Origin: a virus
Direction: 5' to 3' (one strand)
Length of the DNA: 64,000 nucleotides
Virus record (IMG/VR): IMGVR_UViG_3300013132_000028
Span: 53,838-117,837 of that record
The notes below the pieces were generated by a model. That model had not been told where the DNA came from. It was given only the letters and a program-made list of their open reading frames with translations, and did not search any database. The first letter of the stretch is position 1, and the number at the start of each line of letters is the position of its first letter. A program made the translations under genes and the position numbers. Below are positions 1-64,000 of this stretch, one piece after another.

Positions 1-2613
1 AACTACGTTGATTAGCTTTCCAGCGGCTTTGGCGGCCTCGTTGTAGTCTCCGGCTTGTGCCAGGCGGTCGGCCTCTTTAATTTCTTCTACCACTCCCTGG
101 TTTCCACTTTCGCCTAGGTCAGCCTTCAGACGTGCCAGCACGTCTCTAAACTTTCCCATTTCGTCGCGTGGTTGAGTCTGCGGAGTGTACTTTCCACCCT
201 CGTAGACCATCGGAGGCATGTTTTCAGCTGCGGCAGCAATACCGGCTGCTCGCACTCTCAAGTCCTCGGTCTCGGCGGCTAGCTCGACGGAGTTGCTCTT
301 CCACTTCTCCGGAATCAAGTCAGGCCTGTCCAGCCCTCTGGCGCGGCGCATGATGTGTCTCTTTACCGCGGCTTTTCTGCTGTCTTTGGCCAGTCCGTAT
401 GACGAGATCGCGTTCTTCAGGTCCTGTACGTTCCTGATCGGGAACGAGCCGTCCGGCATCGCCTTTTTCTCGGCTGCTAGCTTCTTTCTGACTCTGCGTG
501 AGATAAAGCCTAGCTCGTTCATGTTGTCGTCCCAGGCAGTCTCCTCGCCGTCCACTCGCAGGGCTAGCTCGGCTGCGCGGATTCGTAGTCGCTCGTTACG
601 CTCGGCTCTGGCGGCAGCCATTCTCTCGGTTGCGGCAGCGCTCGCTGCTAGCAGTGGCTGTTTTTCTAACTGTTCCAACTTTTCAATTCTTTGTGCCAAT
701 TCGGTCACCGGATCGGACTTCAAACGCGCCAAAACTCCGGCGCCAGCGGCAACAAGTGCCATGACCTGACCAGAGGCAACTCGTGCTCTGGCGATTGGGA
801 AGCCAGGCACGTTTACCTGGCACACGGCTACTAGCTCTAGCCCGCCCTTGATTGGTCGCCAGTCACCGGACGGTGCCGACGCGCGGAGAGCTCTGATCTG
901 CTCAGGCGTGGTGCCTGGACGTACTGCACCGGCTACCCAGATACCAAAAGCGTCCTCTCCAGCGTGCACGTCTGCGACTGCGGAAGCGGTGTCGTCGTAG
1001 TGCTTGGCGGCCTCGGCGGCTGTAGCGCTCAGCGAGGCGTGTCCACCTGCCAGTGTCAACTGTCCGACGGCAACATCGTTATTGTCGTCTGTACGTACCA
1101 CACCGGTGTGGAAGTATGCGTACTTGCTCTTGCTCTTCGGCGGCTTAGTGCCGTAGGACATGCCTATGTGGTCGACGTGCCAGGCTGCAATGTGGCCGAA
1201 CACCTGTCCCTCGTCGGTTACTGTCAGCGGAGTTGGCTTAGACAAGTTTTGGTCAAAAAACCACGTTGCCGGTGGAACTACTGGTATCGAACCAGCGATT
1301 AAACCGCACGCGACTAACGCGGACGCCTCCATCGGGTCCATCTCTTCTGCGTACACTCCGTCTGGTATGCTCACTTGGCTCTCCTGCTCTGTCTCGGCTT
1401 GTTCGTCGAGGTAAATACGGCATTCTTGGAACGCCGGTTTTGACACTAACGTAACTGCCATAACTCTAGCTTTGTTGATCGTAATTTTACCCCCACCTAG
1501 GTCTTGGCTTGCTTCTTCTGAGTCGTCTTTTTCTTTCTTTTCTTCCTTCGCCTCAAACTGGTCTAGGTCTGCAGACACACCCCTGATAAAGCCGCTACGC
1601 ACCAGTCTCTCTGCCTCTGCACCGTAGGGGCCAGTGTCAAACACACCCACCGCGTTACCTATTCCGTTTTCCACGCGCTCCATCTGGTCTATTCGACCTA
1701 CCACTACAGAACCAGCGTGGCCTTCGCCAGTCTTTATCTGCCATAGGAGCGGAAGAGGCAGCTCTCGCATCTCAATCGCGCCCTGCTCAAAAATTCTTCC
1801 GTCTCCCGACTCGACACCTTCCGGTATTACTAGAGGAATCTTAAAAGAGCCCGGCTCTGTCGGCTGTATCTCGATCTTGCCGGTCGCTACCAGATTGGCG
1901 GTAAACTTTTGAACTGCTTCTTTATGTCTGGCAGCCAGCACGCTTCTAGCCATGTACGAGTCGCTGTCTATTAAAAAGTCGGCAGTAGAAAAGTACTTTC
2001 CGCCCCTCTTTCCGTGCATCTGACGGTGACGCTTGTCTCCAGTCCACATGCCGGTTGCCTCTTTGTGCCTCAGGGCGCAGTAGCCCTTGGCGCGAGGTCC
2101 TAGGTATTTTGACAGTTGTCTAAAGCACCTGGTCCAGTCACCAGGAGTGTTCCAACGAATTTTTGCGGCACCCCTGCCATACAGCCAGTAGCGTCTCAGT
2201 TGTTCGGCCTTGCCTCTGTTTCGGTCTAGTCCGCCTGCAGCCGCAACCGCCACTAAGTCGCCGGTGCTAGAGCTGTATATCGCGGTCAGACGACAGTCCA
2301 CCGGCTCTACCCATGAGTACGCTGCCGCTGCCACTGCCTCTGCACCGTCTATCTGCTCCAGAACCTGGGTCAGCGACTGGTCGTCGAGCACGACGATAGG
2401 CGGGGGCGTAGGAGAGTTTAGGTCGGCAAGTACTCGCTCGTCCTTCTCCCACTTTCCTGGCTTACGTGTAAACGTGGTTGGTTTGGTGGAGTCAGAGGAG
2501 GCGGGAATAAGCGCCACTAGGTCCAGGACCGCCAGCGGGTCGTCTGGCGCGACGATCGCCATGTACACGGCGGCCATGTCTGAGGTTTCTGGCGTCAACT
2601 CTTTTGTGCTCAT
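1..2613 (-). CDS. Prohead/capsid maturation protease-like multidomain protein (3' end beyond window)
   Basis: Absent from ORF track because it runs off the edge. ATG at 2613 overlaps the upstream TGA; frame open to base 1. Motifs PEGVESGDGR, GHAGSVVVGRI, GVSADLD, VFGHIAAW, SGDWR..LELVAVCQVNVPGFP and PDGSFPI are typical of actinophage head maturation proteins. Confidence 0.8.
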   Translation of the reverse strand, partial: MSTKELTPETSDMAAVYMAIVAPDDPLAVLDLVALIPASSDSTKPTTFTRKPGKWEKDERVLADLNSPTPPPIVVLDDQSLTQVLEQIDGAEAVAAAAYSWVEPVDCRLTAIYSSSTGDLVAVAAAGGLDRNRGKAEQLRRYWLYGRGAAKIRWNTPGDWTRCFRQLSKYLGPRAKGYCALRHKEATGMWTGDKRHRQMHGKRGGKYFSTADFLIDSDSYMARSVLAARHKEAVQKFTANLVATGKIEIQPTEPGSFKIPLVIPEGVESGDGRIFEQGAIEMRELPLPLLWQIKTGEGHAGSVVVGRIDQMERVENGIGNAVGVFDTGPYGAEAERLVRSGFIRGVSADLDQFEAKEEKKEKDDSEEASQDLGGGKITINKARVMAVTLVSKPAFQECRIYLDEQAETEQESQVSIPDGVYAEEMDPMEASALVACGLIAGSIPVVPPATWFFDQNLSKPTPLTVTDEGQVFGHIAAWHVDHIGMSYGTKPPKSKSKYAYFHTGVVRTDDNNDVAVGQLTLAGGHASLSATAAEAAKHYDDTASAVADVHAGEDAFGIWVAGAVRPGTTPEQIRALRASAPSGDWRPIKGGLELVAVCQVNVPGFPIARARVASGQVMALVAAGAGVLARLKSDPVTELAQRIEKLEQLEKQPLLAASAAATERMAAARAERNERLRIRAAELALRVDGEETAWDDNMNELGFISRRVRKKLAAEKKAMPDGSFPIRNVQDLKNAISSYGLAKDSRKAAVKRHIMRRARGLDRPDLIPEKWKSNSVELAAETEDLRVRAAGIAAAAENMPPMVYEGGKYTPQTQPRDEMGKFRDVLARLKADLGESGNQGVVEEIKEADRLAQAGDYNEAAKAAGKLINVV

Positions 2614-4493
2614 TTTTTGGCCTTAGGTACTACTGAGGGAGTGGCAATCGGAATCTGGTTTGGCTGGTAGTAGACGTTCGGTCCCTTTCCGATAGCGGCT
2701 CGTTGTTCGCCTGCTTTGTCGCGTTTAGCAGTTATCTTAGAGGCGTCTTCTTCCGGTTTATCGATCGTTCCCTCCCGGCCCTTAGTGATTATAGGGTTGT
2801 ACCAACCCCTGTTTACGTATCTCTCTACTCCGTCTTTTCCCTTGTACTTCTGGTCTAGCCAGTCACGCAGCATCGGGTCATTGTAGGCGTTTGGCGCGGT
2901 TCTCACCGTTCCGAAAGTCACTGGCTTGGCTGGCGTCGCTGCTGGTGCCGTTGCTGCGTCTGCGTTTCCAGTCTTTAAGTTGCTGCCTTGGGCAGGCGTC
3001 GTACTTACGTTGGACGCTGCCTCCGGACTCACGCGCTGAGCTGCTGCCCAAGCGCTCCAGTCTCTCATCAGAAGCGAGACGTCGTTCTGTGTCAGCGCCG
3101 GTAACAGTCCTGGCAGCGATATTGCAGAACTGCCCTGCGGCACTCTAGGCTTGGCCAGTAGTCCAGTCGTGTCTAGCCTGCCTCCATCAAATCTTTCGGC
3201 CTGACTTTGCACCTCAGTCTTGTCGTCCACGCCCTGTGTAAACTGTGCTCCGACGGTAACTAGTTTGCCGTCAGACAGCTCCACGCTAACCTGACCGGTC
3301 TTGCTGTCTACGGACTTGACGGTGCCGACCGCGGACCTGTCGCCGCCTATGAATACTTTTGTACCGGCCGTCGCAAACTTTCCGGCCGCGTCTCTGACCT
3401 GTACTTTCGCGTTGTCTGAGCGCTCGTCGGACGTGTACACTCCGGGAGTGCTGTCTTTGCTCAGACCCTCTTCGCCCGCTGCGGTGACCGAGGCCCGGTC
3501 TATGAGCTCCCAGTCTATCTCGTCGGCAGCGTCGGCTACCAGCATAGCCTCCTCTGGGTCTAGCATGGACGGTCCGATACTTGAGTACGGATTTTGCTTT
3601 AGGAATGCAGAAACTTTCATGGCAGACATCGCGTCTATGGAGACGTGGATTCTGGGCGCCTTGTCGTACGGTTCGTCCAAAGATTTATCGTACGTATTGA
3701 AGTCGTGCGCAGTGTGCCCTAGGTCTTCCCATCCATCGCCGTCCCAAACAAAAACTTCTCCTTCTGGCTGTACTTTGTACAAACGGTCGATGCCGCCGTT
3801 CTCTAGATTTACGCGGACTACAAACTCTGGAGCTAGCTCTACGTTTATCGACTCAGCGTCAAAAAATTCTTTAACGTCTTGGGTGTTGTCGCCGTATAAA
3901 TCGTATTCCGCCTCGAGCATGCCGGAGTATGCGTCAGCGCGAACACTTTTCTTCTTTTTATTTTCTCGTTCGACGATTGCTCTCGCCCAGCGCCAGGCAG
4001 GGTCTCCACCCCAAAGTGCCCAGGCAATACGACCTCTGCTAGGGTAGCCGTCTTCTCCTGGGCCCCAACCCTTGCCCTTCTTGTCTACCTCGTGACGTGG
4101 GAAGTACTTTGCAATGTGCCTAATCTTTCTGATGCCGATCTGTCCGCCGCGGGCCAGTGTTCTGGCGCTGTTCACGCCGACCGGAGTTCCACCGCGGTTG
4201 TGTTTTGCACGCCACTCTAGTCCTCGTTTTGCCTCTGCCTGTGCGGCCTTTGGCACAGTGTACATGCGGTCTCCGCTTGCAACTATACGAATGTCGAGGT
4301 CTGTCAGTGCGCCTAACGCGAGGTCTGTCATCGCCCTAGTCGGTTTGTCGTGCGGCTTCTGCCACTTTGCACTTGCCAGCAGGACACCGGTAGTTCCAGT
4401 ACGTACAATCGTATTGGTCTCAGTGTCAAGCACGGCTGCACGACTTTCATCTACGAACAGATAAAGACTTCCGTACTGACCCGCTAGCCTCAC
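2610..4493 (-). CDS. Head-associated modular protein, 627 aa
   Basis: GYPSRGRIAWALWGGD module seen in phage head morphogenesis proteins, RDAAGKF motif and SH3/KOW-like segment; coupled to neighbours. Confidence 0.7.
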   Translation of the reverse strand: MRLAGQYGSLYLFVDESRAAVLDTETNTIVRTGTTGVLLASAKWQKPHDKPTRAMTDLALGALTDLDIRIVASGDRMYTVPKAAQAEAKRGLEWRAKHNRGGTPVGVNSARTLARGGQIGIRKIRHIAKYFPRHEVDKKGKGWGPGEDGYPSRGRIAWALWGGDPAWRWARAIVERENKKKKSVRADAYSGMLEAEYDLYGDNTQDVKEFFDAESINVELAPEFVVRVNLENGGIDRLYKVQPEGEVFVWDGDGWEDLGHTAHDFNTYDKSLDEPYDKAPRIHVSIDAMSAMKVSAFLKQNPYSSIGPSMLDPEEAMLVADAADEIDWELIDRASVTAAGEEGLSKDSTPGVYTSDERSDNAKVQVRDAAGKFATAGTKVFIGGDRSAVGTVKSVDSKTGQVSVELSDGKLVTVGAQFTQGVDDKTEVQSQAERFDGGRLDTTGLLAKPRVPQGSSAISLPGLLPALTQNDVSLLMRDWSAWAAAQRVSPEAASNVSTTPAQGSNLKTGNADAATAPAATPAKPVTFGTVRTAPNAYNDPMLRDWLDQKYKGKDGVERYVNRGWYNPIITKGREGTIDKPEEDASKITAKRDKAGEQRAAIGKGPNVYYQPNQIPIATPSVVPKAKK

Positions 4494-5533
4494 TGGGACT
4501 CTCCCTTCCGACTATCGTCGGTAATCGGTCCGCCTGAAATCCACGCATCGCACGTGCGAGCAGACGCACACTTGAAGTCTAGCGCCTCGCAGTAGCCTAG
4601 GTCTGCGGCTTCGATCGTGTCCCAGCCAGCGGAGGCGGCTAGTCCACTCGCTATGCACTCTTTCATCTCTGAGGTCTGAATAAAGGCCGCGCAGTTGCCG
4701 CAGCGGCTTGTCTTTGCCTCTTCGATCGTGACCGACCACTTTTCAGCCTTCTTCTGCCAGAACTCTTCGTTTGGTTCCTCTGGGTTCATGGGACCGTATC
4801 CGATGTCGTCTATCGCATTCTGACGATTCTCTAGGTTTAGCGCCAAGTCCTGTGTCGCCGGCGGGCAGACAAACTCCCCGGCGGCTTTAATCGTTTTTTC
4901 TTTTGCTGGACGTTCTACGTCCTCGCGGGAGAGCGGCTTTCCACTTTTTTCTGCCTTGTCAAACGTCTCTATGAAGTCAGGAGAAACCTCTACGATAGTC
5001 ATGCCGTCGAACTCTGTGTGCTCAGGCGGAACCCTGAACCAGGCCGAATTATTACGGCTAAACATTCCGGCGTCAGAGGTGTAAACTAGTTCCTGCACGT
5101 CTTGCGCGCTCTCGTCGAGTAGGGCGATTAGTGACTCTCCGTCTCCCGGGTCCCCTGGACTAAACGCCATAATAGTCTCCCTCATGTACATACCTTCTAG
5201 GGCTTCGGCTGGAACTGGTACTCGAAGAGTCGATGCCCAAGACCCGTCTGAGTCTTGAAACGCCCTAACAGTGTACGCCTTGCCGTAGCTATTGAACGTT
5301 ATTGTGCCACTACTTCTGTCTACTGTTACGTCGTTTTTGCTCCCTAGAGGATACTCTAGCACCTCAGATAGAGTAAACAGCGCCATTACTGGACCGTCCT
5401 CGTCGTGGTCAAACCAGGCAACCTCCGACACGGCGAAGGTCTCTCTCGGCTTGTCTAGAGTTTCAACTACGGCAGGGCCTAAGTATCCAGTTTTGTAGTC
5501 TTCCGGTATGGTAAGTTTTCTCTGCTCGGTCAT
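4490..5533 (-). CDS. Head-module protein with C-terminal Cys-rich domain, 347 aa
   Basis: CPPATQD...YGP.NP...RCGNC...LGYC...FKC...RTCDAW; AGAGG RBS. Confidence 0.7.
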   Translation of the reverse strand: MTEQRKLTIPEDYKTGYLGPAVVETLDKPRETFAVSEVAWFDHDEDGPVMALFTLSEVLEYPLGSKNDVTVDRSSGTITFNSYGKAYTVRAFQDSDGSWASTLRVPVPAEALEGMYMRETIMAFSPGDPGDGESLIALLDESAQDVQELVYTSDAGMFSRNNSAWFRVPPEHTEFDGMTIVEVSPDFIETFDKAEKSGKPLSREDVERPAKEKTIKAAGEFVCPPATQDLALNLENRQNAIDDIGYGPMNPEEPNEEFWQKKAEKWSVTIEEAKTSRCGNCAAFIQTSEMKECIASGLAASAGWDTIEAADLGYCEALDFKCASARTCDAWISGGPITDDSRKGESQ

Positions 5534-5549
5534 GGTTGCCTCTGTCTCT

Positions 5550-8500
5550 TTACTTCTTCACCGGTATAAGGTCGTCCCACGATGAGGCGCCGTACTTCTC
5601 TGGCGGTACTCCATTGTCGAGTAGCATTTTAACTAGACGTTCACGCACCGCCGGGGACACACTTATGATGGCCAGGTCTGCCCACGATATTCCGTTCTTA
5701 AACATCAGTTCGTAGGTGCCTGATCCTGAAGTGGGCTTGGCTGGTTTTATCTCACCGATCGGGTCGGTCTCCTTCATGCGCTTTCCGTACTGGTCCTTGA
5801 AGTTGGCCCAGAAGTCCAGCCGTGAGTACAGCTTCAGCGGGTCAAAGTGAAAGTACGCGTGACTGTCTGCTGCTACAGAGTAGGGCTTCATGGTTGCCTT
5901 AGGCTTCGTGAATAGGTAGTCTGCTCCCCCTGTTCTTATGTCTGCGTCGCTTGAGTCGCCCTGGCCACCAATTCCCTCTGTCCAGCGGACTGACGTGGCT
6001 TTTAGGCCGTCTTCCAGCATGAGCAGGTTGAACATCTCCTGGGCCGCTGAGTCTGCATTGTTTGCACCCTTGATTCCAAAAGAGTGAGTTATGGCGCCAG
6101 TCTCTGTTTTTTTAACCATGTACTCTGCTATTGCATTGCTCGTTCTGTACGACAGTCTGTCGTTTAGGTCGTAGGCCGGAGTGTCTAGGTTTAGCCACAT
6201 CTGTTCATAAGGCAGTCCCAGCAGCTTCTCTATCGCCTTGAGCTTCGCCTTGCGGGCAGCTCCAACTACGTTTTTTGCCGGATCAATTTCTTTGCCAAAG
6301 ATGCTAATTAGACGGTTTTCAGCCAGAACTCTTACGTCCTCTTTGGTTGCCGGTCTAGGGGCACGCACTCCGCCTAGCTTCATGCCTCTTGCGATTGCGT
6401 TGGCGGTGGAGGTTGCGTCCTGCTGCTCTGGCACTAGTACCTCTACCCTATTGTGAAAAGCAAGTCCTTCTCGACTAGTATTCAGACTGCTCACCGGCTT
6501 TGAGTCTCTATTTGCTCTGTATACTCTGATAACTGCACCGGTAATTTTGTCCGTTATTACGTATGTAGTTGTTTCATTGTAGGAAGAAGAGTACTCCACG
6601 TCCATCTGGCTACCAGACTTTACTATTGCCATGCTACCGTCTGCGTTTCTTCGCATCTTGGGCATTCTTATGCCTTGGTTTATGAGTAGATCGTACTCGT
6701 CTGTGTTCGGCACTTTTTTGAGGAGCTCAGCTACTAGATCGTCTCCAGCCCAAGACGTGAGTTTGAAGCTGGCGCGTGTGTAGGTCTTGTCGCCGTCTAC
6801 TATAGTCATCATGTGCACGTCTAGGTCTTCAACGTCTCCTGCGTCTACTGCAGCAGACCGACCGCGTGCTCCGGCGGCTGGGCTGCTCTGCACGTGCGCA
6901 ACTGCGTCTACTAGAGACTTGACGCCTGCACCCGTGAGCTCGCTCTGCGACCAGTCTACGCTAGCTAAGTCTGGGTCGTCTAGCTCTGGTACGTTTACTC
7001 CGGGACCCGCCTCTGTCAGTTTTGTCTGGTCAAACAGCCTGCCACCCGTTACTTTGTCGACGGAGCGGACTTTTTTACTTCCGTCTAAGAACTGTACCTG
7101 TACGTAGTTCTCGTAGCCCTTTGCACCTGGAAAACCGTAGATCACACCCTCGTCGCCATTTGCGTCGGTCACGGTTACGCCTTTGTACAACCAGTTATTA
7201 AATCTGTCTTTCTTAAACTTTTGATTTGCGCCCGGCGGCGGTGCAAACTGGTCCTTAATCGGGGCAAGATCGTCTTTCTCAAAAGCTAAGCCCAGCCAGG
7301 TAGCGTGCGGACTGTCTGCCTGTACATGCTGAAAGTGTGGATTATCCTTGTAGTATTCGTTGGTCTCTGACGCCACCGTAATTTTTCCGTCGCTCGTAAT
7401 TATTCCTGGTTTTGGTTGATCTTTTACACCAACTATAAAAACACCACTGTACTGAGAGTAAGCTACGTAGTCTATCTGCGACTTTTCTTTAGTGGTCTCT
7501 AGTGCGTTGTAGCGAGTAAACTCTTCTATGTAATTTTTTGCAGCGAGTGCGCCGTATTTAAGCGCAGAGTTTGTGTCAAATGGACCAAAGTCAATCTCGT
7601 TGTTGGCTACTGTTTTCTTGGTGGCGTCTGCCCACTCGTCTGGAGTGTACGACTTTAACGGAGACTCAGACTGGCTGGACGAAGACGGCGGCGGTGGTGG
7701 ATTAGGTACGGTCGGCTGCGGTGTGTTTATTTCGGTGCCGCTCTTTGGTGAACGAGTGCTCTTTATTACTGTCTTTCCACTGTACTCTACGTACTGTTGA
7801 TTTCCGTTAGTGTGCTGTAGAAACATGCGAAACTTGTGCGTCTTCTTTCCTTTGTTGTAGGCAGCACCGTGCGACGACACGCGCGCCCAGCCGGAGCCGT
7901 ACGGAATGTAGTCTCCAACTTTAAGATTTTCTACCTTGGTGTCTTTCTTTTCGTACAACTCTGGGTTGTCTAAGTCCTTCTTGTCTAGAGCCAGCGCTGG
8001 ATTGCCAACCGGCGTCTTCGTGGTAGAACTCTTCGGCTCGGCTGCGCCGCTCTTTTCTTTCTTCTTTGCTTCGAGCAGGTTCTTGACTAGCTCCACCGCC
8101 TTGGCGTTGTTTCCGCCGATGTGCCAGTCGTACTTCTTGTCCGGGTCAAGCGAGTCCGGTGTTTTCCAGTCGTACAGCCTGGCGAATATAGCTGCACCGT
8201 CCGGGCTCTCAAAACGCATTGACCACTCTTGCTGTACTTTGTCGCCAGAGCCGTACTCGTACGGCTTGCCTAGAAGCTCGGTCAACTCTTTTGGAGTGTA
8301 CTCCACGGTCTCGTTGAGAAAATAGCTACCAGACACAAACGTAGTCGTGTCGTTTATGTTTGTAACCTTGTACGAGTCTGTCGTGCCTAGCTGTGGCTCC
8401 GGCGGTGCGGTGTACTTTTGTTCGGCCGAAAGTTCTGCGGGCTTTGGCTTGACCGGGTCTGCAGACGCGCTTGCGCTTGACTCTATTAGGTGCGTAGAAA

Positions 8501-11500
8501 AGTTTTTCTTCTTTCCGCCGTCTCCTAGGTCTTCTGCAACTAGGTTTTTAGTTCCTGTTTTTGGGTTGTCCCAGCTGTTGAGCGGACGCACGGTGCGTTC
8601 CTTGCCGTTGTACACAAACTTCAACAGCTTTTTGTCTTTGATGGCCTTGCTTATCTGGTCGTGCAGTGCCTCTAGTGTTTCAGAAGTTTTCAGTACTACT
8701 GCGTCGTCAGCTGCTGTCGGCGCTGGCTCAGGGGATAAAGGGACGGCAGGCTCACTGCTCGGTGCTGGCGTTGTCGGTGCCGGTGTGTCTGGTTCACCGC
8801 CTCCAGGTCCCCCCTCCGGGAAACCTCCGTCGTCTACGATTTGCAGCGTCTTTGTCGTTTTCAGCTGCTTGTCTTTTTTGCCGTCAAACTTTACCCAGGC
8901 GTAGTCGGGGAACACGACACCTTTCTTTTTGTACACGTCTAACTTAGAGACTACGCCGACTTCGCCAGTCTTTGTAGACTTTACCTTCATGCCGGCCGCG
9001 ATCGGTGTCTTGCCGTCAGCGGAGAGGCTCTTACCGACCGGACTACTGCCTTCGGCCGGAGTTTCGACTGCAAGTTTTTCTGGCTTGGGTGCGGACGCGT
9101 CTGCCTTGGCGTTTCTGTAGACGTCGCCGAAGAAGTTTTCTGGCTTCTCGTAGTAGCCAGCGGGCGCTTGTGTGTACGGACCTAGGTCAGCCTGTCTTAG
9201 CTCATTCCAGGTTTCGGTAAACTCGTCCATCTTGTCTAGCGGCACGCGTACTTGTATGTCGTAGGTGTTGTCTTGTGCCGTTCCTTCTGCAACGATGTAC
9301 GGCACGCCGCGCTCTGCCAGGTCTACTGGTCCCTCGTCGCCGCCAAACCTAGGCATGTCGCCGCCTATGTCGTTCAGCGTTACCTCTACAAAGTTACCGT
9401 CGTCTGACAGCTTAGGCGGGTTGGCGTCGTCAAACCACTGCGTGTCTCCGGCTTTCTTTGCGTACTTACTTGTGTCCACCTCTTCGGCCGTGATAACTGG
9501 TGACTTTACTACGTCTATCTTGTCTTTCTTGGCTACGTCGCCTGCTATGCGTAGATTTTCTGCGATGCTCTTAAACTCGCCGCCTTTGCCGTGCTTTTCT
9601 TGCATGTAGTCTGCAACTTTTTCTACTTCGTCCTGTATCTCTGCAATGTCGCCTGGATTGTCGACTGGCTTTTTTTGTTGTACTGTCTTCTCTAGCTCGT
9701 CTAGTTTTTCTTTAAGGTCCAGGTCTTCTACCGGCAGGTCGGTCTGCTCCCTGTACATTTTAATTGCATCCAGTGTCTCGTCTGCAAAGTCTTCTGCTAT
9801 GACGTACGCGTCACCTGGTGTAAGCTCGTCTTCGTCAGCTGGTGCGGGTGCGTCTTTCAGGTTTTTGACCGTGACGGTGGTGTCTTTGTCAGTGAGTCCA
9901 GCGCGCTCGAGGATGTCCATTCTGCGCATCTCTAGCTTGTCTGCGACGGTCTTCTGCAGCACCGGCTCGTCTGGAAACGCGGCTGCCACGAGGCTGTCGA
10001 TGTCTGCTCTGGTTATGTCCAGCAGCTTGGAGGCGCTGGCCTTTAGTTCTGGTTCGGTCATGTCTCCAAAGATTTTTGCGGCCTGCGGGTTCATGTCCGG
10101 GTCGCGAAGCGTCTCCCACTCGTCGGCCTTGTCGCCGAACAGCTCGCCCTTTGGCTTTCCCATGGCGCGCATCAGCAGCGCACCGCCGGTGTCTACGCGG
10201 TTTGGCTTGCCGTCTACTGAGACTACGTTGTCCATGGCAAGACCGGCGACGTCCCAGTTGGCGAGCCAGGCGTCGACAGCAAAGCCGTTCTGCAGTGCCT
10301 TTTTGTAGCTAGGCTCGTCGATCTTCTTGGCCATGTCTGGCTTTGCGTCCGGCAGTATAGGCGAGACGGTGACCATGTTACCCGCCTCGTCCACGCCGAA
10401 GAACGTGTCGGCGCCGTCTACGTCTGCGCGGCGGTAGAGTGCCGAGGCCAGCACCTCGTTGCCGGCGTGCAGTGGACTCTTCGGTGTCTTTACGTAGTAC
10501 TTGCTGCCGTCTGGAGCTTCGTACGTGCCGCCCTCGTTGGAGCCGAGCTGGTTGCCGACTTTCTTCCACCCTGTGATGTCGAAAGAGCTACCTACGCTGG
10601 TGCCGATTGCGCCAGTTGGGTTCTTAGACTTGCTGAGCGCTGGCTTGTTCTGTCGCGCTACGTCTTCTTCCGACGGTGGAGCTACCTCGTCTCCGGTGCC
10701 AGCCAGGTCGCGGAAAAACAGATTTGTGTTGACGCCCTGTATCTGCAGCGCGTCGCGAATGGCCTGACCGCTGACTAGGATGTCGGTGCCACCGTCGAGC
10801 GGATACTCGAGTATCGCGTATCCGGCGCTCTCTTCTTCTAGGTCTGGCTCGACTGCAATTCTTAGTGAGTCTATCAGCGTTTCAGTGTCCCAGTTGTCCG
10901 CGATGTACAGCGGACTGTCCGTGAATCCCTCTGGAAAGCCGGCTGCGACTTCGTTGCCGTCTGCCCCGTTGTACTCCGAGGCGTAGGCGTCGGTGTCTGG
11001 TAGGTTGTAGCCTTCCGGCAGGTCTATGCTTTCGTTCGGTATCAAGTAAGGCAGGTAGTTGCCATCCTCGTTGATGCTAATGTTTTCGGCGGGCGTCAGC
11101 TTACGCAGTCGCACGATTCTTCGTCCGTCCTTGTCTACGACACTCTCGACCGCGTACTGACCCCAGACCAGCTCTCGTTCTTCTCCTATCGGTGTGCTGG
11201 TGCCATTGCCCTCGTCGATCACGACTACAAACGTGCCGTCTCCACTCTTGCCCTCTAGCACATCGTCAATGTCTCCAGTAGCTTTTTTCCACGAGTCAGG
11301 TGGGAACGAGACCACGTTGCCCTCCTCGGACAGCGCGTCTGCAAAGCCCTGGTCATCTGAGAGGTCGTACGACTTCCAGACTTTCGTGGCGTTAGTGCCG
11401 GAATTTACTGCGGACATTTTTAGCAGCGCCTGCGCGGTTGCGTACTTAGCGTCGCTCGAGTTGAATAGCTCCGGCTCCGCCTCTATTGCGGCTATCGCCT

Positions 11501-14500
11501 CTTCCAACTCTCCTGGGTTGCCGTAGGCGTCGATCACTCCTTCGGTGAAGTCGTTGGCTTCGTCCTCGTCCATGCCGAGGGTGTCTTGCGCGTACTGGCG
11601 CAGCGCTGGGTTTACTCTCTTTTGTCCGTTGTCCGGACCCTCCATCATCCACGAGCCCCACACTGCGCGGAACGGATCGTCGGCACTGCCAAACTTGTCC
11701 TGGTCGAAGTGCTTCTCCAGCTGTGTGATGTAGTCCTTGTCTCCGGGGTCAGCTCCAATAAAGTCGTTGTAGACTGCTTCGGTTGCCTCGTCTACTTCAC
11801 CAGCAGCTATTTTTTCGTTGTACTGCTTCTTGTAGGCGTTCATAGCTGTAGAAAGTTCAAACGTCTTAGCCTGCTCCTCGTTTGTCTCGTCTATTTGCAG
11901 CTTGTCGTTGCCCTCGCTCAAAATCTTGACGGAGTCCATCTCGTCCAGGTCTGCCTGCGTAGGAAATACGTCTGCCAGGTCTGGAGACTCTTGGCCGACG
12001 GTCTCCTCACCCTTGCGGGAGTCTAGCAGCGCCTTTACATTTTTGTTTTCACCCAGCTTTGCGTCATACAGCTGTGCCACGTAGAGCTCTGCGTCTACGC
12101 CCTGTTCCTCGAGCGCCTTGTACAGCGCCTCAGCCGGCACGTACTCCGAGCCAGCGTTGAACTCGAGCATGCCGAAGCCAGAGGCAGGAGCAGTGTCCTT
12201 GTCCATGGTCTTGACGCCAGAGTCGGCGGCCTGCTTCTTTTTACTCTTTGGCTTTGGTCCAGGTTTTTTAGGCGCGTCTTCGTCCATCATCTCGTCGGGG
12301 TCAAAGTCGTCTATATCAGAGTCAAAGTCCTCGTCTGCGTATGCGTCAAACTCACTCTGCTTGTTTATGAGCGCCTTGGCCAGACTCTCGCGTAGCTCCG
12401 CCTCTGCGTAGCGGTTGCCGATCTCTACCGGGTCGTCAGTGTAGTCCGAGCTTTCCTGTCCCTCTGCTGGTCCCTCCGGAGAAAACGTTTCTAAGTTCAT
12501 CTTGTAGGCGGTGCTCGGTACGCTGTACGAGAACGGTTTGGACTCTGTCGGCACTGTCTTCTTCTGCTGCTGCGGTGCTGCAGGCTTCTCAACGTCTTCT
12601 GGGCCGTCTAGTCGTGGCTTGCCAGCGACCATCTCGTCTATCTCGGTCGAGCTCCACAGGTTTCCGTTCTGTAGTCTCTCTGAGAGTTTTACTACTGATT
12701 TTTCGTCAGGACTCTGCTTGTCTGCCCAGGCTGCGTCAGCTGCTCTCTGTCTGATGTCATCTACCTTTGCGTCTTTAGCTAGCGCCTCGACTATGTCTGC
12801 TCGTCTGGCGCTCTCTGCCTTTACCGCGTCGATAGTTTTTTGTTCTGCACCGATCTCTTCTAGGGTCTTGACTAGCTTGGCTCTCTTTTCAGCTGCGCTT
12901 TGTTTTAGTGCCTCGATAAACTCTGGTCTGTCTTTGAAGGTTTTGAACTCTAGGCCATCGGACTGTCCAAACACGTACGGTGCACGGAGCGAGCCGTCTT
13001 CATTCTGTTCGAGTCGGGCCACTACTATGTCGCCGCCGTCGCTAAGCTCGAGTGCGTTGTTCTTTACAAACTCCGTGTCGTTGACGTCGTACTTTTTCGG
13101 AGTAGGGTCTGCGTCAAACAACTCTCCTTGGCCTGGGTCCAACGGGTTTAGTTCCTTGCCCATGCCGCTGTCTTTGTACATTCCTGGTATGCTGACTACT
13201 TCGCTTGGTGGACGAACGTTCTTCTCGTCCGGCGTCACTGCTGACCAGCCTGGCTCGAGCGGATTGCCCTGGTTGTCTATGCGGTCTGCGGCCTGTTTTT
13301 TGAGCATGGCCATGCGCTCTGCTACGTGCTCGGCGTGCAGTGCCTTGGCCTGCTCGTTGAACTTATCTACTTTTACCTGCCAGGCGTCCCACGTGTCGCT
13401 CTTTAGTCTGGCCTTTACCTCGCGCTCTTCTACGCTCTTGTCGAGTCTAGGCTCGTCGGTCTTAATGATTTTCTGTGTGTCTGCCCAGTTTTGTGCAACG
13501 CCGATCGGAACTAACTTTGGTTTACCGTTTGAGTCTTGGTCCATTCGGGTTGCGATGTAGTACGGCTTTTGCTTGTCCCAGGCGCCGTTCTCGCCGTCGC
13601 CGATTAGCTCACGTACCTCACGCTTGTCAGGCTCTAGACTTTCCTGTGACTCGTTGTGTTTGCGTATTTCTGCGATGGTGTCTTTCAAACTTTGGTCTGG
13701 CTTGTCTACCTTTGTCACCGCGTACTCGTCGTCTGTGCTCATGTACGTCGTGCGACCCTGCAGAGTGTCCTTGTAAACTCTGAAGCCGGCTGGTGCCTCT
13801 ACTAGTTTGATGTCTGCTTCAGTCAAAACTTTGTCTTTTGAGCTGTAGCGTGCTTCGCCCTTTTTATCTACGTCTACGCTTGGCTTGAGTACGGCCTTTA
13901 CGCCGGAGGTGGCTTGGGCCGGTACTCTGTAAATCTTTCCGTCTGGTGTTTGTACGTCAAACGTGTCTGTGTCTACGTCTGCCGCCACAGTGCGTCCAGT
14001 TACCCAGCTGACCAAACCGTCTGCTGCCTTTAGCAGCCACCTAAGTCCGCCACCCATCTCGGCAAACTGTCCCTCTGAGTCGCGGCGTTGTAGCATTGCA
14101 CGAGCTCTGCGGGCGGCTGACGAGTTACCGTCTTTTAGAGCTGCAACTATTGTCTGTGCTTCTACACTTAGTACGTCGTTTGGTACAAATCGACCAATTA
14201 CCGACTGAAGCTGTGCTACGGCGTGAACTTGCGCAGGAGTTCCAACAGGAGCGCCAAACGCAGACGCTACGACTGTGCGAAGGTCGTCTTCCAGCCTTGG
14301 GTCCGTGGACAGCCATCGACCACGAGCCTGGCGCAGCGCCGAGGCAGTCATCGAGTGGGTGCGGCTGCACAGCGGGTGTGACAGTGGCAGCAGGTCTGTA
14401 TTCTCTGCAAAAGTCGCCGTCTTGTTGCTTGGGTTCTGGCTCATGGAGATAAAGGTGCCTAAGTCGCGCAGCGCCTGGTACTCTCTGATAGAGAAGGACA

Positions 14501-14723
14501 GTCCTCGCGTGCGGTCCAGCGACCTGCGTACTACTGTCATGGCCGCGCGTTTCGTGACGCGACGTTCTGGCAGCACCTTTGGATTCTCGTTGGCTAAGTA
14601 CGCCAACACGCTGTTGTACAGCAGCTGCGCCTGCTTTTGTACGGTGAGTCGCTGTGGTCTCTTGGCCGTGGCCGCTTTTTTGTCGATGGCGTTTACGAGC
14701 TTGTTTAGTATGTCGCTGCTCAC
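5550..14723 (-). CDS. Giant polyvalent virion-associated protein (PI3K/HipA-like kinase, WYL, SH3/KOW-like repeats, ART-like domains), 3057 aa
   Basis: Uninterrupted ORF between portal and protease. Kinase-like LGSNEGG..YYVK..NEVLAS..DAWLANWD..N..RVDTGGAL at about 9900-10585; WYL-like AIKDKKLLKFVYNGKERTVRP at about 8480-8680. Confidence 0.75.
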   Translation of the reverse strand: MSSDILNKLVNAIDKKAATAKRPQRLTVQKQAQLLYNSVLAYLANENPKVLPERRVTKRAAMTVVRRSLDRTRGLSFSIREYQALRDLGTFISMSQNPSNKTATFAENTDLLPLSHPLCSRTHSMTASALRQARGRWLSTDPRLEDDLRTVVASAFGAPVGTPAQVHAVAQLQSVIGRFVPNDVLSVEAQTIVAALKDGNSSAARRARAMLQRRDSEGQFAEMGGGLRWLLKAADGLVSWVTGRTVAADVDTDTFDVQTPDGKIYRVPAQATSGVKAVLKPSVDVDKKGEARYSSKDKVLTEADIKLVEAPAGFRVYKDTLQGRTTYMSTDDEYAVTKVDKPDQSLKDTIAEIRKHNESQESLEPDKREVRELIGDGENGAWDKQKPYYIATRMDQDSNGKPKLVPIGVAQNWADTQKIIKTDEPRLDKSVEEREVKARLKSDTWDAWQVKVDKFNEQAKALHAEHVAERMAMLKKQAADRIDNQGNPLEPGWSAVTPDEKNVRPPSEVVSIPGMYKDSGMGKELNPLDPGQGELFDADPTPKKYDVNDTEFVKNNALELSDGGDIVVARLEQNEDGSLRAPYVFGQSDGLEFKTFKDRPEFIEALKQSAAEKRAKLVKTLEEIGAEQKTIDAVKAESARRADIVEALAKDAKVDDIRQRAADAAWADKQSPDEKSVVKLSERLQNGNLWSSTEIDEMVAGKPRLDGPEDVEKPAAPQQQKKTVPTESKPFSYSVPSTAYKMNLETFSPEGPAEGQESSDYTDDPVEIGNRYAEAELRESLAKALINKQSEFDAYADEDFDSDIDDFDPDEMMDEDAPKKPGPKPKSKKKQAADSGVKTMDKDTAPASGFGMLEFNAGSEYVPAEALYKALEEQGVDAELYVAQLYDAKLGENKNVKALLDSRKGEETVGQESPDLADVFPTQADLDEMDSVKILSEGNDKLQIDETNEEQAKTFELSTAMNAYKKQYNEKIAAGEVDEATEAVYNDFIGADPGDKDYITQLEKHFDQDKFGSADDPFRAVWGSWMMEGPDNGQKRVNPALRQYAQDTLGMDEDEANDFTEGVIDAYGNPGELEEAIAAIEAEPELFNSSDAKYATAQALLKMSAVNSGTNATKVWKSYDLSDDQGFADALSEEGNVVSFPPDSWKKATGDIDDVLEGKSGDGTFVVVIDEGNGTSTPIGEERELVWGQYAVESVVDKDGRRIVRLRKLTPAENISINEDGNYLPYLIPNESIDLPEGYNLPDTDAYASEYNGADGNEVAAGFPEGFTDSPLYIADNWDTETLIDSLRIAVEPDLEEESAGYAILEYPLDGGTDILVSGQAIRDALQIQGVNTNLFFRDLAGTGDEVAPPSEEDVARQNKPALSKSKNPTGAIGTSVGSSFDITGWKKVGNQLGSNEGGTYEAPDGSKYYVKTPKSPLHAGNEVLASALYRRADVDGADTFFGVDEAGNMVTVSPILPDAKPDMAKKIDEPSYKKALQNGFAVDAWLANWDVAGLAMDNVVSVDGKPNRVDTGGALLMRAMGKPKGELFGDKADEWETLRDPDMNPQAAKIFGDMTEPELKASASKLLDITRADIDSLVAAAFPDEPVLQKTVADKLEMRRMDILERAGLTDKDTTVTVKNLKDAPAPADEDELTPGDAYVIAEDFADETLDAIKMYREQTDLPVEDLDLKEKLDELEKTVQQKKPVDNPGDIAEIQDEVEKVADYMQEKHGKGGEFKSIAENLRIAGDVAKKDKIDVVKSPVITAEEVDTSKYAKKAGDTQWFDDANPPKLSDDGNFVEVTLNDIGGDMPRFGGDEGPVDLAERGVPYIVAEGTAQDNTYDIQVRVPLDKMDEFTETWNELRQADLGPYTQAPAGYYEKPENFFGDVYRNAKADASAPKPEKLAVETPAEGSSPVGKSLSADGKTPIAAGMKVKSTKTGEVGVVSKLDVYKKKGVVFPDYAWVKFDGKKDKQLKTTKTLQIVDDGGFPEGGPGGGEPDTPAPTTPAPSSEPAVPLSPEPAPTAADDAVVLKTSETLEALHDQISKAIKDKKLLKFVYNGKERTVRPLNSWDNPKTGTKNLVAEDLGDGGKKKNFSTHLIESSASASADPVKPKPAELSAEQKYTAPPEPQLGTTDSYKVTNINDTTTFVSGSYFLNETVEYTPKELTELLGKPYEYGSGDKVQQEWSMRFESPDGAAIFARLYDWKTPDSLDPDKKYDWHIGGNNAKAVELVKNLLEAKKKEKSGAAEPKSSTTKTPVGNPALALDKKDLDNPELYEKKDTKVENLKVGDYIPYGSGWARVSSHGAAYNKGKKTHKFRMFLQHTNGNQQYVEYSGKTVIKSTRSPKSGTEINTPQPTVPNPPPPPSSSSQSESPLKSYTPDEWADATKKTVANNEIDFGPFDTNSALKYGALAAKNYIEEFTRYNALETTKEKSQIDYVAYSQYSGVFIVGVKDQPKPGIITSDGKITVASETNEYYKDNPHFQHVQADSPHATWLGLAFEKDDLAPIKDQFAPPPGANQKFKKDRFNNWLYKGVTVTDANGDEGVIYGFPGAKGYENYVQVQFLDGSKKVRSVDKVTGGRLFDQTKLTEAGPGVNVPELDDPDLASVDWSQSELTGAGVKSLVDAVAHVQSSPAAGARGRSAAVDAGDVEDLDVHMMTIVDGDKTYTRASFKLTSWAGDDLVAELLKKVPNTDEYDLLINQGIRMPKMRRNADGSMAIVKSGSQMDVEYSSSYNETTTYVITDKITGAVIRVYRANRDSKPVSSLNTSREGLAFHNRVEVLVPEQQDATSTANAIARGMKLGGVRAPRPATKEDVRVLAENRLISIFGKEIDPAKNVVGAARKAKLKAIEKLLGLPYEQMWLNLDTPAYDLNDRLSYRTSNAIAEYMVKKTETGAITHSFGIKGANNADSAAQEMFNLLMLEDGLKATSVRWTEGIGGQGDSSDADIRTGGADYLFTKPKATMKPYSVAADSHAYFHFDPLKLYSRLDFWANFKDQYGKRMKETDPIGEIKPAKPTSGSGTYELMFKNGISWADLAIISVSPAVRERLVKMLLDNGVPPEKYGASSWDDLIPVKK

Positions 14724-15520
14724 TGTGCCACCTCCTGTCTCGGCAGTAGGTCTAGGTCCTTGGAGGCGGTGCTCAGCTCAGCCAGTGCCAGTGCACGCTC
14801 GAACGGAGACTCTCCGTCTCGTACGGCGCGTAGCCAGGCCGCTCTGATGGCCGGCTCGGCTTGGTAGCCTAGTCCAGAAAACTCTGTCAGGGCGAGGACT
14901 GCTTGCTCTGGGTTCTCGTACTCACTCGGCTCTAGCAGCACGACAGAAAGTTCATCGGTCCACGCTACTTCGGCCGAAGCAAGTATCGAGTTGCTTTTCT
15001 TGGTCGAACGCGGGTGCTTTGCAGGAAGCAAGTCGTTGTCAGTGGTGTAGTTCGCGTTCTTTGGCCTGCCGCTCCTCAGCAGTTTTAGAAAAGCGTTGAC
15101 CCTAGCTGCGGCCCACTGGTCGCGCGTCATGCCTGGACGGTGACTGCCGGAGAATGCTCCTGCGCCGCGTCTGTACACTGCCTTGAGCATAGCGCTTGAC
15201 GCCTTGCGTCCCTCCGGTGCCTTCTCGTTGTGCTTGCGTACTTTCTCGGCGAGCATGGCTTCAGTCCGCTTTGAAAACTTAATTGACTTTGACTTTTTTG
15301 CGGTGGCAGACTTTGGCTTGTTTTTACTGGAGCCACGTACGCGCTCGCTGCGCTTTGCCTTCGGATGACGCTTGCCGACGGCCAGTTTCTCGATGTTCGA
15401 GGCTTCGTCTGGCACGCAGTTAGGAACTAGCTTTCCGTTTTTTCTTTTCATTCCGACTTGTTTGTAGCCCTTCCAACACGGCTTGGCGGCGCTCACGATG
15501 CTCTCTTCTTCGTACGACAC
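14720..15520 (-). CDS. Head-associated protein with PCWKGY module and DUF5824-like domain
   Basis: PCWKGYKQVGMK...VPNCVP and LKAVYRRGAGAF...QWAAARVNAFL motifs. Confidence 0.65.
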   Translation of the reverse strand: MSYEEESIVSAAKPCWKGYKQVGMKRKNGKLVPNCVPDEASNIEKLAVGKRHPKAKRSERVRGSSKNKPKSATAKKSKSIKFSKRTEAMLAEKVRKHNEKAPEGRKASSAMLKAVYRRGAGAFSGSHRPGMTRDQWAAARVNAFLKLLRSGRPKNANYTTDNDLLPAKHPRSTKKSNSILASAEVAWTDELSVVLLEPSEYENPEQAVLALTEFSGLGYQAEPAIRAAWLRAVRDGESPFERALALAELSTASKDLDLLPRQEVAQ

Positions 15521-15522
15521 GT

Positions 15523-17310
15523 CTAGGCCTTTGGCTCAGTTGGCAGTTCACCTGGGTCGGGTGCCTGTGCTGGCTCCCGTTCCGCCGGTGGTGCTACGTC
15601 TGTTGTCGGCTCCTCTGTCGTTTCTGTCGCTTCTGGTTGTGTTGCTCCTCGTGCAAGGTCCATGACTCGTTGTACGTCTGCAGGCAAATCTTCGGTGGCG
15701 TTACCACGAACTCTGGCCATGGTGTCCGGTGTAAACACTGTAAGCATGGCTTCTGTAAGCTCTGGAGTAATCTGACCCTTCTCTACTAGTATGCGAAGCG
15801 CTACCTCTGTCTCCGACGGTGCGTCGGCGCTTGAAAAGCCGTGAGCGCTGCGCCAAGCGTCTCCAGAAATAATGTGTCGGTCGTAGCCTAGATCTGCGTC
15901 TGATGCGCGGTCGTTGCGCGTGGACACGGCGCTCGGGTCATACCAAATAGTTAGCTTGTCTACCTCTGACGGAGTGTACCCATTGCTGATTAGGTACGGT
16001 CTGAAGTACACTACGGTGAGCGCGTCTACAATCAGCAGCATCAGCGGCTCGATGTGGGCTTTGTACATAGACTCGTCGATCTGCAGCGCGTTTGAGTACT
16101 TGATGTTTGCCATGCCGGTGACTACGTCCTTAGGAATGTCAATACCCTGCAAGATACGCTCCAGCACTCTGTCGGCACGCTGAGCCAGCTCAGGGTCAAA
16201 CGAGCGCTCAAACTTGAACTGCTTGATCTTGTCGCCGAGCTCTGCAGGTCCGCGAATGATGAGCGGAACGACTGCGCTGGCGGAGTCCTCGTCGCGGATT
16301 GGCGTGGTCATCGCGTCGATGAGCTGGTCCTCGAACTCGTCTTCTGCTTCCTGCGTGACTGCTCCCGGGTTGAGCAAGTCGTCGTCAATTACGTCCGGGT
16401 CACCGCTGGCGGCGACGGACAAACCGTCTGGTAGGTACAGTGCTCCAGCGTTTAGGCGCGAACGAGCTGTGGCACGAAATGTTCTGTTTAGCAGTAGCAG
16501 CTCAGCGCAGAGATCGAGCATGCCGCGTAGGCTGGAGTCTGCCTCGTCGGAGAAGCGAGGGTGTGCTCTCCAAATGCGTCCGACAAACGCGTTGCCAGGT
16601 AGCTCATAGCCGCCTCGTCTCGAGCCGGCCTGTCCACCGCCCATCTGCTCACGACGGCTGATGAGTGAGAATGATCTGTTCTTGTTGGTGACGGCGACCA
16701 CCTCGTCGGTGCTTTTAATGTCCCAAGACTCTGGAATACCGGAACCAGGTCTAGCCGGTACCTGTACTAAATAGCACTCGCCACAAACACTGAGATTCAG
16801 CGCTGCGTCTCGCAGTAAACCAGGTTGACCACCGTACGCGGAGTCCAGGCGGGTGATTGCGCGCTCCGCCGCCATTGCTAGGTTTTTGTCTACACTTTGT
16901 ACGTCTCTCACTGACTTAGGCGCCTCTGACGGATCGTCGATTATTGCGGGATAGAGACGAATACGCGAGATTACTGAGGCCACTAGATTGAAGGCGTACT
17001 TGATCTCGCCGATGGCGTCGTAGTACTCCCACGCTTCTCTCTGCCAAGCAGAGCTGGCGGAGTTGCGGCGAAGTCTAAATTGTTCGTACTCGTCGCGGCT
17101 GTTCATCTTTACCTGCACCGCAGCCGCGGTCATTACACGCGGTGAGTTAAAGGGCCCTGCCGTTGCCGGAGAAAGAAATATAGACGACAGTCCTCTTGAA
17201 CTGGGAATGACTGTGTTAGAAATAGTTTTGTCAGCCGCGGAAGATGCACGCAAAGAAACGGCCGATGTCGTAGGTTCGTCAGAGCTTGGAGTACGTCTGA
17301 ATATGCTCAA
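15523..17310 (-). CDS. Portal protein
   Basis: WQREAWEYYDAIGEIKY, WRAHPR...ADS, ARSRL.AG, DSASAVVP match actinophage portals; start re-called to TTG at 17310 after AGGAG. Confidence 0.75.
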   Translation of the reverse strand: MSIFRRTPSSDEPTTSAVSLRASSAADKTISNTVIPSSRGLSSIFLSPATAGPFNSPRVMTAAAVQVKMNSRDEYEQFRLRRNSASSAWQREAWEYYDAIGEIKYAFNLVASVISRIRLYPAIIDDPSEAPKSVRDVQSVDKNLAMAAERAITRLDSAYGGQPGLLRDAALNLSVCGECYLVQVPARPGSGIPESWDIKSTDEVVAVTNKNRSFSLISRREQMGGGQAGSRRGGYELPGNAFVGRIWRAHPRFSDEADSSLRGMLDLCAELLLLNRTFRATARSRLNAGALYLPDGLSVAASGDPDVIDDDLLNPGAVTQEAEDEFEDQLIDAMTTPIRDEDSASAVVPLIIRGPAELGDKIKQFKFERSFDPELAQRADRVLERILQGIDIPKDVVTGMANIKYSNALQIDESMYKAHIEPLMLLIVDALTVVYFRPYLISNGYTPSEVDKLTIWYDPSAVSTRNDRASDADLGYDRHIISGDAWRSAHGFSSADAPSETEVALRILVEKGQITPELTEAMLTVFTPDTMARVRGNATEDLPADVQRVMDLARGATQPEATETTEEPTTDVAPPAEREPAQAPDPGELPTEPKA

Positions 17311-17417
17311 GTTTTTCTCCTGCACGGTCGTTTGGGCACGGAGTATGACGTCTGTCCCGGAGAACAATTTTCATACGCGGTGATGCGGCAATCATACACG
17401 CAAAATGGGCAGTGCTA

Positions 17418-17705
17418 CTACAGTTTTTGAACCTCGTGCAGCGTCCTCGCCAGGTCGGCTATGTCCTCGAGTGAGAGCACCACGGCCACTTCTGGCCCGG
17501 CCATCTCCTCTATCTGGTCCAGCAGGGGAGAGAGCTCCTCCCGGCTGAGACCGCTCCTTTGGCAGAGGTATCTCTGCATTTCTTCCAGCACCCTGGCCAG
17601 GTTGTTCTGCACGTCGTCTATGGACATCTGTATCAGCTCCAGCCTGAGCTTCATGTCCTCTACACTGTCCTGCTTGTCATACTTCCAGGCATCATCGTGG
17701 TGCAT
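17418..17705 (-). CDS. Hypothetical protein
   Basis: 95-aa acidic helical ORF with GAGG RBS. Confidence 0.55.
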   Translation of the reverse strand: MHHDDAWKYDKQDSVEDMKLRLELIQMSIDDVQNNLARVLEEMQRYLCQRSGLSREELSPLLDQIEEMAGPEVAVVLSLEDIADLARTLHEVQKL

Positions 17706-17757
17706 ATTCAGCCTCGTTTCCCCCGGATGTTTGGCTTCCAGATGGTATTATTTTAGT

Positions 17758-18387
17758 ATGACGTGTATAGTCGCAGTTACGGCAGCAGGCCGAGTTATTA
17801 TGGCGGCCGAGCGAGGCAACAGCGACGACTCGCTTATAGTATCGTCTTTAGATTCAAAGATCGTTACCCGCGGTGAGTTTCTTTTTGGCTACTCGGGCAG
17901 CACAGGGGTCGGGCAAGCGTTTCAATACGGATTTACGATACCACCGATAAAGAACAGAAAAAACATCACTGCGCACATGGTAAGCGTGGTCGTACCTGCT
18001 ATGCGCGAGTTCTACAGAGAAAACAGCCTCAGCTGGACCGGGGACCCGAAGGAGGACGACGGGTGCACTCTGCTCTTTGGTGTGTCCGGAAGAATATACG
18101 AGTGTGACCTTTCTGACTTCCAGATGGTTGAGTACAAGGAGCTGGCCATCGGCTCTGGCGGCAACTACGCCCTGGGCTCACTCTACTCCACTAAGCACAT
18201 AAAAGACCCAAAAATCCGTCTGCGGCTAGCGGTAGAGGCCGCCATCGAGTACAGTCCCTCCTGCCGAGGACCGATAGACTACTTCTACGAAAACCCGTCC
18301 AAGGTCCGCAGGAAAAAAAGTACGAAGACTAAAACTGGTAAAAATAAAAAATCAAAAGGTCAGGCGTCTAAATCTAAGTCTTCTTGA
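17758..18387 (+). CDS. HslV/proteasome-beta-like Ntn peptidase
   Basis: Re-called start MTCIVAV puts Thr at the N-terminus; AIGSGGNYALG and AAIEYSPSC motifs; leaderless (TATTAT 6 nt upstream). Confidence 0.8.
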   Translation: MTCIVAVTAAGRVIMAAERGNSDDSLIVSSLDSKIVTRGEFLFGYSGSTGVGQAFQYGFTIPPIKNRKNITAHMVSVVVPAMREFYRENSLSWTGDPKEDDGCTLLFGVSGRIYECDLSDFQMVEYKELAIGSGGNYALGSLYSTKHIKDPKIRLRLAVEAAIEYSPSCRGPIDYFYENPSKVRRKKSTKTKTGKNKKSKGQASKSKSS

Positions 18388-18476
18388 TTCTTCAGTACGT
18401 TCCAGGTAGTCAGGGCAAAGACCACTCCGCCGGCCATCAGTACCAGCAGAACTAGTAGCAGCTTCTTCAGTCTCAT
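18360..18476 (-). CDS. Small membrane protein
   Basis: MRLKKLLLVLLVLMAGGVVF, one TM; starts right after the upstream stop. Confidence 0.45.
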   Translation of the reverse strand: MRLKKLLLVLLVLMAGGVVFALTTWNVLKNQEDLDLDA

Positions 18477-18477
18477 G

Positions 18478-18843
18478 TTATCTGGTGGACGTGACGTTCT
18501 GGTAGGGGTTCCAAGCTCTGAGGCGACTGCCGCAGCCACAGTTGTCGTCGCGCTGCCAGGCCAGCGACTTACCGCTGAGAGTCCTGATGTGGTGCACTCC
18601 GTTGCTTTTATTGGCCGGCGCAATCCTGTGCTTGTACTCCTCCTTGAAGATTAGCTCTGGACCCTGCAGAGAGTCCACTGCGATGGCGACTGTCGTGTCT
18701 GTGACGAACACGCGGGCACGGGATACCCGGTACACCCCTTGCGGGAGAGCGTTGTCATTCAGCTCAAGAGTGCCTAGGGCTTTTGTGTAGGTGTTGTCAG
18801 CCAAGACGCAGTTAGCGGGAAAGGTGTCGCTTAGAATACGCAT
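18478..18843 (-). CDS. Hypothetical protein (CGCGSRL motif)
   Basis: 121-aa ORF in operon. Confidence 0.6.
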   Translation of the reverse strand: MRILSDTFPANCVLADNTYTKALGTLELNDNALPQGVYRVSRARVFVTDTTVAIAVDSLQGPELIFKEEYKHRIAPANKSNGVHHIRTLSGKSLAWQRDDNCGCGSRLRAWNPYQNVTSTR

Positions 18844-18861
18844 TTGTGTTATTCGTCCCTG

Positions 18862-19149
18862 TCATTTTTGTGTAAACTCGTAGTGTGCCCACCCTAGCAC
18901 ACTTTTAGCCACCTCGAGTGGTAAAACTATGGTCTGCTCCACGGGGGCGCTGTTGAGAATGTCGATGGCCTCTTCTGAGGAGCCTGCTAGCAGACAGTCC
19001 GCGTAGGCTGGGTCCGCGAGAAGTACGTCGAGCGGTCGTGCCAGGGGAACCTGTGAAGCAGCGCTGGTGACCGTCGACATAGTTCGTGCACGCGGGTGCT
19101 TGGCGTTCGGCTTGTTTATCCAGACGGTGACTACGTAGTTCTTGCTCAA
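18862..19149 (-). CDS. Hypothetical protein
   Basis: Overlaps upstream stop; GGAG RBS. Confidence 0.55.
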   Translation of the reverse strand: MSKNYVVTVWINKPNAKHPRARTMSTVTSAASQVPLARPLDVLLADPAYADCLLAGSSEEAIDILNSAPVEQTIVLPLEVAKSVLGWAHYEFTQK

Positions 19150-19667
19150 GTTGGTATCTCCACTCTTCTCACCACGGCCCGGTACGAGACGCCCATGGCC
19201 TTGGCCACCTCACGCAGAGGAACGCCGCGACTGTACAGGTCTCTCACTATCTCGGTCAGCTCCTGGTTTGCTCTTGCGTACGGAGAGTCCGGTCTTGTTT
19301 TAGAGCGGTAGCGTCTAGCTAGGACAGACAGCTGAGCAAGTGTTTCTAATAGTTCCGGTGGAACCCCTGGTGAAATCGGTCTGCGCTTTATGGGTATAGA
19401 AGCAGTACGAACCGGGGACGGTGAGGCGGGCATCGGAACCAGGACGGCAACCTCTAGTCCCTGATCTCCCCGGGTTATCCAAGAACGAATTGTCGTACGC
19501 GCCTTGCTTGGATTAAAAGCATCTGCAATGCTAGACAATGACCAGCCCGCTCTGTACAGCACGTTGACGCGCTGGTGCAGTTCCTTGTCCTGCAGAGTAG
19601 ACAGGTATTCCTGTTCTGCAGTCGGCAGAGTCGCCTTTCTCGCTGGCGGTCTAGTTCTATTTAGCAT
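19146..19667 (-). CDS. Double helix-turn-helix DNA-binding protein
   Basis: GWSLSSIADAF...TTIRSW and GVPLREVAKAMGVSYRAV; leaderless start (TACGAT 7 nt upstream). Confidence 0.7.
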   Translation of the reverse strand: MLNRTRPPARKATLPTAEQEYLSTLQDKELHQRVNVLYRAGWSLSSIADAFNPSKARTTIRSWITRGDQGLEVAVLVPMPASPSPVRTASIPIKRRPISPGVPPELLETLAQLSVLARRYRSKTRPDSPYARANQELTEIVRDLYSRGVPLREVAKAMGVSYRAVVRRVEIPT

Positions 19668-20106
19668 GTTTAGTATCGTACACCTCCTAGATACTTCTGT
19701 GCGGCTCAGAGTGTGCGGTGTATTTGTACGATTAAGCTAAAAAAGTGAAGGTTAAGTAAAAATGACTTTGCCGCGAGAGAAGGCAGTCCTTACTGTTTTT
19801 CGAGCTCCGAAACGTCTCGGCCCCCTGATGCCCTTCAAGCTTGCTCGTTCTTTTTGTTTCGGATTCGTGGAACTGCAACCGAGTAGCTGAGCCTAGTGCT
19901 TAGTGCCTAGGCTAGGGGGGCGGGGGTATGGCCGGGCTAGTGCTCTTGACTGTGGAGTTGCGTGCTAGGCTGGCTTCGTCTGGGGACAAGACTAGTGGGC
20001 AAGCTTGTTCCCTCTGTCTCTGGGGTTGTAGCTTGGGATGTGGCTACGAGCTATGAGCGCTGGGCCTTGAGCTGGTTCGAGCTGGCTCGAGCTTGGACAT
20101 GAAGAA

Positions 20107-20149
20107 AGCCTGGTCCTAGCTTTCCTCGGGAGAAAGTCTAGGCCAGGCT
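20107..20149 (-). terminator. Long hairpin, probable terminator
   Basis: AGCCTGG-CCTAG-CTTTC / GAAAG-CTAGG-CCAGGCT inverted repeat downstream of 20186. Confidence 0.55.
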
Positions 20150-20185
20150 GTCAACTGGTTTTACGACTGGCTGTGGCTGGCTGGC

Positions 20186-20779
<594 letters not shown>

Positions 20780-20788
20780 GTGTGTATC

Positions 20789-21421
20789 CTACACCTTCTT
20801 TTTGTCGACGATGCACTGCTCGCTTGCACTCGGAAACACGGCCGACCACTCAGCCGCACGCTTGCCACCGTACGTGGACCAGGCGGACCAGTTGGTTCCA
20901 GCCTTGCTCATGTAGTACGTGATGGCGGCGTTGGTCACCGGGTCGAGCAGGTCCCTCGGGTGGTCGAGGCCGAACTTCTTGACCCGCTCGATGCCGAGGT
21001 CGCCTATCATGTTTATCTGAAAAACTCCCATGGAGTTGTCGCCGCTAAGCGCGTTCTTGTTCCAGGCCAGCGGTCTGCCGTTCGACTCGGCCTTGGCGAT
21101 GGTCCAGGCTGTCTTCAGGCTCTTGCCCTGGAAACCCACGGCCTCCAGCAGCTGCCGCAGCTGTACGTCAGTCAGCGGCTCTTTTCTGTCTTTGAATTGG
21201 GCCAGGCGCTCTGCGTCTGCCTTCGGTGCCAGCTTGTGCAGCACGTCGCGGACGTAGTCGGCCGGCATCAGCAGCCGCACGGGGTCTTGCTCGGGCTGCT
21301 CTACTGTCTTGCTCTCTGCCCTGAGCACCGTGACGCTCGGGTTCCAGACGGCCAGACACAGCGCTATCTGTACCAGCAGTATCACTGCCGGCCTTGGCTT
21401 CTTGTTCAGGATGTTTCGCAA
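20789..21421 (-). CDS. Secreted SLT/lysozyme-like transglycosylase
   Basis: Signal peptide, AKAESNGRP, GVFQIN, LLDPVTNA, NWSAWSTY; start re-called to TTG after GGAGG. Confidence 0.8.
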   Translation of the reverse strand: MRNILNKKPRPAVILLVQIALCLAVWNPSVTVLRAESKTVEQPEQDPVRLLMPADYVRDVLHKLAPKADAERLAQFKDRKEPLTDVQLRQLLEAVGFQGKSLKTAWTIAKAESNGRPLAWNKNALSGDNSMGVFQINMIGDLGIERVKKFGLDHPRDLLDPVTNAAITYYMSKAGTNWSAWSTYGGKRAAEWSAVFPSASEQCIVDKKKV

Positions 21422-21615
21422 GTTTCCTCCAATGTAGGGGTGGGCAGACGGACGCAGCGTAGTGCTTGGGGTTCTGCGGCTCATGGGACGCCGATTGCGA
21501 CGTCGCCTCTGCTTATGCCGACTTGTAGTTGGCTATGCTGACTGGTCTCCGACCAAGTTCAACAGGTTTGGATGGGACAGGTACTTCATTTGTTCTCCTA
21601 GTCTTTTCCTCTGCT

Positions 21616-22029
21616 TTAGTTTAGCACGTTGTGAGCTGTAGGAAGGTAAGAAACGCCGGCGTCCTCGTCAAATTCGAGCAATCGTGCCTCCGCATCCTCT
21701 ACCTGGTGCATTACCGACCACACGTCGTGGAGGGCGTTCTGGTACTCTACCGGCAGCGTGCTGACGCACCTGCCCTTGAAGTTTGTGTAGGTGATGTCGC
21801 GAGCGGCATGTGCCACCCAGCGTGCAAATACACTTTGGTCTGTGTGCAGTCTGTACGGGTAGTCCGCATTCGGCGTGTTGAGAATGTCTACCTCGATTTC
21901 TTGCATGGCGAAGATGGCCACCTGCAGCGGCTCAAGCGCTGCTCGGTCACGAGCGCGCACGACCAGCTGGCCGGGGTTCTTCGAGTCTGACACCGCAGAC
22001 ACGAAACCTGTTTCGGTGAATATCCACAT
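21616..22029 (-). CDS. Conserved phage hypothetical protein
   Basis: MWIFT..GFVS..LVVRAR..DYPYR..Y.NFK; GAAAGGA RBS. Confidence 0.65.
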   Translation of the reverse strand: MWIFTETGFVSAVSDSKNPGQLVVRARDRAALEPLQVAIFAMQEIEVDILNTPNADYPYRLHTDQSVFARWVAHAARDITYTNFKGRCVSTLPVEYQNALHDVWSVMHQVEDAEARLLEFDEDAGVSYLPTAHNVLN

Positions 22030-22063
22030 AGTTTATACGTCCTTTCGTCTTGTTTCGTCGCGT

Positions 22064-22513
22064 TTAAGCGGCTGGGGGAAAGTACTTCACGCACTCAGGA
22101 CCGAGCAGTCGATTTCGACTTTTCTGGTCGGTGAGTTGCGCACCGCATCTGGCGCAGCACTTGTGGCGCTCGCCGAAGAGTCGGGCGTACTTGTACGGGT
22201 CGTGGACGACTAGGTTCACGAGTGCCTGCTGCTGTGCTGGCGTCAGCTTGGACCGGTTGAAGCGTCCAGGCGCACCATGCAGTCGACGCATGTACGTGGT
22301 TCCCATGTACACTCGCACCTCGAAGAAGACCAGGTCGTTCTGCGCCGGGTCGTTCAACACGTGTGCGACTGCCTCACTGGGCACCGCATACTTAGAAACA
22401 GGTATGCGAGAAAGTGCCTCTCTTGTGCCCAGCCAGGCGGCCTTTGGGACCGGTTTATCCGCCGGTCTAGGGCCAGGGCCGAACAGGGTGAGCTGCTCTG
22501 CTACTGTCGTCAT
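22064..22513 (-). CDS. DUF6011-like zinc-finger protein
   Basis: C-terminal CARCGAQLTDQKSRNRLLGPEC. Confidence 0.7.
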   Translation of the reverse strand: MTTVAEQLTLFGPGPRPADKPVPKAAWLGTREALSRIPVSKYAVPSEAVAHVLNDPAQNDLVFFEVRVYMGTTYMRRLHGAPGRFNRSKLTPAQQQALVNLVVHDPYKYARLFGERHKCCARCGAQLTDQKSRNRLLGPECVKYFPPAA

Positions 22514-22704
22514 TTTGTCCTCCGTACAGGGAGCAGGCCTTCTACTCCCAGTACTATTATACCATACCAGCGCTGGAAAGTAAAGCTCAGTCCTTGGATA
22601 ACTCGAGCTGCCTGGCCGGGTATCTCTTCTTCATGGAGCGCTGCAGGCGCTTGACCACCCAGCAGTTCAGCTTGAGCATCAGGTTGAAATAGAGGCGCCT
22701 CATG

Positions 22705-22872
22705 TCAGACTCGCTCTCTGATGGAGAGCACGGCGGCTGCGATGGCGGCCAGGCCGGAGGCCAGCACCGCACGGTCGTTGCCCAGCACGGCGGCGACGAG
22801 CGAAGCTGCGCCGAGGACCACAGCCAAGACCGCAGACCAAACTACGTCTCGGAACTTAAGCCCGTTAATCAT
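22705..22872 (-). CDS. Small two-TM membrane protein
   Basis: Hand-translated MINGLKFRDVVWSAVLAVVLG..., ATGA overlap with the HTH gene. Confidence 0.55.
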   Translation of the reverse strand: MINGLKFRDVVWSAVLAVVLGAASLVAAVLGNDRAVLASGLAAIAAAVLSIRERV

Positions 22873-23060
22873 TGCAGTGGAGATTTTCTTGTGCGGCCCT
22901 TGAGGCGCTCGGATGGGTCTCGCAGCTCCACGCCCGAGAGTTGCACTGCCTTGCGAGCTGTGCGGTAGGTGACGCTGAGTTCTTTCGCGATGGCTTCCAC
23001 CGCGAGGCCTTGCGTGTAGAGCTGTCCTGCCTTGGTTGATAGGTCGACTGCTGTTGCCAT
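22869..23060 (-). CDS. Small HTH protein
   Basis: LYTQGLAVEAIAKELSVTYRTARKAV...GVELR. Confidence 0.7.
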   Translation of the reverse strand: MATAVDLSTKAGQLYTQGLAVEAIAKELSVTYRTARKAVQLSGVELRDPSERLKGRTRKSPLQ

Positions 23061-23299
23061 GAGTTGTCAGTTCCTGTTCTGTGTAGTTTGTCTTTTACGC
23101 CCTCGGAGGGCCGGTTGGTGTATAGGATGCACTGTTTTCGTCGGAAAGTAAAGCCTGACTCCCGGTGTTTCTTACTGATTTCGCGACTTCCTGGCCCAGC
23201 CTGCCATGTCGAGGTACAGGCTGAGACGCAGGAAGGCTGCTGCGGGGAGACGAAGCAACTAAGTCGACCCGCAGCTTACCGGCTCACTGACCGGTAAAT

Positions 23300-23695
23300 C
23301 TATGAGTTCGCGAAGAGTTTTCGTGTCCGTCTGCCCATGGGCGCACGGTCGCGTTCCTCTTTTGGCACTCTGTCCGCAATCGTGACGAGGGCCTGGTTGA
23401 AGGACTCTACGTCCTGCAGACTCTCCCACTCCTCGGCGCGCACGTCGAGCATGAACTCTACCGGCGTCGGGTCTTGGTTTGGCTCTAGGTTCTCCCACTT
23501 TTTTGCGAGTACGTTGATGCGGTGATGGACTATGTCCCTATTAGTAAGCCCCTCGTGATTGAGCAGCACGAGTTTGGCTACGTGAAAACCGTCTGGGTCC
23601 AGGCGCATTGCGCCTAGGTCTACCGCAGAAGGGTATCTGTTGAAGCCCAGCTCCTCTGCCTGCTTGCACAGACGCTGAAGGTCGGGCGTGTTCAT
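23300..23695 (-). CDS. Hypothetical protein
   Basis: Start re-called to MNTPDLQ, just after the upstream stop. Confidence 0.55.
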   Translation of the reverse strand: MNTPDLQRLCKQAEELGFNRYPSAVDLGAMRLDPDGFHVAKLVLLNHEGLTNRDIVHHRINVLAKKWENLEPNQDPTPVEFMLDVRAEEWESLQDVESFNQALVTIADRVPKEERDRAPMGRRTRKLFANS

Positions 23696-23712
23696 TACTC
23701 TTATGTCTTCTT

Positions 23713-23958
23713 TTATGGTTTCTCCGTTCCGACGGGGAACACTGATTCCAGTAGCTCGTCTGTTGTCATAACTTGGCATGGGGTCACGCCCTGTCTCCAG
23801 TCACAGATTAGGTGCCTGTCTCCAATCGCGTGGTTAATCCCGATGGCCACAAGCAGCATCGCCAGACCCAGCACTACCCAACCGCGTGTGGTCACGCGCC
23901 AGGTGGTCTCAGGCTTGGTCTCTGCCTCGCGTATCGGGGACTGATACACTTTCGTCAT
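23713..23958 (-). CDS. Small membrane protein
   Basis: TTRGWVVLGLAMLLVAIGI TM; GGAG RBS; own promoter. Confidence 0.6.
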   Translation of the reverse strand: MTKVYQSPIREAETKPETTWRVTTRGWVVLGLAMLLVAIGINHAIGDRHLICDWRQGVTPCQVMTTDELLESVFPVGTEKP

Positions 23959-24008
23959 CGTTGCTCCGTCTCTTTGTCATTTGGCCGGACTGTCCGGCGC
24001 TAGGATTA

Positions 24009-24350
24009 TTATACCGCATCTCCCTGCCCAAGTACAGCAGCCTTGTCTTGTATAGCAGCCTCGTCTAGGCTGGCGACTCTTTTACGGACCCTCTCGTACA
24101 GCTCCGCGGGTATGAAGCCACTGGCCATACCGGTGAGCCAGAAGTTCTTCATGTACGCTACCAGCTCTCGTATCTCCGCACTGTCCTTGAGCGTGCACTC
24201 GTTCTCGCACGCGTCTAGGCCGTGGAATGCTCGGTGGATTAGCCTACCCAGCTCGGTGTCTGCTCTTTGCTCTCTTATCAAGTCCAGGATGTGGACAGCC
24301 CAGCGGTCGACCATCTCGTCGTCGGTCACGACCATCTCGTCGTCGGTCAT
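24009..24350 (-). CDS. Hypothetical protein
   Basis: Coupled to DUF2958 gene; 21-bp tandem duplication at its start. Confidence 0.55.
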
Positions 24351-24655
24351 TTGTCCAGCAGCTCGCGCAGGGTCTTTGGTTCCCAGTTGCGGTCTCGCTC
24401 GATGCTAGGCACCTCGACCGCGCCGAAGCTGGTGGTCAGGCTCTCCAGCTCCTTGAGGGAGAAGTATCCCAGCTCTCGCTCCAGTCCATCGACCAGTCCG
24501 AAGAACAGGTCCTCTCCGTCGAACTCGGACGCGTACCAAGTCCAGCTTGAGTACGGCGTGAAAAACTTGACCAGCGCCTTGGCGTCTAGGCCCTTGTCCT
24601 CTTGTGAGTACAGCTTGGGCAGCTTGGCCCGCAGCTCCTTGGTGAGCAGCATCAT
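24347..24655 (-). CDS. DUF2958 family protein
   Basis: VKFFTP.S.WTWY..E....LFFGLV...E.ELGYFSL.EL. Confidence 0.8.
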
Positions 24656-24676
24656 GTGTCGTTCCTCCTTGTTAGG

Positions 24677-24763
24677 TACAGTCCACCAGGTGTCGGAGTT
24701 GTTTGCCGGGGCTCCTAGGATTTCGACCCCTCAGTTTGGCCACCGAACTCCTGGTGAACTGTA
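24677..24763 (-). ncRNA. Candidate structured leader RNA (family member A)
   Basis: 14-bp closing stem with G-U on the minus strand, starts at predicted +1, nested stems. Confidence 0.5.
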
Positions 24764-24829
24764 TAGATGTATTATAGCGCAGGAGGGTGACAATGTACAC
24801 CCTAGCCGGCAGGTGTTTCTAAAAAGGTT

Positions 24830-24925
24830 GGTGTGCGCTAGTCCGATGCTTCGTATAGGCAGCCCGAAGCTGCCCCATCGCTCACTGCAGGGACGAGACT
24901 AGTTCGACAACACGTCACGCACACC
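24830..24925 (-). ncRNA. Candidate multi-stem ncRNA
   Basis: Nested GGTGTGCG/CGCACACC, CTAGTC/GACTAG, CGATG/CATCG, GGCAGC/GCTGCC with a CUUCGG loop. Confidence 0.5.
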
Positions 24926-24966
24926 TTGTCTCGTTTGCGCAGGTTTCTAAGGCTTACCCGGGAATA

Positions 24967-25257
24967 CTAGCCTTCGGCAGTCAAGCTGCTTGCCCCTGCG
25001 GGCTCCTGAGATGTCTTCCCGGAGTTCTTTTTGGTTTTGTTCTCGTACTCGTCTCTGGTCGGGTGCTTCTTGTGCAGCTGCACGAAGCTCTCGTCCGCAC
25101 AGCCGAGCTTGCAGCTGCAGACGTAGAGACGCTCGTAGTAGCGGATGGACGGCTTGCACTTGTCGTGCTCGCCCATCATGCACCAGCCACAGAGGGTACC
25201 GGCACTCCGCACGATGTAGTCGATTGGAGTGTTGTACGGGTCTTCTATCTTTGCCAC
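24967..25257 (-). CDS. Cys-rich hypothetical protein
   Basis: CGWC...H..C...CSC motif. Confidence 0.6.
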   Translation of the reverse strand: MAKIEDPYNTPIDYIVRSAGTLCGWCMMGEHDKCKPSIRYYERLYVCSCKLGCADESFVQLHKKHPTRDEYENKTKKNSGKTSQEPAGASSLTAEG

Positions 25258-25421
25258 GCTGGCGCTTTGGCCATTTCTTCTACGTCTTTCTTAATCATCG
25301 CGTATGCGTTTCCGCACCGGTAGCAGTACGTCTCGGTGGGAATGCCGCCGAGAATAAAGGCGTCTACTCCCGAGAAGACCAGTTCGGTGTTGTGGCAGTT
25401 AAAGGTTTTGCACTGCTTCAC
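25245..25421 (-). CDS. Small zinc-finger protein
   Basis: CKTFNC...YCYRC; GTG start after GAGG. Confidence 0.55.
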   Translation of the reverse strand: MKQCKTFNCHNTELVFSGVDAFILGGIPTETYCYRCGNAYAMIKKDVEEMAKAPAWQR

Positions 25422-25582
25422 GATAAGACCTCGCTCTTGCGTTGCAGTTCGGCGTATGCACGCTCTAGTTGAATGTGCTCTCTCATCAGCGTTCCGTACG
25501 CGCGGATGCTGATTATGATTACAGTGCACGCTCCAAGGAGCGCAATAATGATTGCAAGAATGTCAGTTGTCAACAGCGTCAT
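25418..25582 (-). CDS. Small membrane protein
   Basis: Hand-translated MTLLTTDILAIIIALLG; AGGAG RBS. Confidence 0.55.
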   Translation of the reverse strand: MTLLTTDILAIIIALLGACTVIIISIRAYGTLMREHIQLERAYAELQRKSEVLS

Positions 25583-25588
25583 CTTTTG

Positions 25589-25879
25589 TTATCTCCTTTT
25601 TGCTTTGCGAAGAAAGTAAACGAATCCACCGAGTGGACTTGCCAGGACGTACGCTACCACGAAACCGGTGAAGCCGTCTAGTATGAAACCGACGACCAAG
25701 ATTGCGATTGCAAACAGTTTCGCGAACCGTGCCCAGGTCAACATGGACCAGAACATTCCGAAAAGCATGGTGAACTCTTCGCGGTCTTCTTCGACGGTGT
25801 GGAAGGACTTGCGCTTTGAGCGCATGGCCTTCTTGCCGACGGTTAGAATCGCCGAGTCGTGCATTGCTCCGTATAGCAT
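25589..25879 (-). CDS. Membrane protein
   Basis: Two hydrophobic segments; GAGGA RBS. Confidence 0.55.
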   Translation of the reverse strand: MLYGAMHDSAILTVGKKAMRSKRKSFHTVEEDREEFTMLFGMFWSMLTWARFAKLFAIAILVVGFILDGFTGFVVAYVLASPLGGFVYFLRKAKRR

Positions 25880-25957
25880 TTTGTCCTCGTTCCTCGAACC
25901 GCTTTGGTTCGATAGATGTATTATACCGTAATGGACCGACAAAGTACACCCTGAAAG

Positions 25958-25993
25958 GAAGAAACCCCCGGGAGATGAAACCGGGGGTTCTTC
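25958..25993 (-). terminator. Intrinsic terminator
   Basis: CCCCCGG/CCGGGGG stem followed by a U-rich tract on the minus strand. Confidence 0.65.
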
Positions 25994-26005
25994 GGGGAGA
26001 CCTGC

Positions 26006-26335
26006 TTACTTGGCTTGGAGGACCGTGTAAGGTGTCTCGGTTAGGCAGGCAGTGTATGCCTCTGGGAATGATACTTGCAGGGTCTCGCGGTCAATGCCGC
26101 TGCGATTGCGCTTGAGAATGCGTACTCGTTCTACGCCGTTGATGGTTCCAGTCTCCGCGTCGCCTAGGAGCTCTCTGATTTGACCCTCGACCTCTAGCTT
26201 TTGAGCTTCTAGAGCCTTCAGGGCGGCTTTGGTGCTGTTGAAGCTAACGATTAGCTTCTCTGCTTCTTTACCGAGCTCGACCGAGTCGGTAGTTGTGGAG
26301 ACCACTACTTTGGTCTCTATCTTGGTGCTGGCCAT
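26006..26335 (-). CDS. Coiled-coil protein resembling the YqaJ C-terminal/Gp157-type region; paralog of 36329
   Basis: VEL...LE..K.E....I...LGDAE....NGV.RV.....S.IDR..L...PE.Y. Confidence 0.6.
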   Translation of the reverse strand: MASTKIETKVVVSTTTDSVELGKEAEKLIVSFNSTKAALKALEAQKLEVEGQIRELLGDAETGTINGVERVRILKRNRSGIDRETLQVSFPEAYTACLTETPYTVLQAK

Positions 26336-26426
26336 TCGACCACTTCCCTTCGTCTTTCGTCTTTGTCCAACCGGTTGGTTGAATAGATGTATTATACTAT
26401 AGTGGAGCGACAAAGTAAAGCATCTG

Positions 26427-26499
26427 AGCCGCCTTCGGGAGTCGAACCCGAGGCCTTCGCTTTACGAGAGCGACGCTCTACCGACTGAGCTAAGGCGGC
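26427..26499 (-). tRNA. tRNA-Thr(CGT)
   Basis: Cloverleaf GCCGCCT/AGGCGGC, anticodon loop CT-CGT-AA, TTCGACT loop; no encoded CCA. Confidence 0.95.
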
Positions 26500-26503
26500 A
26501 GGC

Positions 26504-26779
26504 TCAGTCCATTTCGCGGTCATCCGCGCCGGTCTCGCCGGGGAACAGGAGCTCCCGCAACCGCTCTTCGTACCTCGAAGCGGTCCAGTCTCCTGACAGG
26601 TCTTCGTTGTTGGACAGGTCCTCCAGCGAGAACACCGCACAGTAGCCGGGCTCTTCGAAAAGAACCGCGAGCTTGGTGTCGCTCTCGGCGGGGTCGTCGA
26701 AAATTGCGACAGTGTAAGGCATTCCGCCTCGGCCATTCCTGTGCGAAGCAGAGGCCACAATCTCGATTTTCGAGGTCAT
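26504..26779 (-). CDS. Hypothetical protein (HRNG motif)
   Basis: 91-aa ORF in operon. Confidence 0.55.
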   Translation of the reverse strand: MTSKIEIVASASHRNGRGGMPYTVAIFDDPAESDTKLAVLFEEPGYCAVFSLEDLSNNEDLSGDWTASRYEERLRELLFPGETGADDREMD

Positions 26780-26800
26780 GGCCCTACTCTACCGCACGAT

Positions 26801-27007
26801 TTAGCCTACCTGGGTAAGCTCTCCGCAGCCGGTACACCAGTACCAGTCTCCGAGTACTGAGTCCTCGTCGAACTCGTGCTGCCACTCGAACTTGTCGTGG
26901 TCGCAGTTTTCTGGGTTTTTCGACCCGTCTCCCCGCACGACTTCAGAGTCGTCCACACGAACTAACCCGTCTGGTTCCATTCTAAATCTGACTATTCCGT
27001 CTACCAC
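26801..27007 (-). CDS. Small zinc-ribbon protein
   Basis: CDH...WYWCTGCGELTQVG. Confidence 0.55.
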   Translation of the reverse strand: MVDGIVRFRMEPDGLVRVDDSEVVRGDGSKNPENCDHDKFEWQHEFDEDSVLGDWYWCTGCGELTQVG

Positions 27008-27237
27008 AGGTCTTCCGCCTCCATTCGGTAGATGTGTCCTGGACCATTTCCCTCTGGGTCTTGACTCGGTACCATCACGGTACCGTCATCTAGGGTGAAC
27101 ACCACCGGCACACTTCCGCCGCCTTGGTACCAACCCATGTTTTCTACTTCTTCTTCGGTCATCTCCCGCACAGACTTTATGGTACGACCAACCAGTGGTC
27201 CCCACTCGTCTTGCACGTAGTCTTTACGTACTGCCAT
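27001..27237 (-). CDS. Hypothetical protein (DPEGNGPG motif)
   Basis: AAGGA RBS; own promoter. Confidence 0.65.
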   Translation of the reverse strand: MAVRKDYVQDEWGPLVGRTIKSVREMTEEEVENMGWYQGGGSVPVVFTLDDGTVMVPSQDPEGNGPGHIYRMEAEDLW

Positions 27238-27519
27238 ACGAGTCCTTCCGTCGTTTCGCGAATAGGTTTCGCGTTAGACCTATTATACCGCAAGGTGGGG
27301 TCAAAGTGTACGCCCTAGGAGAGTCCGCGCTACTCACGGGTAATGTTACCGGTGGGTAGCGAGCTTTTCTAAGTCGGGGATTTACCCAGGGGTACCGCAA
27401 AAAACTTTTCTGAGAATCTGCTCCCCTAGGGTGTACAAACGTCAGTGCTAAATGGTATAATACAGTTATTGAATCAAACAGACGGGTTTGGTTCTCTTAA
27501 CGAGATGGAGATGGATTAG

Positions 27520-27807
27520 ATGAATACTAATCTGAAGGAGCTTCAGTCCTTCTCACTTGAGACCGCATTCAAGGCGGGCGAAGAGTGGACAAGCGCTGAG
27601 ACTGATGTTCTTGCCAAAGCAAGAGCAGAAGGCATAAACTACTTTGCAATAGCAAAGATGTTAAACCGCACTGTTTACTCAGTGACGACTCAAGCAAGAG
27701 TGGTGGGAATTGCAAAACCACACTCAAATGCTCGCAAGAGCAAGAAAGTCCCAGTGCCTGCTTGTGTAAACTGCAACTTAGTGCACTCTTACAAGGAGTG
27801 CGACTAA
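27520..27807 (+). CDS. Myb/HTH-like protein with C-terminal CxxC
   Basis: WTSAETDVL...IAKMLNRTVYSV; promoter at 27432-27461. Confidence 0.65.
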   Translation: MNTNLKELQSFSLETAFKAGEEWTSAETDVLAKARAEGINYFAIAKMLNRTVYSVTTQARVVGIAKPHSNARKSKKVPVPACVNCNLVHSYKECD

Positions 27808-27910
27808 ACTAAATGCCAGAAGGGCATTGACTAAATGTCAGTGCCCTAAGGTATAATAGAACTACAACTGAATACAGAAACCAACCAACGACAAAGAGAT
27901 GGAGAAACAA

Positions 27911-28156
27911 ATGAGCGCTAAATGGTGCTTGATGAACACCAGCGATGGAAGTCGCGGTGAGAGCGGCAAGAAGAAGGTCTACGAGGTAATCCTCGAAGGC
28001 AAAAAGGTTCGCATGATTTGGGGCATGGCAGAGAAAGATTCTCGCCAGTCAAAGACCATGGAGTTTGCTACTGAACTCGCTGCTAAGTGGTTTGCTCAAG
28101 ACAAGGTTCGTGAAAAGATTCAAGAACGCGGATACGAGTTGGTCTACTCAGTCTAA
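27911..28156 (+). CDS. WGR-domain-like protein
   Basis: KVYEV.....V...WG.......K...F....A......K..EK...GY. Confidence 0.7.
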   Translation: MSAKWCLMNTSDGSRGESGKKKVYEVILEGKKVRMIWGMAEKDSRQSKTMEFATELAAKWFAQDKVREKIQERGYELVYSV

Positions 28157-28168
28157 AACAAAAAACAC

Positions 28169-28201
28169 AAACCCTCTGCTGGAAGGCGGAGGGTTTTTTT
28201 T
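28169..28201 (+). terminator. Intrinsic terminator
   Basis: AACCCTCTGC/GCGGAGGGTT stem followed by a T run. Confidence 0.8.
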
Positions 28202-28227
28202 ACGCTCGCGCGCTTTTGGCGGCAAAA

Positions 28228-28279
28228 GCATTTCGCGATTATCCGCGCAAACTCTTTGGCATTTCGCGATTATCCGCGC
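28228..28279. repeat. 21-bp direct repeat pair GCATTTCGCGATTATCCGCGC
   Basis: Exact copies at 28228-28248 and 28259-28279. Confidence 0.9.
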
Positions 28280-28432
28280 GGACTACATGTTTATTTACAG
28301 AATGAGCAGTAGTTATTAACCCGTATGTCTGAAACAGGGATGCTAAATAGTCTAGCGCAATGGAAGCATCTGACCGTTGCTAATCTATTTCTAGACCTAA
28401 CAAGAGTTTTTAATTTGGTTAAATTCACAGCG

Positions 28433-28675
28433 CTAGTTCTTGACTTCAGCGCGGTAGTACTGGATTCCTTCTGCTTCCTGCGTCAGGTCTTTGACCCAAG
28501 GCAGACGGTGTCTCGGCGCGTCAAGCATCGAGCTGGCGAACTCCACGGCCGCACGCTTCGCGGCGCCGAGAGTCGAGCAGGCGGCACGGCGGTACGTGTC
28601 TGTGTCTGCGTCCTTCACTTCTACCAGCCACGCCGACTGTGGCGCCTTGTTTTTCAGCATTGTTGCGACTATCAT
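28433..28675 (-). CDS. Hypothetical protein
   Basis: AAGGA RBS; ATGA overlap. Confidence 0.55.
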   Translation of the reverse strand: MIVATMLKNKAPQSAWLVEVKDADTDTYRRAACSTLGAAKRAAVEFASSMLDAPRHRLPWVKDLTQEAEGIQYYRAEVKN

Positions 28676-29325
28676 TTGCGTCCTTTCACTCTGTTTTTCT
28701 TCAAGACTTTTCTGAGCGCCCGGCTCTTTCCGGTTGTCTTCTTGTAGCCGTACCGTACCATACGATGTGACACGGCCGCGTTAGTGACTCCCAGCAACCT
28801 TGCCAGCGTGGCAAGCTTCACCTTCTCTACCCGCACTGAGTAGTTCAGCAGGCGCACGAACTCGTCCGCCTCCGCACGGTTTTTTGGGCTGTGCCCGCGT
28901 ACGGCCGCGGCGTTCGGGAGCAGCTCCAGCAGTCGCCGTTTCGTTTGCTCGCTGGGCTGTGGCGTTTTTCTCTCGTACCTGCCGGCAGACCTCTCCGCGT
29001 AGACCGGCGGAAGTGGCAGCGGGTAGTGTGTAAGCACGTAGTCGAGCCAGGCGTCTTTCGGCTTGGTTAGAGTTATCTGCCGCACTCTTTCGCGGGTCAA
29101 GTCCATCGCGCCGGCGACCGCGCTGAGTGTCCAGCCCAGTTTTACGAGCTTCCAGGCGTATGCGCTCCGCATGTGGTTGCCGCCGAGGTACATGTGCGAC
29201 CCGGGCCGGAGCGAGTTCTTTAATTCTTTTTTGAACACCGCGTGGACCTCAGGCGGCAGGGCCTGGTGTGCCTTCTTGATTTGTCCCCACTTGCCGTACG
29301 GGACTGTGTCTACCACTTCTTGCAT
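28672..29325 (-). CDS. Double-HTH protein with sigma-region-4-like motif
   Basis: WTLSAVAGAMDLTRERVRQI and LATLARLLGVTNAAV. Confidence 0.7.
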   Translation of the reverse strand: MQEVVDTVPYGKWGQIKKAHQALPPEVHAVFKKELKNSLRPGSHMYLGGNHMRSAYAWKLVKLGWTLSAVAGAMDLTRERVRQITLTKPKDAWLDYVLTHYPLPLPPVYAERSAGRYERKTPQPSEQTKRRLLELLPNAAAVRGHSPKNRAEADEFVRLLNYSVRVEKVKLATLARLLGVTNAAVSHRMVRYGYKKTTGKSRALRKVLKKNRVKGRK

Positions 29326-29433
29326 GTAAGCCTTTCGTTTTGCCGGTTGGTAATCGTATGGACAGTTTTAAGCCGTATCCAGGGCTCTCCCAGCGCTACT
29401 AGCCCGAGATGGGATAGGGCGAGCGCTAGAAAC

Positions 29434-29898
29434 CTATTTATTCTGAAACAGAATGGGAAACTGCCGTTCGAACAAGTCCTCCTCGGAGAGGCAGCCGCCT
29501 TCTTCGTGCGCTTTTTGCGTGAACTCTTCGCCGGTGATTGCCCTGTACACTACCTTTGCCTGCTCGAAGCCGGCTTCGCCGCCGTCGGAACTCAGCAGGA
29601 TTGCATCCGCGAAGTGTCGCTTTGCCAGCAGGAGTGCCGTCGTGACGACTACGTCGTAGTCGTACTGATTTGTTTTGCAGAAGTCAAAGCCAGAGTCCTT
29701 GGGTTGGATTACCAGCGACTCGCACGGACCGGTTATGACGACCTCGTGTTGATTCGCGAGTATCCCGCACTTGATGTTGACGCCAGCGGACTTGGTCCGC
29801 GACACTTCTACCTTCAACTTTTTTATGTCCGTCACGAACTTGCTGAAACTCTGTGGGTCCAGCGGTTTCTTGACGTTCCAGTAGTGGGTGTATCCCAT
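29434..29898 (-). CDS. Conserved hypothetical protein (MGYTHYW / FCKT family)
   Basis: MGYTHYW...FDFCKT...YD..V...SSDG. Confidence 0.7.
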   Translation of the reverse strand: MGYTHYWNVKKPLDPQSFSKFVTDIKKLKVEVSRTKSAGVNIKCGILANQHEVVITGPCESLVIQPKDSGFDFCKTNQYDYDVVVTTALLLAKRHFADAILLSSDGGEAGFEQAKVVYRAITGEEFTQKAHEEGGCLSEEDLFERQFPILFQNK

Positions 29899-29985
29899 CT
29901 TTGTCCTTTCGTCTTTTTGCGGACTGTCCGCATAAACTATTATACCGCAAGGGGGTGACGTTTGTCAACCCCCTGCAGTTTAATG

Positions 29986-30240
29986 TTATAGATACTGGAT
30001 GTGTTCTCCAGTGGTTGGGTCGAACGTCAGTTCGACCACGAAGTCGAGGACCTCGACTGGGACTTCGTCCCGGTCTATCTCCTCTTCGTCTCCCTCTAAC
30101 CAGAAGTTGACGTTTGTGTCTTCGACTCCCTCGTCGTCAGACAGTAGTTGAATCACGTAGGTTTTACCCTCGAACTCAACCGTGAAGTTTTGGTACCAAC
30201 GACAAGGTGTCGGTGTTTCCATCTTCTTTAGGTTTACCAT
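29986..30240 (-). CDS. Acidic hypothetical protein
   Basis: GGAG RBS; own promoter. Confidence 0.6.
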   Translation of the reverse strand: MVNLKKMETPTPCRWYQNFTVEFEGKTYVIQLLSDDEGVEDTNVNFWLEGDEEEIDRDEVPVEVLDFVVELTFDPTTGEHIQYL

Positions 30241-30319
30241 GGTTCTCCCATCTCCAGTCTACTTCTTGTTCGACTGAATAAATGTATTATACCGTGCAGG
30301 ACTGACGTTTTGTACACCC

Positions 30320-30559
30320 TCAGTTGGCGTGTTGTCTTGCGTCCTCGAGCATCATCACCATCAGTTTCTTGAGTGGTTTTGGGATTTCCTCGTACGGGAT
30401 TTCGAGTACGGAGTCTTCGTCTCCGAACGTCATCATGTAGCAGATTTGGTCGACTATGTCCTCGCTGGAGTATTCCAGTTTTACCGGCACTAGGTCTCTG
30501 CCCGCGAGCAGCAGCGCCTTTGCCGCTTGGGAGATTTGCGTTGCCTCGTTCTTTCTCAT
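30320..30559 (-). CDS. Hypothetical protein
   Basis: GGAG RBS. Confidence 0.55.
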   Translation of the reverse strand: MRKNEATQISQAAKALLLAGRDLVPVKLEYSSEDIVDQICYMMTFGDEDSVLEIPYEEIPKPLKKLMVMMLEDARQHAN

Positions 30560-30562
30560 CGC

Positions 30563-30709
30563 CTACTCCTCCTCGTTCAGTACGTACAGCAGGGTTCCCA
30601 TGTCGAACCCGAGACCAGTCCGCACTATGATTTCTTCGCCGTCTAACACCACGGTTGCACCGGGCATGTTCTCGCTCACGAAGTCCTTCAGGTCTTGCAG
30701 TGTGTCCAT
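30563..30709 (-). CDS. Small acidic protein
   Basis: Hand-translated MDTLQDLKDFVSENMPGA; AAGGA RBS. Confidence 0.55.
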   Translation of the reverse strand: MDTLQDLKDFVSENMPGATVVLDGEEIIVRTGLGFDMGTLLYVLNEEE

Positions 30710-30742
30710 CTCTTGCCGTCCTTTTCGTCGTTGGGTTTAAGG

Positions 30743-30823
30743 TTCAACACGGAGCGGCGTATTGTTTCGGACCCTGCGCAGTAGCAGTCTTTCGTTTGAC
30801 CAGCGCCTGTCCTCCGTGTTGAA
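30743..30823 (-). ncRNA. Candidate structured leader RNA (family member B)
   Basis: Perfect 12-bp closing stem at predicted +1; shares UGGYCAAAC and AAACAA with 24677-24763. Confidence 0.5.
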
Positions 30824-30859
30824 TAACTGTATTATACCGTGTTGCACCGACAAAGTAAA

Positions 30860-31114
30860 CTAGACAGACTTGTCGCCCTCTAGTAGAGTGATGAAGTCGG
30901 AGTGCATCTCTTCTATCGGAGTGCCGAACTCCCAGATTGTCTTCTCAAACTTGTCCGGTGCCTCGTAGATGACGCCGTCGCGGATGTCCAGCTCACGGTC
31001 TGTTGCCACGTCTGCTGGAATGTCGGATGCCCGCATTACGTAGATGACACTGTCGGGATTGAACTCCCACCAGTCGCCGTTCTCGTTTGCCAGGTACAGA
31101 GGTTTGGTCGCCAT
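30860..31114 (-). CDS. Acidic hypothetical protein
   Basis: Start re-called to MATKPLYL (TGATG overlap). Confidence 0.55.
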   Translation of the reverse strand: MATKPLYLANENGDWWEFNPDSVIYVMRASDIPADVATDRELDIRDGVIYEAPDKFEKTIWEFGTPIEEMHSDFITLLEGDKSV

Positions 31115-31353
31115 CAGACTTTCGCCTTTTTCTCGTTGTCGACGCCCTCTGACAAGTAGGTGAAGAGTTCGTCCGGGCTTGGGAAGTATTCGTCTGACTC
31201 TGCGCGTTCGCAGGCGTATTTCCACGCCGCATCTGGGATGTCGTCGTTCCAGTACTCGAAGTGTTCTTTCAAGTAATACTGAAAGCAGACGTACTGGGTC
31301 TTGTCCTCAATCTCGTTGAGATTGTCGATTAGGTCTTGGACCGTCCTTGCCAT
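31114..31353 (-). CDS. Acidic hypothetical protein
   Basis: Own promoter and RBS. Confidence 0.6.
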   Translation of the reverse strand: MARTVQDLIDNLNEIEDKTQYVCFQYYLKEHFEYWNDDIPDAAWKYACERAESDEYFPSPDELFTYLSEGVDNEKKAKV

Positions 31354-31428
31354 CGTCTTTTCGTCCTTTTCCGGTCAGACTGTCTGACCATCTGGTTGTA
31401 TTATACCATAATGGAGCGACGAAGTAAA

Positions 31429-31611
31429 CTACTCCAGGCCAGTCTGTCCAGAGTCGGTTGACACCGACACCGAGTCGACCGTGGCCGTGCCGACCGGACA
31501 GTTCACCGAGACTCCGGCCATGGTCGCCTTTTCCACGGCTTGTGCCATGTCGTCAGCTTCGATAGACAGGTCTGCCCAGATGTTTACTCGTACTGTGAAT
31601 GTTTCACTCAT
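31429..31611 (-). CDS. Hypothetical protein
   Basis: GAGGAG RBS. Confidence 0.5.
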   Translation of the reverse strand: MSETFTVRVNIWADLSIEADDMAQAVEKATMAGVSVNCPVGTATVDSVSVSTDSGQTGLE

Positions 31612-31850
31612 GATGCTCCTCTGTTTTGGACTATCTCTTGCCCGTATCCTACGCCTAGTTTGCCGTTGCCCAGCGACGCGAAGTGCGTTTCGCAGAAGTA
31701 GCCCCAGGCACCCGTGAAGCTCGCCGCGTCGTACCTGGCCTCGCGTACGCAGAAGTCACACCGTGGAGCAGGGTCTATGACCACCTGCCGTCTCGCGCCG
31801 ACCCAGACTGGACCTGGCAGACTCTTCGGCCGCTTACTCTTGCCGCTCAT
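31608..31850 (-). CDS. Small zinc-finger protein
   Basis: CDFC..YDA....G.W...C..H....LG.G.GQ. Confidence 0.65.
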   Translation of the reverse strand: MSGKSKRPKSLPGPVWVGARRQVVIDPAPRCDFCVREARYDAASFTGAWGYFCETHFASLGNGKLGVGYGQEIVQNRGAS

Positions 31851-32257
31851 CAGACCTTCTCCAGGATGCCAACCGGTGCCACTACCGGTGCCGAGTACAC
31901 GGCACCAGACGAGTCTCTCCGTGCAAACCGGCCGACTGGGTCATCGAGAGTCACCACTACTTTGGTTCTCCGCTTCGACTTGACCGTGCCGGTCTGGCCA
32001 ATCATGTACTTCGTGCCGCAGTCCGAGTTGAACTTGACCCGGTCGCCGACCGACAGGTCGGTTATGGCCAGCTTCTTGGATGGGGCACTGGCGAACGTCC
32101 GCGAGGGCGTGAGGCCGCTCGACGCCGTCTTCGGTAGTTTTCCGAGGTCTTGAAGCCGCATGTTGACCGCGGTCGAGAGCTGGTCTATGTCCACGTCGAA
32201 GGCGCCGGCATGAATCATGTCGGTTATCTGTAGTACGTCGGGTGTCGTTTGGTTCAT
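31850..32257 (-). CDS. SH3/KOW-like domain protein
   Basis: VGDRVKF....KY..G.TGTV......VVV; leaderless. Confidence 0.6.
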   Translation of the reverse strand: MNQTTPDVLQITDMIHAGAFDVDIDQLSTAVNMRLQDLGKLPKTASSGLTPSRTFASAPSKKLAITDLSVGDRVKFNSDCGTKYMIGQTGTVKSKRRTKVVVTLDDPVGRFARRDSSGAVYSAPVVAPVGILEKV

Positions 32258-32503
32258 GGCTATATTATATCATGTTTGACCGACGAAGTAAAGTCCTTCG
32301 CGCCGGCTTTCCGCAGGTCCGCCGAGATGTGCCGGAGCCAGTGGCCGTACGACCACAGTCCCATGAGGAGGCTGCTTCGCTCCAGCCCAGTTGGCCGGTA
32401 GTCCGACACGAATGTCGACGACACGTACTCGTGCCGTCGTGTCTTGCCCGCGCGACGCCCGAGAGAAGTGTACGAGTGTCGCGCGGAGTTTGTCCCGCCG
32501 GCC

Positions 32504-34294
32504 TTACGCCGCGGAATTCTTGACACCAATCTTTGCCAGCAATTTACTCGCCGCCATGCCAATCTGCTTTGAGACGTACTCCACCTCAGAGGTTTCATCA
32601 GTCTTGATGACTACGCCGTCTGCAATTTCGGCGTATGTGCGCGAGGAACTGTGATGTGTAAACGGTACCCAGAGTACGGCGACGCCGGCACTCTTGCAGG
32701 CGTTCATCCACTTGGCGGTGTGTTGGCGCTCTTCTGGAGTGTACTCACCGTCGCTTACGACGACGAGCATGCGTGCACCTGAGCCGTGCAGAAGGTTGAG
32801 TGCGCCATCGAGTGCCTTGAATGCTTTGTCGAACTTCTCAGTTCCGTCGTGCGCGGTGTAGACGTTTACTTCGTACTCTCTTGCGAGTGGTTTGCTCGTG
32901 TAGAACACGTCGTTGCCATAGTACACCTGGGCATAGCGACCCTGCACGCGGTGTGCAGCCTCGCTCATTACCCACGCAGTGGTTGCCATTGGCTGCATCG
33001 CTGAGTCCATAGAGCCAGAGATGTCTACCATTACACCTACTGAAAGCGTTGGGTCATCTGTGTGCTTGCGTGTGGTCTTGCGCCAAGGAGTGACTGGCGT
33101 ACGTACACCTACAGACTTTTGAGCAGCACCCTGCACTACTGTGCGAGTGTGTAGACGTCCTGGAGGCAACTGCGAAGCGGAGACAGTGATGTCGCGCTCG
33201 CGGTACTTTGCCTTTTCTAGGGCGTTGCCAATTAGAACTGCTGCTGCTCGTTCCTGTGGAGTCGGTGGACGATGTGTTGCTAGGCGTGAAGATGTCTCTG
33301 AGGCACCAGGACCACTTGACTTGCCAAATACCTTGTTGTAAGTATCTTTGTGGTCTTGCTGCTCGGCTGAGGCTCGGTAGCGTTCAGCGACTGCCTGACG
33401 ACGTGCTTCTTCGTCCTGGGCGTCGTGAATGTCACCAGTGACACCTACTGCTACGCAGTCGGCTGCTTCTGCCAATGCTTCAGTCAGTGCTTCAATTAAA
33501 CCTTTGCTAGGTGCGTCGTTCAAGGTCTCGCCGTGCTCTTGTGCTGCGTCTTTTAGAATGTCTAGCCACTCGTCTACGAGAGGATACAACGCAGTGATGT
33601 CTTTGTCGTCTGTGTGTGCGCGAGTCTTGTTTAGAATTTCGCGAAGGCGAGAAACTCGGTCGTCGCCGAGCCAGTCACTGCATACGTCGAAGACAGCCTG
33701 TACGTCACGTTGGTCGAGAATACCTGCGTCGACTCTAGAGTGTACGAGAGCGACAAGCATACCTGCACTTCTAGTTGTAGAGTTCTTTGTGAACTGTTCG
33801 GCTGCGTCGTCAATCGCAATTTCGAGCGCACTTGCACGGAGGAAGTTAACGTACTCGGGCGCGATTGTAAGGGCGCGAGACTCGACTCTGGACTCTTCGA
33901 ACAGGACGAGTGTCTGGTGCTGGGATTCATTAAGGTCATCTGCTGCTTTCGCTAGGTCCCACAGGGAGTATCGTGCGTGCATTGCCTCGTGGAAGATACA
34001 GCCTGTGGCTTTTGGCCACTCGTACTGAGTGCTCTTGTCGAGCAGTGAGCCAATATCTCCTGGCTTGACATAGGGGGTGAATGCCATTGGAATGCTTACT
34101 TCAACCTCTGCAGTAGCAGGGGTGAAGAATGCGGCGGTCTGTCCGCCGGCGCCGGGGCCAACGAAGGCAACGATGTCCGAGCGGTTGGACCAGGTGTTTA
34201 CCAGTTCAGAAATCTCTCGACTGAGAGGCAGCCACTCGGGAGGAGTGCTAGCTTTCCGACCAAGCACACCGGGTGTGTAGTCTACGTGGTTCAT
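32504..34294 (-). CDS. CobT-like vWA-domain protein with HExxH N-terminal domain
   Basis: HEAMH, FEESRVE, GRL, MIDAS DISGSM and VVSDG. Confidence 0.85.
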   Translation of the reverse strand: MNHVDYTPGVLGRKASTPPEWLPLSREISELVNTWSNRSDIVAFVGPGAGGQTAAFFTPATAEVEVSIPMAFTPYVKPGDIGSLLDKSTQYEWPKATGCIFHEAMHARYSLWDLAKAADDLNESQHQTLVLFEESRVESRALTIAPEYVNFLRASALEIAIDDAAEQFTKNSTTRSAGMLVALVHSRVDAGILDQRDVQAVFDVCSDWLGDDRVSRLREILNKTRAHTDDKDITALYPLVDEWLDILKDAAQEHGETLNDAPSKGLIEALTEALAEAADCVAVGVTGDIHDAQDEEARRQAVAERYRASAEQQDHKDTYNKVFGKSSGPGASETSSRLATHRPPTPQERAAAVLIGNALEKAKYRERDITVSASQLPPGRLHTRTVVQGAAQKSVGVRTPVTPWRKTTRKHTDDPTLSVGVMVDISGSMDSAMQPMATTAWVMSEAAHRVQGRYAQVYYGNDVFYTSKPLAREYEVNVYTAHDGTEKFDKAFKALDGALNLLHGSGARMLVVVSDGEYTPEERQHTAKWMNACKSAGVAVLWVPFTHHSSSRTYAEIADGVVIKTDETSEVEYVSKQIGMAASKLLAKIGVKNSAA

Positions 34295-34421
34295 GTCTTG
34301 TGTCCTCTTCTCTTAGGGTTTAGACTCTTGAATGTATTATATCGTGTTTGGGTCTAGAAGTAAAGTTAGGGGGTGGAGAGGGAGGTGACCCAGTACCTCC
34401 CCCTCCTCCAGCAACGAAGAG

Positions 34422-35492
34422 TTAAATCTTCGCTGGTCGGCACTCCTCACCGTAGACTCGACCTAACACGTCCGCAACGACGGCGCGGTCGTGCTCGGGA
34501 GCACTTGCGATGAGGTTCGCTAGTGCGAACTTTGTGCCGAACTTTGTTGAGATGTCACGGAAGGCGAGGAGTTCTCGCATCTGAGGTGCCCATGACACTT
34601 CACTTGATTGTTGTTTGCGTGCAAGATTTTGCGCCGCATTAACTAGTTGTACCGGTGTACCCAGTTTACGTGCAAGCGTCCAGTCTGTGGTCATCTCTGA
34701 CTGCAGACGAAAGCGAGACACGAGCGCTTCAGAGAGACGAACTCCCGGAGCGTTTGGGTTTGTCGCAGCGACGACGAAGAAGTTTTCCTTCACCTTTATT
34801 GCGCCGCGGTCTGGGTTTGCGGTTATCAGCAACTCGGTACGACCGTCCATGATTCCGTAAACACCGGCCATGACCTTAGGGTCAATCAGACCTACTTCGT
34901 CGATGAAGAAGACTGAGTCGTTTTCGAGTGCACGAACGAGTGGTCCATCAACCCATCTGAATGAGTCTTTGTCTTGTACGTAGCCACCAATGAAGTCAGA
35001 AAGTTCTGTGTCACCGGTACCAAGTACGGTTTCAATACCACCTGGTTCGCTGGAGAATGCTGCTTCTAGCAGAGCGGTTTTGCCGCAGCCAGGAGCACCA
35101 TAGAGCAGAGTGTGAAGTTTACTTGCACGAGCTTCACGAAGTACCATTACGTCGTCGTGCTCACCCCACTTGCGTGTGTAGTAGTCCTCACCATTAGGGC
35201 GAGTGTACTTTGTTGCTCCAGCAAGAGAGTCTACTTCGTTTTCCATTGCACTCTCTTTCTTTGAAGCAATAACAGTGTTGGCACGTATAACTACTCTACC
35301 AGAGTCTGAGACTAGAGAGTCGAGTATACTTTTGCCAGCAGGATACGCTTGTTGTACTACTGTCAACCCAAGCAGAGAAGCCACAGTGTCTGAGGTTCCT
35401 ACTCCTGCCTTGAGTGACACCAAACTTGTGGCGCATACGCCAAGTTTGTCTTCGTACCTGGAAGTCCAGGGATTAGATGATGTTGTAGTCAC
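34422..35492 (-). CDS. CobS/CbbQ/MoxR-family AAA+ ATPase
   Basis: Walker A GAPGCGKT, WVDGPL, Walker B FFIDE, ATNP, ALVSRF. Confidence 0.9.
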   Translation of the reverse strand: MTTTSSNPWTSRYEDKLGVCATSLVSLKAGVGTSDTVASLLGLTVVQQAYPAGKSILDSLVSDSGRVVIRANTVIASKKESAMENEVDSLAGATKYTRPNGEDYYTRKWGEHDDVMVLREARASKLHTLLYGAPGCGKTALLEAAFSSEPGGIETVLGTGDTELSDFIGGYVQDKDSFRWVDGPLVRALENDSVFFIDEVGLIDPKVMAGVYGIMDGRTELLITANPDRGAIKVKENFFVVAATNPNAPGVRLSEALVSRFRLQSEMTTDWTLARKLGTPVQLVNAAQNLARKQQSSEVSWAPQMRELLAFRDISTKFGTKFALANLIASAPEHDRAVVADVLGRVYGEECRPAKI

Positions 35493-35501
35493 GTCGGCTC
35501 C

Positions 35502-35981
35502 TTACGCTGCAGGTACCGCGTCGGCAGGGAATCCGGCTTTTAGGCGGCACTGCTGCATACGGTACATAAGTTTGTAGGGAGTCTTACCTTTTGCGATGTC
35601 ATCTAGGTCTACTTGAGAGACCTCCATCACGAGTGGCTTTTGACGCAGTGTCCAGTGTTGAATGACTATTGCGTCAAATAGCGGATTTGCGTAGTCAAGA
35701 CGCATATATGCCTTTTGACCCCAGGTGGTTTCGTCGAGTTCTACAACTTCACCACTGAGTGCGTCTGCTACTATCTTTTCGTTTGTAGCAGTGACCTTCC
35801 ACTGCTTTTTGCCTTCGCCAGGTTTCATACGTCGGCGGTACAGGTGCGTCTGAACGAGCACACCTTCGCTGTTGTAGCCATCAGGTGTTATCAGCACCTG
35901 CTGGACTGCAAAGCCAGTGTCGTACGGCTTCTCGTACTCTAGGTAGAGAGCCAGACCCTGGACATGAGCTTTTTTGTCCAT
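35502..35981 (-). CDS. Hypothetical protein heading the AAA+ operon
   Basis: GAAAGGA RBS; own promoter. Confidence 0.65.
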   Translation of the reverse strand: MDKKAHVQGLALYLEYEKPYDTGFAVQQVLITPDGYNSEGVLVQTHLYRRRMKPGEGKKQWKVTATNEKIVADALSGEVVELDETTWGQKAYMRLDYANPLFDAIVIQHWTLRQKPLVMEVSQVDLDDIAKGKTPYKLMYRMQQCRLKAGFPADAVPAA

Positions 35982-36039
35982 TTTGTCCTTTCGTCGTTTT
36001 CCACGGCTGGGTTAGCCGCAGTAGTCTTATTATATCGTA

Positions 36040-36234
36040 TTAGGCTGACGTTGTAAAGCCAACGTCCTCTGCTATTCCCTTGAGCACTATCTTGTCCACG
36101 ATCTCCTCGTGAATCAGTCTGGCGTCGGCGTCGTGTAGGCTGTTGAACTCTACCTCGTACGCGACCTTGCGCTCAATCTCAGTGGCAATGCGCTTGCGCC
36201 AGTACCACTCTGTCTCTTTGTACTTGCTGCTCAT
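36040..36234 (-). CDS. Hypothetical protein
   Basis: GGAG RBS. Confidence 0.5.
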   Translation of the reverse strand: MSSKYKETEWYWRKRIATEIERKVAYEVEFNSLHDADARLIHEEIVDKIVLKGIAEDVGFTTSA

Positions 36235-36269
36235 AGATACTCCAAATTCTGTCGTCGTCGGATTTTAGG

Positions 36270-36317
36270 GTGAAGTCCGGGGGCGGACGTCCTAGTCTGG
36301 AACCCCCGGGACTTCAC
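36270..36317 (-). terminator. Hairpin, probable terminator
   Basis: GTGAAGTCCGGGGG/CCCCCGGACTTCAC inverted repeat. Confidence 0.6.
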
Positions 36318-36328
36318 TGCTTGCAACC

Positions 36329-36670
36329 TTAGGCCTTGAGGGTCTTAAGGTATGAGTAAGGATTTGGCTTTGTGACTTTTGCGACAATCTCTGGCGCAAC
36401 TAGCTCACTAAGCAACTTGCGGTCAATGTTGCTTGAATCGACGTGTTGGACAACTACTCGAGTGACGCCATTGACGCTTGCTGCGTCTGCATCACCAATT
36501 CGCGCTTTGAGCGCTTTTGTCACTTCGTCTTTTTCGGCTTCGTAAATTGAAAGCTGCTTGCGAGCGTTTTCTAGTCGCTCGACCAGCGCAGCACCTGCAC
36601 CGTCAAGTTCAACAGTTGAGACAGTACGAGACACGGTCGTGCTCGTGGTCACAATGGTTGGCTTATCCAC
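36329..36670 (-). CDS. Paralog of 26006-26335
   Basis: Same VEL...GDA....NGV.RV.....S.IDR pattern. Confidence 0.6.
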   Translation of the reverse strand: MDKPTIVTTSTTVSRTVSTVELDGAGAALVERLENARKQLSIYEAEKDEVTKALKARIGDADAASVNGVTRVVVQHVDSSNIDRKLLSELVAPEIVAKVTKPNPYSYLKTLKA

Positions 36671-36754
36671 TTTTTCTCCTCTCCGTGTTCCGGGGTCAAA
36701 CTCTCTTTTGTTTTGACCTTATGAATGTATTATACCGTAGGGCAGCGACAAACC

Positions 36755-37036
36755 TTAAATGGGCTCTCCTACGTCTGGTCCCTTGTACTCTGGGTGCATA
36801 CTCCAGAATGTCTCCATATCCCAGTTTGTGTCTGTTCCACAGGAGGGGCAGTAGTCTGGCCATACGTCGTCTGGGTCAGACGTGTCTAGTTGCACGGTCT
36901 GTGGACCGCACGTGCCAAACTTGGACCCGATCTCGTTGAGGAGGTTTGGGCGAAACATAATTGCAAATCTCTCTAGGGGGGTTAGGCCCGACCACGGAGT
37001 GGCCGGACCCTTACACCAGATAGTCGCCTGGGTCAT
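36755..37036 (-). CDS. Cys-containing hypothetical protein
   Basis: C...CG...CPSCG; start re-called. Confidence 0.5.
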   Translation of the reverse strand: MTQATIWCKGPATPWSGLTPLERFAIMFRPNLLNEIGSKFGTCGPQTVQLDTSDPDDVWPDYCPSCGTDTNWDMETFWSMHPEYKGPDVGEPI

Positions 37037-37038
37037 CG

Positions 37039-37221
37039 TTAATCGGCAATCTCTGCGTCGGGAAACCACTTCAGCATAGTTTGAAGTAAATGGTTGTAGT
37101 CGCCCGCAGTCATCTCTGCAGTGAACGCTGAGACTTCGTCTCCGCGTCCCGTACGCTCCAACTCACGGCGGCCAGCGCCGATAATTGCAAAAGCGTTTCC
37201 ATCAGTTAGCATAATTGGCAT
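37039..37221 (-). CDS. Small conserved protein (GNAF...GDY.HLL family)
   Basis: DGNAFAIIG...MTAGDYNHLL. Confidence 0.65.
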   Translation of the reverse strand: MPIMLTDGNAFAIIGAGRRELERTGRGDEVSAFTAEMTAGDYNHLLQTMLKWFPDAEIAD

Positions 37222-37244
37222 TGCTTGTCCTTTCGTCGTTGTGT

Positions 37245-37324
37245 GTAGTCGGAACGAGATTCTTAGTTTTCCACCGCGGTGGTCTTCATCTCTATTCGGC
37301 GCCCTAAGGGTTTCCGCCGACTAC
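37245..37324 (-). ncRNA. Candidate structured leader RNA
   Basis: GTAGTCGG/CCGACTAC closing stem at +1 enclosing GAGAT/ATCTC and CCACC/GGTGG stems. Confidence 0.4.
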
Positions 37325-37355
37325 TGAACTATTATACCACAGGGCAGTGACGTTT

Positions 37356-37559
37356 CTATAACTCCTCAAGCACTGAGACGCCGAAGTCAAGTTGAATTCC
37401 GCGGTTGCGCTCTTCTGCGTCTGGCAGGTCTGAGATGTTCATCTCTTCGTCTTGGCACTTCTCAAGAAGTTCTTCAGCGTGAGCAAAGTTCTCAGCGGTG
37501 AACCACACCTGGTTCATTGAGACTTCGTCAAACCTAAATGAGTACCTTGGCACAATCAC
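37356..37559 (-). CDS. Acidic hypothetical protein
   Basis: GAAAGGAG RBS; own promoter. Confidence 0.55.
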   Translation of the reverse strand: MIVPRYSFRFDEVSMNQVWFTAENFAHAEELLEKCQDEEMNISDLPDAEERNRGIQLDFGVSVLEEL

Positions 37560-37603
37560 TCCTTTCTAGTTGAGTAATTGTATTATACCATAGGGGAGCG
37601 ACG

Positions 37604-37879
37604 TTATGGAACTCTGGTGCCCGGTGCGTCGCAAAGAGTACGGCGAACGTGTTTCCAGCAAAGACGCTTCAGTCCGTCCGCACCGGTGACCACGCCGAGG
37701 AACTGCGCGTTGGCAGGCATGTTCATCCAAGCCGGTGGTTCTACCCAGTTCGGTGAGCTGGCCGTGATTGGAGTTTTCTTCGGCGGAGGAGTGCAGGTCT
37801 TGCAGGTGGCCGCGGAAACCGGGTGCATCGGGCCGAATATGGCCAGGACTGCGAGGACCGCGATGGATCGGGCTTTCAC
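37604..37879 (-). CDS. Secreted Cys-containing protein
   Basis: Signal peptide MKARSIAVLAVLAIF...VSA. Confidence 0.55.
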   Translation of the reverse strand: MKARSIAVLAVLAIFGPMHPVSAATCKTCTPPPKKTPITASSPNWVEPPAWMNMPANAQFLGVVTGADGLKRLCWKHVRRTLCDAPGTRVP

Positions 37880-38115
37880 AGCATGCCCGCCTTAATCAGG
37901 ATTTCCGTGGACGTGCCGAACGTGGCGACCCACTCCTGTGCTCTTTCTCTTGCAGCCTGTAGGTTGTCTACCGCTGTATCTTCAAACGTGTATAGGTGCT
38001 TTACCGGGACGCCGCTCTCGAGCTTCCATACTTCAAACTTCGTCGAGCCGTCCCAGCATACGAAGAGATGACGGTTCCGCGTCACGACCTCGCCGTGGTT
38101 GGTTTTCTGTGGCAT
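37876..38115 (-). CDS. Hypothetical protein
   Basis: GAAAGGA RBS. Confidence 0.6.
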   Translation of the reverse strand: MPQKTNHGEVVTRNRHLFVCWDGSTKFEVWKLESGVPVKHLYTFEDTAVDNLQAARERAQEWVATFGTSTEILIKAGML

Positions 38116-38158
38116 TTCTTTCCTTTCGTCGTTTTGTCCTTGGCTCTATTATACCGTG

Positions 38159-38232
38159 TCGGGGTGACGAGATTTGAACTCGCGACCTCCTGGTCCCGAA
38201 CCAGGCGCGCTACCAAGCTGCGCCACACCCCG
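38159..38232 (-). tRNA. tRNA-Pro(CGG)
   Basis: CGGGGTG/CACCCCG, anticodon loop TT-CGG-GA, TTCAAAT loop. Confidence 0.95.
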
Positions 38233-38239
38233 CCGGTGC

Positions 38240-39226
38240 CTAGCCTAGGAGGGACCTCAGCTTGTCCTTGAGTGACGCCAGCTCGGAACGTAGTTCCACG
38301 GTGGCCTCCTCGATGAGCTGTGTGACCAGCTGTCCGATCTGCTCGACCCTGGGGTCCAGGCCCGATGCGCCTACGACAGGCCGGTTTCTGTCCGTCTCGC
38401 CTTCGGCTGCCGCCGTGACCATGTTGTTAAACAGCTTGCCGACCGTGCGCGGTGGAACGTGGTCGCCGTGTGCGTACAGCTGGGCGAACCGACCAGCCGG
38501 ACCGCCGTTGCGCAGGATGCGCTCTTCCTCGGTCTCGGTCCTGCTGGACATCGAGCCGGCTTCGATGAGTGCGCTCAGGGCGAGCCGCACCGACCAGTCG
38601 CTGGCCTGTACGCTCTCGGTCCGCAGCGAGAAGAGAACCTCTTCCGCGGTCAGCGGTTGACTGGACTCGAGCATTATTACCTCGATGTAGTCCGCGGTTG
38701 TCTTTGCCGTGCCGCGCTTTGACTTGGCCTTAGCCTGGGCTGCCTTCGCGATTTCGAGCATCCTGGCCGCCGCGTCGGGCCGCATCAGGTCTCCGATAGA
38801 TGTGTTCGAGCTGCCGCTGGAGAACGAGGTGGGCACGTCGACGGTGTCGCGGTTGGTGAAGTGCGGTACCGGGGCCGGCTTGGTCGTGTTCCACTTTTGA
38901 GCGACAAACCAGACTGGCGTCGCGTGGCGCTGCTCGAGCGCAGGATTGTAGACGCACGCCGCGTTGCTGGTCATGCGCAAGTATCTGTAGATGGGTGCTA
39001 TAAAGGCGTCCAGCTCGGCGCGGCGTAGCTCGCCGGCGTACTGGGGCCAAATTTTCGTGCAGACTCCGCGCATCACCAGTTCGCCCTCGAACCCGGACAC
39101 GCCGTCATTGGTGGTCAGTTCCCACTTGTTTACCTGTGCGAAGCGGTGAACCCATTCGTATAGCTCCTTCGCCTGGCTTGCCACCTCGGCGTCGGTCCGT
39201 GCCTCATTGCTTGTTTTTGTTGTCAT
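38240..39226 (-). CDS. Hypothetical protein with possible winged-helix domain
   Basis: QPLTAEEV....SVRLALSALIEAG; AAGGA RBS. Confidence 0.6.
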   Translation of the reverse strand: MTTKTSNEARTDAEVASQAKELYEWVHRFAQVNKWELTTNDGVSGFEGELVMRGVCTKIWPQYAGELRRAELDAFIAPIYRYLRMTSNAACVYNPALEQRHATPVWFVAQKWNTTKPAPVPHFTNRDTVDVPTSFSSGSSNTSIGDLMRPDAAARMLEIAKAAQAKAKSKRGTAKTTADYIEVIMLESSQPLTAEEVLFSLRTESVQASDWSVRLALSALIEAGSMSSRTETEEERILRNGGPAGRFAQLYAHGDHVPPRTVGKLFNNMVTAAAEGETDRNRPVVGASGLDPRVEQIGQLVTQLIEEATVELRSELASLKDKLRSLLG

Positions 39227-39311
39227 TTGTCCTTTTTTCGTTTTTGGTATCCCGGGCCCGAGTGGAGCCGGGGTGTGTATTATGTCGTGTATAACTCCAT
39301 AACGGTGCCTT

Positions 39312-39731
39312 TTATTCCCCGAAGGGCAGCTCTGGCTGGAGAGGCTCGGCCTGGGGCTTGGACTCGACCCGTGGCTTGGAATTGAAGTACCAGGAAGTCA
39401 TCGGCTGTATGTGGTTTGGGTACTGAATCCACCAGCAGAATACGAAGGCCCAGGCCAGGCCGGCGAGGAGGCCGGTGGCTATGTAGTTGAACGGGGAGAC
39501 TATCAGGAGCACCGCGCCGACGGCCAGGTACCCGAGGCACCAGTTGTTTTTCCGCAGGGCGAGCGGCCAGGCGATGGCGAACGGCCAGAACAGGACTGCG
39601 AAGACGCCGACCAGCAGGCCCATCCCGAGGGCGGTCTCCTCCTCGACCGTGTACTGCACGTCGACGGCACCGGCCGCCTTCCGCGCGGAAGAGGCGATGT
39701 CGTACAGCAGCAGGCCGGTTATTAGTCCCAT
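39312..39731 (-). CDS. Membrane protein
   Basis: Several TM segments; leaderless. Confidence 0.6.
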   Translation of the reverse strand: MGLITGLLLYDIASSARKAAGAVDVQYTVEEETALGMGLLVGVFAVLFWPFAIAWPLALRKNNWCLGYLAVGAVLLIVSPFNYIATGLLAGLAWAFVFCWWIQYPNHIQPMTSWYFNSKPRVESKPQAEPLQPELPFGE

Positions 39732-39825
39732 ACCTTCATTATACCGCATAGGGGAGAAAATGGACAGGGGCCCGCCGCCGGTTTCCTATGCCCGGCGAAC
39801 AGGCCCCTGCTTCTGGTTTGGTTTG

Positions 39826-40014
39826 TTAGGCCAAGTTTTTCTTCGTAAGCATGCGTGTCTTCGGGTTACGAATCTTTTCGCCTGCCTGTATGATGTAGGA
39901 CTTGGCTGTTGGGTAGGAGACCCCTAAGCGAAGTGCCACTGTCTCGACCGACATGTTATCTGCATAAAGCTTCCCCGCCTTACGCACACGTGTCGCGATT
40001 TGTGCTTCCGTCAT
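39826..40014 (-). CDS. Small HTH protein, paralog of 22869
   Basis: KAGKLY...SVETVA..LGVSY.TA...I...G..IR. Confidence 0.7.
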   Translation of the reverse strand: MTEAQIATRVRKAGKLYADNMSVETVALRLGVSYPTAKSYIIQAGEKIRNPKTRMLTKKNLA

Positions 40015-40230
40015 TGCGTCCCTCCTTCTTGGGAAGAATGTGGTCGTCGGCACCTTGCCGACATGCCCTACAATAGCACGCCGCACTGTAAATGTAAAGG
40101 TGTAATAGAGTGATGCTTATCACTAAACTCGTTTCTAAAAAAGCCATCTTCGCGTACTCGCGTGACAGACGTCCCCAGGGATGTTTAGATTAGATCTAAG
40201 GCTTAGGCTTTTGGTTTGGTTTTTCCAAGG

Positions 40231-40289
40231 CACGCCGCCATAACTACGGGCCCGTGGTTCCCCACGCCGCCGTAATTACGAGCCCGTGG
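40231..40289. repeat. 27-bp direct repeat pair CACGCCGCCRTAAYTACGRGCCCGTGG
   Basis: Copies at 40231-40257 and 40263-40289, 3 mismatches. Confidence 0.85.
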
Positions 40290-40496
40290 CTCAGTCCGAC
40301 AGCTCTTCGATGGCCGGCCGGTGCTCGAGGGCACGCTGCAGCATTGGCTGAAAGGCCAGCATCCAGTCCGGCACGACGCCGTCCTCGGAAATCGCACCCG
40401 CCCTGGACAGCGAGATGTGCCGTGCCGCCTCTCGGAGGTGGCGCCAGGCCTGGTGGTGGTGATAGTGGTGCTTGGAGTAGGCCGCCGTGGTTGCGG

Positions 40497-40649
40497 TCAG
40501 TCTGTTTCCCGGTTTCGGTGCTTCGGACGCCGCCTGTAGGCTTTCTTGCTGGGCGTCGAGCCGCTGGCCGACGAGCGTCGGAGTTCCTGCAGCCGTCTCA
40601 GGCGTTCCGGCAGGTACCGTGCCGCCCGGTAAATGTTGTTGTGTCTCAT
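40497..40649 (-). CDS. Small basic protein (leaderless)
   Basis: ATG 6 nt after TATAAT; MRHNNIY...ELRRSSAS...KKAYRRRPKH. Confidence 0.5.
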   Translation of the reverse strand: MRHNNIYRAARYLPERLRRLQELRRSSASGSTPSKKAYRRRPKHRNRETD

Positions 40650-40656
40650 TCATATA

Positions 40657-40827
40657 TTATACTGTATTTCTCTCCGTGTGTAAAGCGAGCAGCTCAGCGT
40701 ATAGCCGGGCCGCCTCGTTGGCGCGCGCCGTCTGGCGCACGTGGTCTTCGCGGGTCCGGCAGAGCTCGATGTCCGCCTTCATGTCCTCCGCCAGCTCCTT
40801 CAGCTGCTGCAGGTGCTCCGCGCTCAT
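40657..40827 (-). CDS. Small hypothetical protein
   Basis: AAGGAGG RBS; MSAEHLQQL. Confidence 0.6.
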   Translation of the reverse strand: MSAEHLQQLKELAEDMKADIELCRTREDHVRQTARANEAARLYAELLALHTERNTV

Positions 40828-41735
40828 TCCGGGCCCTCCTTCTCGGGGACCGGCTCCGTCGGCTCGGCCTCCAGGATGTTCTGCTGCGCCAGCGCTGCGG
40901 CGCGCTGCTCCGCGGCCAGGGCGAGCCGCTGTAGTCGCTCGGCCACCACGATGTGGGGAGGCCGCTGGTCGTGGACGGTCAGGTTGGAGTCTATCTCCAT
41001 GCCGCCCCTCACTCCGGCGCGGTCGAGTATCTCCGTGCTGGCCTTCAGCCGCACCGGCTCGCTCGCCGCCCCTTCCATGAGCTCCTCCAGCACGTCGACC
41101 GCGTAGGTCGCCGCCTGGACCAGCTTCTTGCGGGCCCGCTCGACGTCCTCGCCGGACCGTCGGCCCTGCCCGAGGTGCGGCCGGCACAGGCCGTCGTCCT
41201 TCGGGCGCCCGCTGCTCCACAGCATGCACCGCACGCCGTCCGCCTTGACGGAGCGGCAGCGGGCCGGCAGGGAGGCCGGCCGGGCCTTCCCGGCGGTCGG
41301 GTTGTTCTGCTCGGCGAGCCAGGCCCGCGTCGCGCCGACCACCCACGGCGGGGCGAGCCGCATGGCGTGGTCGTCGACGATCAGGTCGACGCCGGTGACG
41401 TAGTCGGAGTTGTGGTTGGCGGGGTCGACCAGGAGGGGCCGCTTCTCCGCCAGCGACAGGAGCCGCCGCTCGCGGGCGGACTCGGGGGACCGGGCCGCGA
41501 TCAGGCCGGTCGGCTTGCCCGTGCCGTCGTAGACGGGGTCCCAGTTCAGCTTGCCGCGGCGCAGGGCGGCGCGGTTCTCGAAGGTGTCCTCGCAGACGCC
41601 GCGCTCGACCTCGAGCAGCCCGAGCTCGGAGAGGTCGGGGCGCAGGTCGGCGGGGGACTCGACGCGGGGCTGGAGGTCGGCGGGGTCTACCTCCACGACC
41701 GCCGGCGTGAGGCCGAAGTCGTCGGTGGTGGTCAA
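40824..41735 (-). CDS. Terminase small subunit-like protein
   Basis: RC....DG.RC...LC..H.G then ARKKL...AVDVLEELM...VRLKASTEILDRAG. Confidence 0.55.
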   Translation of the reverse strand: MTTTDDFGLTPAVVEVDPADLQPRVESPADLRPDLSELGLLEVERGVCEDTFENRAALRRGKLNWDPVYDGTGKPTGLIAARSPESARERRLLSLAEKRPLLVDPANHNSDYVTGVDLIVDDHAMRLAPPWVVGATRAWLAEQNNPTAGKARPASLPARCRSVKADGVRCMLWSSGRPKDDGLCRPHLGQGRRSGEDVERARKKLVQAATYAVDVLEELMEGAASEPVRLKASTEILDRAGVRGGMEIDSNLTVHDQRPPHIVVAERLQRLALAAEQRAAALAQQNILEAEPTEPVPEKEGPE

Positions 41736-41750
41736 GGGCGGGTCCGCCTC

Positions 41751-41960
41751 CTAGCGCCGTCCGGCCCGGAGGAGCGCCACCAGGCGCGGGGCGGGGCGGG
41801 GCGGGAACAGGGCGGAGAAAGTCAGGGAGAGGGCGGCGGACAGGGCGCCGACCCGCAGCGCCTGGCCCGGGGACGCGACAAGGACCGACGCGGCGTCCGA
41901 GAGGACGACGGCGGCGGTGGTTGAGGCGGCCGAGGCGGCGGCGCGGCGGGTGGCGGTCAC
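41751..41960 (-). CDS. Small membrane protein
   Basis: Hydrophobic; GTG start right after the upstream stop. Confidence 0.4.
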   Translation of the reverse strand: MTATRRAAASAASTTAAVVLSDAASVLVASPGQALRVGALSAALSLTFSALFPPRPAPRLVALLRAGRR

Positions 41961-41964
41961 TGCG

Positions 41965-42246
41965 TTACTTCTTTTTCTGCTTGGCCTTGGCGGCGGCGTC
42001 GAGCTTTTTGCCGGCCTCCTTGGCAACGGCCTCGCCTACCTTTCCGAAGGCGGGGTCCTTCTTGTTGAGCCAGCGGAGGGCGGTCGGGATTACCGAGGCC
42101 CACAGCGCGTTGGCGACCAGGAGCCACTCTCCCTGTCCGAAGGCGAGCGGGGAGGCGACGCCGGACGTCTGGGTGACGATCATGACGGCGGCCACCAGCT
42201 GGCCGAGGAGGTTGCGGGCGTATGACTCTAGGGCTGCTTTGTTCAT
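41965..42246 (-). CDS. Holin-like membrane protein
   Basis: LESYAR...two TMs...P.ALRWLN..DPAFG and basic tail. Confidence 0.55.
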   Translation of the reverse strand: MNKAALESYARNLLGQLVAAVMIVTQTSGVASPLAFGQGEWLLVANALWASVIPTALRWLNKKDPAFGKVGEAVAKEAGKKLDAAAKAKQKKK

Positions 42247-42486
42247 GCAGTTCCTCTTCTGTTCTGTGGGTCTTGGTTGTTTCTCCCACGTATGACATGC
42301 TGCCGCGAAAAGTTATTTGGGTGTGTGGCGAGAGACGACCGCTTTCATAAACAGATTTTTGAAAAATTATCAGAGTTCTATAATACAAGTAGCCCGTCGC
42401 GCTTGTTGGTTGCGCGAAGGGCGACTACCGTTGGGGAGCAGAAAAACTGTACAAAGTGCTCCTAAATATGTGAAAGTTAACTACAA

Positions 42487-42633
42487 CTATTCTGAGGTCA
42501 GTGAGGCGTTCCAGCAGGGACTGCAGTAATAACCTTTCTTCTCGTCGTTCCAGAGGTGGCTTAATCTGAGCCGAACACGAGCTCTACAGATGACGCACCT
42601 GAGAAGTGGCTTGGGCTCTTTCTTACCGCTCAC
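42487..42633 (-). CDS. Small zinc-finger protein
   Basis: Hand-translated CVIC...YCSPCW. Confidence 0.45.
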   Translation of the reverse strand: MSGKKEPKPLLRCVICRARVRLRLSHLWNDEKKGYYCSPCWNASLTSE

Positions 42634-42950
42634 ACTTCGCCGGAGTCGTTGGTTGGTCGCCAGGTGGTTGTCGGGTTGACCCCGTTGATGATGTCAATCG
42701 CATGTCTCAGTCCGAGGCTGTAAAGGGACTTATCTGTATCTCCCATCATAGACTCCCACTCCATGACTATGGACTGCATGACGGCGCTCACCTGGGCTAG
42801 GTGGTCTTCGACCTCTTTCTGAACAACCCCCACGTAGGGGTTTATACCGCTGTTGTTTGTGAACACCCGCAGGTCCGGCGATAGTGCCTTGACGATTCGC
42901 TCGGACAGCTCTTCAGGCAGGCGGAACTCCGTGCTCGGTATTGGTCTCAT
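42630..42950 (-). CDS. Hypothetical protein
   Basis: GAGGA RBS; LYSLGLR.A.D motif. Confidence 0.55.
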   Translation of the reverse strand: MRPIPSTEFRLPEELSERIVKALSPDLRVFTNNSGINPYVGVVQKEVEDHLAQVSAVMQSIVMEWESMMGDTDKSLYSLGLRHAIDIINGVNPTTTWRPTNDSGEV

Positions 42951-43444
42951 TTTGTTTCCTCTCTGCAGTCTTTGCATAGCAGGGCGTCGAACCCAGTTGC
43001 TCGACTTACCTGTATTCCATTCCCGGTCACTGGGACCGGAACTACTCCCCCGTTGGCACCGCCGCAGCGGTCACACATGAGGTCCTCCAGCCACTTGGCA
43101 CTACCGCCGGCGGCTTCCAACGCGGCCAGACCGCGGGTAAGAGCGTGGAGGGCACCACCGCCCTCGGTACGGCGCAGGAAGAACCGGAGGTCGGACACCT
43201 CCACGATCGGTCTCAGCTTCTTGCAGGGGCACTCCATGCGTGTCGGCTTGCAGTACACGATTCCGTTGGCATTGGTAATTCTGGCCACCGGATGTCCGCA
43301 GATGTTGATTCTGTGGTCTCGCTTGCTTTTCGCCGGTCTGGCGTTTAGCTCGTCGTCGACCTGTAGTACGTCCTCGGGGACGAGTCCTAGCTTGTCAAAT
43401 AGCGACTTCGCTGGTTCCAGACCTCTTTTTGTTTTTCTAGCCAT
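42947..43444 (-). CDS. Zinc-binding hypothetical protein
   Basis: CGH...C...CPC and CDRC...CKDC; GAGGAG RBS. Confidence 0.6.
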   Translation of the reverse strand: MARKTKRGLEPAKSLFDKLGLVPEDVLQVDDELNARPAKSKRDHRINICGHPVARITNANGIVYCKPTRMECPCKKLRPIVEVSDLRFFLRRTEGGGALHALTRGLAALEAAGGSAKWLEDLMCDRCGGANGGVVPVPVTGNGIQVSRATGFDALLCKDCREETK

Positions 43445-43452
43445 GAGCTCCT

Positions 43453-43611
43453 CTAGTCCGATTCGGGGGTCTCGAACAGACCTTTGTTGACGTCTATGTC
43501 CCGGTAAGGGCAGGTAGTGTGCGCCAGTCGACATTTAGACGTTTTGTACGGACCACAGAGCGGACAGTCTTTCACGGTCTGGTCCTCGGCTACGCTGGTA
43601 AATTCAGTCAT
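43453..43611 (-). CDS. Small Cys-rich protein
   Basis: CPLC...C..H..CPY; AGGAG RBS. Confidence 0.45.
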   Translation of the reverse strand: MTEFTSVAEDQTVKDCPLCGPYKTSKCRLAHTTCPYRDIDVNKGLFETPESD

Positions 43612-43867
43612 AGGCCAGCACTCCTCCTTCGTCGCCGTTGCCCGGCGTTGGCGCGGTTGCCATCGAACCGCAGTTGGCGCACTGAATGTCCAGGAAGTAT
43701 GCAGACATTCCTCCCTCGTCAAACTTCGCGTAGACTATCCAGAGGTCGCTCCCGCAGATGCAGACAGAGCAGGGATTGTTTTCGTCCCGCAGGTCTATCG
43801 CGTGGTCCAGAGACTTCGGTTTTATCTCAGTAACAGGCTTAGCAGGCACGTCGTCCCAGTCGGTCAT
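43604..43867 (-). CDS. Zinc-ribbon protein
   Basis: C.CGS......F...YFLD..CA.CGS.A.APTP. Confidence 0.65.
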   Translation of the reverse strand: MTDWDDVPAKPVTEIKPKSLDHAIDLRDENNPCSVCICGSDLWIVYAKFDEGGMSAYFLDIQCANCGSMATAPTPGNGDEGGVLAYD

Positions 43868-43939
43868 GAGTCCGTCCCTTCGAGTTTACAGCCACACAAT
43901 AGCGCTTAAAACCCCGAAAGTGTGACTATTGCACCGGTG

Positions 43940-44135
43940 TTTCTCAACTTATTTTCAACTTAACTTTAACTTATGTACTTAGCTTTTAACTATTAACTAT
44001 AATCAACTATTATTTGGGTAACCCCTATGTGTATGTGCATACGCGTATACTATAAATAGTCAACTTAAGTTAATAGTTAACTACTTTATAGCTGTCGCTA
44101 CCGTACTTTGTTATTTTGTTTTTATTGTTTTTTGG
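43940..44135. other. AT-rich tract with repeated AACT(T/A) units, candidate origin or packaging site
   Basis: Non-coding; about eight AACTW units plus inverted copies. Confidence 0.45.
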
Positions 44136-44144
44136 CAGTATATT

Positions 44145-44378
44145 TCAGTTGTTGATCCCGTGCAGGGAGGCAAAAATCTCGGCGCAGGTGGGGCATACTT
44201 TGTACTTTTTCGGGTCGCGAGACGGCACCCAAACTTTTCCACACAGGGCTCTTACCGGCTCACCGGTTACGTACGCACGGACCGAGTCGCTTTTCTCTAC
44301 GTAGTGCGCGAACCTGTCGTGGTCACCGCTGTTCGTGCTGGTTCTCGGGGCGGTCTCCGTCTCCGTGCTACTGCTCAT
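44145..44378 (-). CDS. DUF3039 family protein
   Basis: GDHDRFAHYV...G.PV.ALCGKVWVP.RDP....VCP.C. Confidence 0.85.
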   Translation of the reverse strand: MSSSTETETAPRTSTNSGDHDRFAHYVEKSDSVRAYVTGEPVRALCGKVWVPSRDPKKYKVCPTCAEIFASLHGINN

Positions 44379-44799
44379 AGGTCACGGGCTCCAGCCATGG
44401 TTTCGGGAAGTACTTGGTTTTGAAGTAGTGCTCGGGTCTGCCGTATCTCTCGGCCAGGCAGGCGGTGCAGCAGTTGTGGTCTCCCCAGTCTGTCGTCACC
44501 GTCTCTGGCTTGACTCTGGTCGGGTGCCAGGGCGCACCGCAGTAGCTCAGGACTGTCTCTCCCACCGCGTAGGCTTCTACGGCCTGCTGGCGGTCTCCGC
44601 GCGGGATGTGCGGTACGTGGAGTCTCGTGTACGACTCTCTCAGTTCCTGGTCGCGCTTGGCTTTCTGCATTGCGCGTATTTTTACCGCAACCTGCTCACT
44701 GACCTCGAACACCTCGTGCGGCAGCACCGTTCCGTCCGGCGCGTTCGGAGTCTGCACGAAGTAGTCCTGCTCCTCTGGCATCCCGTGAAATTCTGGCAT
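44368..44799 (-). CDS. Protein with divergent DUF3039-like domain
   Basis: H...EAY..GE.V...CG..W.P.R.....C..C. Confidence 0.55.
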   Translation of the reverse strand: MPEFHGMPEEQDYFVQTPNAPDGTVLPHEVFEVSEQVAVKIRAMQKAKRDQELRESYTRLHVPHIPRGDRQQAVEAYAVGETVLSYCGAPWHPTRVKPETVTTDWGDHNCCTACLAERYGRPEHYFKTKYFPKPWLEPVTYEQ

Positions 44800-44800
44800 T

Positions 44801-45016
44801 TTACGACTTCTTTTCCAGCAGGCAGGTGTAGTCCTCCAGCAGCGCTATCCCGTGTTTTGTCAGAGGTCCGACTAGCTCGGTTCCGTGGTGCATGCAGAAG
44901 GTGAGCTCTAGCCCGTTTAGCATGACTGCCCTGAAGTAGGCTTGTGCTCCGCACCTGTCGCAGCGGTCTGTCCAGGTCAGCGCGGGTCTTGGCTGCACTG
45001 GGGTCTGCGTAATCAT
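44801..45016 (-). CDS. Actinobacterial small zinc-finger protein
   Basis: DRCDRCGAQAY...L.FC.HH; leaderless. Confidence 0.75.
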   Translation of the reverse strand: MITQTPVQPRPALTWTDRCDRCGAQAYFRAVMLNGLELTFCMHHGTELVGPLTKHGIALLEDYTCLLEKKS

Positions 45017-45036
45017 GCCTGTATCTTACACCGGCG

Positions 45037-45960
45037 TTATGCGCCCCACCCTCTTGTGTTCGGCCAGCCAGGGTACTTTTGACTGTGCACGGCCGCGTAC
45101 TTTCCGTTCTCCCACTCTATGCCGTGGACCGTTGGTTGCAGCCGCTCGTCGAGGGTCTGCCACGGGTTTAGTATCGCGGCGAAGGTCGAGAGGTTGCTGC
45201 TGGTTGCCAGGCGCACGTCGGCTTTGGCCAGCATGTAGGCGTCTAGTATCGCCTCGTAGCCGTGGTGAGCCGGGGACTCGCAGTGTCCAAACATTGGCTG
45301 TCCGTGTGCGTTTGTGCCCCGGCACACCTGGTTGCAGAACAGCGCGTCTCCGTACTTGGTCTTGAACTCCTGCATCTCGTAGTCGTTGTCGGTGGACAGG
45401 TAGACGCTGTAGCCGTCGGCCACGTAGTCGTCCAGCGCGTCGAACACGGCTGACCTGTCCGGTATCGGCCCGTGTCCCCAGTCGGTGGTTCTGCGGTGCG
45501 TCCCGACGAACACGTAGTCCTGCATGAGGTTTCTCGTGGCTGTCTCTAGCTTGTGCTCCACCTCTGGTCTGAACCTGAATATCTTCTGCCAGATTTCTTC
45601 GTTGGCCTGCTTTACAAACTTGTCCTTCGACTTCTCGTTTCGGTGCACCGAGAGCGGACCCCAGGTGCACTTGCTGACCTTCTCCTCGTCGTAGAAGCCA
45701 GCTATCTTGCCTCCGAGCAGCCTCTCTTCTCCGGGCACCAGTGGCTTGTCGAACAGCGGCGTGAAGTAGTACTCGAACACGTTGTTGCCCGTGTTGGCGT
45801 GGTAGTAGCAGCAGTCGCTGCCCCACTCGACCGCCAGCTCCGTGTCGTATTGACCGGTCAACTGTTTCGAGCGAATCAGCTGGTTGAACACTTCCAGCGT
45901 TTCTGCAAACAGCCCCATCGGGTTCTTCGGGTCGTGGCCAGTTACCAGTACCTTCCGCAT
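45037..45960 (-). CDS. NodZ-like (GT23-type) fucosyltransferase-fold protein
   Basis: N.FEYYF.P, G.H.R.TD, YLSTD, D.YMLA..D.....SN.S. Confidence 0.75.
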   Translation of the reverse strand: MRKVLVTGHDPKNPMGLFAETLEVFNQLIRSKQLTGQYDTELAVEWGSDCCYYHANTGNNVFEYYFTPLFDKPLVPGEERLLGGKIAGFYDEEKVSKCTWGPLSVHRNEKSKDKFVKQANEEIWQKIFRFRPEVEHKLETATRNLMQDYVFVGTHRRTTDWGHGPIPDRSAVFDALDDYVADGYSVYLSTDNDYEMQEFKTKYGDALFCNQVCRGTNAHGQPMFGHCESPAHHGYEAILDAYMLAKADVRLATSSNLSTFAAILNPWQTLDERLQPTVHGIEWENGKYAAVHSQKYPGWPNTRGWGA

Positions 45961-46218
45961 TTAGATGTTTTTTACTTTGGCCCAGGCGCGCTCGTGTGCG
46001 AAGTACAGAACCGATTCCCAGACTTGCTGCGATATTCCAATTGCTAGTGCTATCGCTATCTTTCTCGTGAAGGCGTACGCTATGGCTATGGTCACCGTCA
46101 CGTCTATGAGGTTCCAGGTTATGGTCTTGGCCAGGCTTCTGATTACGCGCTCGTTCTTGTCCTTGAGAACTATTTTTACCTGCGCGGGAATCGGTACGTG
46201 GTTTTCTATGTCTCTCAT
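45961..46218 (-). CDS. DUF2061 membrane protein
   Basis: RSLAKTITW...LYFAHERAW.KV. Confidence 0.8.
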   Translation of the reverse strand: MRDIENHVPIPAQVKIVLKDKNERVIRSLAKTITWNLIDVTVTIAIAYAFTRKIAIALAIGISQQVWESVLYFAHERAWAKVKNI

Positions 46219-46378
46219 AGCACGTCCAGTCTGATTAGTATGACTACTTGAATTACAAGCACTATGGCCGTTCCGACAGTTCTAAACAGTCCCATCTTGT
46301 GGTTGTGCTCGTCGCACCATCTCTCTAGTTTGTCTCTCTGTTCCACTGTTTGTCTCCTATGTCGTGCGGGCTTTCCTG

Positions 46379-46449
46379 CTCCTCGACCTGGACTCGAACC
46401 GGGACTGGATGCTCCAGAGGCACCTGTGCTGCCATTACACAATCGAGGA
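46379..46449 (-). tRNA. tRNA-Gln(CTG)
   Basis: TCCTCGA/TCGAGGA, anticodon loop CT-CTG-GA, TTCGAGT loop; one T-stem mismatch. Confidence 0.9.
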
Positions 46450-46543
46450 ACCTAACTATACTCTGCCGCGGAGCAGATTGGAGCGAGGCTAGACGGTGTT
46501 TCGTGCGACTATAGTTTGACTCTGTGGCGTAGAGTTGTCTACT

Positions 46544-46954
46544 ATGAGTTACAAGATGTATTTGTCAGGACCGATGACCGGACTGCCGAAGTTCAACTAC
46601 CCCGCTTTTGCCGAGGCAGCTACTGTACTCCGCGAGCGCGGGATAACCGTCGTCAGCCCGCACGAGGCGCTCGGTGGCCACGGCGACCGGTCTCGCGAGG
46701 AGTACATGCGCCAGGACCTCAAGGAGATGCTGGAGTGCCACGCGGTCTGTCTGCTCGACGGTTACGAGTTGTCTCCAGGAGCACTTTTAGAAGTGGAGGT
46801 CGCGCGTCAGTGCGGCATGGTCGTGTTGAATTATGAAGACGTACTTTGGATAACTGGCTTCGACCACAAGATTTATCGTCCAGCTTGGCCGACGACCGGC
46901 GTAGTTTACAACAACAAGCTAGACTTAAAGAGCGCTAGGATAGTACGCAACTAG
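46544..46954 (+). CDS. DUF4406 (nucleoside deoxyribosyltransferase-like) protein
   Basis: YLSGPMTG...N..AF...YMR.DL..ML.C....L.G...S.GA.LE. Confidence 0.8.
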   Translation: MSYKMYLSGPMTGLPKFNYPAFAEAATVLRERGITVVSPHEALGGHGDRSREEYMRQDLKEMLECHAVCLLDGYELSPGALLEVEVARQCGMVVLNYEDVLWITGFDHKIYRPAWPTTGVVYNNKLDLKSARIVRN

Positions 46955-46966
46955 CAAGGAGCACGC

Positions 46967-47224
46967 GTGGCTTTTCACCTTATGTTCAGCGTAGGCGAGA
47001 TAGAAATCAACTTTGACTCAGATATAGACCCTACCCCCGACGTGGTGGACATGATTATGCGTCAGATGAAGCAGCAGGCGTTGAACGCCCACGTGACCTA
47101 CTCCGTCGTCATGGGCGAGATGGAGACTTTTGACCAGTCCGAGGTAGACAGGATGCTGAATGCGAGCGACTCTCCAAAGGTCCCCGAGGTGCCAAAGATA
47201 GAGGACATGTTAGACGATCAGTAG
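46967..47224 (+). CDS. Hypothetical protein
   Basis: AAGGAG RBS. Confidence 0.55.
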   Translation: MAFHLMFSVGEIEINFDSDIDPTPDVVDMIMRQMKQQALNAHVTYSVVMGEMETFDQSEVDRMLNASDSPKVPEVPKIEDMLDDQ

Positions 47225-47335
47225 GTCGTGACTTGCGCAACACCCTATAATCAATCGAACGCCGACCGTGGGGGCCGAGAGCTCTGTTCCTACTGTCTAT
47301 TTTAATCATCAACAAGAAAAAGGAATACTGACATA

Positions 47336-48382
47336 ATGCTATTAAAATCTAAGAAATTGTCGCTCGCCATCGCGCTTGCGTTGGTCAGCGCAGTGTCGCT
47401 GCCCACGGCAGCAAAAGCAAATGCCGGTACTGTAACTCTGACTGTAGCAGGTACTGCTGCAACTGGAGGCACTGTTGTCACCACACCTGTTGCACTACCA
47501 GTCCCCGCAGACAATAGTATCGACGCTGCGGATGCGCTTAAGATCGCAGTAACCGGTGTTGAAACCGGCACTGTAGTTTCAGCCGTGGCTGTAAACGCAA
47601 CTATTGTTTCAGCACTTGCAACTACTGCAGCAGCGGTAACCGCTTCTTCTGGAACTGCCAGCTTGTCCATCGCGACCGGAACAGGAACCGCAGCTGACTT
47701 CTACGTCTACACGAAGAGTACGGCTGTCGGCTCAGTGTCCATCACTCGCGCTGGCACAACCACCGTCTACTACGTTCAAGGTACTGCCGGTGCACTAAAC
47801 TCAATCACTCTAAAAGTCCCTGCTTCGGCAGCAGCCGGTACCTCTCAGGTTATCAAGGTAGCTGGATACGACGTGTTCGGCAACCTAAAGGGCGGAGCTG
47901 CAATCAGCACGCTTGTTTCTGCGAACAATGCGGCTACGTCTACCACCCTGACCACCGACACCGCCACGGCGACCCTAGGCACTAAGGAGCAGACAATCAC
48001 AATGCCTGCTGCTGGAACCGTGACCGTCGTTGCGACCGCTACAGTAGCGGCTGCGGTGACCGGGCTGGCAGCACCAGTCAGTGCAGTAGTCGGCACGATC
48101 GCTGTCCGTGACATGGGAGCAGAGCTTGCAGCCAAGGACAAGACAATCGCCGACTTGAATGCAGCACTAGCAGCCGAGAAGGCTGCGCTAGCAGCTGAGA
48201 AGACTGCGCTAGCAGCCGAGAAGGCAGGACGTGCGGCCGACAAGGTAGCAGCCGATTCCGCTACGGCCACGGCTAAGGCTTCTTCAGACAAGGCAATCGC
48301 CGACCTGAAGGCACAGTTCAACAACCTAGCCAAGAAGTGGAACAAGAAGTTCCCTAAGCTGAAGGTAAAGCTGCTTAGCTAG
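47336..48382 (+). CDS. Secreted Ala/Thr/Val-rich surface protein (Ig-like beta region, coiled coil, basic tail)
   Basis: Signal peptide, D..GN motif, LAAEK repeats, KKWNKKFPK tail. Confidence 0.75.
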   Translation: MLLKSKKLSLAIALALVSAVSLPTAAKANAGTVTLTVAGTAATGGTVVTTPVALPVPADNSIDAADALKIAVTGVETGTVVSAVAVNATIVSALATTAAAVTASSGTASLSIATGTGTAADFYVYTKSTAVGSVSITRAGTTTVYYVQGTAGALNSITLKVPASAAAGTSQVIKVAGYDVFGNLKGGAAISTLVSANNAATSTTLTTDTATATLGTKEQTITMPAAGTVTVVATATVAAAVTGLAAPVSAVVGTIAVRDMGAELAAKDKTIADLNAALAAEKAALAAEKTALAAEKAGRAADKVAADSATATAKASSDKAIADLKAQFNNLAKKWNKKFPKLKVKLLS

Positions 48383-48397
48383 TAACGGCAGTAAACA

Positions 48398-48443
48398 CGG
48401 CGGTTTTTCCGGTCTCTACCGGGAAGACCGCCGTTCTGCTTTT
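48398..48443 (+). terminator. Intrinsic terminator
   Basis: CGGCGGTTTTTCCGGT/ACCGGGAAGACCGCCG stem and T-rich tail. Confidence 0.65.
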
Positions 48444-48526
48444 ATCGGCGCCCGGTGTTTTGTTGTCGTTTTTTGGCCGGGGTGCGCTAGTGTAGCCTCA
48501 CTACCTAATTTGACAAGGAGACGACA

Positions 48527-48688
48527 GTGGACAGCTTGATTCCAGTCCTCGTTGCGCTGTTGGCCGTGACGGCCACCGTCGTAGTGCTCGACGACAGAAA
48601 GAAAAAGAAAGAACGAGAAGAAGTGCTCAGGATCCAGACGGCGCACCTGATTGCAGCGGCAAAAAAGACCAAAAGACAAAGTAAATGA
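48527..48688 (+). CDS. Small membrane protein
   Basis: AAGGAG RBS; N-terminal TM, basic tail. Confidence 0.55.
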   Translation: MDSLIPVLVALLAVTATVVVLDDRKKKKEREEVLRIQTAHLIAAAKKTKRQSK

Positions 48689-48954
48689 CAGAGATACCAC
48701 CGGTACCCGACGTAAATATCTCGGTGCTCAGCGTAGCCAGCACAATCATGTCTGCGCAAGGCTTTGGCACTCCGGACGACACCGACAACGAAGCCGACTG
48801 GAACCTGGCGAACGAGGAGTCTCAGGTCCGTCTCATGTGCGACATGGTCACCGATGTCCTAATTGCAATAGAAAAGTTGCAAGAAAACTACGGTCCCACG
48901 CTCAAGTCAGACTTGTTTACCTACGCAGACTCGCTGCTTCCCGGTGGAGAGTAG
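48685..48954 (+). CDS. Acidic hypothetical protein
   Basis: ATGA overlap. Confidence 0.55.
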   Translation: MTEIPPVPDVNISVLSVASTIMSAQGFGTPDDTDNEADWNLANEESQVRLMCDMVTDVLIAIEKLQENYGPTLKSDLFTYADSLLPGGE

Positions 48955-49038
48955 AGTGAATTCAATGCAAATGCTGTTAATATCTGAGCTGTCCTCTGAC
49001 TGGTGCGAGTGGGTGCTAGAGATGGAACTAGGAGAATC

Positions 49039-49284
49039 ATGAGCGCAACCTGGTCTTGGATACTGCTTACCACCTTCCTGGTGTCTTTGTTCAGCGTGAG
49101 CTCGCTGCCCCGTCGTGCCTGGATTACCATGACTGTGCACCAGACACTGTGGGCGCTGTACGGCTACCAGACGCGCCAGTGGGGGTTTCTCGTTATGGCC
49201 GTAGTGAATAGTCTCATGTATCTGGCAGTCTTTAGCAAAATACAAAAATCGGGTGGAGACACCAAAGTCTTTCCACTCAACTAG
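49039..49284 (+). CDS. Small membrane protein
   Basis: AGGAG RBS; W..YG....QWGF pattern. Confidence 0.55.
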   Translation: MSATWSWILLTTFLVSLFSVSSLPRRAWITMTVHQTLWALYGYQTRQWGFLVMAVVNSLMYLAVFSKIQKSGGDTKVFPLN

Positions 49285-49286
49285 AA

Positions 49287-49364
49287 GTTATTGCCGTAGG
49301 CTAGTAAAACGTCCCCACACGTTGACAGTAAGCTAGAAGCACCAGTTGCAACTACGGCAATAAC
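49287..49364. ncRNA. Candidate three-way-junction ncRNA
   Basis: Perfect 13-bp GTTATTGCCGTAG/CTACGGCAATAAC stem enclosing two hairpins. Confidence 0.45.
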
Positions 49365-49390
49365 CTTCCCTACCGTGCTACAGTCTGCTT

Positions 49391-49618
49391 ATGGAGCAAA
49401 ACTGCGTCGGGATAGACTGGACAAGAGAGTTTCAAAATCGTGTAGAGATTGAGTCTGCACTGCGACAAAAAATTGCAGCAGACGTACGCACCTACGCGGA
49501 AGTCGCTGGGCTTCGAAAGATGGACACGCAGTACCTAGCAGCTCTGTTGGTCGCAGAGCAGGTTGTGCTTCTTGGTCTAGGTAAAGACGGTGTGCCGGTC
49601 GGCGGGCCTCTTTCGTGA
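49391..49618 (+). CDS. Hypothetical protein
   Basis: Leaderless (TACAGT 6 nt upstream). Confidence 0.5.
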   Translation: MEQNCVGIDWTREFQNRVEIESALRQKIAADVRTYAEVAGLRKMDTQYLAALLVAEQVVLLGLGKDGVPVGGPLS

Positions 49619-49977
49619 CTATTGTTAAACCAAAAACAACTATAACCACCACCGTCACCGTTCACGGCGAGACCCCTCCGCTTTTGTTTGGCGACAAGTT
49701 TGTACGAACGTACGCCTGGAACGGTGAACGTTGGATGGAAGAGCAGTCTGTAAAACCGCTAAACTGGACGCAGAACGACGAATGCCCGCTATACGGAAGC
49801 GAAGAGAGCGCGTACTCTGCCGGGTTTGAGGACGGACAACTGCAAGAGCGTCTACAGATACTACAAGAGATGGCGGAGATCATCTCTAGTCACGACGAAG
49901 AGGGGTTTCAAGAAGCCGTAAACGTCGTGTGGGAGCGTATGTCGGAAGAAGACAAAGAAGACACCTGGCCGGTGTAA
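49615..49977 (+). CDS. Acidic hypothetical protein
   Basis: GTGA overlap. Confidence 0.55.
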   Translation: MTIVKPKTTITTTVTVHGETPPLLFGDKFVRTYAWNGERWMEEQSVKPLNWTQNDECPLYGSEESAYSAGFEDGQLQERLQILQEMAEIISSHDEEGFQEAVNVVWERMSEEDKEDTWPV

Positions 49978-50107
49978 TCAAATTATTTTTAGTCAGGTTA
50001 ATACCCTGATAGAGTATACCCATGCGTAGTTTAGCTAACGAATGTATTATGCTAAAAGCTATCGCAAAAGTTTAACTAACTAACCCGTAAAAGTAGGAGC
50101 ATGTGCT

Positions 50108-52144
50108 ATGACTTTGTTTTCTTTTCGTTTAGCTGACGACTTTGTAGCTGCTTACACAGAAAAAAAGTCACCGTTTGGTTACGAGGATGCGGCAGGAAAC
50201 TCTGTCGGAGAGATTACTTTTCTTCGTACGTACTCTAGGCTAAAAGAAGACGGCACCAAAGAAACCTGGATTGACGTTTGTGAGCGTGTCATAAATGGCA
50301 TGTATTCAATTCAGAAAGACCACTGCAAGAGTCAGCGACTTCCATGGAACGACACAAAGGCTCAGTCCTCGGCAAAAGAAGCGTTTGACCGTCTGTTTAA
50401 CCTCAAGTGGACACCGCCCGGCCGCGGACTTTGGGTGATGGGAACCTCGCTGGTAAACGAACACCGTAACTCGGCCGCACTGCAGAACTGTGCCTTTGTG
50501 TCTACCACGGAGATGACCAAGAACAACCCAGGTAAACCGTTCGGGTTTCTCATGGAAGCAAGCATGCTCGGCGTGGGCGTCGGCTTTGACAACAAGGGAG
50601 CAGACAAGTCCTTCACCATCTACAGTCCTGAAGAACCAACGCTGCACCAGGTACAAGACAGCAGAGAGGGTTGGGTAGAGTCGGTGGTGCTGCTCATCAA
50701 CTCGTACCTAAAGCAGAACCAACCCAAGTACGAGTTTGACTACAGCTTAGTTCGTCCCGCCGGTACTCCGATCAAAACTTTTGGCGGAACTGCCGCGGGT
50801 CACGCCTCGCTCAAGAAGCTGCACGAGTACATCGACAAGATGTTTGCAGGTCGAGCCGGAGAGTTTCTGACGCGTAAAGACATAGCAGACATCGGCAATT
50901 TAATCGGTGTGTGCGTGGTCTCCGGAAACGTGAGACGCTCCGCAGAACTGCTGATCGGCAGCATCGAGGACCAGGAGTTCTTAGACCTCAAGAATGCTGA
51001 AGTGTTCCCCGAGCGCAACTCGTACGACTCGAGCAAGCCCGGCTGGGCATGGATGTCGAACAACTCCGTCGAGGTGTCGGTCGGCGCGAACCTAGACAAG
51101 ATAGTCTCGGGCATCGCGCTTAACGGAGAACCAGGCGTACTTTGGATGGACGTGTCGAGAAAGTACGGTCGTTTAGTCGACCCGGAGAACAACAAAGACT
51201 GGCGTATTGCCGGCTACAACCCGTGTGCTGAGCAGAGCCTCGAGTCCTACGAGTGCTGCACCCTGGTCGAGACATACTTAAACCGCCACAGCTCGCTAGA
51301 CGACTACAAGCGCACCCTCAAGTTTGCGTATCTATACGCCAAGACAGTGACGCTGCTTCCTACCCACTGGGAAGAGACAAACGCCATCATGCAACGCAAC
51401 CGTCGCATCGGTACCTCGATGTCCGGCGTGGCCAACTTTGCCGACATAAACGGTCAGCCCGTGCTTCGTGAGTGGATGGACAGCGGGTACCAGGTCATCC
51501 AAGAGTACGACAACTCCTACTCAGAGTGGCTCGGCGTGCGCGAGTCAATCAAGACTACAACTATTAAACCGTCCGGCACAGTTTCAATTCTCGCAGGTGA
51601 ATCACCTGGAGTGCACTGGACACCAGGCGGTACATTCTTTATGCGTGCAATTCGTTTCGCCAACTCAGACCCGATGTTGCCGTTGTTCGTGATGGCAAAC
51701 TACAGAGTCGAGCCAGCCGCAGAGTCTCCGGAGTCAACCTCAGTGGTGTTCTTCCCGGTAAAGTCTCTAGCCCGCAGAGCCGAGAAAGACGTAACTATCT
51801 TTGAAAAGATGGCTCTGGCCGCTACGGCACAGCGCTACTGGTCCGACAACTCTGTGTCCGTCACGATCTCCTTCAACCCGGAGACAGAGGCAAAACACGT
51901 CGGCACGGTGCTGCACATGTACGACGGTCAGCTAAAGACCGTTAGTTTTCTTCCGTCAGGAAACACGGTGTACCCTCAAATGCCGTACACGCAGATTTCA
52001 CAGGAGGAGTACGAGGAAGCAAGCAAGAAGCTCTTCCCAATTGACTTTGCCGGCGTTTACGCCGGAATGGCATCCGACGCAATCGGAGAAGCCTACTGCA
52101 CGACAGACGCGTGTGAAATCAAACTAATAAAGGAGAGTGCATGA
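50108..52144 (+). CDS. nrdJ: Class II (adenosylcobalamin-dependent, monomeric type) ribonucleotide reductase
   Basis: RTYSR, PPGRGLW, GNVRRSAE, NPCAEQ.L, IKPSGTVS and C-terminal C....C. Confidence 0.93.
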   Translation: MTLFSFRLADDFVAAYTEKKSPFGYEDAAGNSVGEITFLRTYSRLKEDGTKETWIDVCERVINGMYSIQKDHCKSQRLPWNDTKAQSSAKEAFDRLFNLKWTPPGRGLWVMGTSLVNEHRNSAALQNCAFVSTTEMTKNNPGKPFGFLMEASMLGVGVGFDNKGADKSFTIYSPEEPTLHQVQDSREGWVESVVLLINSYLKQNQPKYEFDYSLVRPAGTPIKTFGGTAAGHASLKKLHEYIDKMFAGRAGEFLTRKDIADIGNLIGVCVVSGNVRRSAELLIGSIEDQEFLDLKNAEVFPERNSYDSSKPGWAWMSNNSVEVSVGANLDKIVSGIALNGEPGVLWMDVSRKYGRLVDPENNKDWRIAGYNPCAEQSLESYECCTLVETYLNRHSSLDDYKRTLKFAYLYAKTVTLLPTHWEETNAIMQRNRRIGTSMSGVANFADINGQPVLREWMDSGYQVIQEYDNSYSEWLGVRESIKTTTIKPSGTVSILAGESPGVHWTPGGTFFMRAIRFANSDPMLPLFVMANYRVEPAAESPESTSVVFFPVKSLARRAEKDVTIFEKMALAATAQRYWSDNSVSVTISFNPETEAKHVGTVLHMYDGQLKTVSFLPSGNTVYPQMPYTQISQEEYEEASKKLFPIDFAGVYAGMASDAIGEAYCTTDACEIKLIKESA

Positions 52145-52392
52145 TAAAGACCACAGTATACACAATGCCAAACTGCGTACAATGCAACGCAACTAAGAAG
52201 TACCTAGACAGGTACAAGGTAGAGTTTGACACTGTAGACATCAGCACTAACCCAGAAGCCTTTGAGTTTGTTAACTCGTTAAACTACAAGAACGCACCAG
52301 TCGTAGTGCACGGCAGTGCACACTGGTCCGGCTTTAGGCCAGATAAGATCGCGTTGCTGGCGACGCAGCTAGCAAGTCCAGCGTGCGCGTAG
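52141..52392 (+). CDS. nrdH: NrdH-like redoxin
   Basis: CVQC, APVV, WSGFRPD. Confidence 0.92.
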   Translation: MIKTTVYTMPNCVQCNATKKYLDRYKVEFDTVDISTNPEAFEFVNSLNYKNAPVVVHGSAHWSGFRPDKIALLATQLASPACA

Positions 52393-52712
52393 GCGAAGAA
52401 CCACAACTACTAAAACGCATGAACCGAATGGTGGGTGCGCCCGGTCATACTTTACCCCTGCAACAAAACTACGAGTGGCAGCTACACGCGGCCTGCAAGG
52501 GCATGGACACCGAACTGTTTTACCACCCAGACGCAGAGCGCGGGCACGCCAAGAGAAAGAGGATAGTAAACGCTAAGAAAATCTGCGCCTCCTGCCCCGT
52601 GCTGAACGTCTGCGCAGAGTTTGCTCTGAGCAACGTAGAGGTGTACGGTATCTGGGGCGGTATGACCGAAAGAGAACGTCAGAGAATTACGGGCAGGGCA
52701 ATCAGACTTTAG
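52383..52712 (+). CDS. whiB: WhiB-family transcription factor
   Basis: W...AAC...LFY...AK.IC..CPV...C...AL...E.YGIWGG.TE.ER; start uncertain. Confidence 0.92.
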   Translation: MRVGEEPQLLKRMNRMVGAPGHTLPLQQNYEWQLHAACKGMDTELFYHPDAERGHAKRKRIVNAKKICASCPVLNVCAEFALSNVEVYGIWGGMTERERQRITGRAIRL

Positions 52713-52938
52713 CCGTACCGTTGCAGCCGCAGCCGCTTTGGCAGCAGATGTCTTCTACAAATATGTTTGTCGCCATAGACCTGCAGTCAACTACGATCGG
52801 CACGCTGGGCTCTGGCGATAGCGGTTTGAGAGTCCAGTTGCGAATCTTGACCGCCAAGTCTGGGTAGCCGAGGTGGTCTGCCTCCGCGGCAATCTCGTTG
52901 CACAGTTCCTGCATGCGTATTTGTATAGTTCTTTCCAT
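52702..52938 (-). CDS. Cys-rich hypothetical protein
   Basis: C-terminal CC..GCGC; start re-called. Confidence 0.45.
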   Translation of the reverse strand: MERTIQIRMQELCNEIAAEADHLGYPDLAVKIRNWTLKPLSPEPSVPIVVDCRSMATNIFVEDICCQSGCGCNGTAKV

Positions 52939-53085
52939 CTTTATTTTCTTTCCCAAGCAGGCAGCTCGAGCGAGGCCCAGAAGCACAAAAAGTCCACGTT
53001 TATCGAGAAGGCGTCTATGCTGAAGCCGAGTCCAAACCGTTTGCTCATGCCGAAGTAAAACCAAAAGTCCTTGTAGCGGTACTCC

Positions 53086-53490
53086 CTACTGTGCGTCTTT
53101 ATCATCTTCCTTGTAGCTCCCTTCCTTTTCTAGTACAAAACCCACTTCTCTGTCGTACATGCGGTAGTCCATCGAGACTACGTCAAATTGGTTTTTGATG
53201 GTCTGCAGCACTAGGTCGATGTCGAGTGCACCGCAGGTGTACAGGTCAAACTGCAGCACCGCGGGTTCTTTCTCGTCCCAGATGTGAAAAGCGATGTGGC
53301 TGGTCTCGATCATCACTATCGCCGTTACTCCCCTGTTGCCAGGCGCGTTTACGTACGAGGCAAACGGACCCTGAATAATCTTCATGTCGATGGCCTCGAC
53401 TAGCGTCTGCAGAAACGCTATGGCCTCGTTCTCTGACTGCAGCGGGCTGTCGATCAGCGCGTTGACCAGCAGGTGCTTGTGTTGCAACAT
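53086..53490 (-). CDS. speD: S-adenosylmethionine decarboxylase proenzyme (phage type)
   Basis: G.T....IETSHI..H.W.....Q.D.YTC; family also includes Arg/Orn decarboxylase homologs. Confidence 0.8.
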   Translation of the reverse strand: MLQHKHLLVNALIDSPLQSENEAIAFLQTLVEAIDMKIIQGPFASYVNAPGNRGVTAIVMIETSHIAFHIWDEKEPAVLQFDLYTCGALDIDLVLQTIKNQFDVVSMDYRMYDREVGFVLEKEGSYKEDDKDAQ

Positions 53491-53789
53491 TAGTCTTTAC
53501 CTGACTTTCTTTTGAACATGCGTCTTGCCGCCCTAGAGCTGCCTTGTATCACCTGACGTGCTTGCCCGTTCTGTCGAACTGCTCCTTGTTGGCGAGACAT
53601 TTTTCTACCGAGTGCGTCTAGGTAACGCAGTTTTAGTTGCAGCTGCTCGTCCTCCTGCTGCTCGACAATTTGCTTTAGACCAGGCAGTGCTGCAAAGTTT
53701 TCTGACGGCGGCTCGGTGGTGTCCGGCGTCTCCTCTGGCTCGTCTTGTTTTTCTCCGAGCTCTTCTAGCTCCTCGCCTAGGTTGCCCAT
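53490..53789 (-). CDS. Hypothetical protein
   Basis: Coupled between thioredoxin and speD. Confidence 0.55.
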   Translation of the reverse strand: MGNLGEELEELGEKQDEPEETPDTTEPPSENFAALPGLKQIVEQQEDEQLQLKLRYLDALGRKMSRQQGAVRQNGQARQVIQGSSRAARRMFKRKSGKD

Positions 53790-54130
53790 CAGTCTAGGTA
53801 CAGTTCTTCTAGCAGCGCTTGTTTACTCTGCGCACCTACCATAGTTTTTACCGGCTTTCCGTTTACGAACAGCATCGTTGTGGGCACCGACGCCACGTTG
53901 TACCTTACCGCTAAAATTGGCTCCTCGTCAACGTTTACTTTGTACACGTCTAAGCTCTCGTGCTGCTCAGTGGCTATTTGATCTAGCACGGGACCCATCG
54001 TCAGGCACGGCGAGCACCACGGCGCCCAGAAGTCGACCAACACGGCTTTGTCCATGTTTGCTAGCACTAGCACCTTGAACAGCTCCGCGGTTAGGTCGAG
54101 TGCGACTATGTTTGCGTTTTTAGTTCCCAT
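53789..54130 (-). CDS. trxA: Thioredoxin
   Basis: VDFWAPWCSPC, KVNVDE, SVPT. Confidence 0.9.
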   Translation of the reverse strand: MGTKNANIVALDLTAELFKVLVLANMDKAVLVDFWAPWCSPCLTMGPVLDQIATEQHESLDVYKVNVDEEPILAVRYNVASVPTTMLFVNGKPVKTMVGAQSKQALLEELYLD

Positions 54131-54231
54131 ATTTTGTCCAGATGTAAATGCAGACTACCAGCGCGATTGTGCTGGACACCGCGATGAAGACTGCCTCGGT
54201 TGCGCTTATCATATTGACACCCATCCTCTGG

Positions 54232-54378
54232 CTATTTCCTCGGGTTTTTAATTCTGACGAGACGCCGACGGTCTTTCGCGCCTCTCGGTTCGCCGGTAAT
54301 CCAGATGTATTTCTTCCAGGCTTTTCCGTTTTTACGGTGGTCGTTGCTGCCGACCGGCTGTGATTTTTTAACTACCAT
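54232..54378 (-). CDS. Small basic protein
   Basis: Leaderless MVVKK...NGKAWKK. Confidence 0.45.
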   Translation of the reverse strand: MVVKKSQPVGSNDHRKNGKAWKKYIWITGEPRGAKDRRRLVRIKNPRK

Positions 54379-54479
54379 GTGACTAACATAGCACCTAAGC
54401 GGTCCGGCGACTGTGCAACGCGCCAAAACTCCCCACCTCTCTTCTCTCCCCCCCTCCGCCGCCGCTCCCTCTACTGCCT

Positions 54480-55504
54480 GACTGGCCGTCCGGCCGGCGG
54501 CGCTTTTCATTATGTCACGAGCGGACCTGCAGGTCTCCCCAGCTCCGGTGCACGTAGCCCACCCCCGGCGCCACGCGGTGGTGCTCCGGCATCTCTCGCC
54601 GCAGCAGCTCGCCCCACAGGGGCAGGTCGCCCCAGCGGTTCTCCAGAATCTTGTTGCTGCGTCGCAGCTCGTCGACGATCCTCCGCACGACTGGCACCTC
54701 GCGCAGTCCCGCCAGGTCCAGTCCTAGCACCTGCGACGACGGTCCGGCGTAGTCTCCGCAGTAGCACTGCGAGCGCTGCGGCTCGTGGCAGCCGCACGGC
54801 CACACCGTCCGCTGCGTCTCGACGTGCTTGTTGAACCAGTCCGCCAGTCCTTCGGTGACCCAGCCGGTGTCCTTCTGCCACGCCGCGTACGTCACCAGCG
54901 TCTGTCCGTCCATCGGCGCGACCAGCGCACTGACCAGGTCGGTCTGCGCTATGCAGTCGTCGTCCACGCGTACCAGCCTGTCGTAGTCCTGTACGTACTT
55001 CCAGAACTCGCAGAACCAGAACTCGCACATGCGTCGGTACCCCCAGCTGAACGCGCCGGCGTGTCGCAGCTGTATCCCGGCCACCGGTCTGAACGGCTCG
55101 ATCGGCACGAACGTGCACTCCGGCGCGTAGCGCATCATCTCGCTCGGCACGGTGTTCTGTTCGTAGAAGACCAGGCTGTCTACCTTCGACATGTCGCAGT
55201 GGTGCTGCAGCATCTTGTTTCGCTCGAGCAGGTTCTTGTAGTTGCTCAGCTCGGCTCCGCCGCGTATCAGTGTCGCTACGGCGACTCGGCGTGTGCTCAT
55301 CTGCAAATCGTACGGCGGCGACGGAACAGCCACCTCCCTTTCTCTCTTTCTCTCCCCTCCTCTTCGCCCCGTCGCACTCCTCCTTTACCGGACTAGCCGC
55401 CCGACCTCCCCCACTTTTCATTACACCTTTTTCTCGCACCCCCTCGCCCACCGCCGCCGCCTCCGCACCCGGACTGGCCGCGCGGACGGACGCACTTTTT
55501 ATTA
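54480..55504 (+). repeat. Three copies of GACTRGCCG-N12-CRCTTTTYATTA
   Basis: 54480-54512, 55391-55423 and 55472-55504, each after a pyrimidine-rich tract. Confidence 0.8.
54515..55300 (-). CDS. GT15 (Kre2/Mnt1-like) mannosyltransferase
   Basis: GYRRMCEFW, YD...RVDDD, RWGDLP..G, Y.H; leaderless start re-called. Confidence 0.75.
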   Translation of the reverse strand: MSTRRVAVATLIRGGAELSNYKNLLERNKMLQHHCDMSKVDSLVFYEQNTVPSEMMRYAPECTFVPIEPFRPVAGIQLRHAGAFSWGYRRMCEFWFCEFWKYVQDYDRLVRVDDDCIAQTDLVSALVAPMDGQTLVTYAAWQKDTGWVTEGLADWFNKHVETQRTVWPCGCHEPQRSQCYCGDYAGPSSQVLGLDLAGLREVPVVRRIVDELRRSNKILENRWGDLPLWGELLRREMPEHHRVAPGVGYVHRSWGDLQVRS

Positions 55505-55527
55505 CGCCGACGCGCTAGTGTTGTCAC

Positions 55528-56460
55528 ATGGACGACGCCGACAAGTACCCCGAGGAGAGCGTGGCGCCCGCCGTCGCGCGGCTGACGGACCCGGCCTGGG
55601 CCGCCCGGCGCCAGGACCCGCGCCGCCTGCACGTCTACCCGGAGCTGCCGTCCGCGCCGAGCCACGTGCGAGTCGCCGCGTCGTGGACGCGCATAGAGCG
55701 GCTCGCCACCTGCACCAACGAGCGAAACCGCGGCGCCATGAACGCGCTGGTCTCGAGGACCTCGGCCATGCACGACGACGTGCTTCACTTCTCCCGCGCG
55801 TACGAGCCACCCGAGCCGCTGATACTGCTGCTGCTCCCGCTCGTCGAGACCAAGCCGCGCTACTTCGTAGAGGTCGGCGCCGGTCCCGGCGGCAGCAGCG
55901 CGACCTTCTTCCTGGAGAAGCAGTGGAAGTGGCCAGGCATGCTGATCGAGCCGTCGATCCCGTGCTATCGAGAGCTAGTGAAGCAGGACAGAGACGTGCA
56001 CCTAGACGCGAGCGTGCTCTGGAGCGAGAGCGGGCTAGAGAAGCGTTTCATGTACAAGGAAGACGACGCGCTGGTCACACACAGCCCCAGGGTGATGGAG
56101 GACAACGAATCGTTGCCAGAAGGCTGGCTAGAGCGCACCACTAAGACGCTCACTCTAACCGACGCCCTGATAAACGCAGAGCAGCTGCACAGCAAGTGGC
56201 TGGACAAGATCGGATACATGAACATAAACACGGTCGGCTCAGAGCTGCAGGTGTTGCAAGGCATGAACTTCTCGGCTTACGACGTGCCAATAGTCACTGT
56301 GGCGCACCACAAAAACGAGACAAGCAGGGCCTCCGTCTTTGCTCACATGACAGATGTAGGCTACACACGTCTGCTCAAGGACGCCTGGTCCACGAGAGAA
56401 GACTGGTACATAAAAAATACGCTGCCCACACTAAAGTTTTTTGCAGGCTACCTAGGATAA
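55528..56460 (+). CDS. FkbM-family methyltransferase
   Basis: FVEVGA, S.T..LE...W.G.LIEP, Y..I...GSEL.VLQG. Confidence 0.75.
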   Translation: MDDADKYPEESVAPAVARLTDPAWAARRQDPRRLHVYPELPSAPSHVRVAASWTRIERLATCTNERNRGAMNALVSRTSAMHDDVLHFSRAYEPPEPLILLLLPLVETKPRYFVEVGAGPGGSSATFFLEKQWKWPGMLIEPSIPCYRELVKQDRDVHLDASVLWSESGLEKRFMYKEDDALVTHSPRVMEDNESLPEGWLERTTKTLTLTDALINAEQLHSKWLDKIGYMNINTVGSELQVLQGMNFSAYDVPIVTVAHHKNETSRASVFAHMTDVGYTRLLKDAWSTREDWYIKNTLPTLKFFAGYLG

Positions 56461-56469
56461 AATACTCTC

Positions 56470-57459
56470 ATGAAAAACATCTTAGTTCTCGGCGCCGGAG
56501 GTCTGATCGGAGGCCACCTGTGCAAGCGACTCATGCAGGACAGCGGCTGCCACGTGACCGGCGTGGACTTCAAAGAGCACCCGTACTTTGGAACTGACTT
56601 CGTAGACCGGTGGTACACCGGCGACCTGCGCGACAAAAACTTTGTCTGGCATGTGTTTGACAGACCCTACGACGAGGTGTACCAGCTTGCAGCCGACATG
56701 GGCGGCGCCGGCTACATATTCACGGGCGAGAACGACGCAGCCGTAATGTCAAACTCTATGACCATAAACCTAAACGTATTAGACGTAGCTCATGCAGTAG
56801 GCGTACCAGGAGTGTTTTTCTCGTCCAGCGCCTGCGTCTACCCAGAGCACGCGCAGCTCTCGGTCGAAGGCCTAAGTCTTGTAGAGAGCAGCGCCTATCC
56901 GGCAGCGCCCGACAGCGAGTACGGCTGGGAAAAGCTGTTTGCCGAAAGGCTGTACCTGGCGTACAACAAGAACTACGGAATGAAAAACAGTATTGGTCGG
57001 TACCACAACGTATTCGGCACGCATTGTGCCTACAACAACGGCAGAGAAAAAGCACCGGCGGCTATAGCGAGAAAAGTCGCACAGGCGTCCACGTCAGTAC
57101 AACCAGGCAGCACCATAAAAATATGGGGAGACGGCCAACAGACCAGGTCTTTTCTTTGGATAGACGACGCGATAAACGCCACCATATTGCTGCACCGAGA
57201 CGAGTACTTTCGCGGTCCGGTGAACATCGGCTCAGAACGTATGGTTACAATAGACGAGTTAGTACGTATAACCATGAAGGCAGCAAACAAAACGCTAGAC
57301 ATAGCGCACGTACCGGGTCCAATAGGAGTAGCGGCAAGAACCTCTGACAACACTCTGATAAAGCAAATGCTGCGTTGGGAACCAATGGTGCCATTGGAAG
57401 TAGGAATGTCACTGCTGTACAAATGGGTAGAAGGGCAAGTGTGGGCATTCAGTGAATAA
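56470..57459 (+). CDS. GDP-mannose 3,5-epimerase-like NAD-dependent epimerase
   Basis: GAGGLIG, LAADMGG.G, SSACVYP, YGWEK, GREKAPAA, WGDG.QTRSF. Confidence 0.85.
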   Translation: MKNILVLGAGGLIGGHLCKRLMQDSGCHVTGVDFKEHPYFGTDFVDRWYTGDLRDKNFVWHVFDRPYDEVYQLAADMGGAGYIFTGENDAAVMSNSMTINLNVLDVAHAVGVPGVFFSSSACVYPEHAQLSVEGLSLVESSAYPAAPDSEYGWEKLFAERLYLAYNKNYGMKNSIGRYHNVFGTHCAYNNGREKAPAAIARKVAQASTSVQPGSTIKIWGDGQQTRSFLWIDDAINATILLHRDEYFRGPVNIGSERMVTIDELVRITMKAANKTLDIAHVPGPIGVAARTSDNTLIKQMLRWEPMVPLEVGMSLLYKWVEGQVWAFSE

Positions 57460-58585
57460 CAGACCAATAATGTCGTACAAGCTGCACAACCCGACAGGCA
57501 TGGCCAACCACATGATGAGCCTAGAAATAGGTCTAGGTCTGCAGTATTTGTATGGCTACAAGCAGGCTATTTTTTACCACTGTACATCGTCTAACCCACA
57601 CCCTTGGAACCAGCAGCACATTAGTTCGCTCATAGACCCAAACGCGCCAGTGCCAAGCATTTTAGACCTAGTAGAGCTGCCGTCTTTTGCGAAAGAAAAC
57701 ACCTACCTAGTTTTACCTGGCAATTTTCCAATTTCCTACGACTTAAATGTTTTTGATACCTACAAGTTTACCAGGTACGGTCAAGAATTTCGTGGGATGC
57801 CGTTAAGCTACTACGTAGACGTAGTCGAAGGAAACGAGTCGAGCGCGGCTGACTTTGCTGACGGTCGGGCTAGGTTTTCTCTTGACCCGACTAAAGACGT
57901 AGACTTTAAGGCCACAAACCTCAGTTTCTACAGTCGTACCTTTAGAAATAGAACTCCGGAGTTTGACACCATGCTGTCACAGATTCGCTGGCGCAGCGAG
58001 TTCGTGGAGCTTGCCGACAGAATTGCAGCGTTCATAGGTCCCTTTAACGGAGTGCACCTCAGACTGACCGACCATACACACAACTACAAGACCGAGAGCA
58101 CCGCCTACATAAACGCCCTAAACTCTCTGGACGAGTACGGCAGTCGCACGCTGGTCGTATGCACAGACGAGCCACAGAACCCCATGGTACGGTCTTTCAG
58201 GTCTGACGGCGCCCTGCTGGGAGAAACGGCCGGAACTGCCGGCAGAAAAAACATACTGCTTGCCGACCTAATAACTAGAGAGTTTGCCAGCGACTACAGA
58301 AGTTTGTCCAACACCGAGGCAACCGTGTTTGGCTTGATTTGTATGCTGGTGATGGGTCATTCGCTGGACTTCGTCGGCACCCCTGGAAGCACTTACACGG
58401 GGCTTATCCACCGGGCCATAAACCAGCGCGGTCCCTGCGAATTTAAGTTGTTCGAGCAAACTTTTGCAGCAGCACCAGGCGGACCGTACTCGTGGCAGAG
58501 CCACCGACTTCCGGACAAAGAAAAAGAGTGTAATGCCTGGTGGCGTGAGTGGCCTGAAAGCCGACTACAAACGACCGTACAATAG
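57452..58585 (+). CDS. O-fucosyltransferase-like protein
   Basis: G.AN...S.E, GVHLR.TD, V.TDE, FVGT.GST.T. Confidence 0.7.
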   Translation: MNNRPIMSYKLHNPTGMANHMMSLEIGLGLQYLYGYKQAIFYHCTSSNPHPWNQQHISSLIDPNAPVPSILDLVELPSFAKENTYLVLPGNFPISYDLNVFDTYKFTRYGQEFRGMPLSYYVDVVEGNESSAADFADGRARFSLDPTKDVDFKATNLSFYSRTFRNRTPEFDTMLSQIRWRSEFVELADRIAAFIGPFNGVHLRLTDHTHNYKTESTAYINALNSLDEYGSRTLVVCTDEPQNPMVRSFRSDGALLGETAGTAGRKNILLADLITREFASDYRSLSNTEATVFGLICMLVMGHSLDFVGTPGSTYTGLIHRAINQRGPCEFKLFEQTFAAAPGGPYSWQSHRLPDKEKECNAWWREWPESRLQTTVQ

Positions 58586-58590
58586 GGGGT

Positions 58591-58806
58591 ATGCCCACCA
58601 TGCCAAAATTTTTAGTCAGACTAGCTGTAGTCCTAGCTTTCTTGTTTACCACGTCCGGCTGCGGCTTTGACGGTAGCTACCGCTATCCCTGCCAAGCTCC
58701 GGAAAATTGGAAGGCCGCAGAGTGCAACCCGCCGGTTTGTGAAGCCGCTGGCACCTGCACCCGCGATATACTCCCGGGGATACTAGACGGTACGATAGAC
58801 AAGTAA
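58591..58806 (+). CDS. Small Cys-rich lipoprotein
   Basis: Lipobox TSG-C; YRYPCQ.P.NW...EC.PP.C...G.C. Confidence 0.7.
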   Translation: MPTMPKFLVRLAVVLAFLFTTSGCGFDGSYRYPCQAPENWKAAECNPPVCEAAGTCTRDILPGILDGTIDK

Positions 58807-58822
58807 CAGACGAGAGGACCTA

Positions 58823-59230
58823 ATGGCAAAACAACGTTTAACCCCTGCTGACCTAGACGCGAGGCTAAAGTTTATACTTGGTATCACTCTGGGCTCAATT
58901 CTATTTTTAACTTCCGTAGGAATTCTCTACGGTCTTTTATTTGTGACACAGCCCATCGGAGCACAGTCAGAGAACGACAAAATGTTTTTTAACGTACTAG
59001 GCAGTGTTGCCACGTTCATCACCGGAACTCTCGCAGGACTCTTGATCGGTAACTCAGGCATGAAAGACGTAATGGCCGCCCAGCTTCAGAACAAAGAGAT
59101 GGACGCCAAGAACACACAAGCCGACAAGAAGCTCGAAGCAGAGATAGACGCAACTCGTGCCCGCTTAGAGGCAAAGCCAGACGGCGCAGTGCCACAGGAA
59201 CAGCCAGTCGATACGGATTGGGATAAGTAA
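58823..59230 (+). CDS. Two-TM membrane protein (holin-like)
   Basis: Two TMs; upstream of the lysin; GAGGA RBS. Confidence 0.6.
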   Translation: MAKQRLTPADLDARLKFILGITLGSILFLTSVGILYGLLFVTQPIGAQSENDKMFFNVLGSVATFITGTLAGLLIGNSGMKDVMAAQLQNKEMDAKNTQADKKLEAEIDATRARLEAKPDGAVPQEQPVDTDWDK

Positions 59231-59232
59231 CA

Positions 59233-59406
59233 GTGAACCACGGCCACGGTGGTCATGACCACCCGATTATGACGAGCGCGTCGCCATTCACCGAGATGGA
59301 GCTCATGTGGTTCCTGATGATTGTCATGTTTGGTTGGAACCTATACATGGCTTGGCAGCACAACAAACTAAGCAAAAAAGTAGATTGTGATTGTAAGGAG
59401 GACTAG
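59233..59406 (+). CDS. Small His-rich membrane protein
   Basis: Hand-translated MNHGHGGHDHP...MWFLMIVMFGW. Confidence 0.5.
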   Translation: MNHGHGGHDHPIMTSASPFTEMELMWFLMIVMFGWNLYMAWQHNKLSKKVDCDCKED

Positions 59407-60041
59407 TGGCAGAACAAGGTACAGCAGAACGCCTCGCTGAGGTCGCTCTCGCGGAGGTGGGCTACATCGAGGGTCCCAAGGACAACGAGACTAAGTACGG
59501 CAAGTTCACCAAGGCTGACTTTCAGCCCTGGTGTGGGTCCTTTGTCAATTGGTGTGGAAACGAAGCCGGAGTAAAAATCCCAAACACGGTTTACACGCCC
59601 GGAGGAGCCGCGGCTTTCAAGAAAGCCGGTGCCTGGATAGACGTAGACGTTGCCGACCCCGAGGTGGGCGATATTGCTTATTTTGACTTTCCTTCAGACG
59701 GTGTCGACCGAATTAGCCACGTCGGTATCGTAGTCGAGGACAACGAGGACGGAACTGTCTGGTGTGTCGAGGGCAACACTACTGGCGAAGGAAAGAAGGG
59801 CAGCCAACGCAACGGCGGCGAGTGCTGCAAGAAGCTACGTGCCTTCAAGAAGAACAAAAAAGGCGTTTTAATCTCGATTGTGGGCTTTGGTAGGCCAAAG
59901 TACGGCTCGGCAGGCAAAGGCGCCTCTAAGGCCGCCGAGACGCCAAAAACAGCCGCTACAGCGCCAGCCAAAGGACCTTCAGCCGAGGTCAAGGCTGCGA
60001 TTGACCTACTAACTAAGAAAGGGTACAAGGTAACTAAGTAA
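59406..60041 (+). CDS. CHAP-domain endolysin
   Basis: PWCGSFV.W, GDI..F, HVGIV, EGNT. Confidence 0.88.
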   Translation: MAEQGTAERLAEVALAEVGYIEGPKDNETKYGKFTKADFQPWCGSFVNWCGNEAGVKIPNTVYTPGGAAAFKKAGAWIDVDVADPEVGDIAYFDFPSDGVDRISHVGIVVEDNEDGTVWCVEGNTTGEGKKGSQRNGGECCKKLRAFKKNKKGVLISIVGFGRPKYGSAGKGASKAAETPKTAATAPAKGPSAEVKAAIDLLTKKGYKVTK

Positions 60042-60200
60042 TGAAGGAAAAGATCATGTACTTTGGTGCCAAAAGCTCGAAGGACGACTAGTTTTATTAT
60101 AGCTTTTCTGTTTTATTCTGCAAACACTAAAGTCTAAGTGTATGCAATAATAGGCAAGTGCAGGCAACTCTAAACGCGTCGAAAGTCTAAATAAGTCAAC

Positions 60201-60878
60201 ATGATTGCTTATTTATACGCCAGAGTCTCTACAAAAATGCAAGTAGATGACGGCATTTCTCTGGACGCTCAAGAACGACAGCTCAGAGCTGCGGCAGATG
60301 CGGCGGGCTTTACCACCAGCATTCTGCTGCGAGAAGAGGGTCGTTCTGGTAAAAGTATTCAGGGTAGACCAGTGCTGCGGAATGCCCTGGACAAACTAGA
60401 CGCCGGAGAAGCGCAGGCAATGTTTGTTACCAGGCTAGACCGCCTAGCGCGCTCAACAAGAGATTTTTTAAGCATAGTAGACAGATCGCAGAAGCACTCG
60501 TGGCGGCTTGCCTTGCTAGACTTAGGGCTAGACACTGCCACGCACCAAGGAAGATTCGTGGTTACTATAATGGCTGCAATGGCTGAAATGGAACGAGGAA
60601 TGATTTCTGCCAGGCAAAGAGACGTGCACCAAGACAGGCGAGACGCGGGCAAAGTTTGGGGTGTAGACCTTGGCCCAAAGCCAGTCGTAGAAGAAGAGAT
60701 AAGACAGCTAATACTGACTCAAAGAACAAAAGGCATTTCTTTTAACAAAATTGCAGAAACTCTAAACGCACAAAAAGCGCCCACGGCTAATGGAGGCGCT
60801 CGTTGGTACTCCGCAACAGTTAAGCACGTATACGACAATATAGTAAGACATAGTAATCTACCGGCTAAAGAAAAGTAG
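60201..60878 (+). CDS. Serine recombinase (resolvase/invertase family)
   Basis: YARVST..Q, SG....RP, RLDRLARS, E.ER; C-terminal recombinase-domain-like IA..LN...PT..GG..W...TV. Confidence 0.9.
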   Translation: MIAYLYARVSTKMQVDDGISLDAQERQLRAAADAAGFTTSILLREEGRSGKSIQGRPVLRNALDKLDAGEAQAMFVTRLDRLARSTRDFLSIVDRSQKHSWRLALLDLGLDTATHQGRFVVTIMAAMAEMERGMISARQRDVHQDRRDAGKVWGVDLGPKPVVEEEIRQLILTQRTKGISFNKIAETLNAQKAPTANGGARWYSATVKHVYDNIVRHSNLPAKEK

Positions 60879-60946
60879 AACAGCTTAAAATACTAGTGTA
60901 AAACACAGCCTACAGTGTGGGGACACTAGCAAGGATGCGTCTATAA

Positions 60947-63900
60947 ATGGCCGGCTTCAAGCGCGGGCTTGCAGTTACAACAATTTCAAAATTGACTAAG
61001 CTGCTTAGCTCTGCTTCTCAAGCAATAAGTATTACACCTTTTTTCCGTAGAAAAGTGGTCATATATCTATTGTCTATCCCATTGGTCTCCTTCATCTATG
61101 GCATACTTACTTCATCGTTAGCTATAGCTAGCGACTCCTCGTCCAGTGCGTCGTCAGGAGGTGGTTCACAGGCTTCTTCAAGTAGCTCAACGCAAGGGCA
61201 AATTACTGAAGCGGCTACCGTAGCAGCAGCAGCGGGATCTGAAGTAACAGCTTTGCAAACAAAAGTAACTCAGATTACGGAGGTAGTAACATCAACATCT
61301 CAACCATCTACTCCAGCGCCGGCGTCAGTTTCTGATGCGCAGACTTCAGTAACAGCAGCTGCCAGTGCTACGCAGACAGCAAGTGCACAAGTTCAGGTCG
61401 CGCAAACGGCGGCTGCAACATCGCAAGCTGCCGATCAAGCTCTGGCCCAAGCAACCGCCACAGTTGCGACCCAAACTACAGCAGTAGCAACAGCTCAAGC
61501 AGCAGCAACAACGGCAACAACGGCGGTAACAACTCAAACAGCAGTAGTAGCCTCGGCTCAAGAAACAGCAACATCAACCGCAGCTACAGCAGCTGCAGCA
61601 AACACAACTACTACAACTACAGAAACTTTTACAAATAACACGACCAGCGTTGTAACAGTTACTACTGGCGGAACCACAGTTACTTCTTCTACTGGGTCAG
61701 CAGGCGTGTCTATCGGTGGAAATTGGAATACGCCTCAAACAAGCGGTCCTGGTCTCGTAATTCAGTATCCAGCCAACGATGTGGTTATCAATGTAAACCC
61801 GTCAAATACTGGAACTGTTACTCAAGTTTCTATGGGCGTCTACGCCAAAAATGGCGACACAGATATGATTGCTACAAACGCAAATGGAACTACCACCACC
61901 GAGGTTATCAACAACAATGTGACTGCAACCAGTGCTCAAACTAATAACCATACTTCTACAGAAACTGTAACCGGGTCAAACATTCAAACGATCACCATTA
62001 AAAAAGATGTTGATTACTATATTGTTGACAACATTGCTGTAACCAAAACAAACTCAGATCCGCAGGCTACTGCAGCAGCTGAAGCAGCGGCCACCAATCT
62101 TGCTACTCAACAAGCTACACTAGCTACTCTTCAGACGGCTCAGACTGCAGCAACTACGACTCTTACAACAGCCCAGACTGCTCTTTCAACCGCTCAGTCA
62201 AACGCAGCTACAGCTCAAAGCACAGCAACTGCAGCAACCACCGCGACGACTTCTGCAATTACAACAGCACAAACTGCAATAACTAATGCCCATGAAAAAA
62301 TAGACACGGCAGAGATAAAAGTTGCACAAGCTCAAATAGAAGTTTCTGCCGCAGCAGTTACTACTATTACAAACACTCTTCAAACAGTTGCTGCAACAGC
62401 TAATACTCTTACGCCATCAAACGACGCCACTGCAGCAGCAAACACAGTAAGTACAGCAACCACAAAAGTTGCTGAAGCTCAAGCTACGGTGATCCAAGCG
62501 CAGACAAGCATGAGCACGGCTCAGTCTTTAGCTTCTACGGCTCCTACGGTTGCAGCAGCTCAAGCAGCGGTTGAAGATAAGACTCAAGTTTTGGCTACAG
62601 CTACAACAGCCGTTAACACTCAACAAACAGTAGTTACCCAAGCAACTGCAGCTCAAGCTACCGCTCAAGCAGCGGTTGACTCAGCCACTCAACCAGGTCT
62701 AAAAGTAGAAGTCTTCAATGTTCAAGGACAAAACAACGCTCCAACTCTTCCAGCTGGTGCAACTCCAATTCACACCACCACCGATACAAATGGAATTAAC
62801 GAACAGTGGAGCGGAGGAAATGTTGCTGGCTCTAATAATTCAGAGGATGTAATTGTCAAGTACACAGGTAGCTGGACTCCACAATATACTGGAACACAGT
62901 ATCTACATACTCCAGCAGATGACGGAGTCAAGTTGTATCTAAATGGAGAGCTTGTAATCAATGACTGGTATGACAAAGCCGGCGGCGGTTCTACCGCAGA
63001 TGTAGCAACTACAGCTGGCGTCAGTAAGACATTTGAAATGTGGTACTACGAAAATGGCGGTGGGGCTCACGTTGCTTTAGTGCGTTATACAGGAAGCGGG
63101 TGGGAAGTAGTTCCTGGAACTGAATTTACAACTTCTACAGCTACAGCTCAGCAGCTTCAGACATTGACTACGGCTACTCAAAACGTAGCAACTCAAACTC
63201 AAACTCTACAAACTCTTACTGCTACTAAAACTTCAGCTGAAACAAATCTGACAAATGCTCAGACAAATTTGACAATAGCTCAGACAGCAGTCACTGCAAT
63301 GGACAATGCTATTGCTTCAGCTCAGACAGCAATCACCAAAACAGTTCAGGCCGTACAGGCAGTTCAAACCGCTGACATAGCCGTGTCAACAACTCAAGAC
63401 TCCCAGCAAGCAGCAGCCGCAGCGGCCGCGGCCCAGGCATCACAGGCAGCAGCGGCACAAGCAGCACAGCAAGCAGCAGCAGATGCAGCCGCTGCAGCGC
63501 AGGCTGCCGCGGCACAAGCAGCAGCACAACAAGCAGCGGCAGCCACAGCGGCAGCGGCACAAGCAGCACAACAGGCAGCACAAGAAGCGGCACAACAGGC
63601 AGCACAGGCTGCAGCACAGGCGGCAGCAACTGAAGCGGCAAAAATTGCAGCAGCAAAACAAGCAGCAGATGAAGCAAGAATTGCGGCAGAAGCAGCGGCG
63701 GCAGCAGCAGCACAGCAAAAAACAATAGCAGAACAACAAGCACAAAAAGCAGCAACAGAAAAAGCAGCGGCAGAAGCAGCGGCGGCGCAAGCGGCAGCAC
63801 AGGCAGCAGCACAAGCGGCAGCGGCGGCACAAGCACAAGCGGCGGCAGACGCAGCGGCAGCAAAAGCAGCAGAAGACGCCAAGGCCGCCGAGGAAGCCAA

Positions 63901-64000
63901 GGCGGCCGAGGAAGCCAAAGCAGAGGCAGAGGCCAAGGCCAAGGCCGAAGCCGAAGCAGAGGCCAAGGCGGCCGAGGAAGCCAAAGCAGAGGCAGAGGCC
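60947..64000 (+). CDS. Large Ala/Thr/Gln-rich surface protein with PA14 domain (3' end beyond window)
   Basis: Absent from ORF track because it runs off the edge. N-terminal hydrophobic segment, coiled-coil tracts, PA14 GL.....ADDGV.LY.NG.L.I.DW...YYENGG.A at about 62690-63130, then AAQ/EAK repeats. Confidence 0.82.
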   Translation, partial: MAGFKRGLAVTTISKLTKLLSSASQAISITPFFRRKVVIYLLSIPLVSFIYGILTSSLAIASDSSSSASSGGGSQASSSSSTQGQITEAATVAAAAGSEVTALQTKVTQITEVVTSTSQPSTPAPASVSDAQTSVTAAASATQTASAQVQVAQTAAATSQAADQALAQATATVATQTTAVATAQAAATTATTAVTTQTAVVASAQETATSTAATAAAANTTTTTTETFTNNTTSVVTVTTGGTTVTSSTGSAGVSIGGNWNTPQTSGPGLVIQYPANDVVINVNPSNTGTVTQVSMGVYAKNGDTDMIATNANGTTTTEVINNNVTATSAQTNNHTSTETVTGSNIQTITIKKDVDYYIVDNIAVTKTNSDPQATAAAEAAATNLATQQATLATLQTAQTAATTTLTTAQTALSTAQSNAATAQSTATAATTATTSAITTAQTAITNAHEKIDTAEIKVAQAQIEVSAAAVTTITNTLQTVAATANTLTPSNDATAAANTVSTATTKVAEAQATVIQAQTSMSTAQSLASTAPTVAAAQAAVEDKTQVLATATTAVNTQQTVVTQATAAQATAQAAVDSATQPGLKVEVFNVQGQNNAPTLPAGATPIHTTTDTNGINEQWSGGNVAGSNNSEDVIVKYTGSWTPQYTGTQYLHTPADDGVKLYLNGELVINDWYDKAGGGSTADVATTAGVSKTFEMWYYENGGGAHVALVRYTGSGWEVVPGTEFTTSTATAQQLQTLTTATQNVATQTQTLQTLTATKTSAETNLTNAQTNLTIAQTAVTAMDNAIASAQTAITKTVQAVQAVQTADIAVSTTQDSQQAAAAAAAAQASQAAAAQAAQQAAADAAAAAQAAAAQAAAQQAAAATAAAAQAAQQAAQEAAQQAAQAAAQAAATEAAKIAAAKQAADEARIAAEAAAAAAAQQKTIAEQQAQKAATEKAAAEAAAAQAAAQAAAQAAAAAQAQAAADAAAAKAAEDAKAAEEAKAAEEAKAEAEAKAKAEAEAEAKAAEEAKAEAEA

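What the first reader, a model, noticed from the sequence alone, without database searches (positions are those of the whole stretch)
5550..14723. 3057-aa polyvalent head protein combining kinase, WYL and ART-like domains: candidate injected effector
Seen: a PI3K/HipA-like kinase (about 9900-10585), a WYL-like domain (about 8480-8680), a YDWK..WHIGG module (about 8090-8330), several SH3/KOW-like units and acidic/Pro linkers, all encoded between portal and protease. Known: MuF-associated and polyvalent phage proteins deliver enzymes with the DNA, and WYL domains sense nucleic acids. Inference: a sensor-plus-modifier package for host takeover or counter-defence. I do not recognise this combination.
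Basis: partly seen in the sequence, partly recalled or inferred. Interest (0 to 1): 0.8.

Follow-up and report, generated by a model that had tools for sequence, protein, structure and literature searches.

The report
Giant phage protein carrying kinase, ART
A 3057-residue gene next to the portal gene of an uncultured actinobacterial phage encodes a 'polyvalent' multi-enzyme protein (a HipA/CtkA-like kinase, a WYL-like domain and a DarT-like ADP-ribosyltransferase) that is probably carried in the phage head and delivered into the host, a known kind of phage weapon in a new domain combination.

Summary
The 9174-base ORF (5550-14723, minus strand, 3057 aa) is real and lies between the portal and head-maturation genes of a 118-kb IMG/VR phage record.

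- **WYL-like domain (aa 1995-2100):** 6 of 13 orthologous segments hit Pfam WYL. The protein's own segment scores below threshold.
- **YDWK module:** a small phage domain of unknown function.
- **SH3/KOW-like units:** not tested.

**Relatives and context**
- Relatives are classical polyvalent proteins (Iyer et al. 2017) that share the N- and C-terminal modules.
- In 5 of 5 scanned ~760-aa relatives, a Pfam MuF head domain is fused directly to the same C-module.
- Gene order is conserved in the IMG/VR relatives.

**What remains inferred:** packaging, ejection, enzyme activity and targets.

**Verdict:** new variant of a known kind. First-stage readers had noted this same stretch in overlapping windows, not on other DNA.

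The parts
5550..14723 (-). Whole gene, 3057 aa plus stop: polyvalent head-module protein
   Evidence: ORF list and translation. Full-length relatives at 56-96% identity, P0003-P0007.
13434..14723 (-). N-module, aa 1-430 (best conserved 26-340): unassigned fold, presumed head-association module
   Evidence: Shared at the N-terminus of relatives. In A4 (16 sequences) R80, D110, L111, L112, H116, P117, W137, D141, P142, P181, R208, Q212, R214, D215 and G224 are invariant. No Pfam, PHROG or PDB match. hhalign against MuF gives probability 0.4%.
14064..14090 (-). Q-x-R-D-x-x-G-Q-F motif (aa 212-220) inside the N-module
   Evidence: Regex scan. The same motif occurs in the 627-aa and 871-aa head proteins. 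The residues are invariant in A4.
12009..12554 (-). Module A, aa 724-905, conserved, unknown function
   Evidence: BLASTP map. Present in 17 of 22 non-duplicate loci.
10674..11108 (-). Module B, aa 1206-1350, conserved, directly precedes the kinase in many relatives
   Evidence: hits spanning query 4-430. Present in 12 of 22 loci.
9864..10610 (-). Atypical protein-kinase-like domain (HipA/CtkA/CotH/PI4K-II-like), aa 1372-1620
8814..9041 (-).
   Evidence: Bounded by linkers. Similar segments follow the kinase in 4 of 22 loci.
8424..8741 (-). WYL-like domain, aa 1995-2100
   Evidence: detailed under the observation check.
8049..8396 (-). YDWK..WHIGG module, aa 2110-2225, small phage domain of unknown function
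   Evidence: Within polyvalent genes it occurs only in the ~90% identical relatives.
7332..7523 (-). Weak, unconfirmed NERD-like stretch, aa ~2401-2464
   Evidence: Pfam NERD E 0.0087, 17 bits against a cut-off of 22.1. No support.
6135..6971 (-). C-module, first part (aa 2585-2863): alpha+beta domain plus helical linker region, no clear fold match
5553..6134 (-). C-module, last part (aa 2864-3057): DarT-like ADP-ribosyltransferase fold with invariant H2880, Y2936 and E3005
15523..17367 (-). Portal gene (context)
   Evidence: phrog_776, E 2.3e-101.
14720..15520 (-). DUF5824 gene between the portal and the giant gene (context)
   Evidence: PF19141, E 1.3e-8. Syntenic in relatives.
1..5533 (-). 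Downstream head-module genes (347 aa; 627 aa; 871+ aa, which runs off the window) (context)
   Evidence: Syntenic in relatives. In phage DSL-LC01 the corresponding genes are annotated as capsid maturation protease.

Best explanation
The gene encodes a polyvalent effector protein of the phage head module.

**Proposed mechanism**
- A conserved N-terminal module of ~340-430 aa and a conserved C-terminal module of ~470 aa frame a string of cargo domains. These are joined by Pro-, acid- and Lys-rich linkers.
- The protein is made with the head proteins. It is incorporated into the capsid near the portal, at the gene position that MuF-type minor head proteins occupy in other phages, and it leaves the capsid with the DNA.
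- Once in the cell, two enzymes act. A HipA/CtkA-like atypical kinase phosphorylates a host target, most likely a protein. A DarT-like H-Y-E ADP-ribosyltransferase uses NAD+ to modify a host macromolecule, which could be a nucleic acid or a protein.
- The WYL-like beta-barrel and the other small modules probably bind ligands or nucleic acids, or serve as spacers.

**Shown here**
- The ORF itself.
- The three folds.
- Conservation of the catalytic residues.
- The modular architecture across relatives.
- The MuF-C-module fusion in short relatives.
- The conserved gene order.

**Inferred**
- Packaging and ejection.
- Catalytic activity.
- The substrates.
- Any proteolytic processing.
For: **Kind of protein**
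- 17 relatives were found among 8000 scored candidates.
- The distant ones carry Pfam RNase_T, ADPrib_exo_Tox, UvrD, ArdcN and MPTase-PolyVal domains. These are the domains that Iyer et al. use to define polyvalent proteins (PMC5512222, passages).

**Architecture**
- Of 22 non-duplicate long loci, the C-module is in 22, the kinase in 20, the N-module in 18, module A in 17, module B in 12 and WYL in 9.
- The two loci without a kinase, L109 and L110, begin at a contig end.

**Link to the head**
- 12 IMG/VR loci encode 751-779-aa proteins that carry the same C-module.
- 5 of 5 of these that were scanned have Pfam Phage_Mu_F (E 3e-14 to 4e-12) plus PHROG head-morphogenesis families in their first ~290 aa.
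- No Pfam MuF match exists elsewhere in this 118-kb record.
- The order portal, DUF5824, giant gene, p347, p627, p871 is seen on both sides in 20 of 31 long loci and on one side in the other 11, which are cut by locus or contig ends.
- The order is also seen in phage DSL-LC01.

**Kinase**
- The domain has 4326 representative clusters at E <= 1e-3. Most are in proteins of 1000-7000 aa.

**ART**

**WYL**
Against: **Packaging and the N-module**
- There is no direct evidence of packaging. The lineage is known only from metagenomes.
- The N-module is not demonstrably MuF: hhalign gives 0.4%, and Pfam, PHROGs and PDB give no hit.

**The ART call rests on middling scores**
- Foldseek found no match at E <= 1e-3.
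- hhalign probability is only 27.7%.
- Pfam DarT finds nothing in the record at E <= 1.

**Self-protection**
- No Macro or NADAR gene was found that could protect the phage's own DNA from a DNA-directed ART. The record is estimated to be 88% complete.

**Sequence-family matches of the protein's own segments**
- The protein's own kinase segment gives no Pfam hit.
- Its own WYL segment is below Pfam's cut-off.

**Size and coverage**
- A ~330-kDa protein must pass the tail. No tail sheath was detected, so a non-contractile tail is likely.
- About half of the protein remains without any assignment: aa 380-720, 905-1205, 1640-1870 and 2230-2585.
Confidence: 0.6

Rival explanations
1. The protein is a polyprotein. 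It is packaged, or at least assembled into proheads, and the prohead protease then cuts it at the linkers into separate small proteins (kinase, WYL protein, ART and so on). These act or are ejected independently, as with T4 internal proteins and Alt (recalled). This elaborates the best explanation and does not exclude it.
For: Eleven long low-complexity linkers separate the modules. The gene sits directly upstream of genes annotated as maturation protease in DSL-LC01 and hitting protease-labelled PHROGs. A Q-x-R-D-x-x-G-[KQ]-F motif is shared by three head-module proteins. First-stage notes on the same stretch propose shared cleavage-like motifs; I did not test that proposal.
Against: I did not test any cleavage-site motif against shuffled controls or across relatives. 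No protease specificity is known. The same modules also occur as parts of intact giant ORFs in all relatives, which neither supports nor excludes cleavage.
Confidence: 0.3
2. The protein is a late protein that is not ejected. It acts inside the already infected cell, or serves as an assembly or scaffolding factor of the large capsid, and the enzymes modify host or phage components late in infection, as with T4 ModA/ModB (recalled).
For: It sits in a late structural operon. The N-module has no demonstrable MuF homology.
Against: The same C-module is fused to a bona fide Pfam MuF domain in the short relatives, and MuF fusions are the accepted mark of head-delivered cargo (PMC5512222 and PMC9503650, passages). 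The giant gene holds the MuF position after the portal in 20 of 31 loci.
Confidence: 0.2
3. The 'Trojan horse' reading: the enzymes are toxins aimed at eukaryotic grazers that ingest infected cells, as proposed for VIP2-type ARTs of freshwater phages.
For: Kavagutti et al. 2019 (PMC6802176, passages) report 24 freshwater phages, some predicted to infect Actinobacteria, that encode VIP2-like ARTs, and they propose this role. Relatives P0011 and P0014 carry that Pfam ART, PF03496.
Against: This protein has no PF03496 domain. Its ART-like fold is closest to bacterial DarT and its kinase to bacterial CtkA, CotH and HipA. No translocation or receptor-binding component was seen.
Confidence: 0.05
4. 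The domains are catalytically dead relics and the protein is purely structural, for example an internal core or a DNA-spooling or ejection-conduit protein.
For: The protein is very large and linker-rich. Half of it has no recognisable fold.
Against: The catalytic residues are strictly conserved. K1412, D1491, N1499 and D1511 are kept in 158 of 158 relatives and E1423 in 157 of 158. H2880, Y2936 and E3005 are kept in 33 of 33.
Confidence: 0.05

Closest known systems
Polyvalent proteins of phages and conjugative elements (Iyer, Burroughs, Anand, de Souza, Aravind 2017, PMC5512222)
   Same: Both are giant multi-domain proteins with unrelated enzymatic domains in one chain. They are encoded beside virion genes and predicted to be delivered with the DNA. 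Relatives of this protein carry the class's hallmark Pfam domains: MPTase-PolyVal, ArdcN, ART, RNase_T and UvrD.
   Different: This protein has none of those Pfam domains. The paper's ARTs are of the H-Y-D 'Tox-ART-HYD2' type, whereas here His, Tyr and Glu are invariant and the fold is closest to DarT. The paper's kinase is described as an S/T/Y kinase that lacks the C-lobe and occurs mainly in Verrucomicrobia-Chlamydia and Bacteroidetes (pro)phages. Here the domain is HipA/CtkA-like, keeps a helical C-lobe and has its closest relatives in Actinomycetota. I could not compare alignments because the paper's supplementary File S2 was not available to me.
MuF-effector fusions (phage Mu gpF / SPP1 gp7 type minor head proteins with C-terminal toxin domains)
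   Same: The ~760-aa relatives are exactly this: Pfam MuF followed by the same C-module. The gene position after the portal is the same.
   Different: In this protein the N-module shows no detectable MuF homology, and ~2100 aa of cargo lie between the N- and C-modules.
DarT (DNA ADP-ribosyltransferase toxin of DarTG toxin-antitoxin systems; PDB 8baq, 7omu, 7omv, 7yk3)
   Different: There is no Pfam DarT match and sequence identity is 7-14%. No DarG-like Macro or NADAR partner is present. The domain is embedded in a 470-aa module at the end of a head protein. The substrate is unknown.
HipA / CtkA / CotH / PI4K type II atypical kinases
   Different: The protein's own sequence hits no Pfam kinase family. 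The catalytic loop reads N-W-D-x6-D-N. The domain is part of a phage head-module protein and not a toxin-antitoxin toxin or spore-coat enzyme.
T4 Alt (head-packaged, injected ART) and N4 virion RNA polymerase (3500-aa ejected protein); recalled, Alt also described in PMC5512222 and PMC9503650
   Same: They are precedents for an enzyme carried in the capsid and delivered with the DNA, and for ejection of a very large protein.
   Different: Alt is an R-S-E ART. No sequence or fold relation to either was seen here.
Actinomycetia phage DSL-LC01 hypothetical protein WJZ48510 (OQ999401, 3289 aa)
   Same: It is the only GenBank phage record with a full-length relative: 44% of the query covered at 32% identity, in the same gene position.
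   Different: It is a metagenome-assembled genome annotated as 'hypothetical protein'. The paper (PMC10611076) was seen only as a search listing.

Membership tests
Polyvalent proteins (Iyer et al. 2017) | Two or more unrelated effector-type domains in one polypeptide | tested here: met
   Kinase-like fold, ART-like fold and WYL-like domain lie in one 3057-aa ORF.
Polyvalent proteins (Iyer et al. 2017) | Encoded by a phage or conjugative element in a virion or transfer gene context | tested here: met
   IMG/VR virus record, between portal and head-maturation genes, with conserved gene order.
Polyvalent proteins (Iyer et al. 2017) | Homology network linking it to proteins with hallmark domains (MPTase-PolyVal, ArdC-N, ART, helicases) | tested here: met
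   P0009-P0016 share the N-module, kinase or C-module and carry PF18818, PF08401, PF03496, PF00929 and PF00580. This protein itself has none of these.
Polyvalent proteins (Iyer et al. 2017) | Delivered into the recipient cell with the DNA | not testable with these tools
   Needs virion proteomics or an ejection assay. No cultured member exists.
Protein-kinase-like superfamily | Bilobal kinase fold | tested here: met
Protein-kinase-like superfamily | Beta-3 Lys, alpha-C Glu, catalytic-loop Asp and Asn, metal-binding Asp | tested here: met
   K1412, D1491, N1499 and D1511 are kept in 158 of 158 relatives and E1423 in 157 of 158. Their places on strands and helices of the model fit. The assignment of roles is by position and not by superposition.
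HipA family (Pfam HipA_C PF07804) | Score above Pfam's threshold | tested here: not met
   The protein's own segment matches 0 families at E <= 1. 21 of 67 relatives match weakly, best E 1.2e-5. It works like, and is distantly related to, HipA-type kinases, but I do not file it as HipA.
PI3K/PI4K family | Sequence membership (Pfam PI3_PI4_kinase) | tested here: not met
WYL domain (Pfam PF13280) | Score above Pfam's threshold | tested here: inconclusive
   Own segment scores 11.7-11.8 bits against a cut-off of 21.8. 6 of 13 orthologous segments match, best E 7.2e-7. The profile's best PDB hit is the WYL region of 7p5x_AY and 9fnd_X, E 0.044.
WYL domain (Pfam PF13280) | Sm/SH3-like beta-barrel fold | not tested
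ADP-ribosyltransferase superfamily, H-Y-E clade / DarT-like | ART core fold | tested here: met
ADP-ribosyltransferase superfamily, H-Y-E clade / DarT-like | His on strand 1, Tyr on a following strand, Glu at the start of strand 5 | tested here: met
   H2880, Y2936 and E3005 are invariant in 33 of 33 sequences. They lie on or at model strands 293-299, 352-358 and 421-425. The Glu aligns with DarT's invariant Glu. No residue-level superposition was done.
DarT family (Pfam PF14487) | Sequence membership | tested here: not met
   No match at E <= 1 in the whole record and none at E <= 0.1 for the C-module. hhalign probability is 27.7%. The fold is DarT-like, but I do not file it as DarT.
DarTG system | Cognate ADP-ribose-removing partner (Macro or NADAR) | tested here: not met
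   No PF01661 or PF08719 match at E <= 1 in the 118-kb record, which is estimated 88% complete.
MuF / SPP1 gp7 minor head protein (Pfam PF04233) | MuF domain in this protein | tested here: not met
   No Pfam hit. hhalign of the N-module against the MuF part of the short relatives gives probability 0.4%. Position and fusion logic are MuF-like only by analogy.
Alt/VIP2 ARTs (Pfam PF03496) | Sequence membership | tested here: not met
   Absent here. Present in relatives P0011 and P0014.

The most novel reading that the evidence does not exclude
A lineage of actinobacterial phages has turned two enzyme types best known as bacterial toxin-antitoxin or abortive-infection toxins, a HipA-like kinase and a DarT-like ADP-ribosyltransferase, into capsid-borne weapons. 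Both are fixed in one giant head protein that replaces MuF and both are delivered with the DNA. The ART then modifies host nucleic acid and the kinase a host translation or transcription factor within seconds of entry. An unrecognised N-terminal module with the Q-x-R-D-x-x-G-x-F tag would serve as a new capsid-targeting device shared with two other head proteins.
Probability: 0.25. Interest if true: 0.8.

Novelty: new variant of a known kind. Interest (0 to 1): 0.55.

Why it matters
Polyvalent proteins are thought to be the first phage molecules to act in a newly infected cell, yet almost none have been studied at the bench.

This protein offers three concrete things:
- **A kinase family with no model of its own in the Pfam copy searched.** The atypical kinase is well folded and strictly conserved. 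It has 4326 clusters at 50% identity and forms the core of one polyvalent lineage.
- **A conserved ART module with a clean argument for head delivery.** The 470-aa C-module ends in a DarT-like ART. Its fusion to MuF in simple relatives supports delivery through the head.
- **A map of fixed and swappable modules.** The N-module, kinase and C-module are fixed, whereas WYL, YDWK and other modules vary.

If the enzymes are active, they would show phages using toxin-antitoxin-type chemistry offensively. They would also provide new reagents: a small stand-alone kinase and a possible nucleic-acid ART.

If packaging is not confirmed, this remains an annotated example of a known class.

Tried and rejected
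**Searches on the whole protein**
- Pfam, PHROGs, NCBIfam and PDB-sequence searches gave nothing useful.
- Megablast against GenBank phages found no match.

**Searches on segments and modules**
- The ESM Atlas search on aa 2480-3057 gave only low scores. The best was 0.86, and a Shigella_OspC cluster reached 0.82. I treated these as leads only.
- PDB profile searches with the kinase, C-module and N-module alignments gave nothing significant. LepB 4jw1 at E 1.8 was noted and not pursued.
- BFVD Foldseek on the C-module found no match at E <= 1e-3. The high-probability rows are uncharacterised giant-virus, iridovirus and baculovirus proteins. I could not check whether these belong to the DarT-related ORF28 family mentioned in PMC9503650.
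- hhalign of the N-module against MuF gave 0.4%. The PHROGs scan of 16 N-modules gave nothing at E <= 0.01.

**An idea of mine that failed**
- I thought aa 755-905 and 1255-1345 might be repeats of one unit. BLASTP found no alignment at E <= 100 and the self-BLAST printed nothing, so I dropped the idea.

**Other leads that stayed open**
- The NERD lead at aa 2401-2464 got no support from the word-index homologue search or from PDB.
- For the YDWK module the word-index search found nothing.
- PDB phmmer on aa 340-700, 845-1200 and 1630-1880 gave only chance-level rows.

**Complex prediction**
- The prediction of portal plus N-module (aa 1-345) returned 'no answer' with score 0.00. It is no evidence either way.

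**Not done**
- I did not fold the SH3/KOW-like units, the YDWK module, the WYL domain, the N-module or the unassigned stretches.
- I did not test the cleavage-motif idea from the first-stage notes.
- I did not use sequencing-run tools.
- Supplementary files of papers were closed. File S2 of PMC5512222, the authors' kinase alignment, could bear on whether this kinase family is the one they described.


Full report
**1. The object**

The window holds an uninterrupted minus-strand ORF from 14723 to 5550, giving 3057 aa. Its GTG start overlaps the stop of the upstream gene by four bases. Its end lies 17 bases before the next gene.

The window is the right-hand 64 kb of a 117,837-base IMG/VR virus record that CheckV estimates to be 88% complete.

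The neighbouring genes on the same strand are as follows:
- a portal gene (15523-17367, phrog_776, E 2e-101);
- a DUF5824 protein (14720-15520);
- downstream, a 347-aa protein, a 627-aa protein and a protein of more than 871 aa whose best PHROG hits are labelled portal, head maturation protease or virion structural protein.

The only GenBank phage record with a full-length relative is the metagenome-assembled Actinomycetia phage DSL-LC01. There a 3289-aa hypothetical protein sits between the portal gene and three genes annotated as capsid maturation protease, followed by the major capsid protein. I saw the DSL-LC01 paper only as a search listing.

**2. First pass**

Scans of the whole protein against Pfam, PHROGs, NCBIfam and PDB sequences found nothing.

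A word-indexed homology search over the full length gave 17 proteins. Five are full-length relatives at 56-96% identity. Twelve are more distant giants of 2030-5050 aa. According to precomputed or rescanned Pfam hits, the distant ones carry RNase_T, ADPrib_exo_Tox, UvrD-type helicase, ArdcN, MPTase-PolyVal and NUDIX domains.

[quoted passage not shown] 2017. I read passages of PMC5512222.

**3. Module map**

BLASTP of the protein against its relatives shows discrete shared blocks:
- aa ~20-430, always N-terminal;
- aa 724-905;
- aa 1206-1350;
- aa 1380-1650;
- aa 1995-2109;
- aa ~2590-3040, at or near the C-terminus.

Eleven stretches with under 20% hydrophobic residues, rich in Pro, Asp, Glu and Lys, separate the blocks.

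**4. The kinase**

*Distribution*
- An exhaustive HMMER search with aa 1200-2399 found 4326 representative clusters at E <= 1e-3, of which 817 were at <= 1e-30.
- Nearly all matched query positions ~180-415, which correspond to aa 1379-1614.
- Most were inside proteins of 1000-7000 aa. A few were solo proteins of 229-370 aa.

*Fold*
- A 67-sequence alignment gave an AlphaFold model with mean pLDDT 93.5 and pTM 0.91.
- Foldseek against the PDB returned 421 matches at E <= 1e-3 among at least 500 counted, and all listed rows are kinases. Helicobacter pylori CtkA came first (E 1.2e-6, TM 0.64).

|---|---|
| CtkA (213 residues aligned) | 15.9 |
| CotH | 14.6 |
| PI4K-IIα | 13.9 |
| MavQ | 13.0 |
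| HipA | 12.0 |
| Actin-fragmin kinase | 11.5 |
| Fam20 | 10-11 |

*Sequence-family matches*
- 21 of 67 family members give weak Pfam HipA_C hits (best E 1.2e-5) and 4 give HipA_2 hits. The protein's own segment gives none.

*Catalytic residues*
- I checked 158 relatives that were not selected by a motif pattern. They came, with the four closest relatives left out.
- G1394, K1412, D1491, N1499 and D1511 are kept in 158 of 158, and E1423 in 157.
- On the model these residues sit where the beta-3 Lys, the alpha-C Glu, the catalytic loop and the metal-binding Asp of kinases sit.
It is not a member of either Pfam family.

*Taxonomic range*
- In one genome per species, 130 of 140 pattern matches were confirmed.
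- The closest are in Pseudonocardia (53%), a Micromonosporaceae MAG (49%) and Streptomyces (47-48%).
- Others are in Proteobacteria, Chloroflexota, Verrucomicrobiota and further phyla.

**5. The WYL-like domain**

- Pfam WYL finds one sub-threshold match in the whole record, at window 8580-8663 (E 0.028, 11.8 bits).
- Thirteen orthologous segments from related contigs were aligned. Six of them hit PF13280, best E 7.2e-7. The protein's own segment scores E 0.27.
- The profile's best PDB hit, at E 0.044, is residues 149-236 of chains 7p5x_AY and 9fnd_X, 'transcriptional regulator-like protein'. There the characteristic strands align, including the stretch that reads W-Y-L in that chain.
- From recall, 7p5x is the PafBC-RNA polymerase complex.
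- I take the domain as WYL-like with about 80% confidence. Its fold was not predicted here.

**6. The C-module and the ART**

*Distribution*
- aa 2480-3057 hit 77 of 164 stored proteins, and 76 of these matched over 260 residues or more. Most matches lie within 50 residues of the C-terminus.
- A seeded scan of IMG/VR gave 49 loci.
- Twelve of them encode proteins of only 751-779 aa. All five that I scanned have Pfam Phage_Mu_F (E 3e-14 to 4e-12) and PHROG head-morphogenesis families in their first ~290 aa, directly followed by the C-module.

*Conservation and fold*
- In a 33-sequence alignment, H2880, R2913, S2924, D2928, Y2936, R2968, D2970, D2977 and E3005 are invariant.
- The AlphaFold model of aa 2585-3057 has pLDDT 86.9 and pTM 0.88.
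- Foldseek found nothing at E <= 1e-3, but ranks 1-5 are all DarT (E 0.03-0.07, probability 0.85-0.98).

*Profile comparison*
- A profile-profile comparison used an alignment of 15 DarT homologues from actinobacterial-phylum genomes. It gave P 6.4e-4 over 98 columns, with probability 27.7%.
- It placed the invariant Glu of this module on the invariant Glu of DarT.

*Weighing the ART call*
- For it: the consistency of the matches, the gap to unrelated rows, and the invariant His, Tyr and Glu on the expected strands.
- I put the ART fold at about 75%.

*First part of the module*
- The first ~280 residues of the module have only weak, mixed matches.

**7. The N-module**

- It is shared at the N-terminus of the long relatives.
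- It has invariant residues, including D-L-L-P-x-x-H-P and Q-x-R-D-x-x-G.
- It matches nothing in Pfam, PHROGs or PDB, and hhalign against the MuF part of the short relatives is negative.
- No Pfam MuF domain is found anywhere in the record.
- Its role in head association is inferred from position only.
- The motif Q-x-R-D-x-x-G-[KQ]-F recurs once each in the 627-aa and 871-aa head proteins. The looser pattern has only five matches in all six frames of the window.

**8. What is fixed and what is cargo**

Counts are over 22 non-duplicate long loci, after ten near-duplicates were dropped.

| Module | Loci with it (of 22) |
|---|---|
| C-module | 22 |
| Kinase | 20 |
| N-module | 18 |
| Module A | 17 |
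| Module B | 12 |
| WYL | 9 |
| aa 1640-1870 | 6 |

- The two loci without a kinase start at a contig end.
- The YDWK module, the unit at aa 2245-2330, the region aa 2355-2500 and the insert aa 905-1205 occur only in the ~90% identical relative.
- The order portal, DUF5824, giant gene, p347, p627, p871 is seen on both sides in 20 of 31 long loci. It is seen on one side in the other 11, which are cut by locus or contig ends.

**9. The YDWK module**

- It resembles stand-alone phage hypothetical proteins of 100-117 aa (Atlas score 0.92, 185-199 of 256 features shared).
- It matches a few small hypothetical ORFs in GenBank phages (best E 8e-6).
- The word-index search found none.
- It has no link to ARTs and its function is unknown.

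**10. Reading**

- The best-supported reading is a capsid-borne polyvalent effector.
- The strongest argument for delivery is indirect: the same C-module is fused to a true MuF domain in simpler phages, and the giant gene holds the MuF position.
- The literature treats MuF fusions and polyvalent proteins as head-packaged and injected (PMC5512222 and PMC9503650, passages). Those are themselves largely computational inferences.
- No Macro, NADAR or tail-sheath gene was detected in the record.
- Processing by the prohead protease, action only inside the infected cell, an anti-grazer toxin role (PMC6802176, passages) and a purely structural role are the rivals, in falling order of likelihood.

**11. 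Novelty**

- The kind is known. Three particulars were not found in the Pfam or PHROGs copies searched here or in the passages I read:
  - a HipA/CtkA-like kinase as the fixed core;
  - a DarT-like ART in a conserved C-module that is also fused to MuF;
  - an unassigned N-module.
- My searches were 'polyvalent protein' + 'HipA' (one unrelated paper), 'CtkA' + phage + kinase and 'MuF' + 'DarT' + phage.
- These cover only the held library, and supplements were closed, so I claim a new variant and not a new kind.

Noticed in passing
window 14064-14090 (-), and within genes 2610-4493 (-) and 1-2613 (-): The motif Q-x-R-D-x-x-G-[KQ]-F occurs once in each of three head-module proteins: the giant protein at aa 212-220, the 627-aa protein at aa 365-373 and the 871-aa protein at aa 814-822. 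The looser pattern RD..G.[FW] has only 5 matches in all six frames of the window. The residues are invariant in 16 of 16 N-modules. It could be a shared capsid-targeting or scaffold-binding tag.
   Followed up: partly
L111 (IMG/VR contig), about 9771-15300: Downstream of one C-module there is a second N-module (from 12151) and a second kinase-like domain (from 14626). This suggests two giant polyvalent genes in tandem.
   Followed up: no
L117-L130 (IMG/VR contigs): These loci encode proteins of 751-779 aa that consist of a Pfam MuF domain followed directly by the DarT-like C-module. They are followed by relatives of the 627-aa and 347-aa head proteins.
   Followed up: partly
L154-L163 and L192-L211 (genome contigs): The kinase-like domain is multi-copy in some bacterial genomes. 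Four loci are in Endozoicomonas atrinae. At least 14 loci are in one unnamed MAG, all matching only query residues 16-179.
   Followed up: no
window 7332-7523 (-): A weak Pfam NERD (nuclease-related) hit, E 0.0087 and below the cut-off, lies at aa ~2401-2464 of the giant protein. Two further searches gave no support.
   Followed up: partly
window 17461-18387 (+): An HslV/proteasome-like peptidase gene (phrog_1040 E 1.7e-22; Pfam Proteasome E 1.9e-4) sits on the opposite strand directly beside the portal gene.
   Followed up: no
window 40001-42000 and 54001-56000: Two GC-rich islands (0.685 and 0.635) stand against a background of about 0.52-0.57. Several overlapping long ORFs on both strands lie there.
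   Followed up: no
L002 (Aeromonas phage ST4, gene ST4_109) and hits H2-H9: The same kinase-like domain (37-42% identity) sits inside ~1200-aa proteins of ~90-kb phages of Gram-negative hosts. Several are annotated 'ADP-ribosyltransferase', presumably for another domain of those proteins.
   Followed up: no

Follow-up and report, generated by a model that had tools for sequence, protein, structure and literature searches.

Copies A and B, two RNA elements encoded on the minus strand of the window (the whole 64,000-nucleotide stretch of phage DNA analyzed here), almost certainly belong to a real family of structured RNAs, and this family is in no catalogue. Across 23 distinct sequences, the stems swap sequence yet pair, and the strands UGGYCAAAC and AAACAAY are conserved, which supports the core inference of an earlier note that had proposed a structured RNA with a function, its stems covarying and its unpaired strands conserved. 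The element lies at the predicted first nucleotides of early transcripts and in some phages forms a transcription cassette of its own, and we lean toward the view that it is an autonomous RNA module, independent of any particular downstream gene.

Two copies of the element in the window

The sequence bears out the coordinates and layout first given for both copies (Table 1). Copy A is ordered as a 14-bp P1 helix with one G-U pair, a UCGG/CCGA P2 helix, UGGCCAAAC, a central hairpin, and AAACAAC, and copy B as a 12-bp P1 helix, a GGCG/CGCC P2 helix, UGGUCAAAC, a central hairpin, and AAACAAU. In single-sequence folding, the minimum free energy (MFE) of copy A was -39.9 kcal/mol, a value matched by 0 of 200 shuffles, and that of copy B was -28.9 kcal/mol, matched by 3 of 200. 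Covariance model R2, run on the window with filters off, found exactly these two copies and no third, the next match reaching only E 0.19. The original description of the element as two-member holds for the present genome but not for the family, of which at least 23 distinct sequences occur elsewhere.

Table 1. Positions of the element copies, their parts, promoters, and following genes in the window
Feature	Position	Strand	Basis
Copy A, complete element, 87 nt	24677..24763	-	sequence; fold z -4.28; R1 76.8 bits; R2 67.1 bits, E 3.7e-13
Copy A P1 5' arm, 14 nt, starting 7 nt past the -10 box	24750..24763	-	
Copy A invariant strand UGGCCAAAC, start of J2/3	24734..24742	-	
Copy A P3 hairpin (GGGG...CCCC) with CGAAA bulge and apex UCCUAGGA	24708..24730	-	
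Copy A invariant strand AAACAAC (J3/2)	24698..24704	-	
Copy A P1 3' arm	24677..24690	-	
Early promoter of copy A: TGTACA, 17 nt, TATAAT	24771..24799	-	consensus scan, 10/12 matches; TATAATACA box
DUF2958 gene, start codon 21 nt past copy A	24347..24655	-	Pfam PF11171, E 1.6e-14
Copy B, complete element, 81 nt	30743..30823	-	sequence; fold z -2.55; R1 39.5 bits; R2 70.1 bits, E 7.6e-14
Copy B invariant strand UGGUCAAAC	30794..30802	-	
Copy B P3 hairpin (GACU...GGUC), apex CUGCGCAG	30770..30789	-	
Copy B invariant strand CGAAACAAU	30761..30769	-	
Early promoter of copy B: TTTACT, 17 nt, TATAAT	30831..30859	-	promoter scan; TATAATACA box
48-aa ORF past copy B, with homologues past the element in L130, L023, and L063 as well	30563..30709	-	

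Covarying stems around an invariant internal loop

Pattern scans and two covariance models (R1 and R2) detected the family in 25 other IMG/VR contigs and at 46 metagenome loci, which together yielded 23 distinct sequences and confirmed that further homologues with covariation exist. The fold is one nested rod of 72 to 87 nt, in which P1 (9 to 14 bp) sits at the 5' end of the transcript, followed by a 4-bp P2 and a short P3 hairpin with a variable tip. The junction between P2 and P3 is an invariant, A-rich, asymmetric internal loop with UGGYCAAAC and about 4 nt on one side and CG-AAACAAY on the other, giving an invariant and largely unpaired core of at least 20 nt. UGG.CAAAC, CG, and AAACAA are identical in all 23 sequences, and the stem sequences are fully replaced.

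In pair counts taken from model-fitted alignments, which are biased toward structure, standard pairs occupied 98.6% of 415 pair cells, compared with 36.6 to 44.9% when the partners were slid. Compensatory changes altering both sides were observed at 16 of the 19 pairs, and the covariation score of 0.726 (0.252 in shuffles) was attained by none of 500 shuffles. P1 differs wholly in sequence from class to class and retains its pairing, and P3 is closed by a U-G pair in 17 of the 23 sequences. Two variants, L058 and L244, join P1 and P2 of one class to P3 as found in the copy B class.

Position at the predicted start of early transcripts

The elements were originally placed at the +1 of early promoters, and this placement stands for starts predicted from the -10 boxes: P1 of each copy begins 7 nt past the TATAATACA box. 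Allowing at most one mismatch, the window contains 18 occurrences of this 9-mer (11 of them exact), against 3.07 expected. In all 23 variants, the first P1 pair lies 7 nt (range, 5 to 8) past the end of the -10 box, so that a helix opens the predicted transcript, at most a few nucleotides from its 5' end. Promoter-gene-terminator cassettes make up the early region, and the element accompanies few of its promoters. Three complete relatives each contain 14 to 15 TGATATAAT promoters on one strand and a single copy of the element, which thus marks one of about 14 early promoters, ranking third, third, and sixth in the array; in the present phage two promoters carry it, the 9th and 13th. A short CUA-like string is found beside several element copies.

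We consider it very improbable that the element is a self-cleaving ribozyme or acts as DNA, be it as a palindromic operator or as a miniature transposon bounded by terminal inverted repeats. No ribozyme family in Rfam 15 matches it. A DNA element would accommodate the likeness of P1 to terminal inverted repeats, the CUA-like string, and the zero-spacer palindromes at the P3 apex, which measure 8 to 14 nt in 10 of 14 central variants and 6 nt in an eleventh. However, the palindromes of the remaining three central variants span just 2 to 4 nt, each 8-nt palindrome is equalled by 6 to 11% of shuffles, and ends recognized by a transposase ought to be conserved, whereas P1 differs wholly between classes. 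RNA is favored because of the U-G pairs and the constant sense orientation after promoters, and the constant strand and +1 position likewise suit RNA. The specific candidate of a miniature inverted-repeat transposon was rejected, as P1 is not conserved in sequence and the site is always the predicted +1.

Stand-alone cassettes and unrelated downstream genes

As first proposed, the genes downstream of A and B are unrelated: a DUF2958 gene follows A, and B is followed by a 48-aa ORF without a Pfam match. Across the family, the following gene varies by class and includes DUF2958, the 48-aa ORF, F18, F44, F7, and others. In 19 of the 23 variants, the element forms a leader, and a start codon lies 19 to 34 nt past P1; another variant (L174) is truncated by the end of its contig. 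The remaining three, L022, L052, and L172, stand alone with no downstream cistron within their cassette; each consists of a promoter, the element, about 25 nt, and a strong covarying hairpin, after which the next promoter follows. A short ATG frame in this spacer is unlikely to code, because an indel shifts it between L022 and L052. MFE folding of these stand-alone units yielded the element and terminator hairpin as distinct structures.

Because these stand-alone promoter-RNA-terminator cassettes exist, we favor, as probable, the autonomous module over a dependence on any one gene. Two considerations count against autonomy. A purely cis role fits most variants, namely, the 19 leaders, and a cis antiterminator sited ahead of a terminator would also be expected to look like a stand-alone cassette.

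As a leader acting purely in cis, the element would serve as a 5'-terminal stabilizer or as a processing or translation signal, with the loop as the site of an RNase or translational regulator. Hairpins at the 5' terminus guard bacterial mRNAs against 5'-end-dependent decay, and the position of P1 at the predicted +1 in every one of the 23 variants and the start codon shortly past the element in 19 of them agree with such a role. Sealing of 5' ends appears to be a habit of the present phage, as 7 of the 13 other leaders in the window open with a hairpin no more than 5 nt from the predicted +1. Yet those leaders indicate that a plain hairpin is enough for sealing, leaving at least 20 invariant unpaired nucleotides unexplained, and neither the three variants lacking a downstream cistron nor the mutually unrelated genes served are readily accounted for. 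Stabilizer hairpins of the ompA type resemble the element in that the helix takes in the first nucleotides of the transcript, but they are not known to need a conserved internal loop or to occur as separate transcription units. We judge a purely cis leader to be unlikely.

A possible early RNA with a conserved partner

Phage early regions decide the success of infection, and their non-coding parts are nearly unexplored beyond the phages of E. coli. Returning to the autonomous module, our tentative reading of its role, which we rate as somewhat less likely than not, is that a conserved partner binds the invariant loop of a stable early RNA. This RNA would be made from the first nucleotides of a strong early promoter, either on its own or as the 5'-terminal domain of an early mRNA. 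The candidate partner of the loop would probably be a host protein (e.g., an RNase, RNA polymerase, or a defense protein) or else a conserved phage protein, and the bound RNA may act as a decoy, a sponge, or a ribonucleoprotein scaffold. P1 may additionally shield the 5' end against 5'-end-dependent decay. If the partner is a defense or decay factor, the element would represent a new RNA-based counter-defense. As a compact RNA with strong comparative support, an invariant core, a defined start, and natural stand-alone forms, it is ready for the bench.

There is precedent for such a transcript in Cluster A mycobacteriophages, for which a very abundant, stable non-coding early RNA from the early lytic promoter is described (PMC5712189). 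This Pleft RNA (L5, D29, and StarStuff) shares with the element an actinophage setting, an early lytic promoter, and a non-coding, stable nature, but it comes from a stretch of about 500 bp at the end of the genome (PMC5712189). The comparison is one of descriptions only, and kinship is not expected.

Comparison with put antiterminators

Another possibility, which we regard as unlikely, is that the nascent element binds the elongating host RNA polymerase and causes processive, RNA-only read-through of the terminators in the early cassettes. If host RNA polymerase does prove to be the partner, RNA-only antitermination would extend beyond the lambdoid phages. As described in PMC9378689, the putL and putR RNAs of phage HK022 measure about 70 nt and lie immediately past an early promoter; they are two paralogous copies in one genome, alike in sequence and conserved in folding, and require no particular downstream gene. 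The element is similar in size and, like putL, lies just past an early promoter, and the present phage likewise carries two copies. The cassette architecture of the early region, the strong hairpin directly after the element in the three stand-alone variants, and the restriction of the element to merely one or two promoters per genome are also in line with antitermination.

In contrast to the single nested rod with a large internal loop found here, put is reported as two adjacent stem-loops whose V shape clasps the zinc-binding domain of the RNA polymerase beta' subunit (PMC9378689). Searching the whole HK022 genome with R1 gave one match (E 0.39), inside the tail gene at 14137-17688, and none in the early region. 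Nor does the element head the promoter array, given its ranks in the relatives and in the present phage, and a scan of the window revealed no convincing minus-strand intrinsic terminators downstream of A and B. Since a new promoter comes directly after each stand-alone cassette, read-through is unneeded for the next gene. Furthermore, the host of the element is an actinobacterium-type organism and that of put is E. coli, and three element variants stand alone.

Relation to known RNA classes

The earlier note had recognized no known family, and matching against the 4227 covariance models of Rfam 15 bore this out. Over the whole window, only three tRNAs reached the gathering score; at E values up to 10 within positions 24400-31100, no match overlapped A or B, and at E values up to 5 in eight further loci, none overlapped the element. 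A two-motif pattern, searched in its exact form in 185,579 prokaryote species genomes, gave 23 matches, none of them real, and the element is known solely from phage contigs.

These results bear on a ligand-binding aptamer, which we consider improbable; it would act as a riboswitch read out in an unusual way or sequester a small molecule without any platform. As is usual for aptamers, covarying helices enclose a core that is invariant and largely unpaired, and CAAAC and GAAAC on facing strands lend the loop a rough two-fold look. The element thus shares with riboswitches a conserved core and covarying helices, but not an expression platform or a single gene class or pathway. By MFE folds and inspection, it has no terminator/antiterminator pair and no sequestration of the ribosome-binding site, which lies outside the element fold. 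The lack of both a platform and a constant downstream gene class argues against a classical riboswitch; moreover, no known riboswitch in Rfam 15 matches, and the restriction to phage contigs, with 0 of 23 prokaryote pattern matches real, adds to the case against an aptamer. Highly doubtful in our estimate, if compatible with the two-fold loop, the missing platform, the stand-alone cassettes, and the phage restriction, is a platform-less aptamer made in bulk early in infection that soaks up a host signal, e.g., a nucleotide second messenger of defense. Such an RNA, if real, would parallel the protein "sponges" of phages.

An RNA anti-CRISPR (solitary repeat) and a type III antitoxin RNA were rejected as candidates, the former calling for identity to a host CRISPR repeat and the latter for tandem repeats that a toxin processes, on the basis of the single, non-tandem copy and the 0 of 23 real matches to the exact two-motif pattern in the 185,579 genomes. 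A hairpin pattern with a repeated UGAGC/CAAAUAA loop had no match in the window and few, chance-like matches in the element loci; the element family does not repeat a module.

Distribution among phages

The closest named relative, DSL-LC01, a metagenome-assembled Actinomycetia phage, is without the element, which is therefore dispensable within the lineage. The carriers are large (about 115 to 136 kb), uncultured phages related to actinophages, and related lake phages share the family with the present uncultured phage.

The element belongs to a larger family of folded RNAs

The window (G+C content, 53.9%), the final 64 kb of an IMG/VR virus record that spans 117.8 kb and has an estimated completeness of 88%, contains copies A and B of the element, whose sequences and minus-strand coordinates agreed exactly with the earlier description. 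Copy A folded at -39.9 kcal/mol (z, -4.28; equaled by 0 of 200 shuffled sequences) and copy B at -28.9 kcal/mol (z, -2.55; equaled by 3 of 200). The earlier note had described a two-member family. This held within the window, where the covariance model R2 with filters off found only A and B and the next-best score had an E value of 0.19, but not beyond it, as 23 distinct sequences are now known across contigs and metagenomes.

Coordinates of the element and other features in the window, and of loci on other contigs or metagenomes (L-numbers)
Feature	Position	Strand	Description
Copy A	24677-24763	minus	5' half: P1 of 14 bp with one G-U, 3 x 2-nt internal loop, P2 UCGG/CCGA, UGGCCAAAC; 3' half: central hairpin, GGC-AAACAAC, single spacer base, P2', P1'
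Copy B	30743-30823	minus	5' half: P1 of 12 bp, 4 x 1-nt loop, P2 GGCG/CGCC, one spacer, UGGUCAAAC, GAAA; 3' half: central hairpin, CG-AAACAAU, one spacer, P2', P1'
Early promoter array	22556-40661	mostly minus	About 14 near-identical promoters (TTTACT or TGTACA, 17 nt, TATAATACA)
Promoters of leaders with a 5' hairpin	39284, 36734, 31405, 30291, 26396, 25925	minus
Promoter of leader with a 5' hairpin	27456	plus
Sequence in such a leader	31382-31390		UGGUCAGAC, one base off UGGYCAAAC
Sequence in such a leader	after 36734		GGUCAAAAC, one base off UGGYCAAAC
Nested structure	24826-24930	minus	About 105 nt, between preceding cassette and copy A promoter; -41.4 kcal/mol, z -2.29
tRNA genes	26427-26499, 38159-38232	minus	Within early promoter array, each immediately upstream of a promoter
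tRNA gene	46379-46449	minus
Early protein, 217 aa	28672-29325	minus	Weak Sigma70_r4 match, E 7e-5, under cut-off
CobS/CobT-like pair	32504-35492	minus	AAA_5-type ATPase (356 aa, E 1.9e-19) adjoining 596-aa protein with weak, sub-cut-off VWA_CoxE match
Top R2 match outside the family	45266-45326	plus	16.9 bits, E 0.19; GC-rich hairpin containing UGUCCAAAC; probably chance
Spurious R1 match	L052:6461-6523		E 4.7
Hybrid elements	L058:1029-1105, L244:131-207		P1/P2 of L035 class with P3 of copy B class

Searching phage DNA with covariance models, as the earlier note had advised, recovered further homologs in both IMG/VR and metagenomes. A first scan of IMG/VR with the pattern TATAAT..TGGYCAAAC..AAACAAY matched at least 115 stretches; among the matches listed, 22 were true family members, with P1 and P2 sequences wholly different and pairing kept, and 93 were chance matches, for the most part in AT-rich DNA. 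R1, a model built from nine sequences, was used to check 21 loci, those first tested having been preselected by a closing-helix filter, and R2 was used for the remaining 94, among which only L028 was a true member. Over the window and 24 loci, R1 gave 26 true matches; in the loci of these relatives no additional copies were found, and one spurious match, in L052, was left out of all counts. A second, promoter-free scan yielded 20 stretches with six new loci, four of them true members, and a third yielded 48 stretches with 13 new loci and one true member. R1 also gave 47 metagenome matches, each with an E value of at most 5.8e-5, in 46 of 91 stretches, many of these loci being repeat sightings of the same phages. 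Counted by contig name, the family occurs on at least 25 IMG/VR contigs beyond the window's own genome. Among prokaryotes, represented by one genome for each of 185,579 species, the two-motif pattern occurred in 23 stretches, none of which was a true member (best R1 E values, 0.71 and 0.98), implying a phage RNA rather than a host RNA or common prophage element as far as the exact pattern shows.

Exactly one copy was carried by each of three complete relatives, one of 129.5 kb that has terminal repeats and two others of 130.6 and 136.4 kb. The nearest named phage by the AAA+ ATPase gene was Actinomycetia phage DSL-LC01 (62.7% at the amino acid level), followed by Microbacterium and Gordonia phages. 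DSL-LC01, described as a lake metagenome assembly (PMC10611076), had no copy in its whole record (E ≤ 1) or in its early region searched with filters off (best E value, 0.61).

Covarying stems enclose an invariant internal loop

The earlier note had seen in two copies that the stems differ and still pair while the unpaired UGGYCAAAC and AAACAAY are conserved, and this pattern extended across the family. When 23 distinct sequences were realigned to the model, a fit that itself leans towards structure, standard pairs filled 98.6% of 415 pair cells versus 36.6 to 44.9% with the 3' partners slid by one to three columns. Paired cells reached 100% in P1 and P2 and 93.5% in P3, both-sided changes occurred at 16 of 19 pairs, and the covariation score was 0.726 versus 0.252 in shuffles, with 0 of 500 shuffles reaching the observed value. 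Compensations were visible by eye in the unaligned raw sequences too. The UGG.CAAAC, CG, and AAACAA columns were identical in all 23 sequences; the internal loop (13 x 9-10 nt) is invariant and A-rich.

The pair closing P3 was U-G in 17 of the 23 sequences and U-A in 4. Since U-G corresponds to a C-A mismatch on the opposite strand, this closure, together with the constant sense orientation of the element, argues for RNA over DNA. We regard a ribozyme or a DNA-level element as highly improbable.

The variable part of the element is the P3 tip, which takes five forms: a CGAMA bulge with CC-UGCA-GG, GCUA with CU-GCGC-AG (copy B), UC-CUAG-GA (copy A), a plain CCUUC-UGCA-GAAGG hairpin, and a 4-bp stem with a 7-nt loop. 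Loci L130 and L155 have an almost stemless tip. Of 14 central variants, 10 had zero-spacer palindromes of 8 to 14 nt at the apex and an eleventh had one of 6 nt, but three variants had only 2 to 4 nt, the variants being related and each 8-mer being matched by 6 to 11% of shuffles; dimerization of the RNA via a self-complementary apex is accordingly a weak lead. An alternative in which UGGY pairs to the P3 5' strand appeared in some minimum-free-energy folds and was dropped because it was not conserved between classes. The two hybrid elements, which show a GAG/CUC compensatory change, suggest recombination within the RNA gene.

The element is unmatched among Rfam families

The family had not been recognized in the earlier note, and Rfam 15 likewise returned nothing at copy A or B (E ≤ 10, positions 24400 to 31100). 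Across the whole window only three tRNAs reached the gathering score, and in eight further loci the element was unmatched. A literature search by loop string or topic, with supplements and any RNA motif lists in them outside its scope, found no paper on the motif; matches to the loop strings, among those listed, were primers, siRNAs, or aptamers. Given the lack of an Rfam match and of a paper on the motif, we conclude from sequence comparison that the element is a new family of structured leader or early phage RNA with solid comparative support.

UGGY could pair with the RCCA 3' ends of tRNAs, in the manner of T-box bulges, and the element presumably bears short resemblances to Y RNA, SRP RNA, and the 16S decoding region; the families behind all of these resemblances are in Rfam and did not match the element, and we give the resemblances no weight. 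A relation to RNA families with the UGAGC/CAAAUAA loop pattern was set aside: this pattern had 0 matches in the window and a match in seven loci, and in the two that were inspected it looked like chance.

The element lies at the predicted start of early transcripts

Copies A and B both begin 7 nt downstream of a TATAATACA box, a 9-mer with 18 occurrences in the window at no more than one mismatch (11 exact) versus 3.07 expected; lying for the most part on the minus strand from 24.7 to 40.7 kb, these boxes make up the early promoter array. The start at an early-promoter +1 that had been proposed for these copies is predicted throughout the family, as in all 23 variants the -10 box (TATAAT, TAGAAT, or TACAAT, with an extended TG in most) ends 7 nt (range, 5 to 8) ahead of the first P1 pair. 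The base preceding P1 was A among the variants inspected, so that the transcript, judged from predicted and unmapped starts, probably begins with a single unpaired A. Hairpins within 5 nt of the predicted +1 were also found in 7 of the 13 other leaders of the window, suggesting that sealing of the 5' end is general in this phage and that the internal domain is what distinguishes the element. Two such leaders contain a near match to the loop string. A ACGACGGAGG- or GACGGAAGGA-type ribosome-site context lies 10 to 30 nt past the element and stands ahead of many early genes, whether or not they carry the element.

In the window's array of 14 promoters, copy B ranks 9th and copy A 13th. The three complete relatives each have 14 or 15 TGATATAAT promoters clustered on one strand, and the element's promoter ranks 3rd, 3rd, and 6th from the upstream end, one of these promoters having TGT for TGA and being ranked by coordinate. 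These positions bear on the main rival explanation, a put-like antiterminator. The size, place, and paralogy of the element agree with put as described in PMC9378689, but its architecture is unlike that described there, the covariance model shows no similarity to put, and the element is not first in the promoter array. The next promoter also lies directly behind the stand-alone cassettes described below. We consider put-like antitermination unlikely.

The element is independent of its downstream genes and can stand alone

The start codon lies 19 to 34 nt past P1 in 19 variants, and the ribosome site is not part of the fold; one further locus is truncated at a contig end. That the downstream genes are unrelated, as had been noted for A and B, was borne out by DUF2958 behind A, a 48-aa ORF behind B, and other small early genes elsewhere. 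The 48-aa ORF recurs behind the element in L130, L023, and L063, and some genes served by the element in other classes sit in the window behind element-free promoters. Among nine related DUF2958 loci, three near-identical ones (96 to 97% at the amino acid level) retain copy A but lack 2 nt of its P1/P2 loop, and in the six distant ones (47 to 63%) no element was seen over the 220 nt preceding the gene. The presence of the element in only three of nine loci indicates that the RNA is not tied to the DUF2958 gene. Against a ligand aptamer stands the lack of an expression platform, of a class of genes, and of an Rfam match; we view this explanation as very unlikely.

In L022, L052, and L172 (8 loci), promoter and element are followed by about 25 nt, a strong hairpin, and then directly the next promoter. 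The cassette hairpin covaries between L022 and L172, minimum-free-energy folds hold it apart from the element, and a run of six U's occurs within 3 nt after P1 in L022 and L052. The sole ATG frame of the spacer has no visible ribosome site, and a 1-nt indel distinguishing L052 from L022 shifts it. By these sequence features, the element is the sole cargo of a predicted transcription unit in these cassettes, which is our main reason for proposing that the module works as RNA. A purely cis-acting stabilizer or processing signal would leave both the gene-less cassettes and the invariant loop unexplained, and we judge it quite unlikely.

Together, the conserved fold, the invariant loop, the predicted +1 start, the independence from particular genes, and the stand-alone units lead us to infer an abundant early RNA whose loop is read by a partner. 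The RNA would be made early and in quantity, P1 would protect its 5' end, and a conserved partner would read the invariant loop. We tentatively favor a decoy, sponge, or scaffold RNA that binds such a partner, a possible reading that falls short of probable. As a precedent, cluster A mycobacteriophages are described as making a very abundant, stable, noncoding early RNA of unknown function (PMC5712189). Inspection of all same-sense occurrences of the two loop strings in the 117.8-kb genome revealed no pattern suggestive of an antisense target.

Other features of the early region

The nested structure upstream of the copy A promoter is probably a 3' structure or terminator of the preceding cassette, and relatives L003 and L004 show the visible part of it again in their upstream flanks. 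The CobS/CobT-like pair is common to DSL-LC01 and the Microbacterium and Gordonia phages, and most related early regions encode homologs (protein cluster F4) of the 217-aa early protein.
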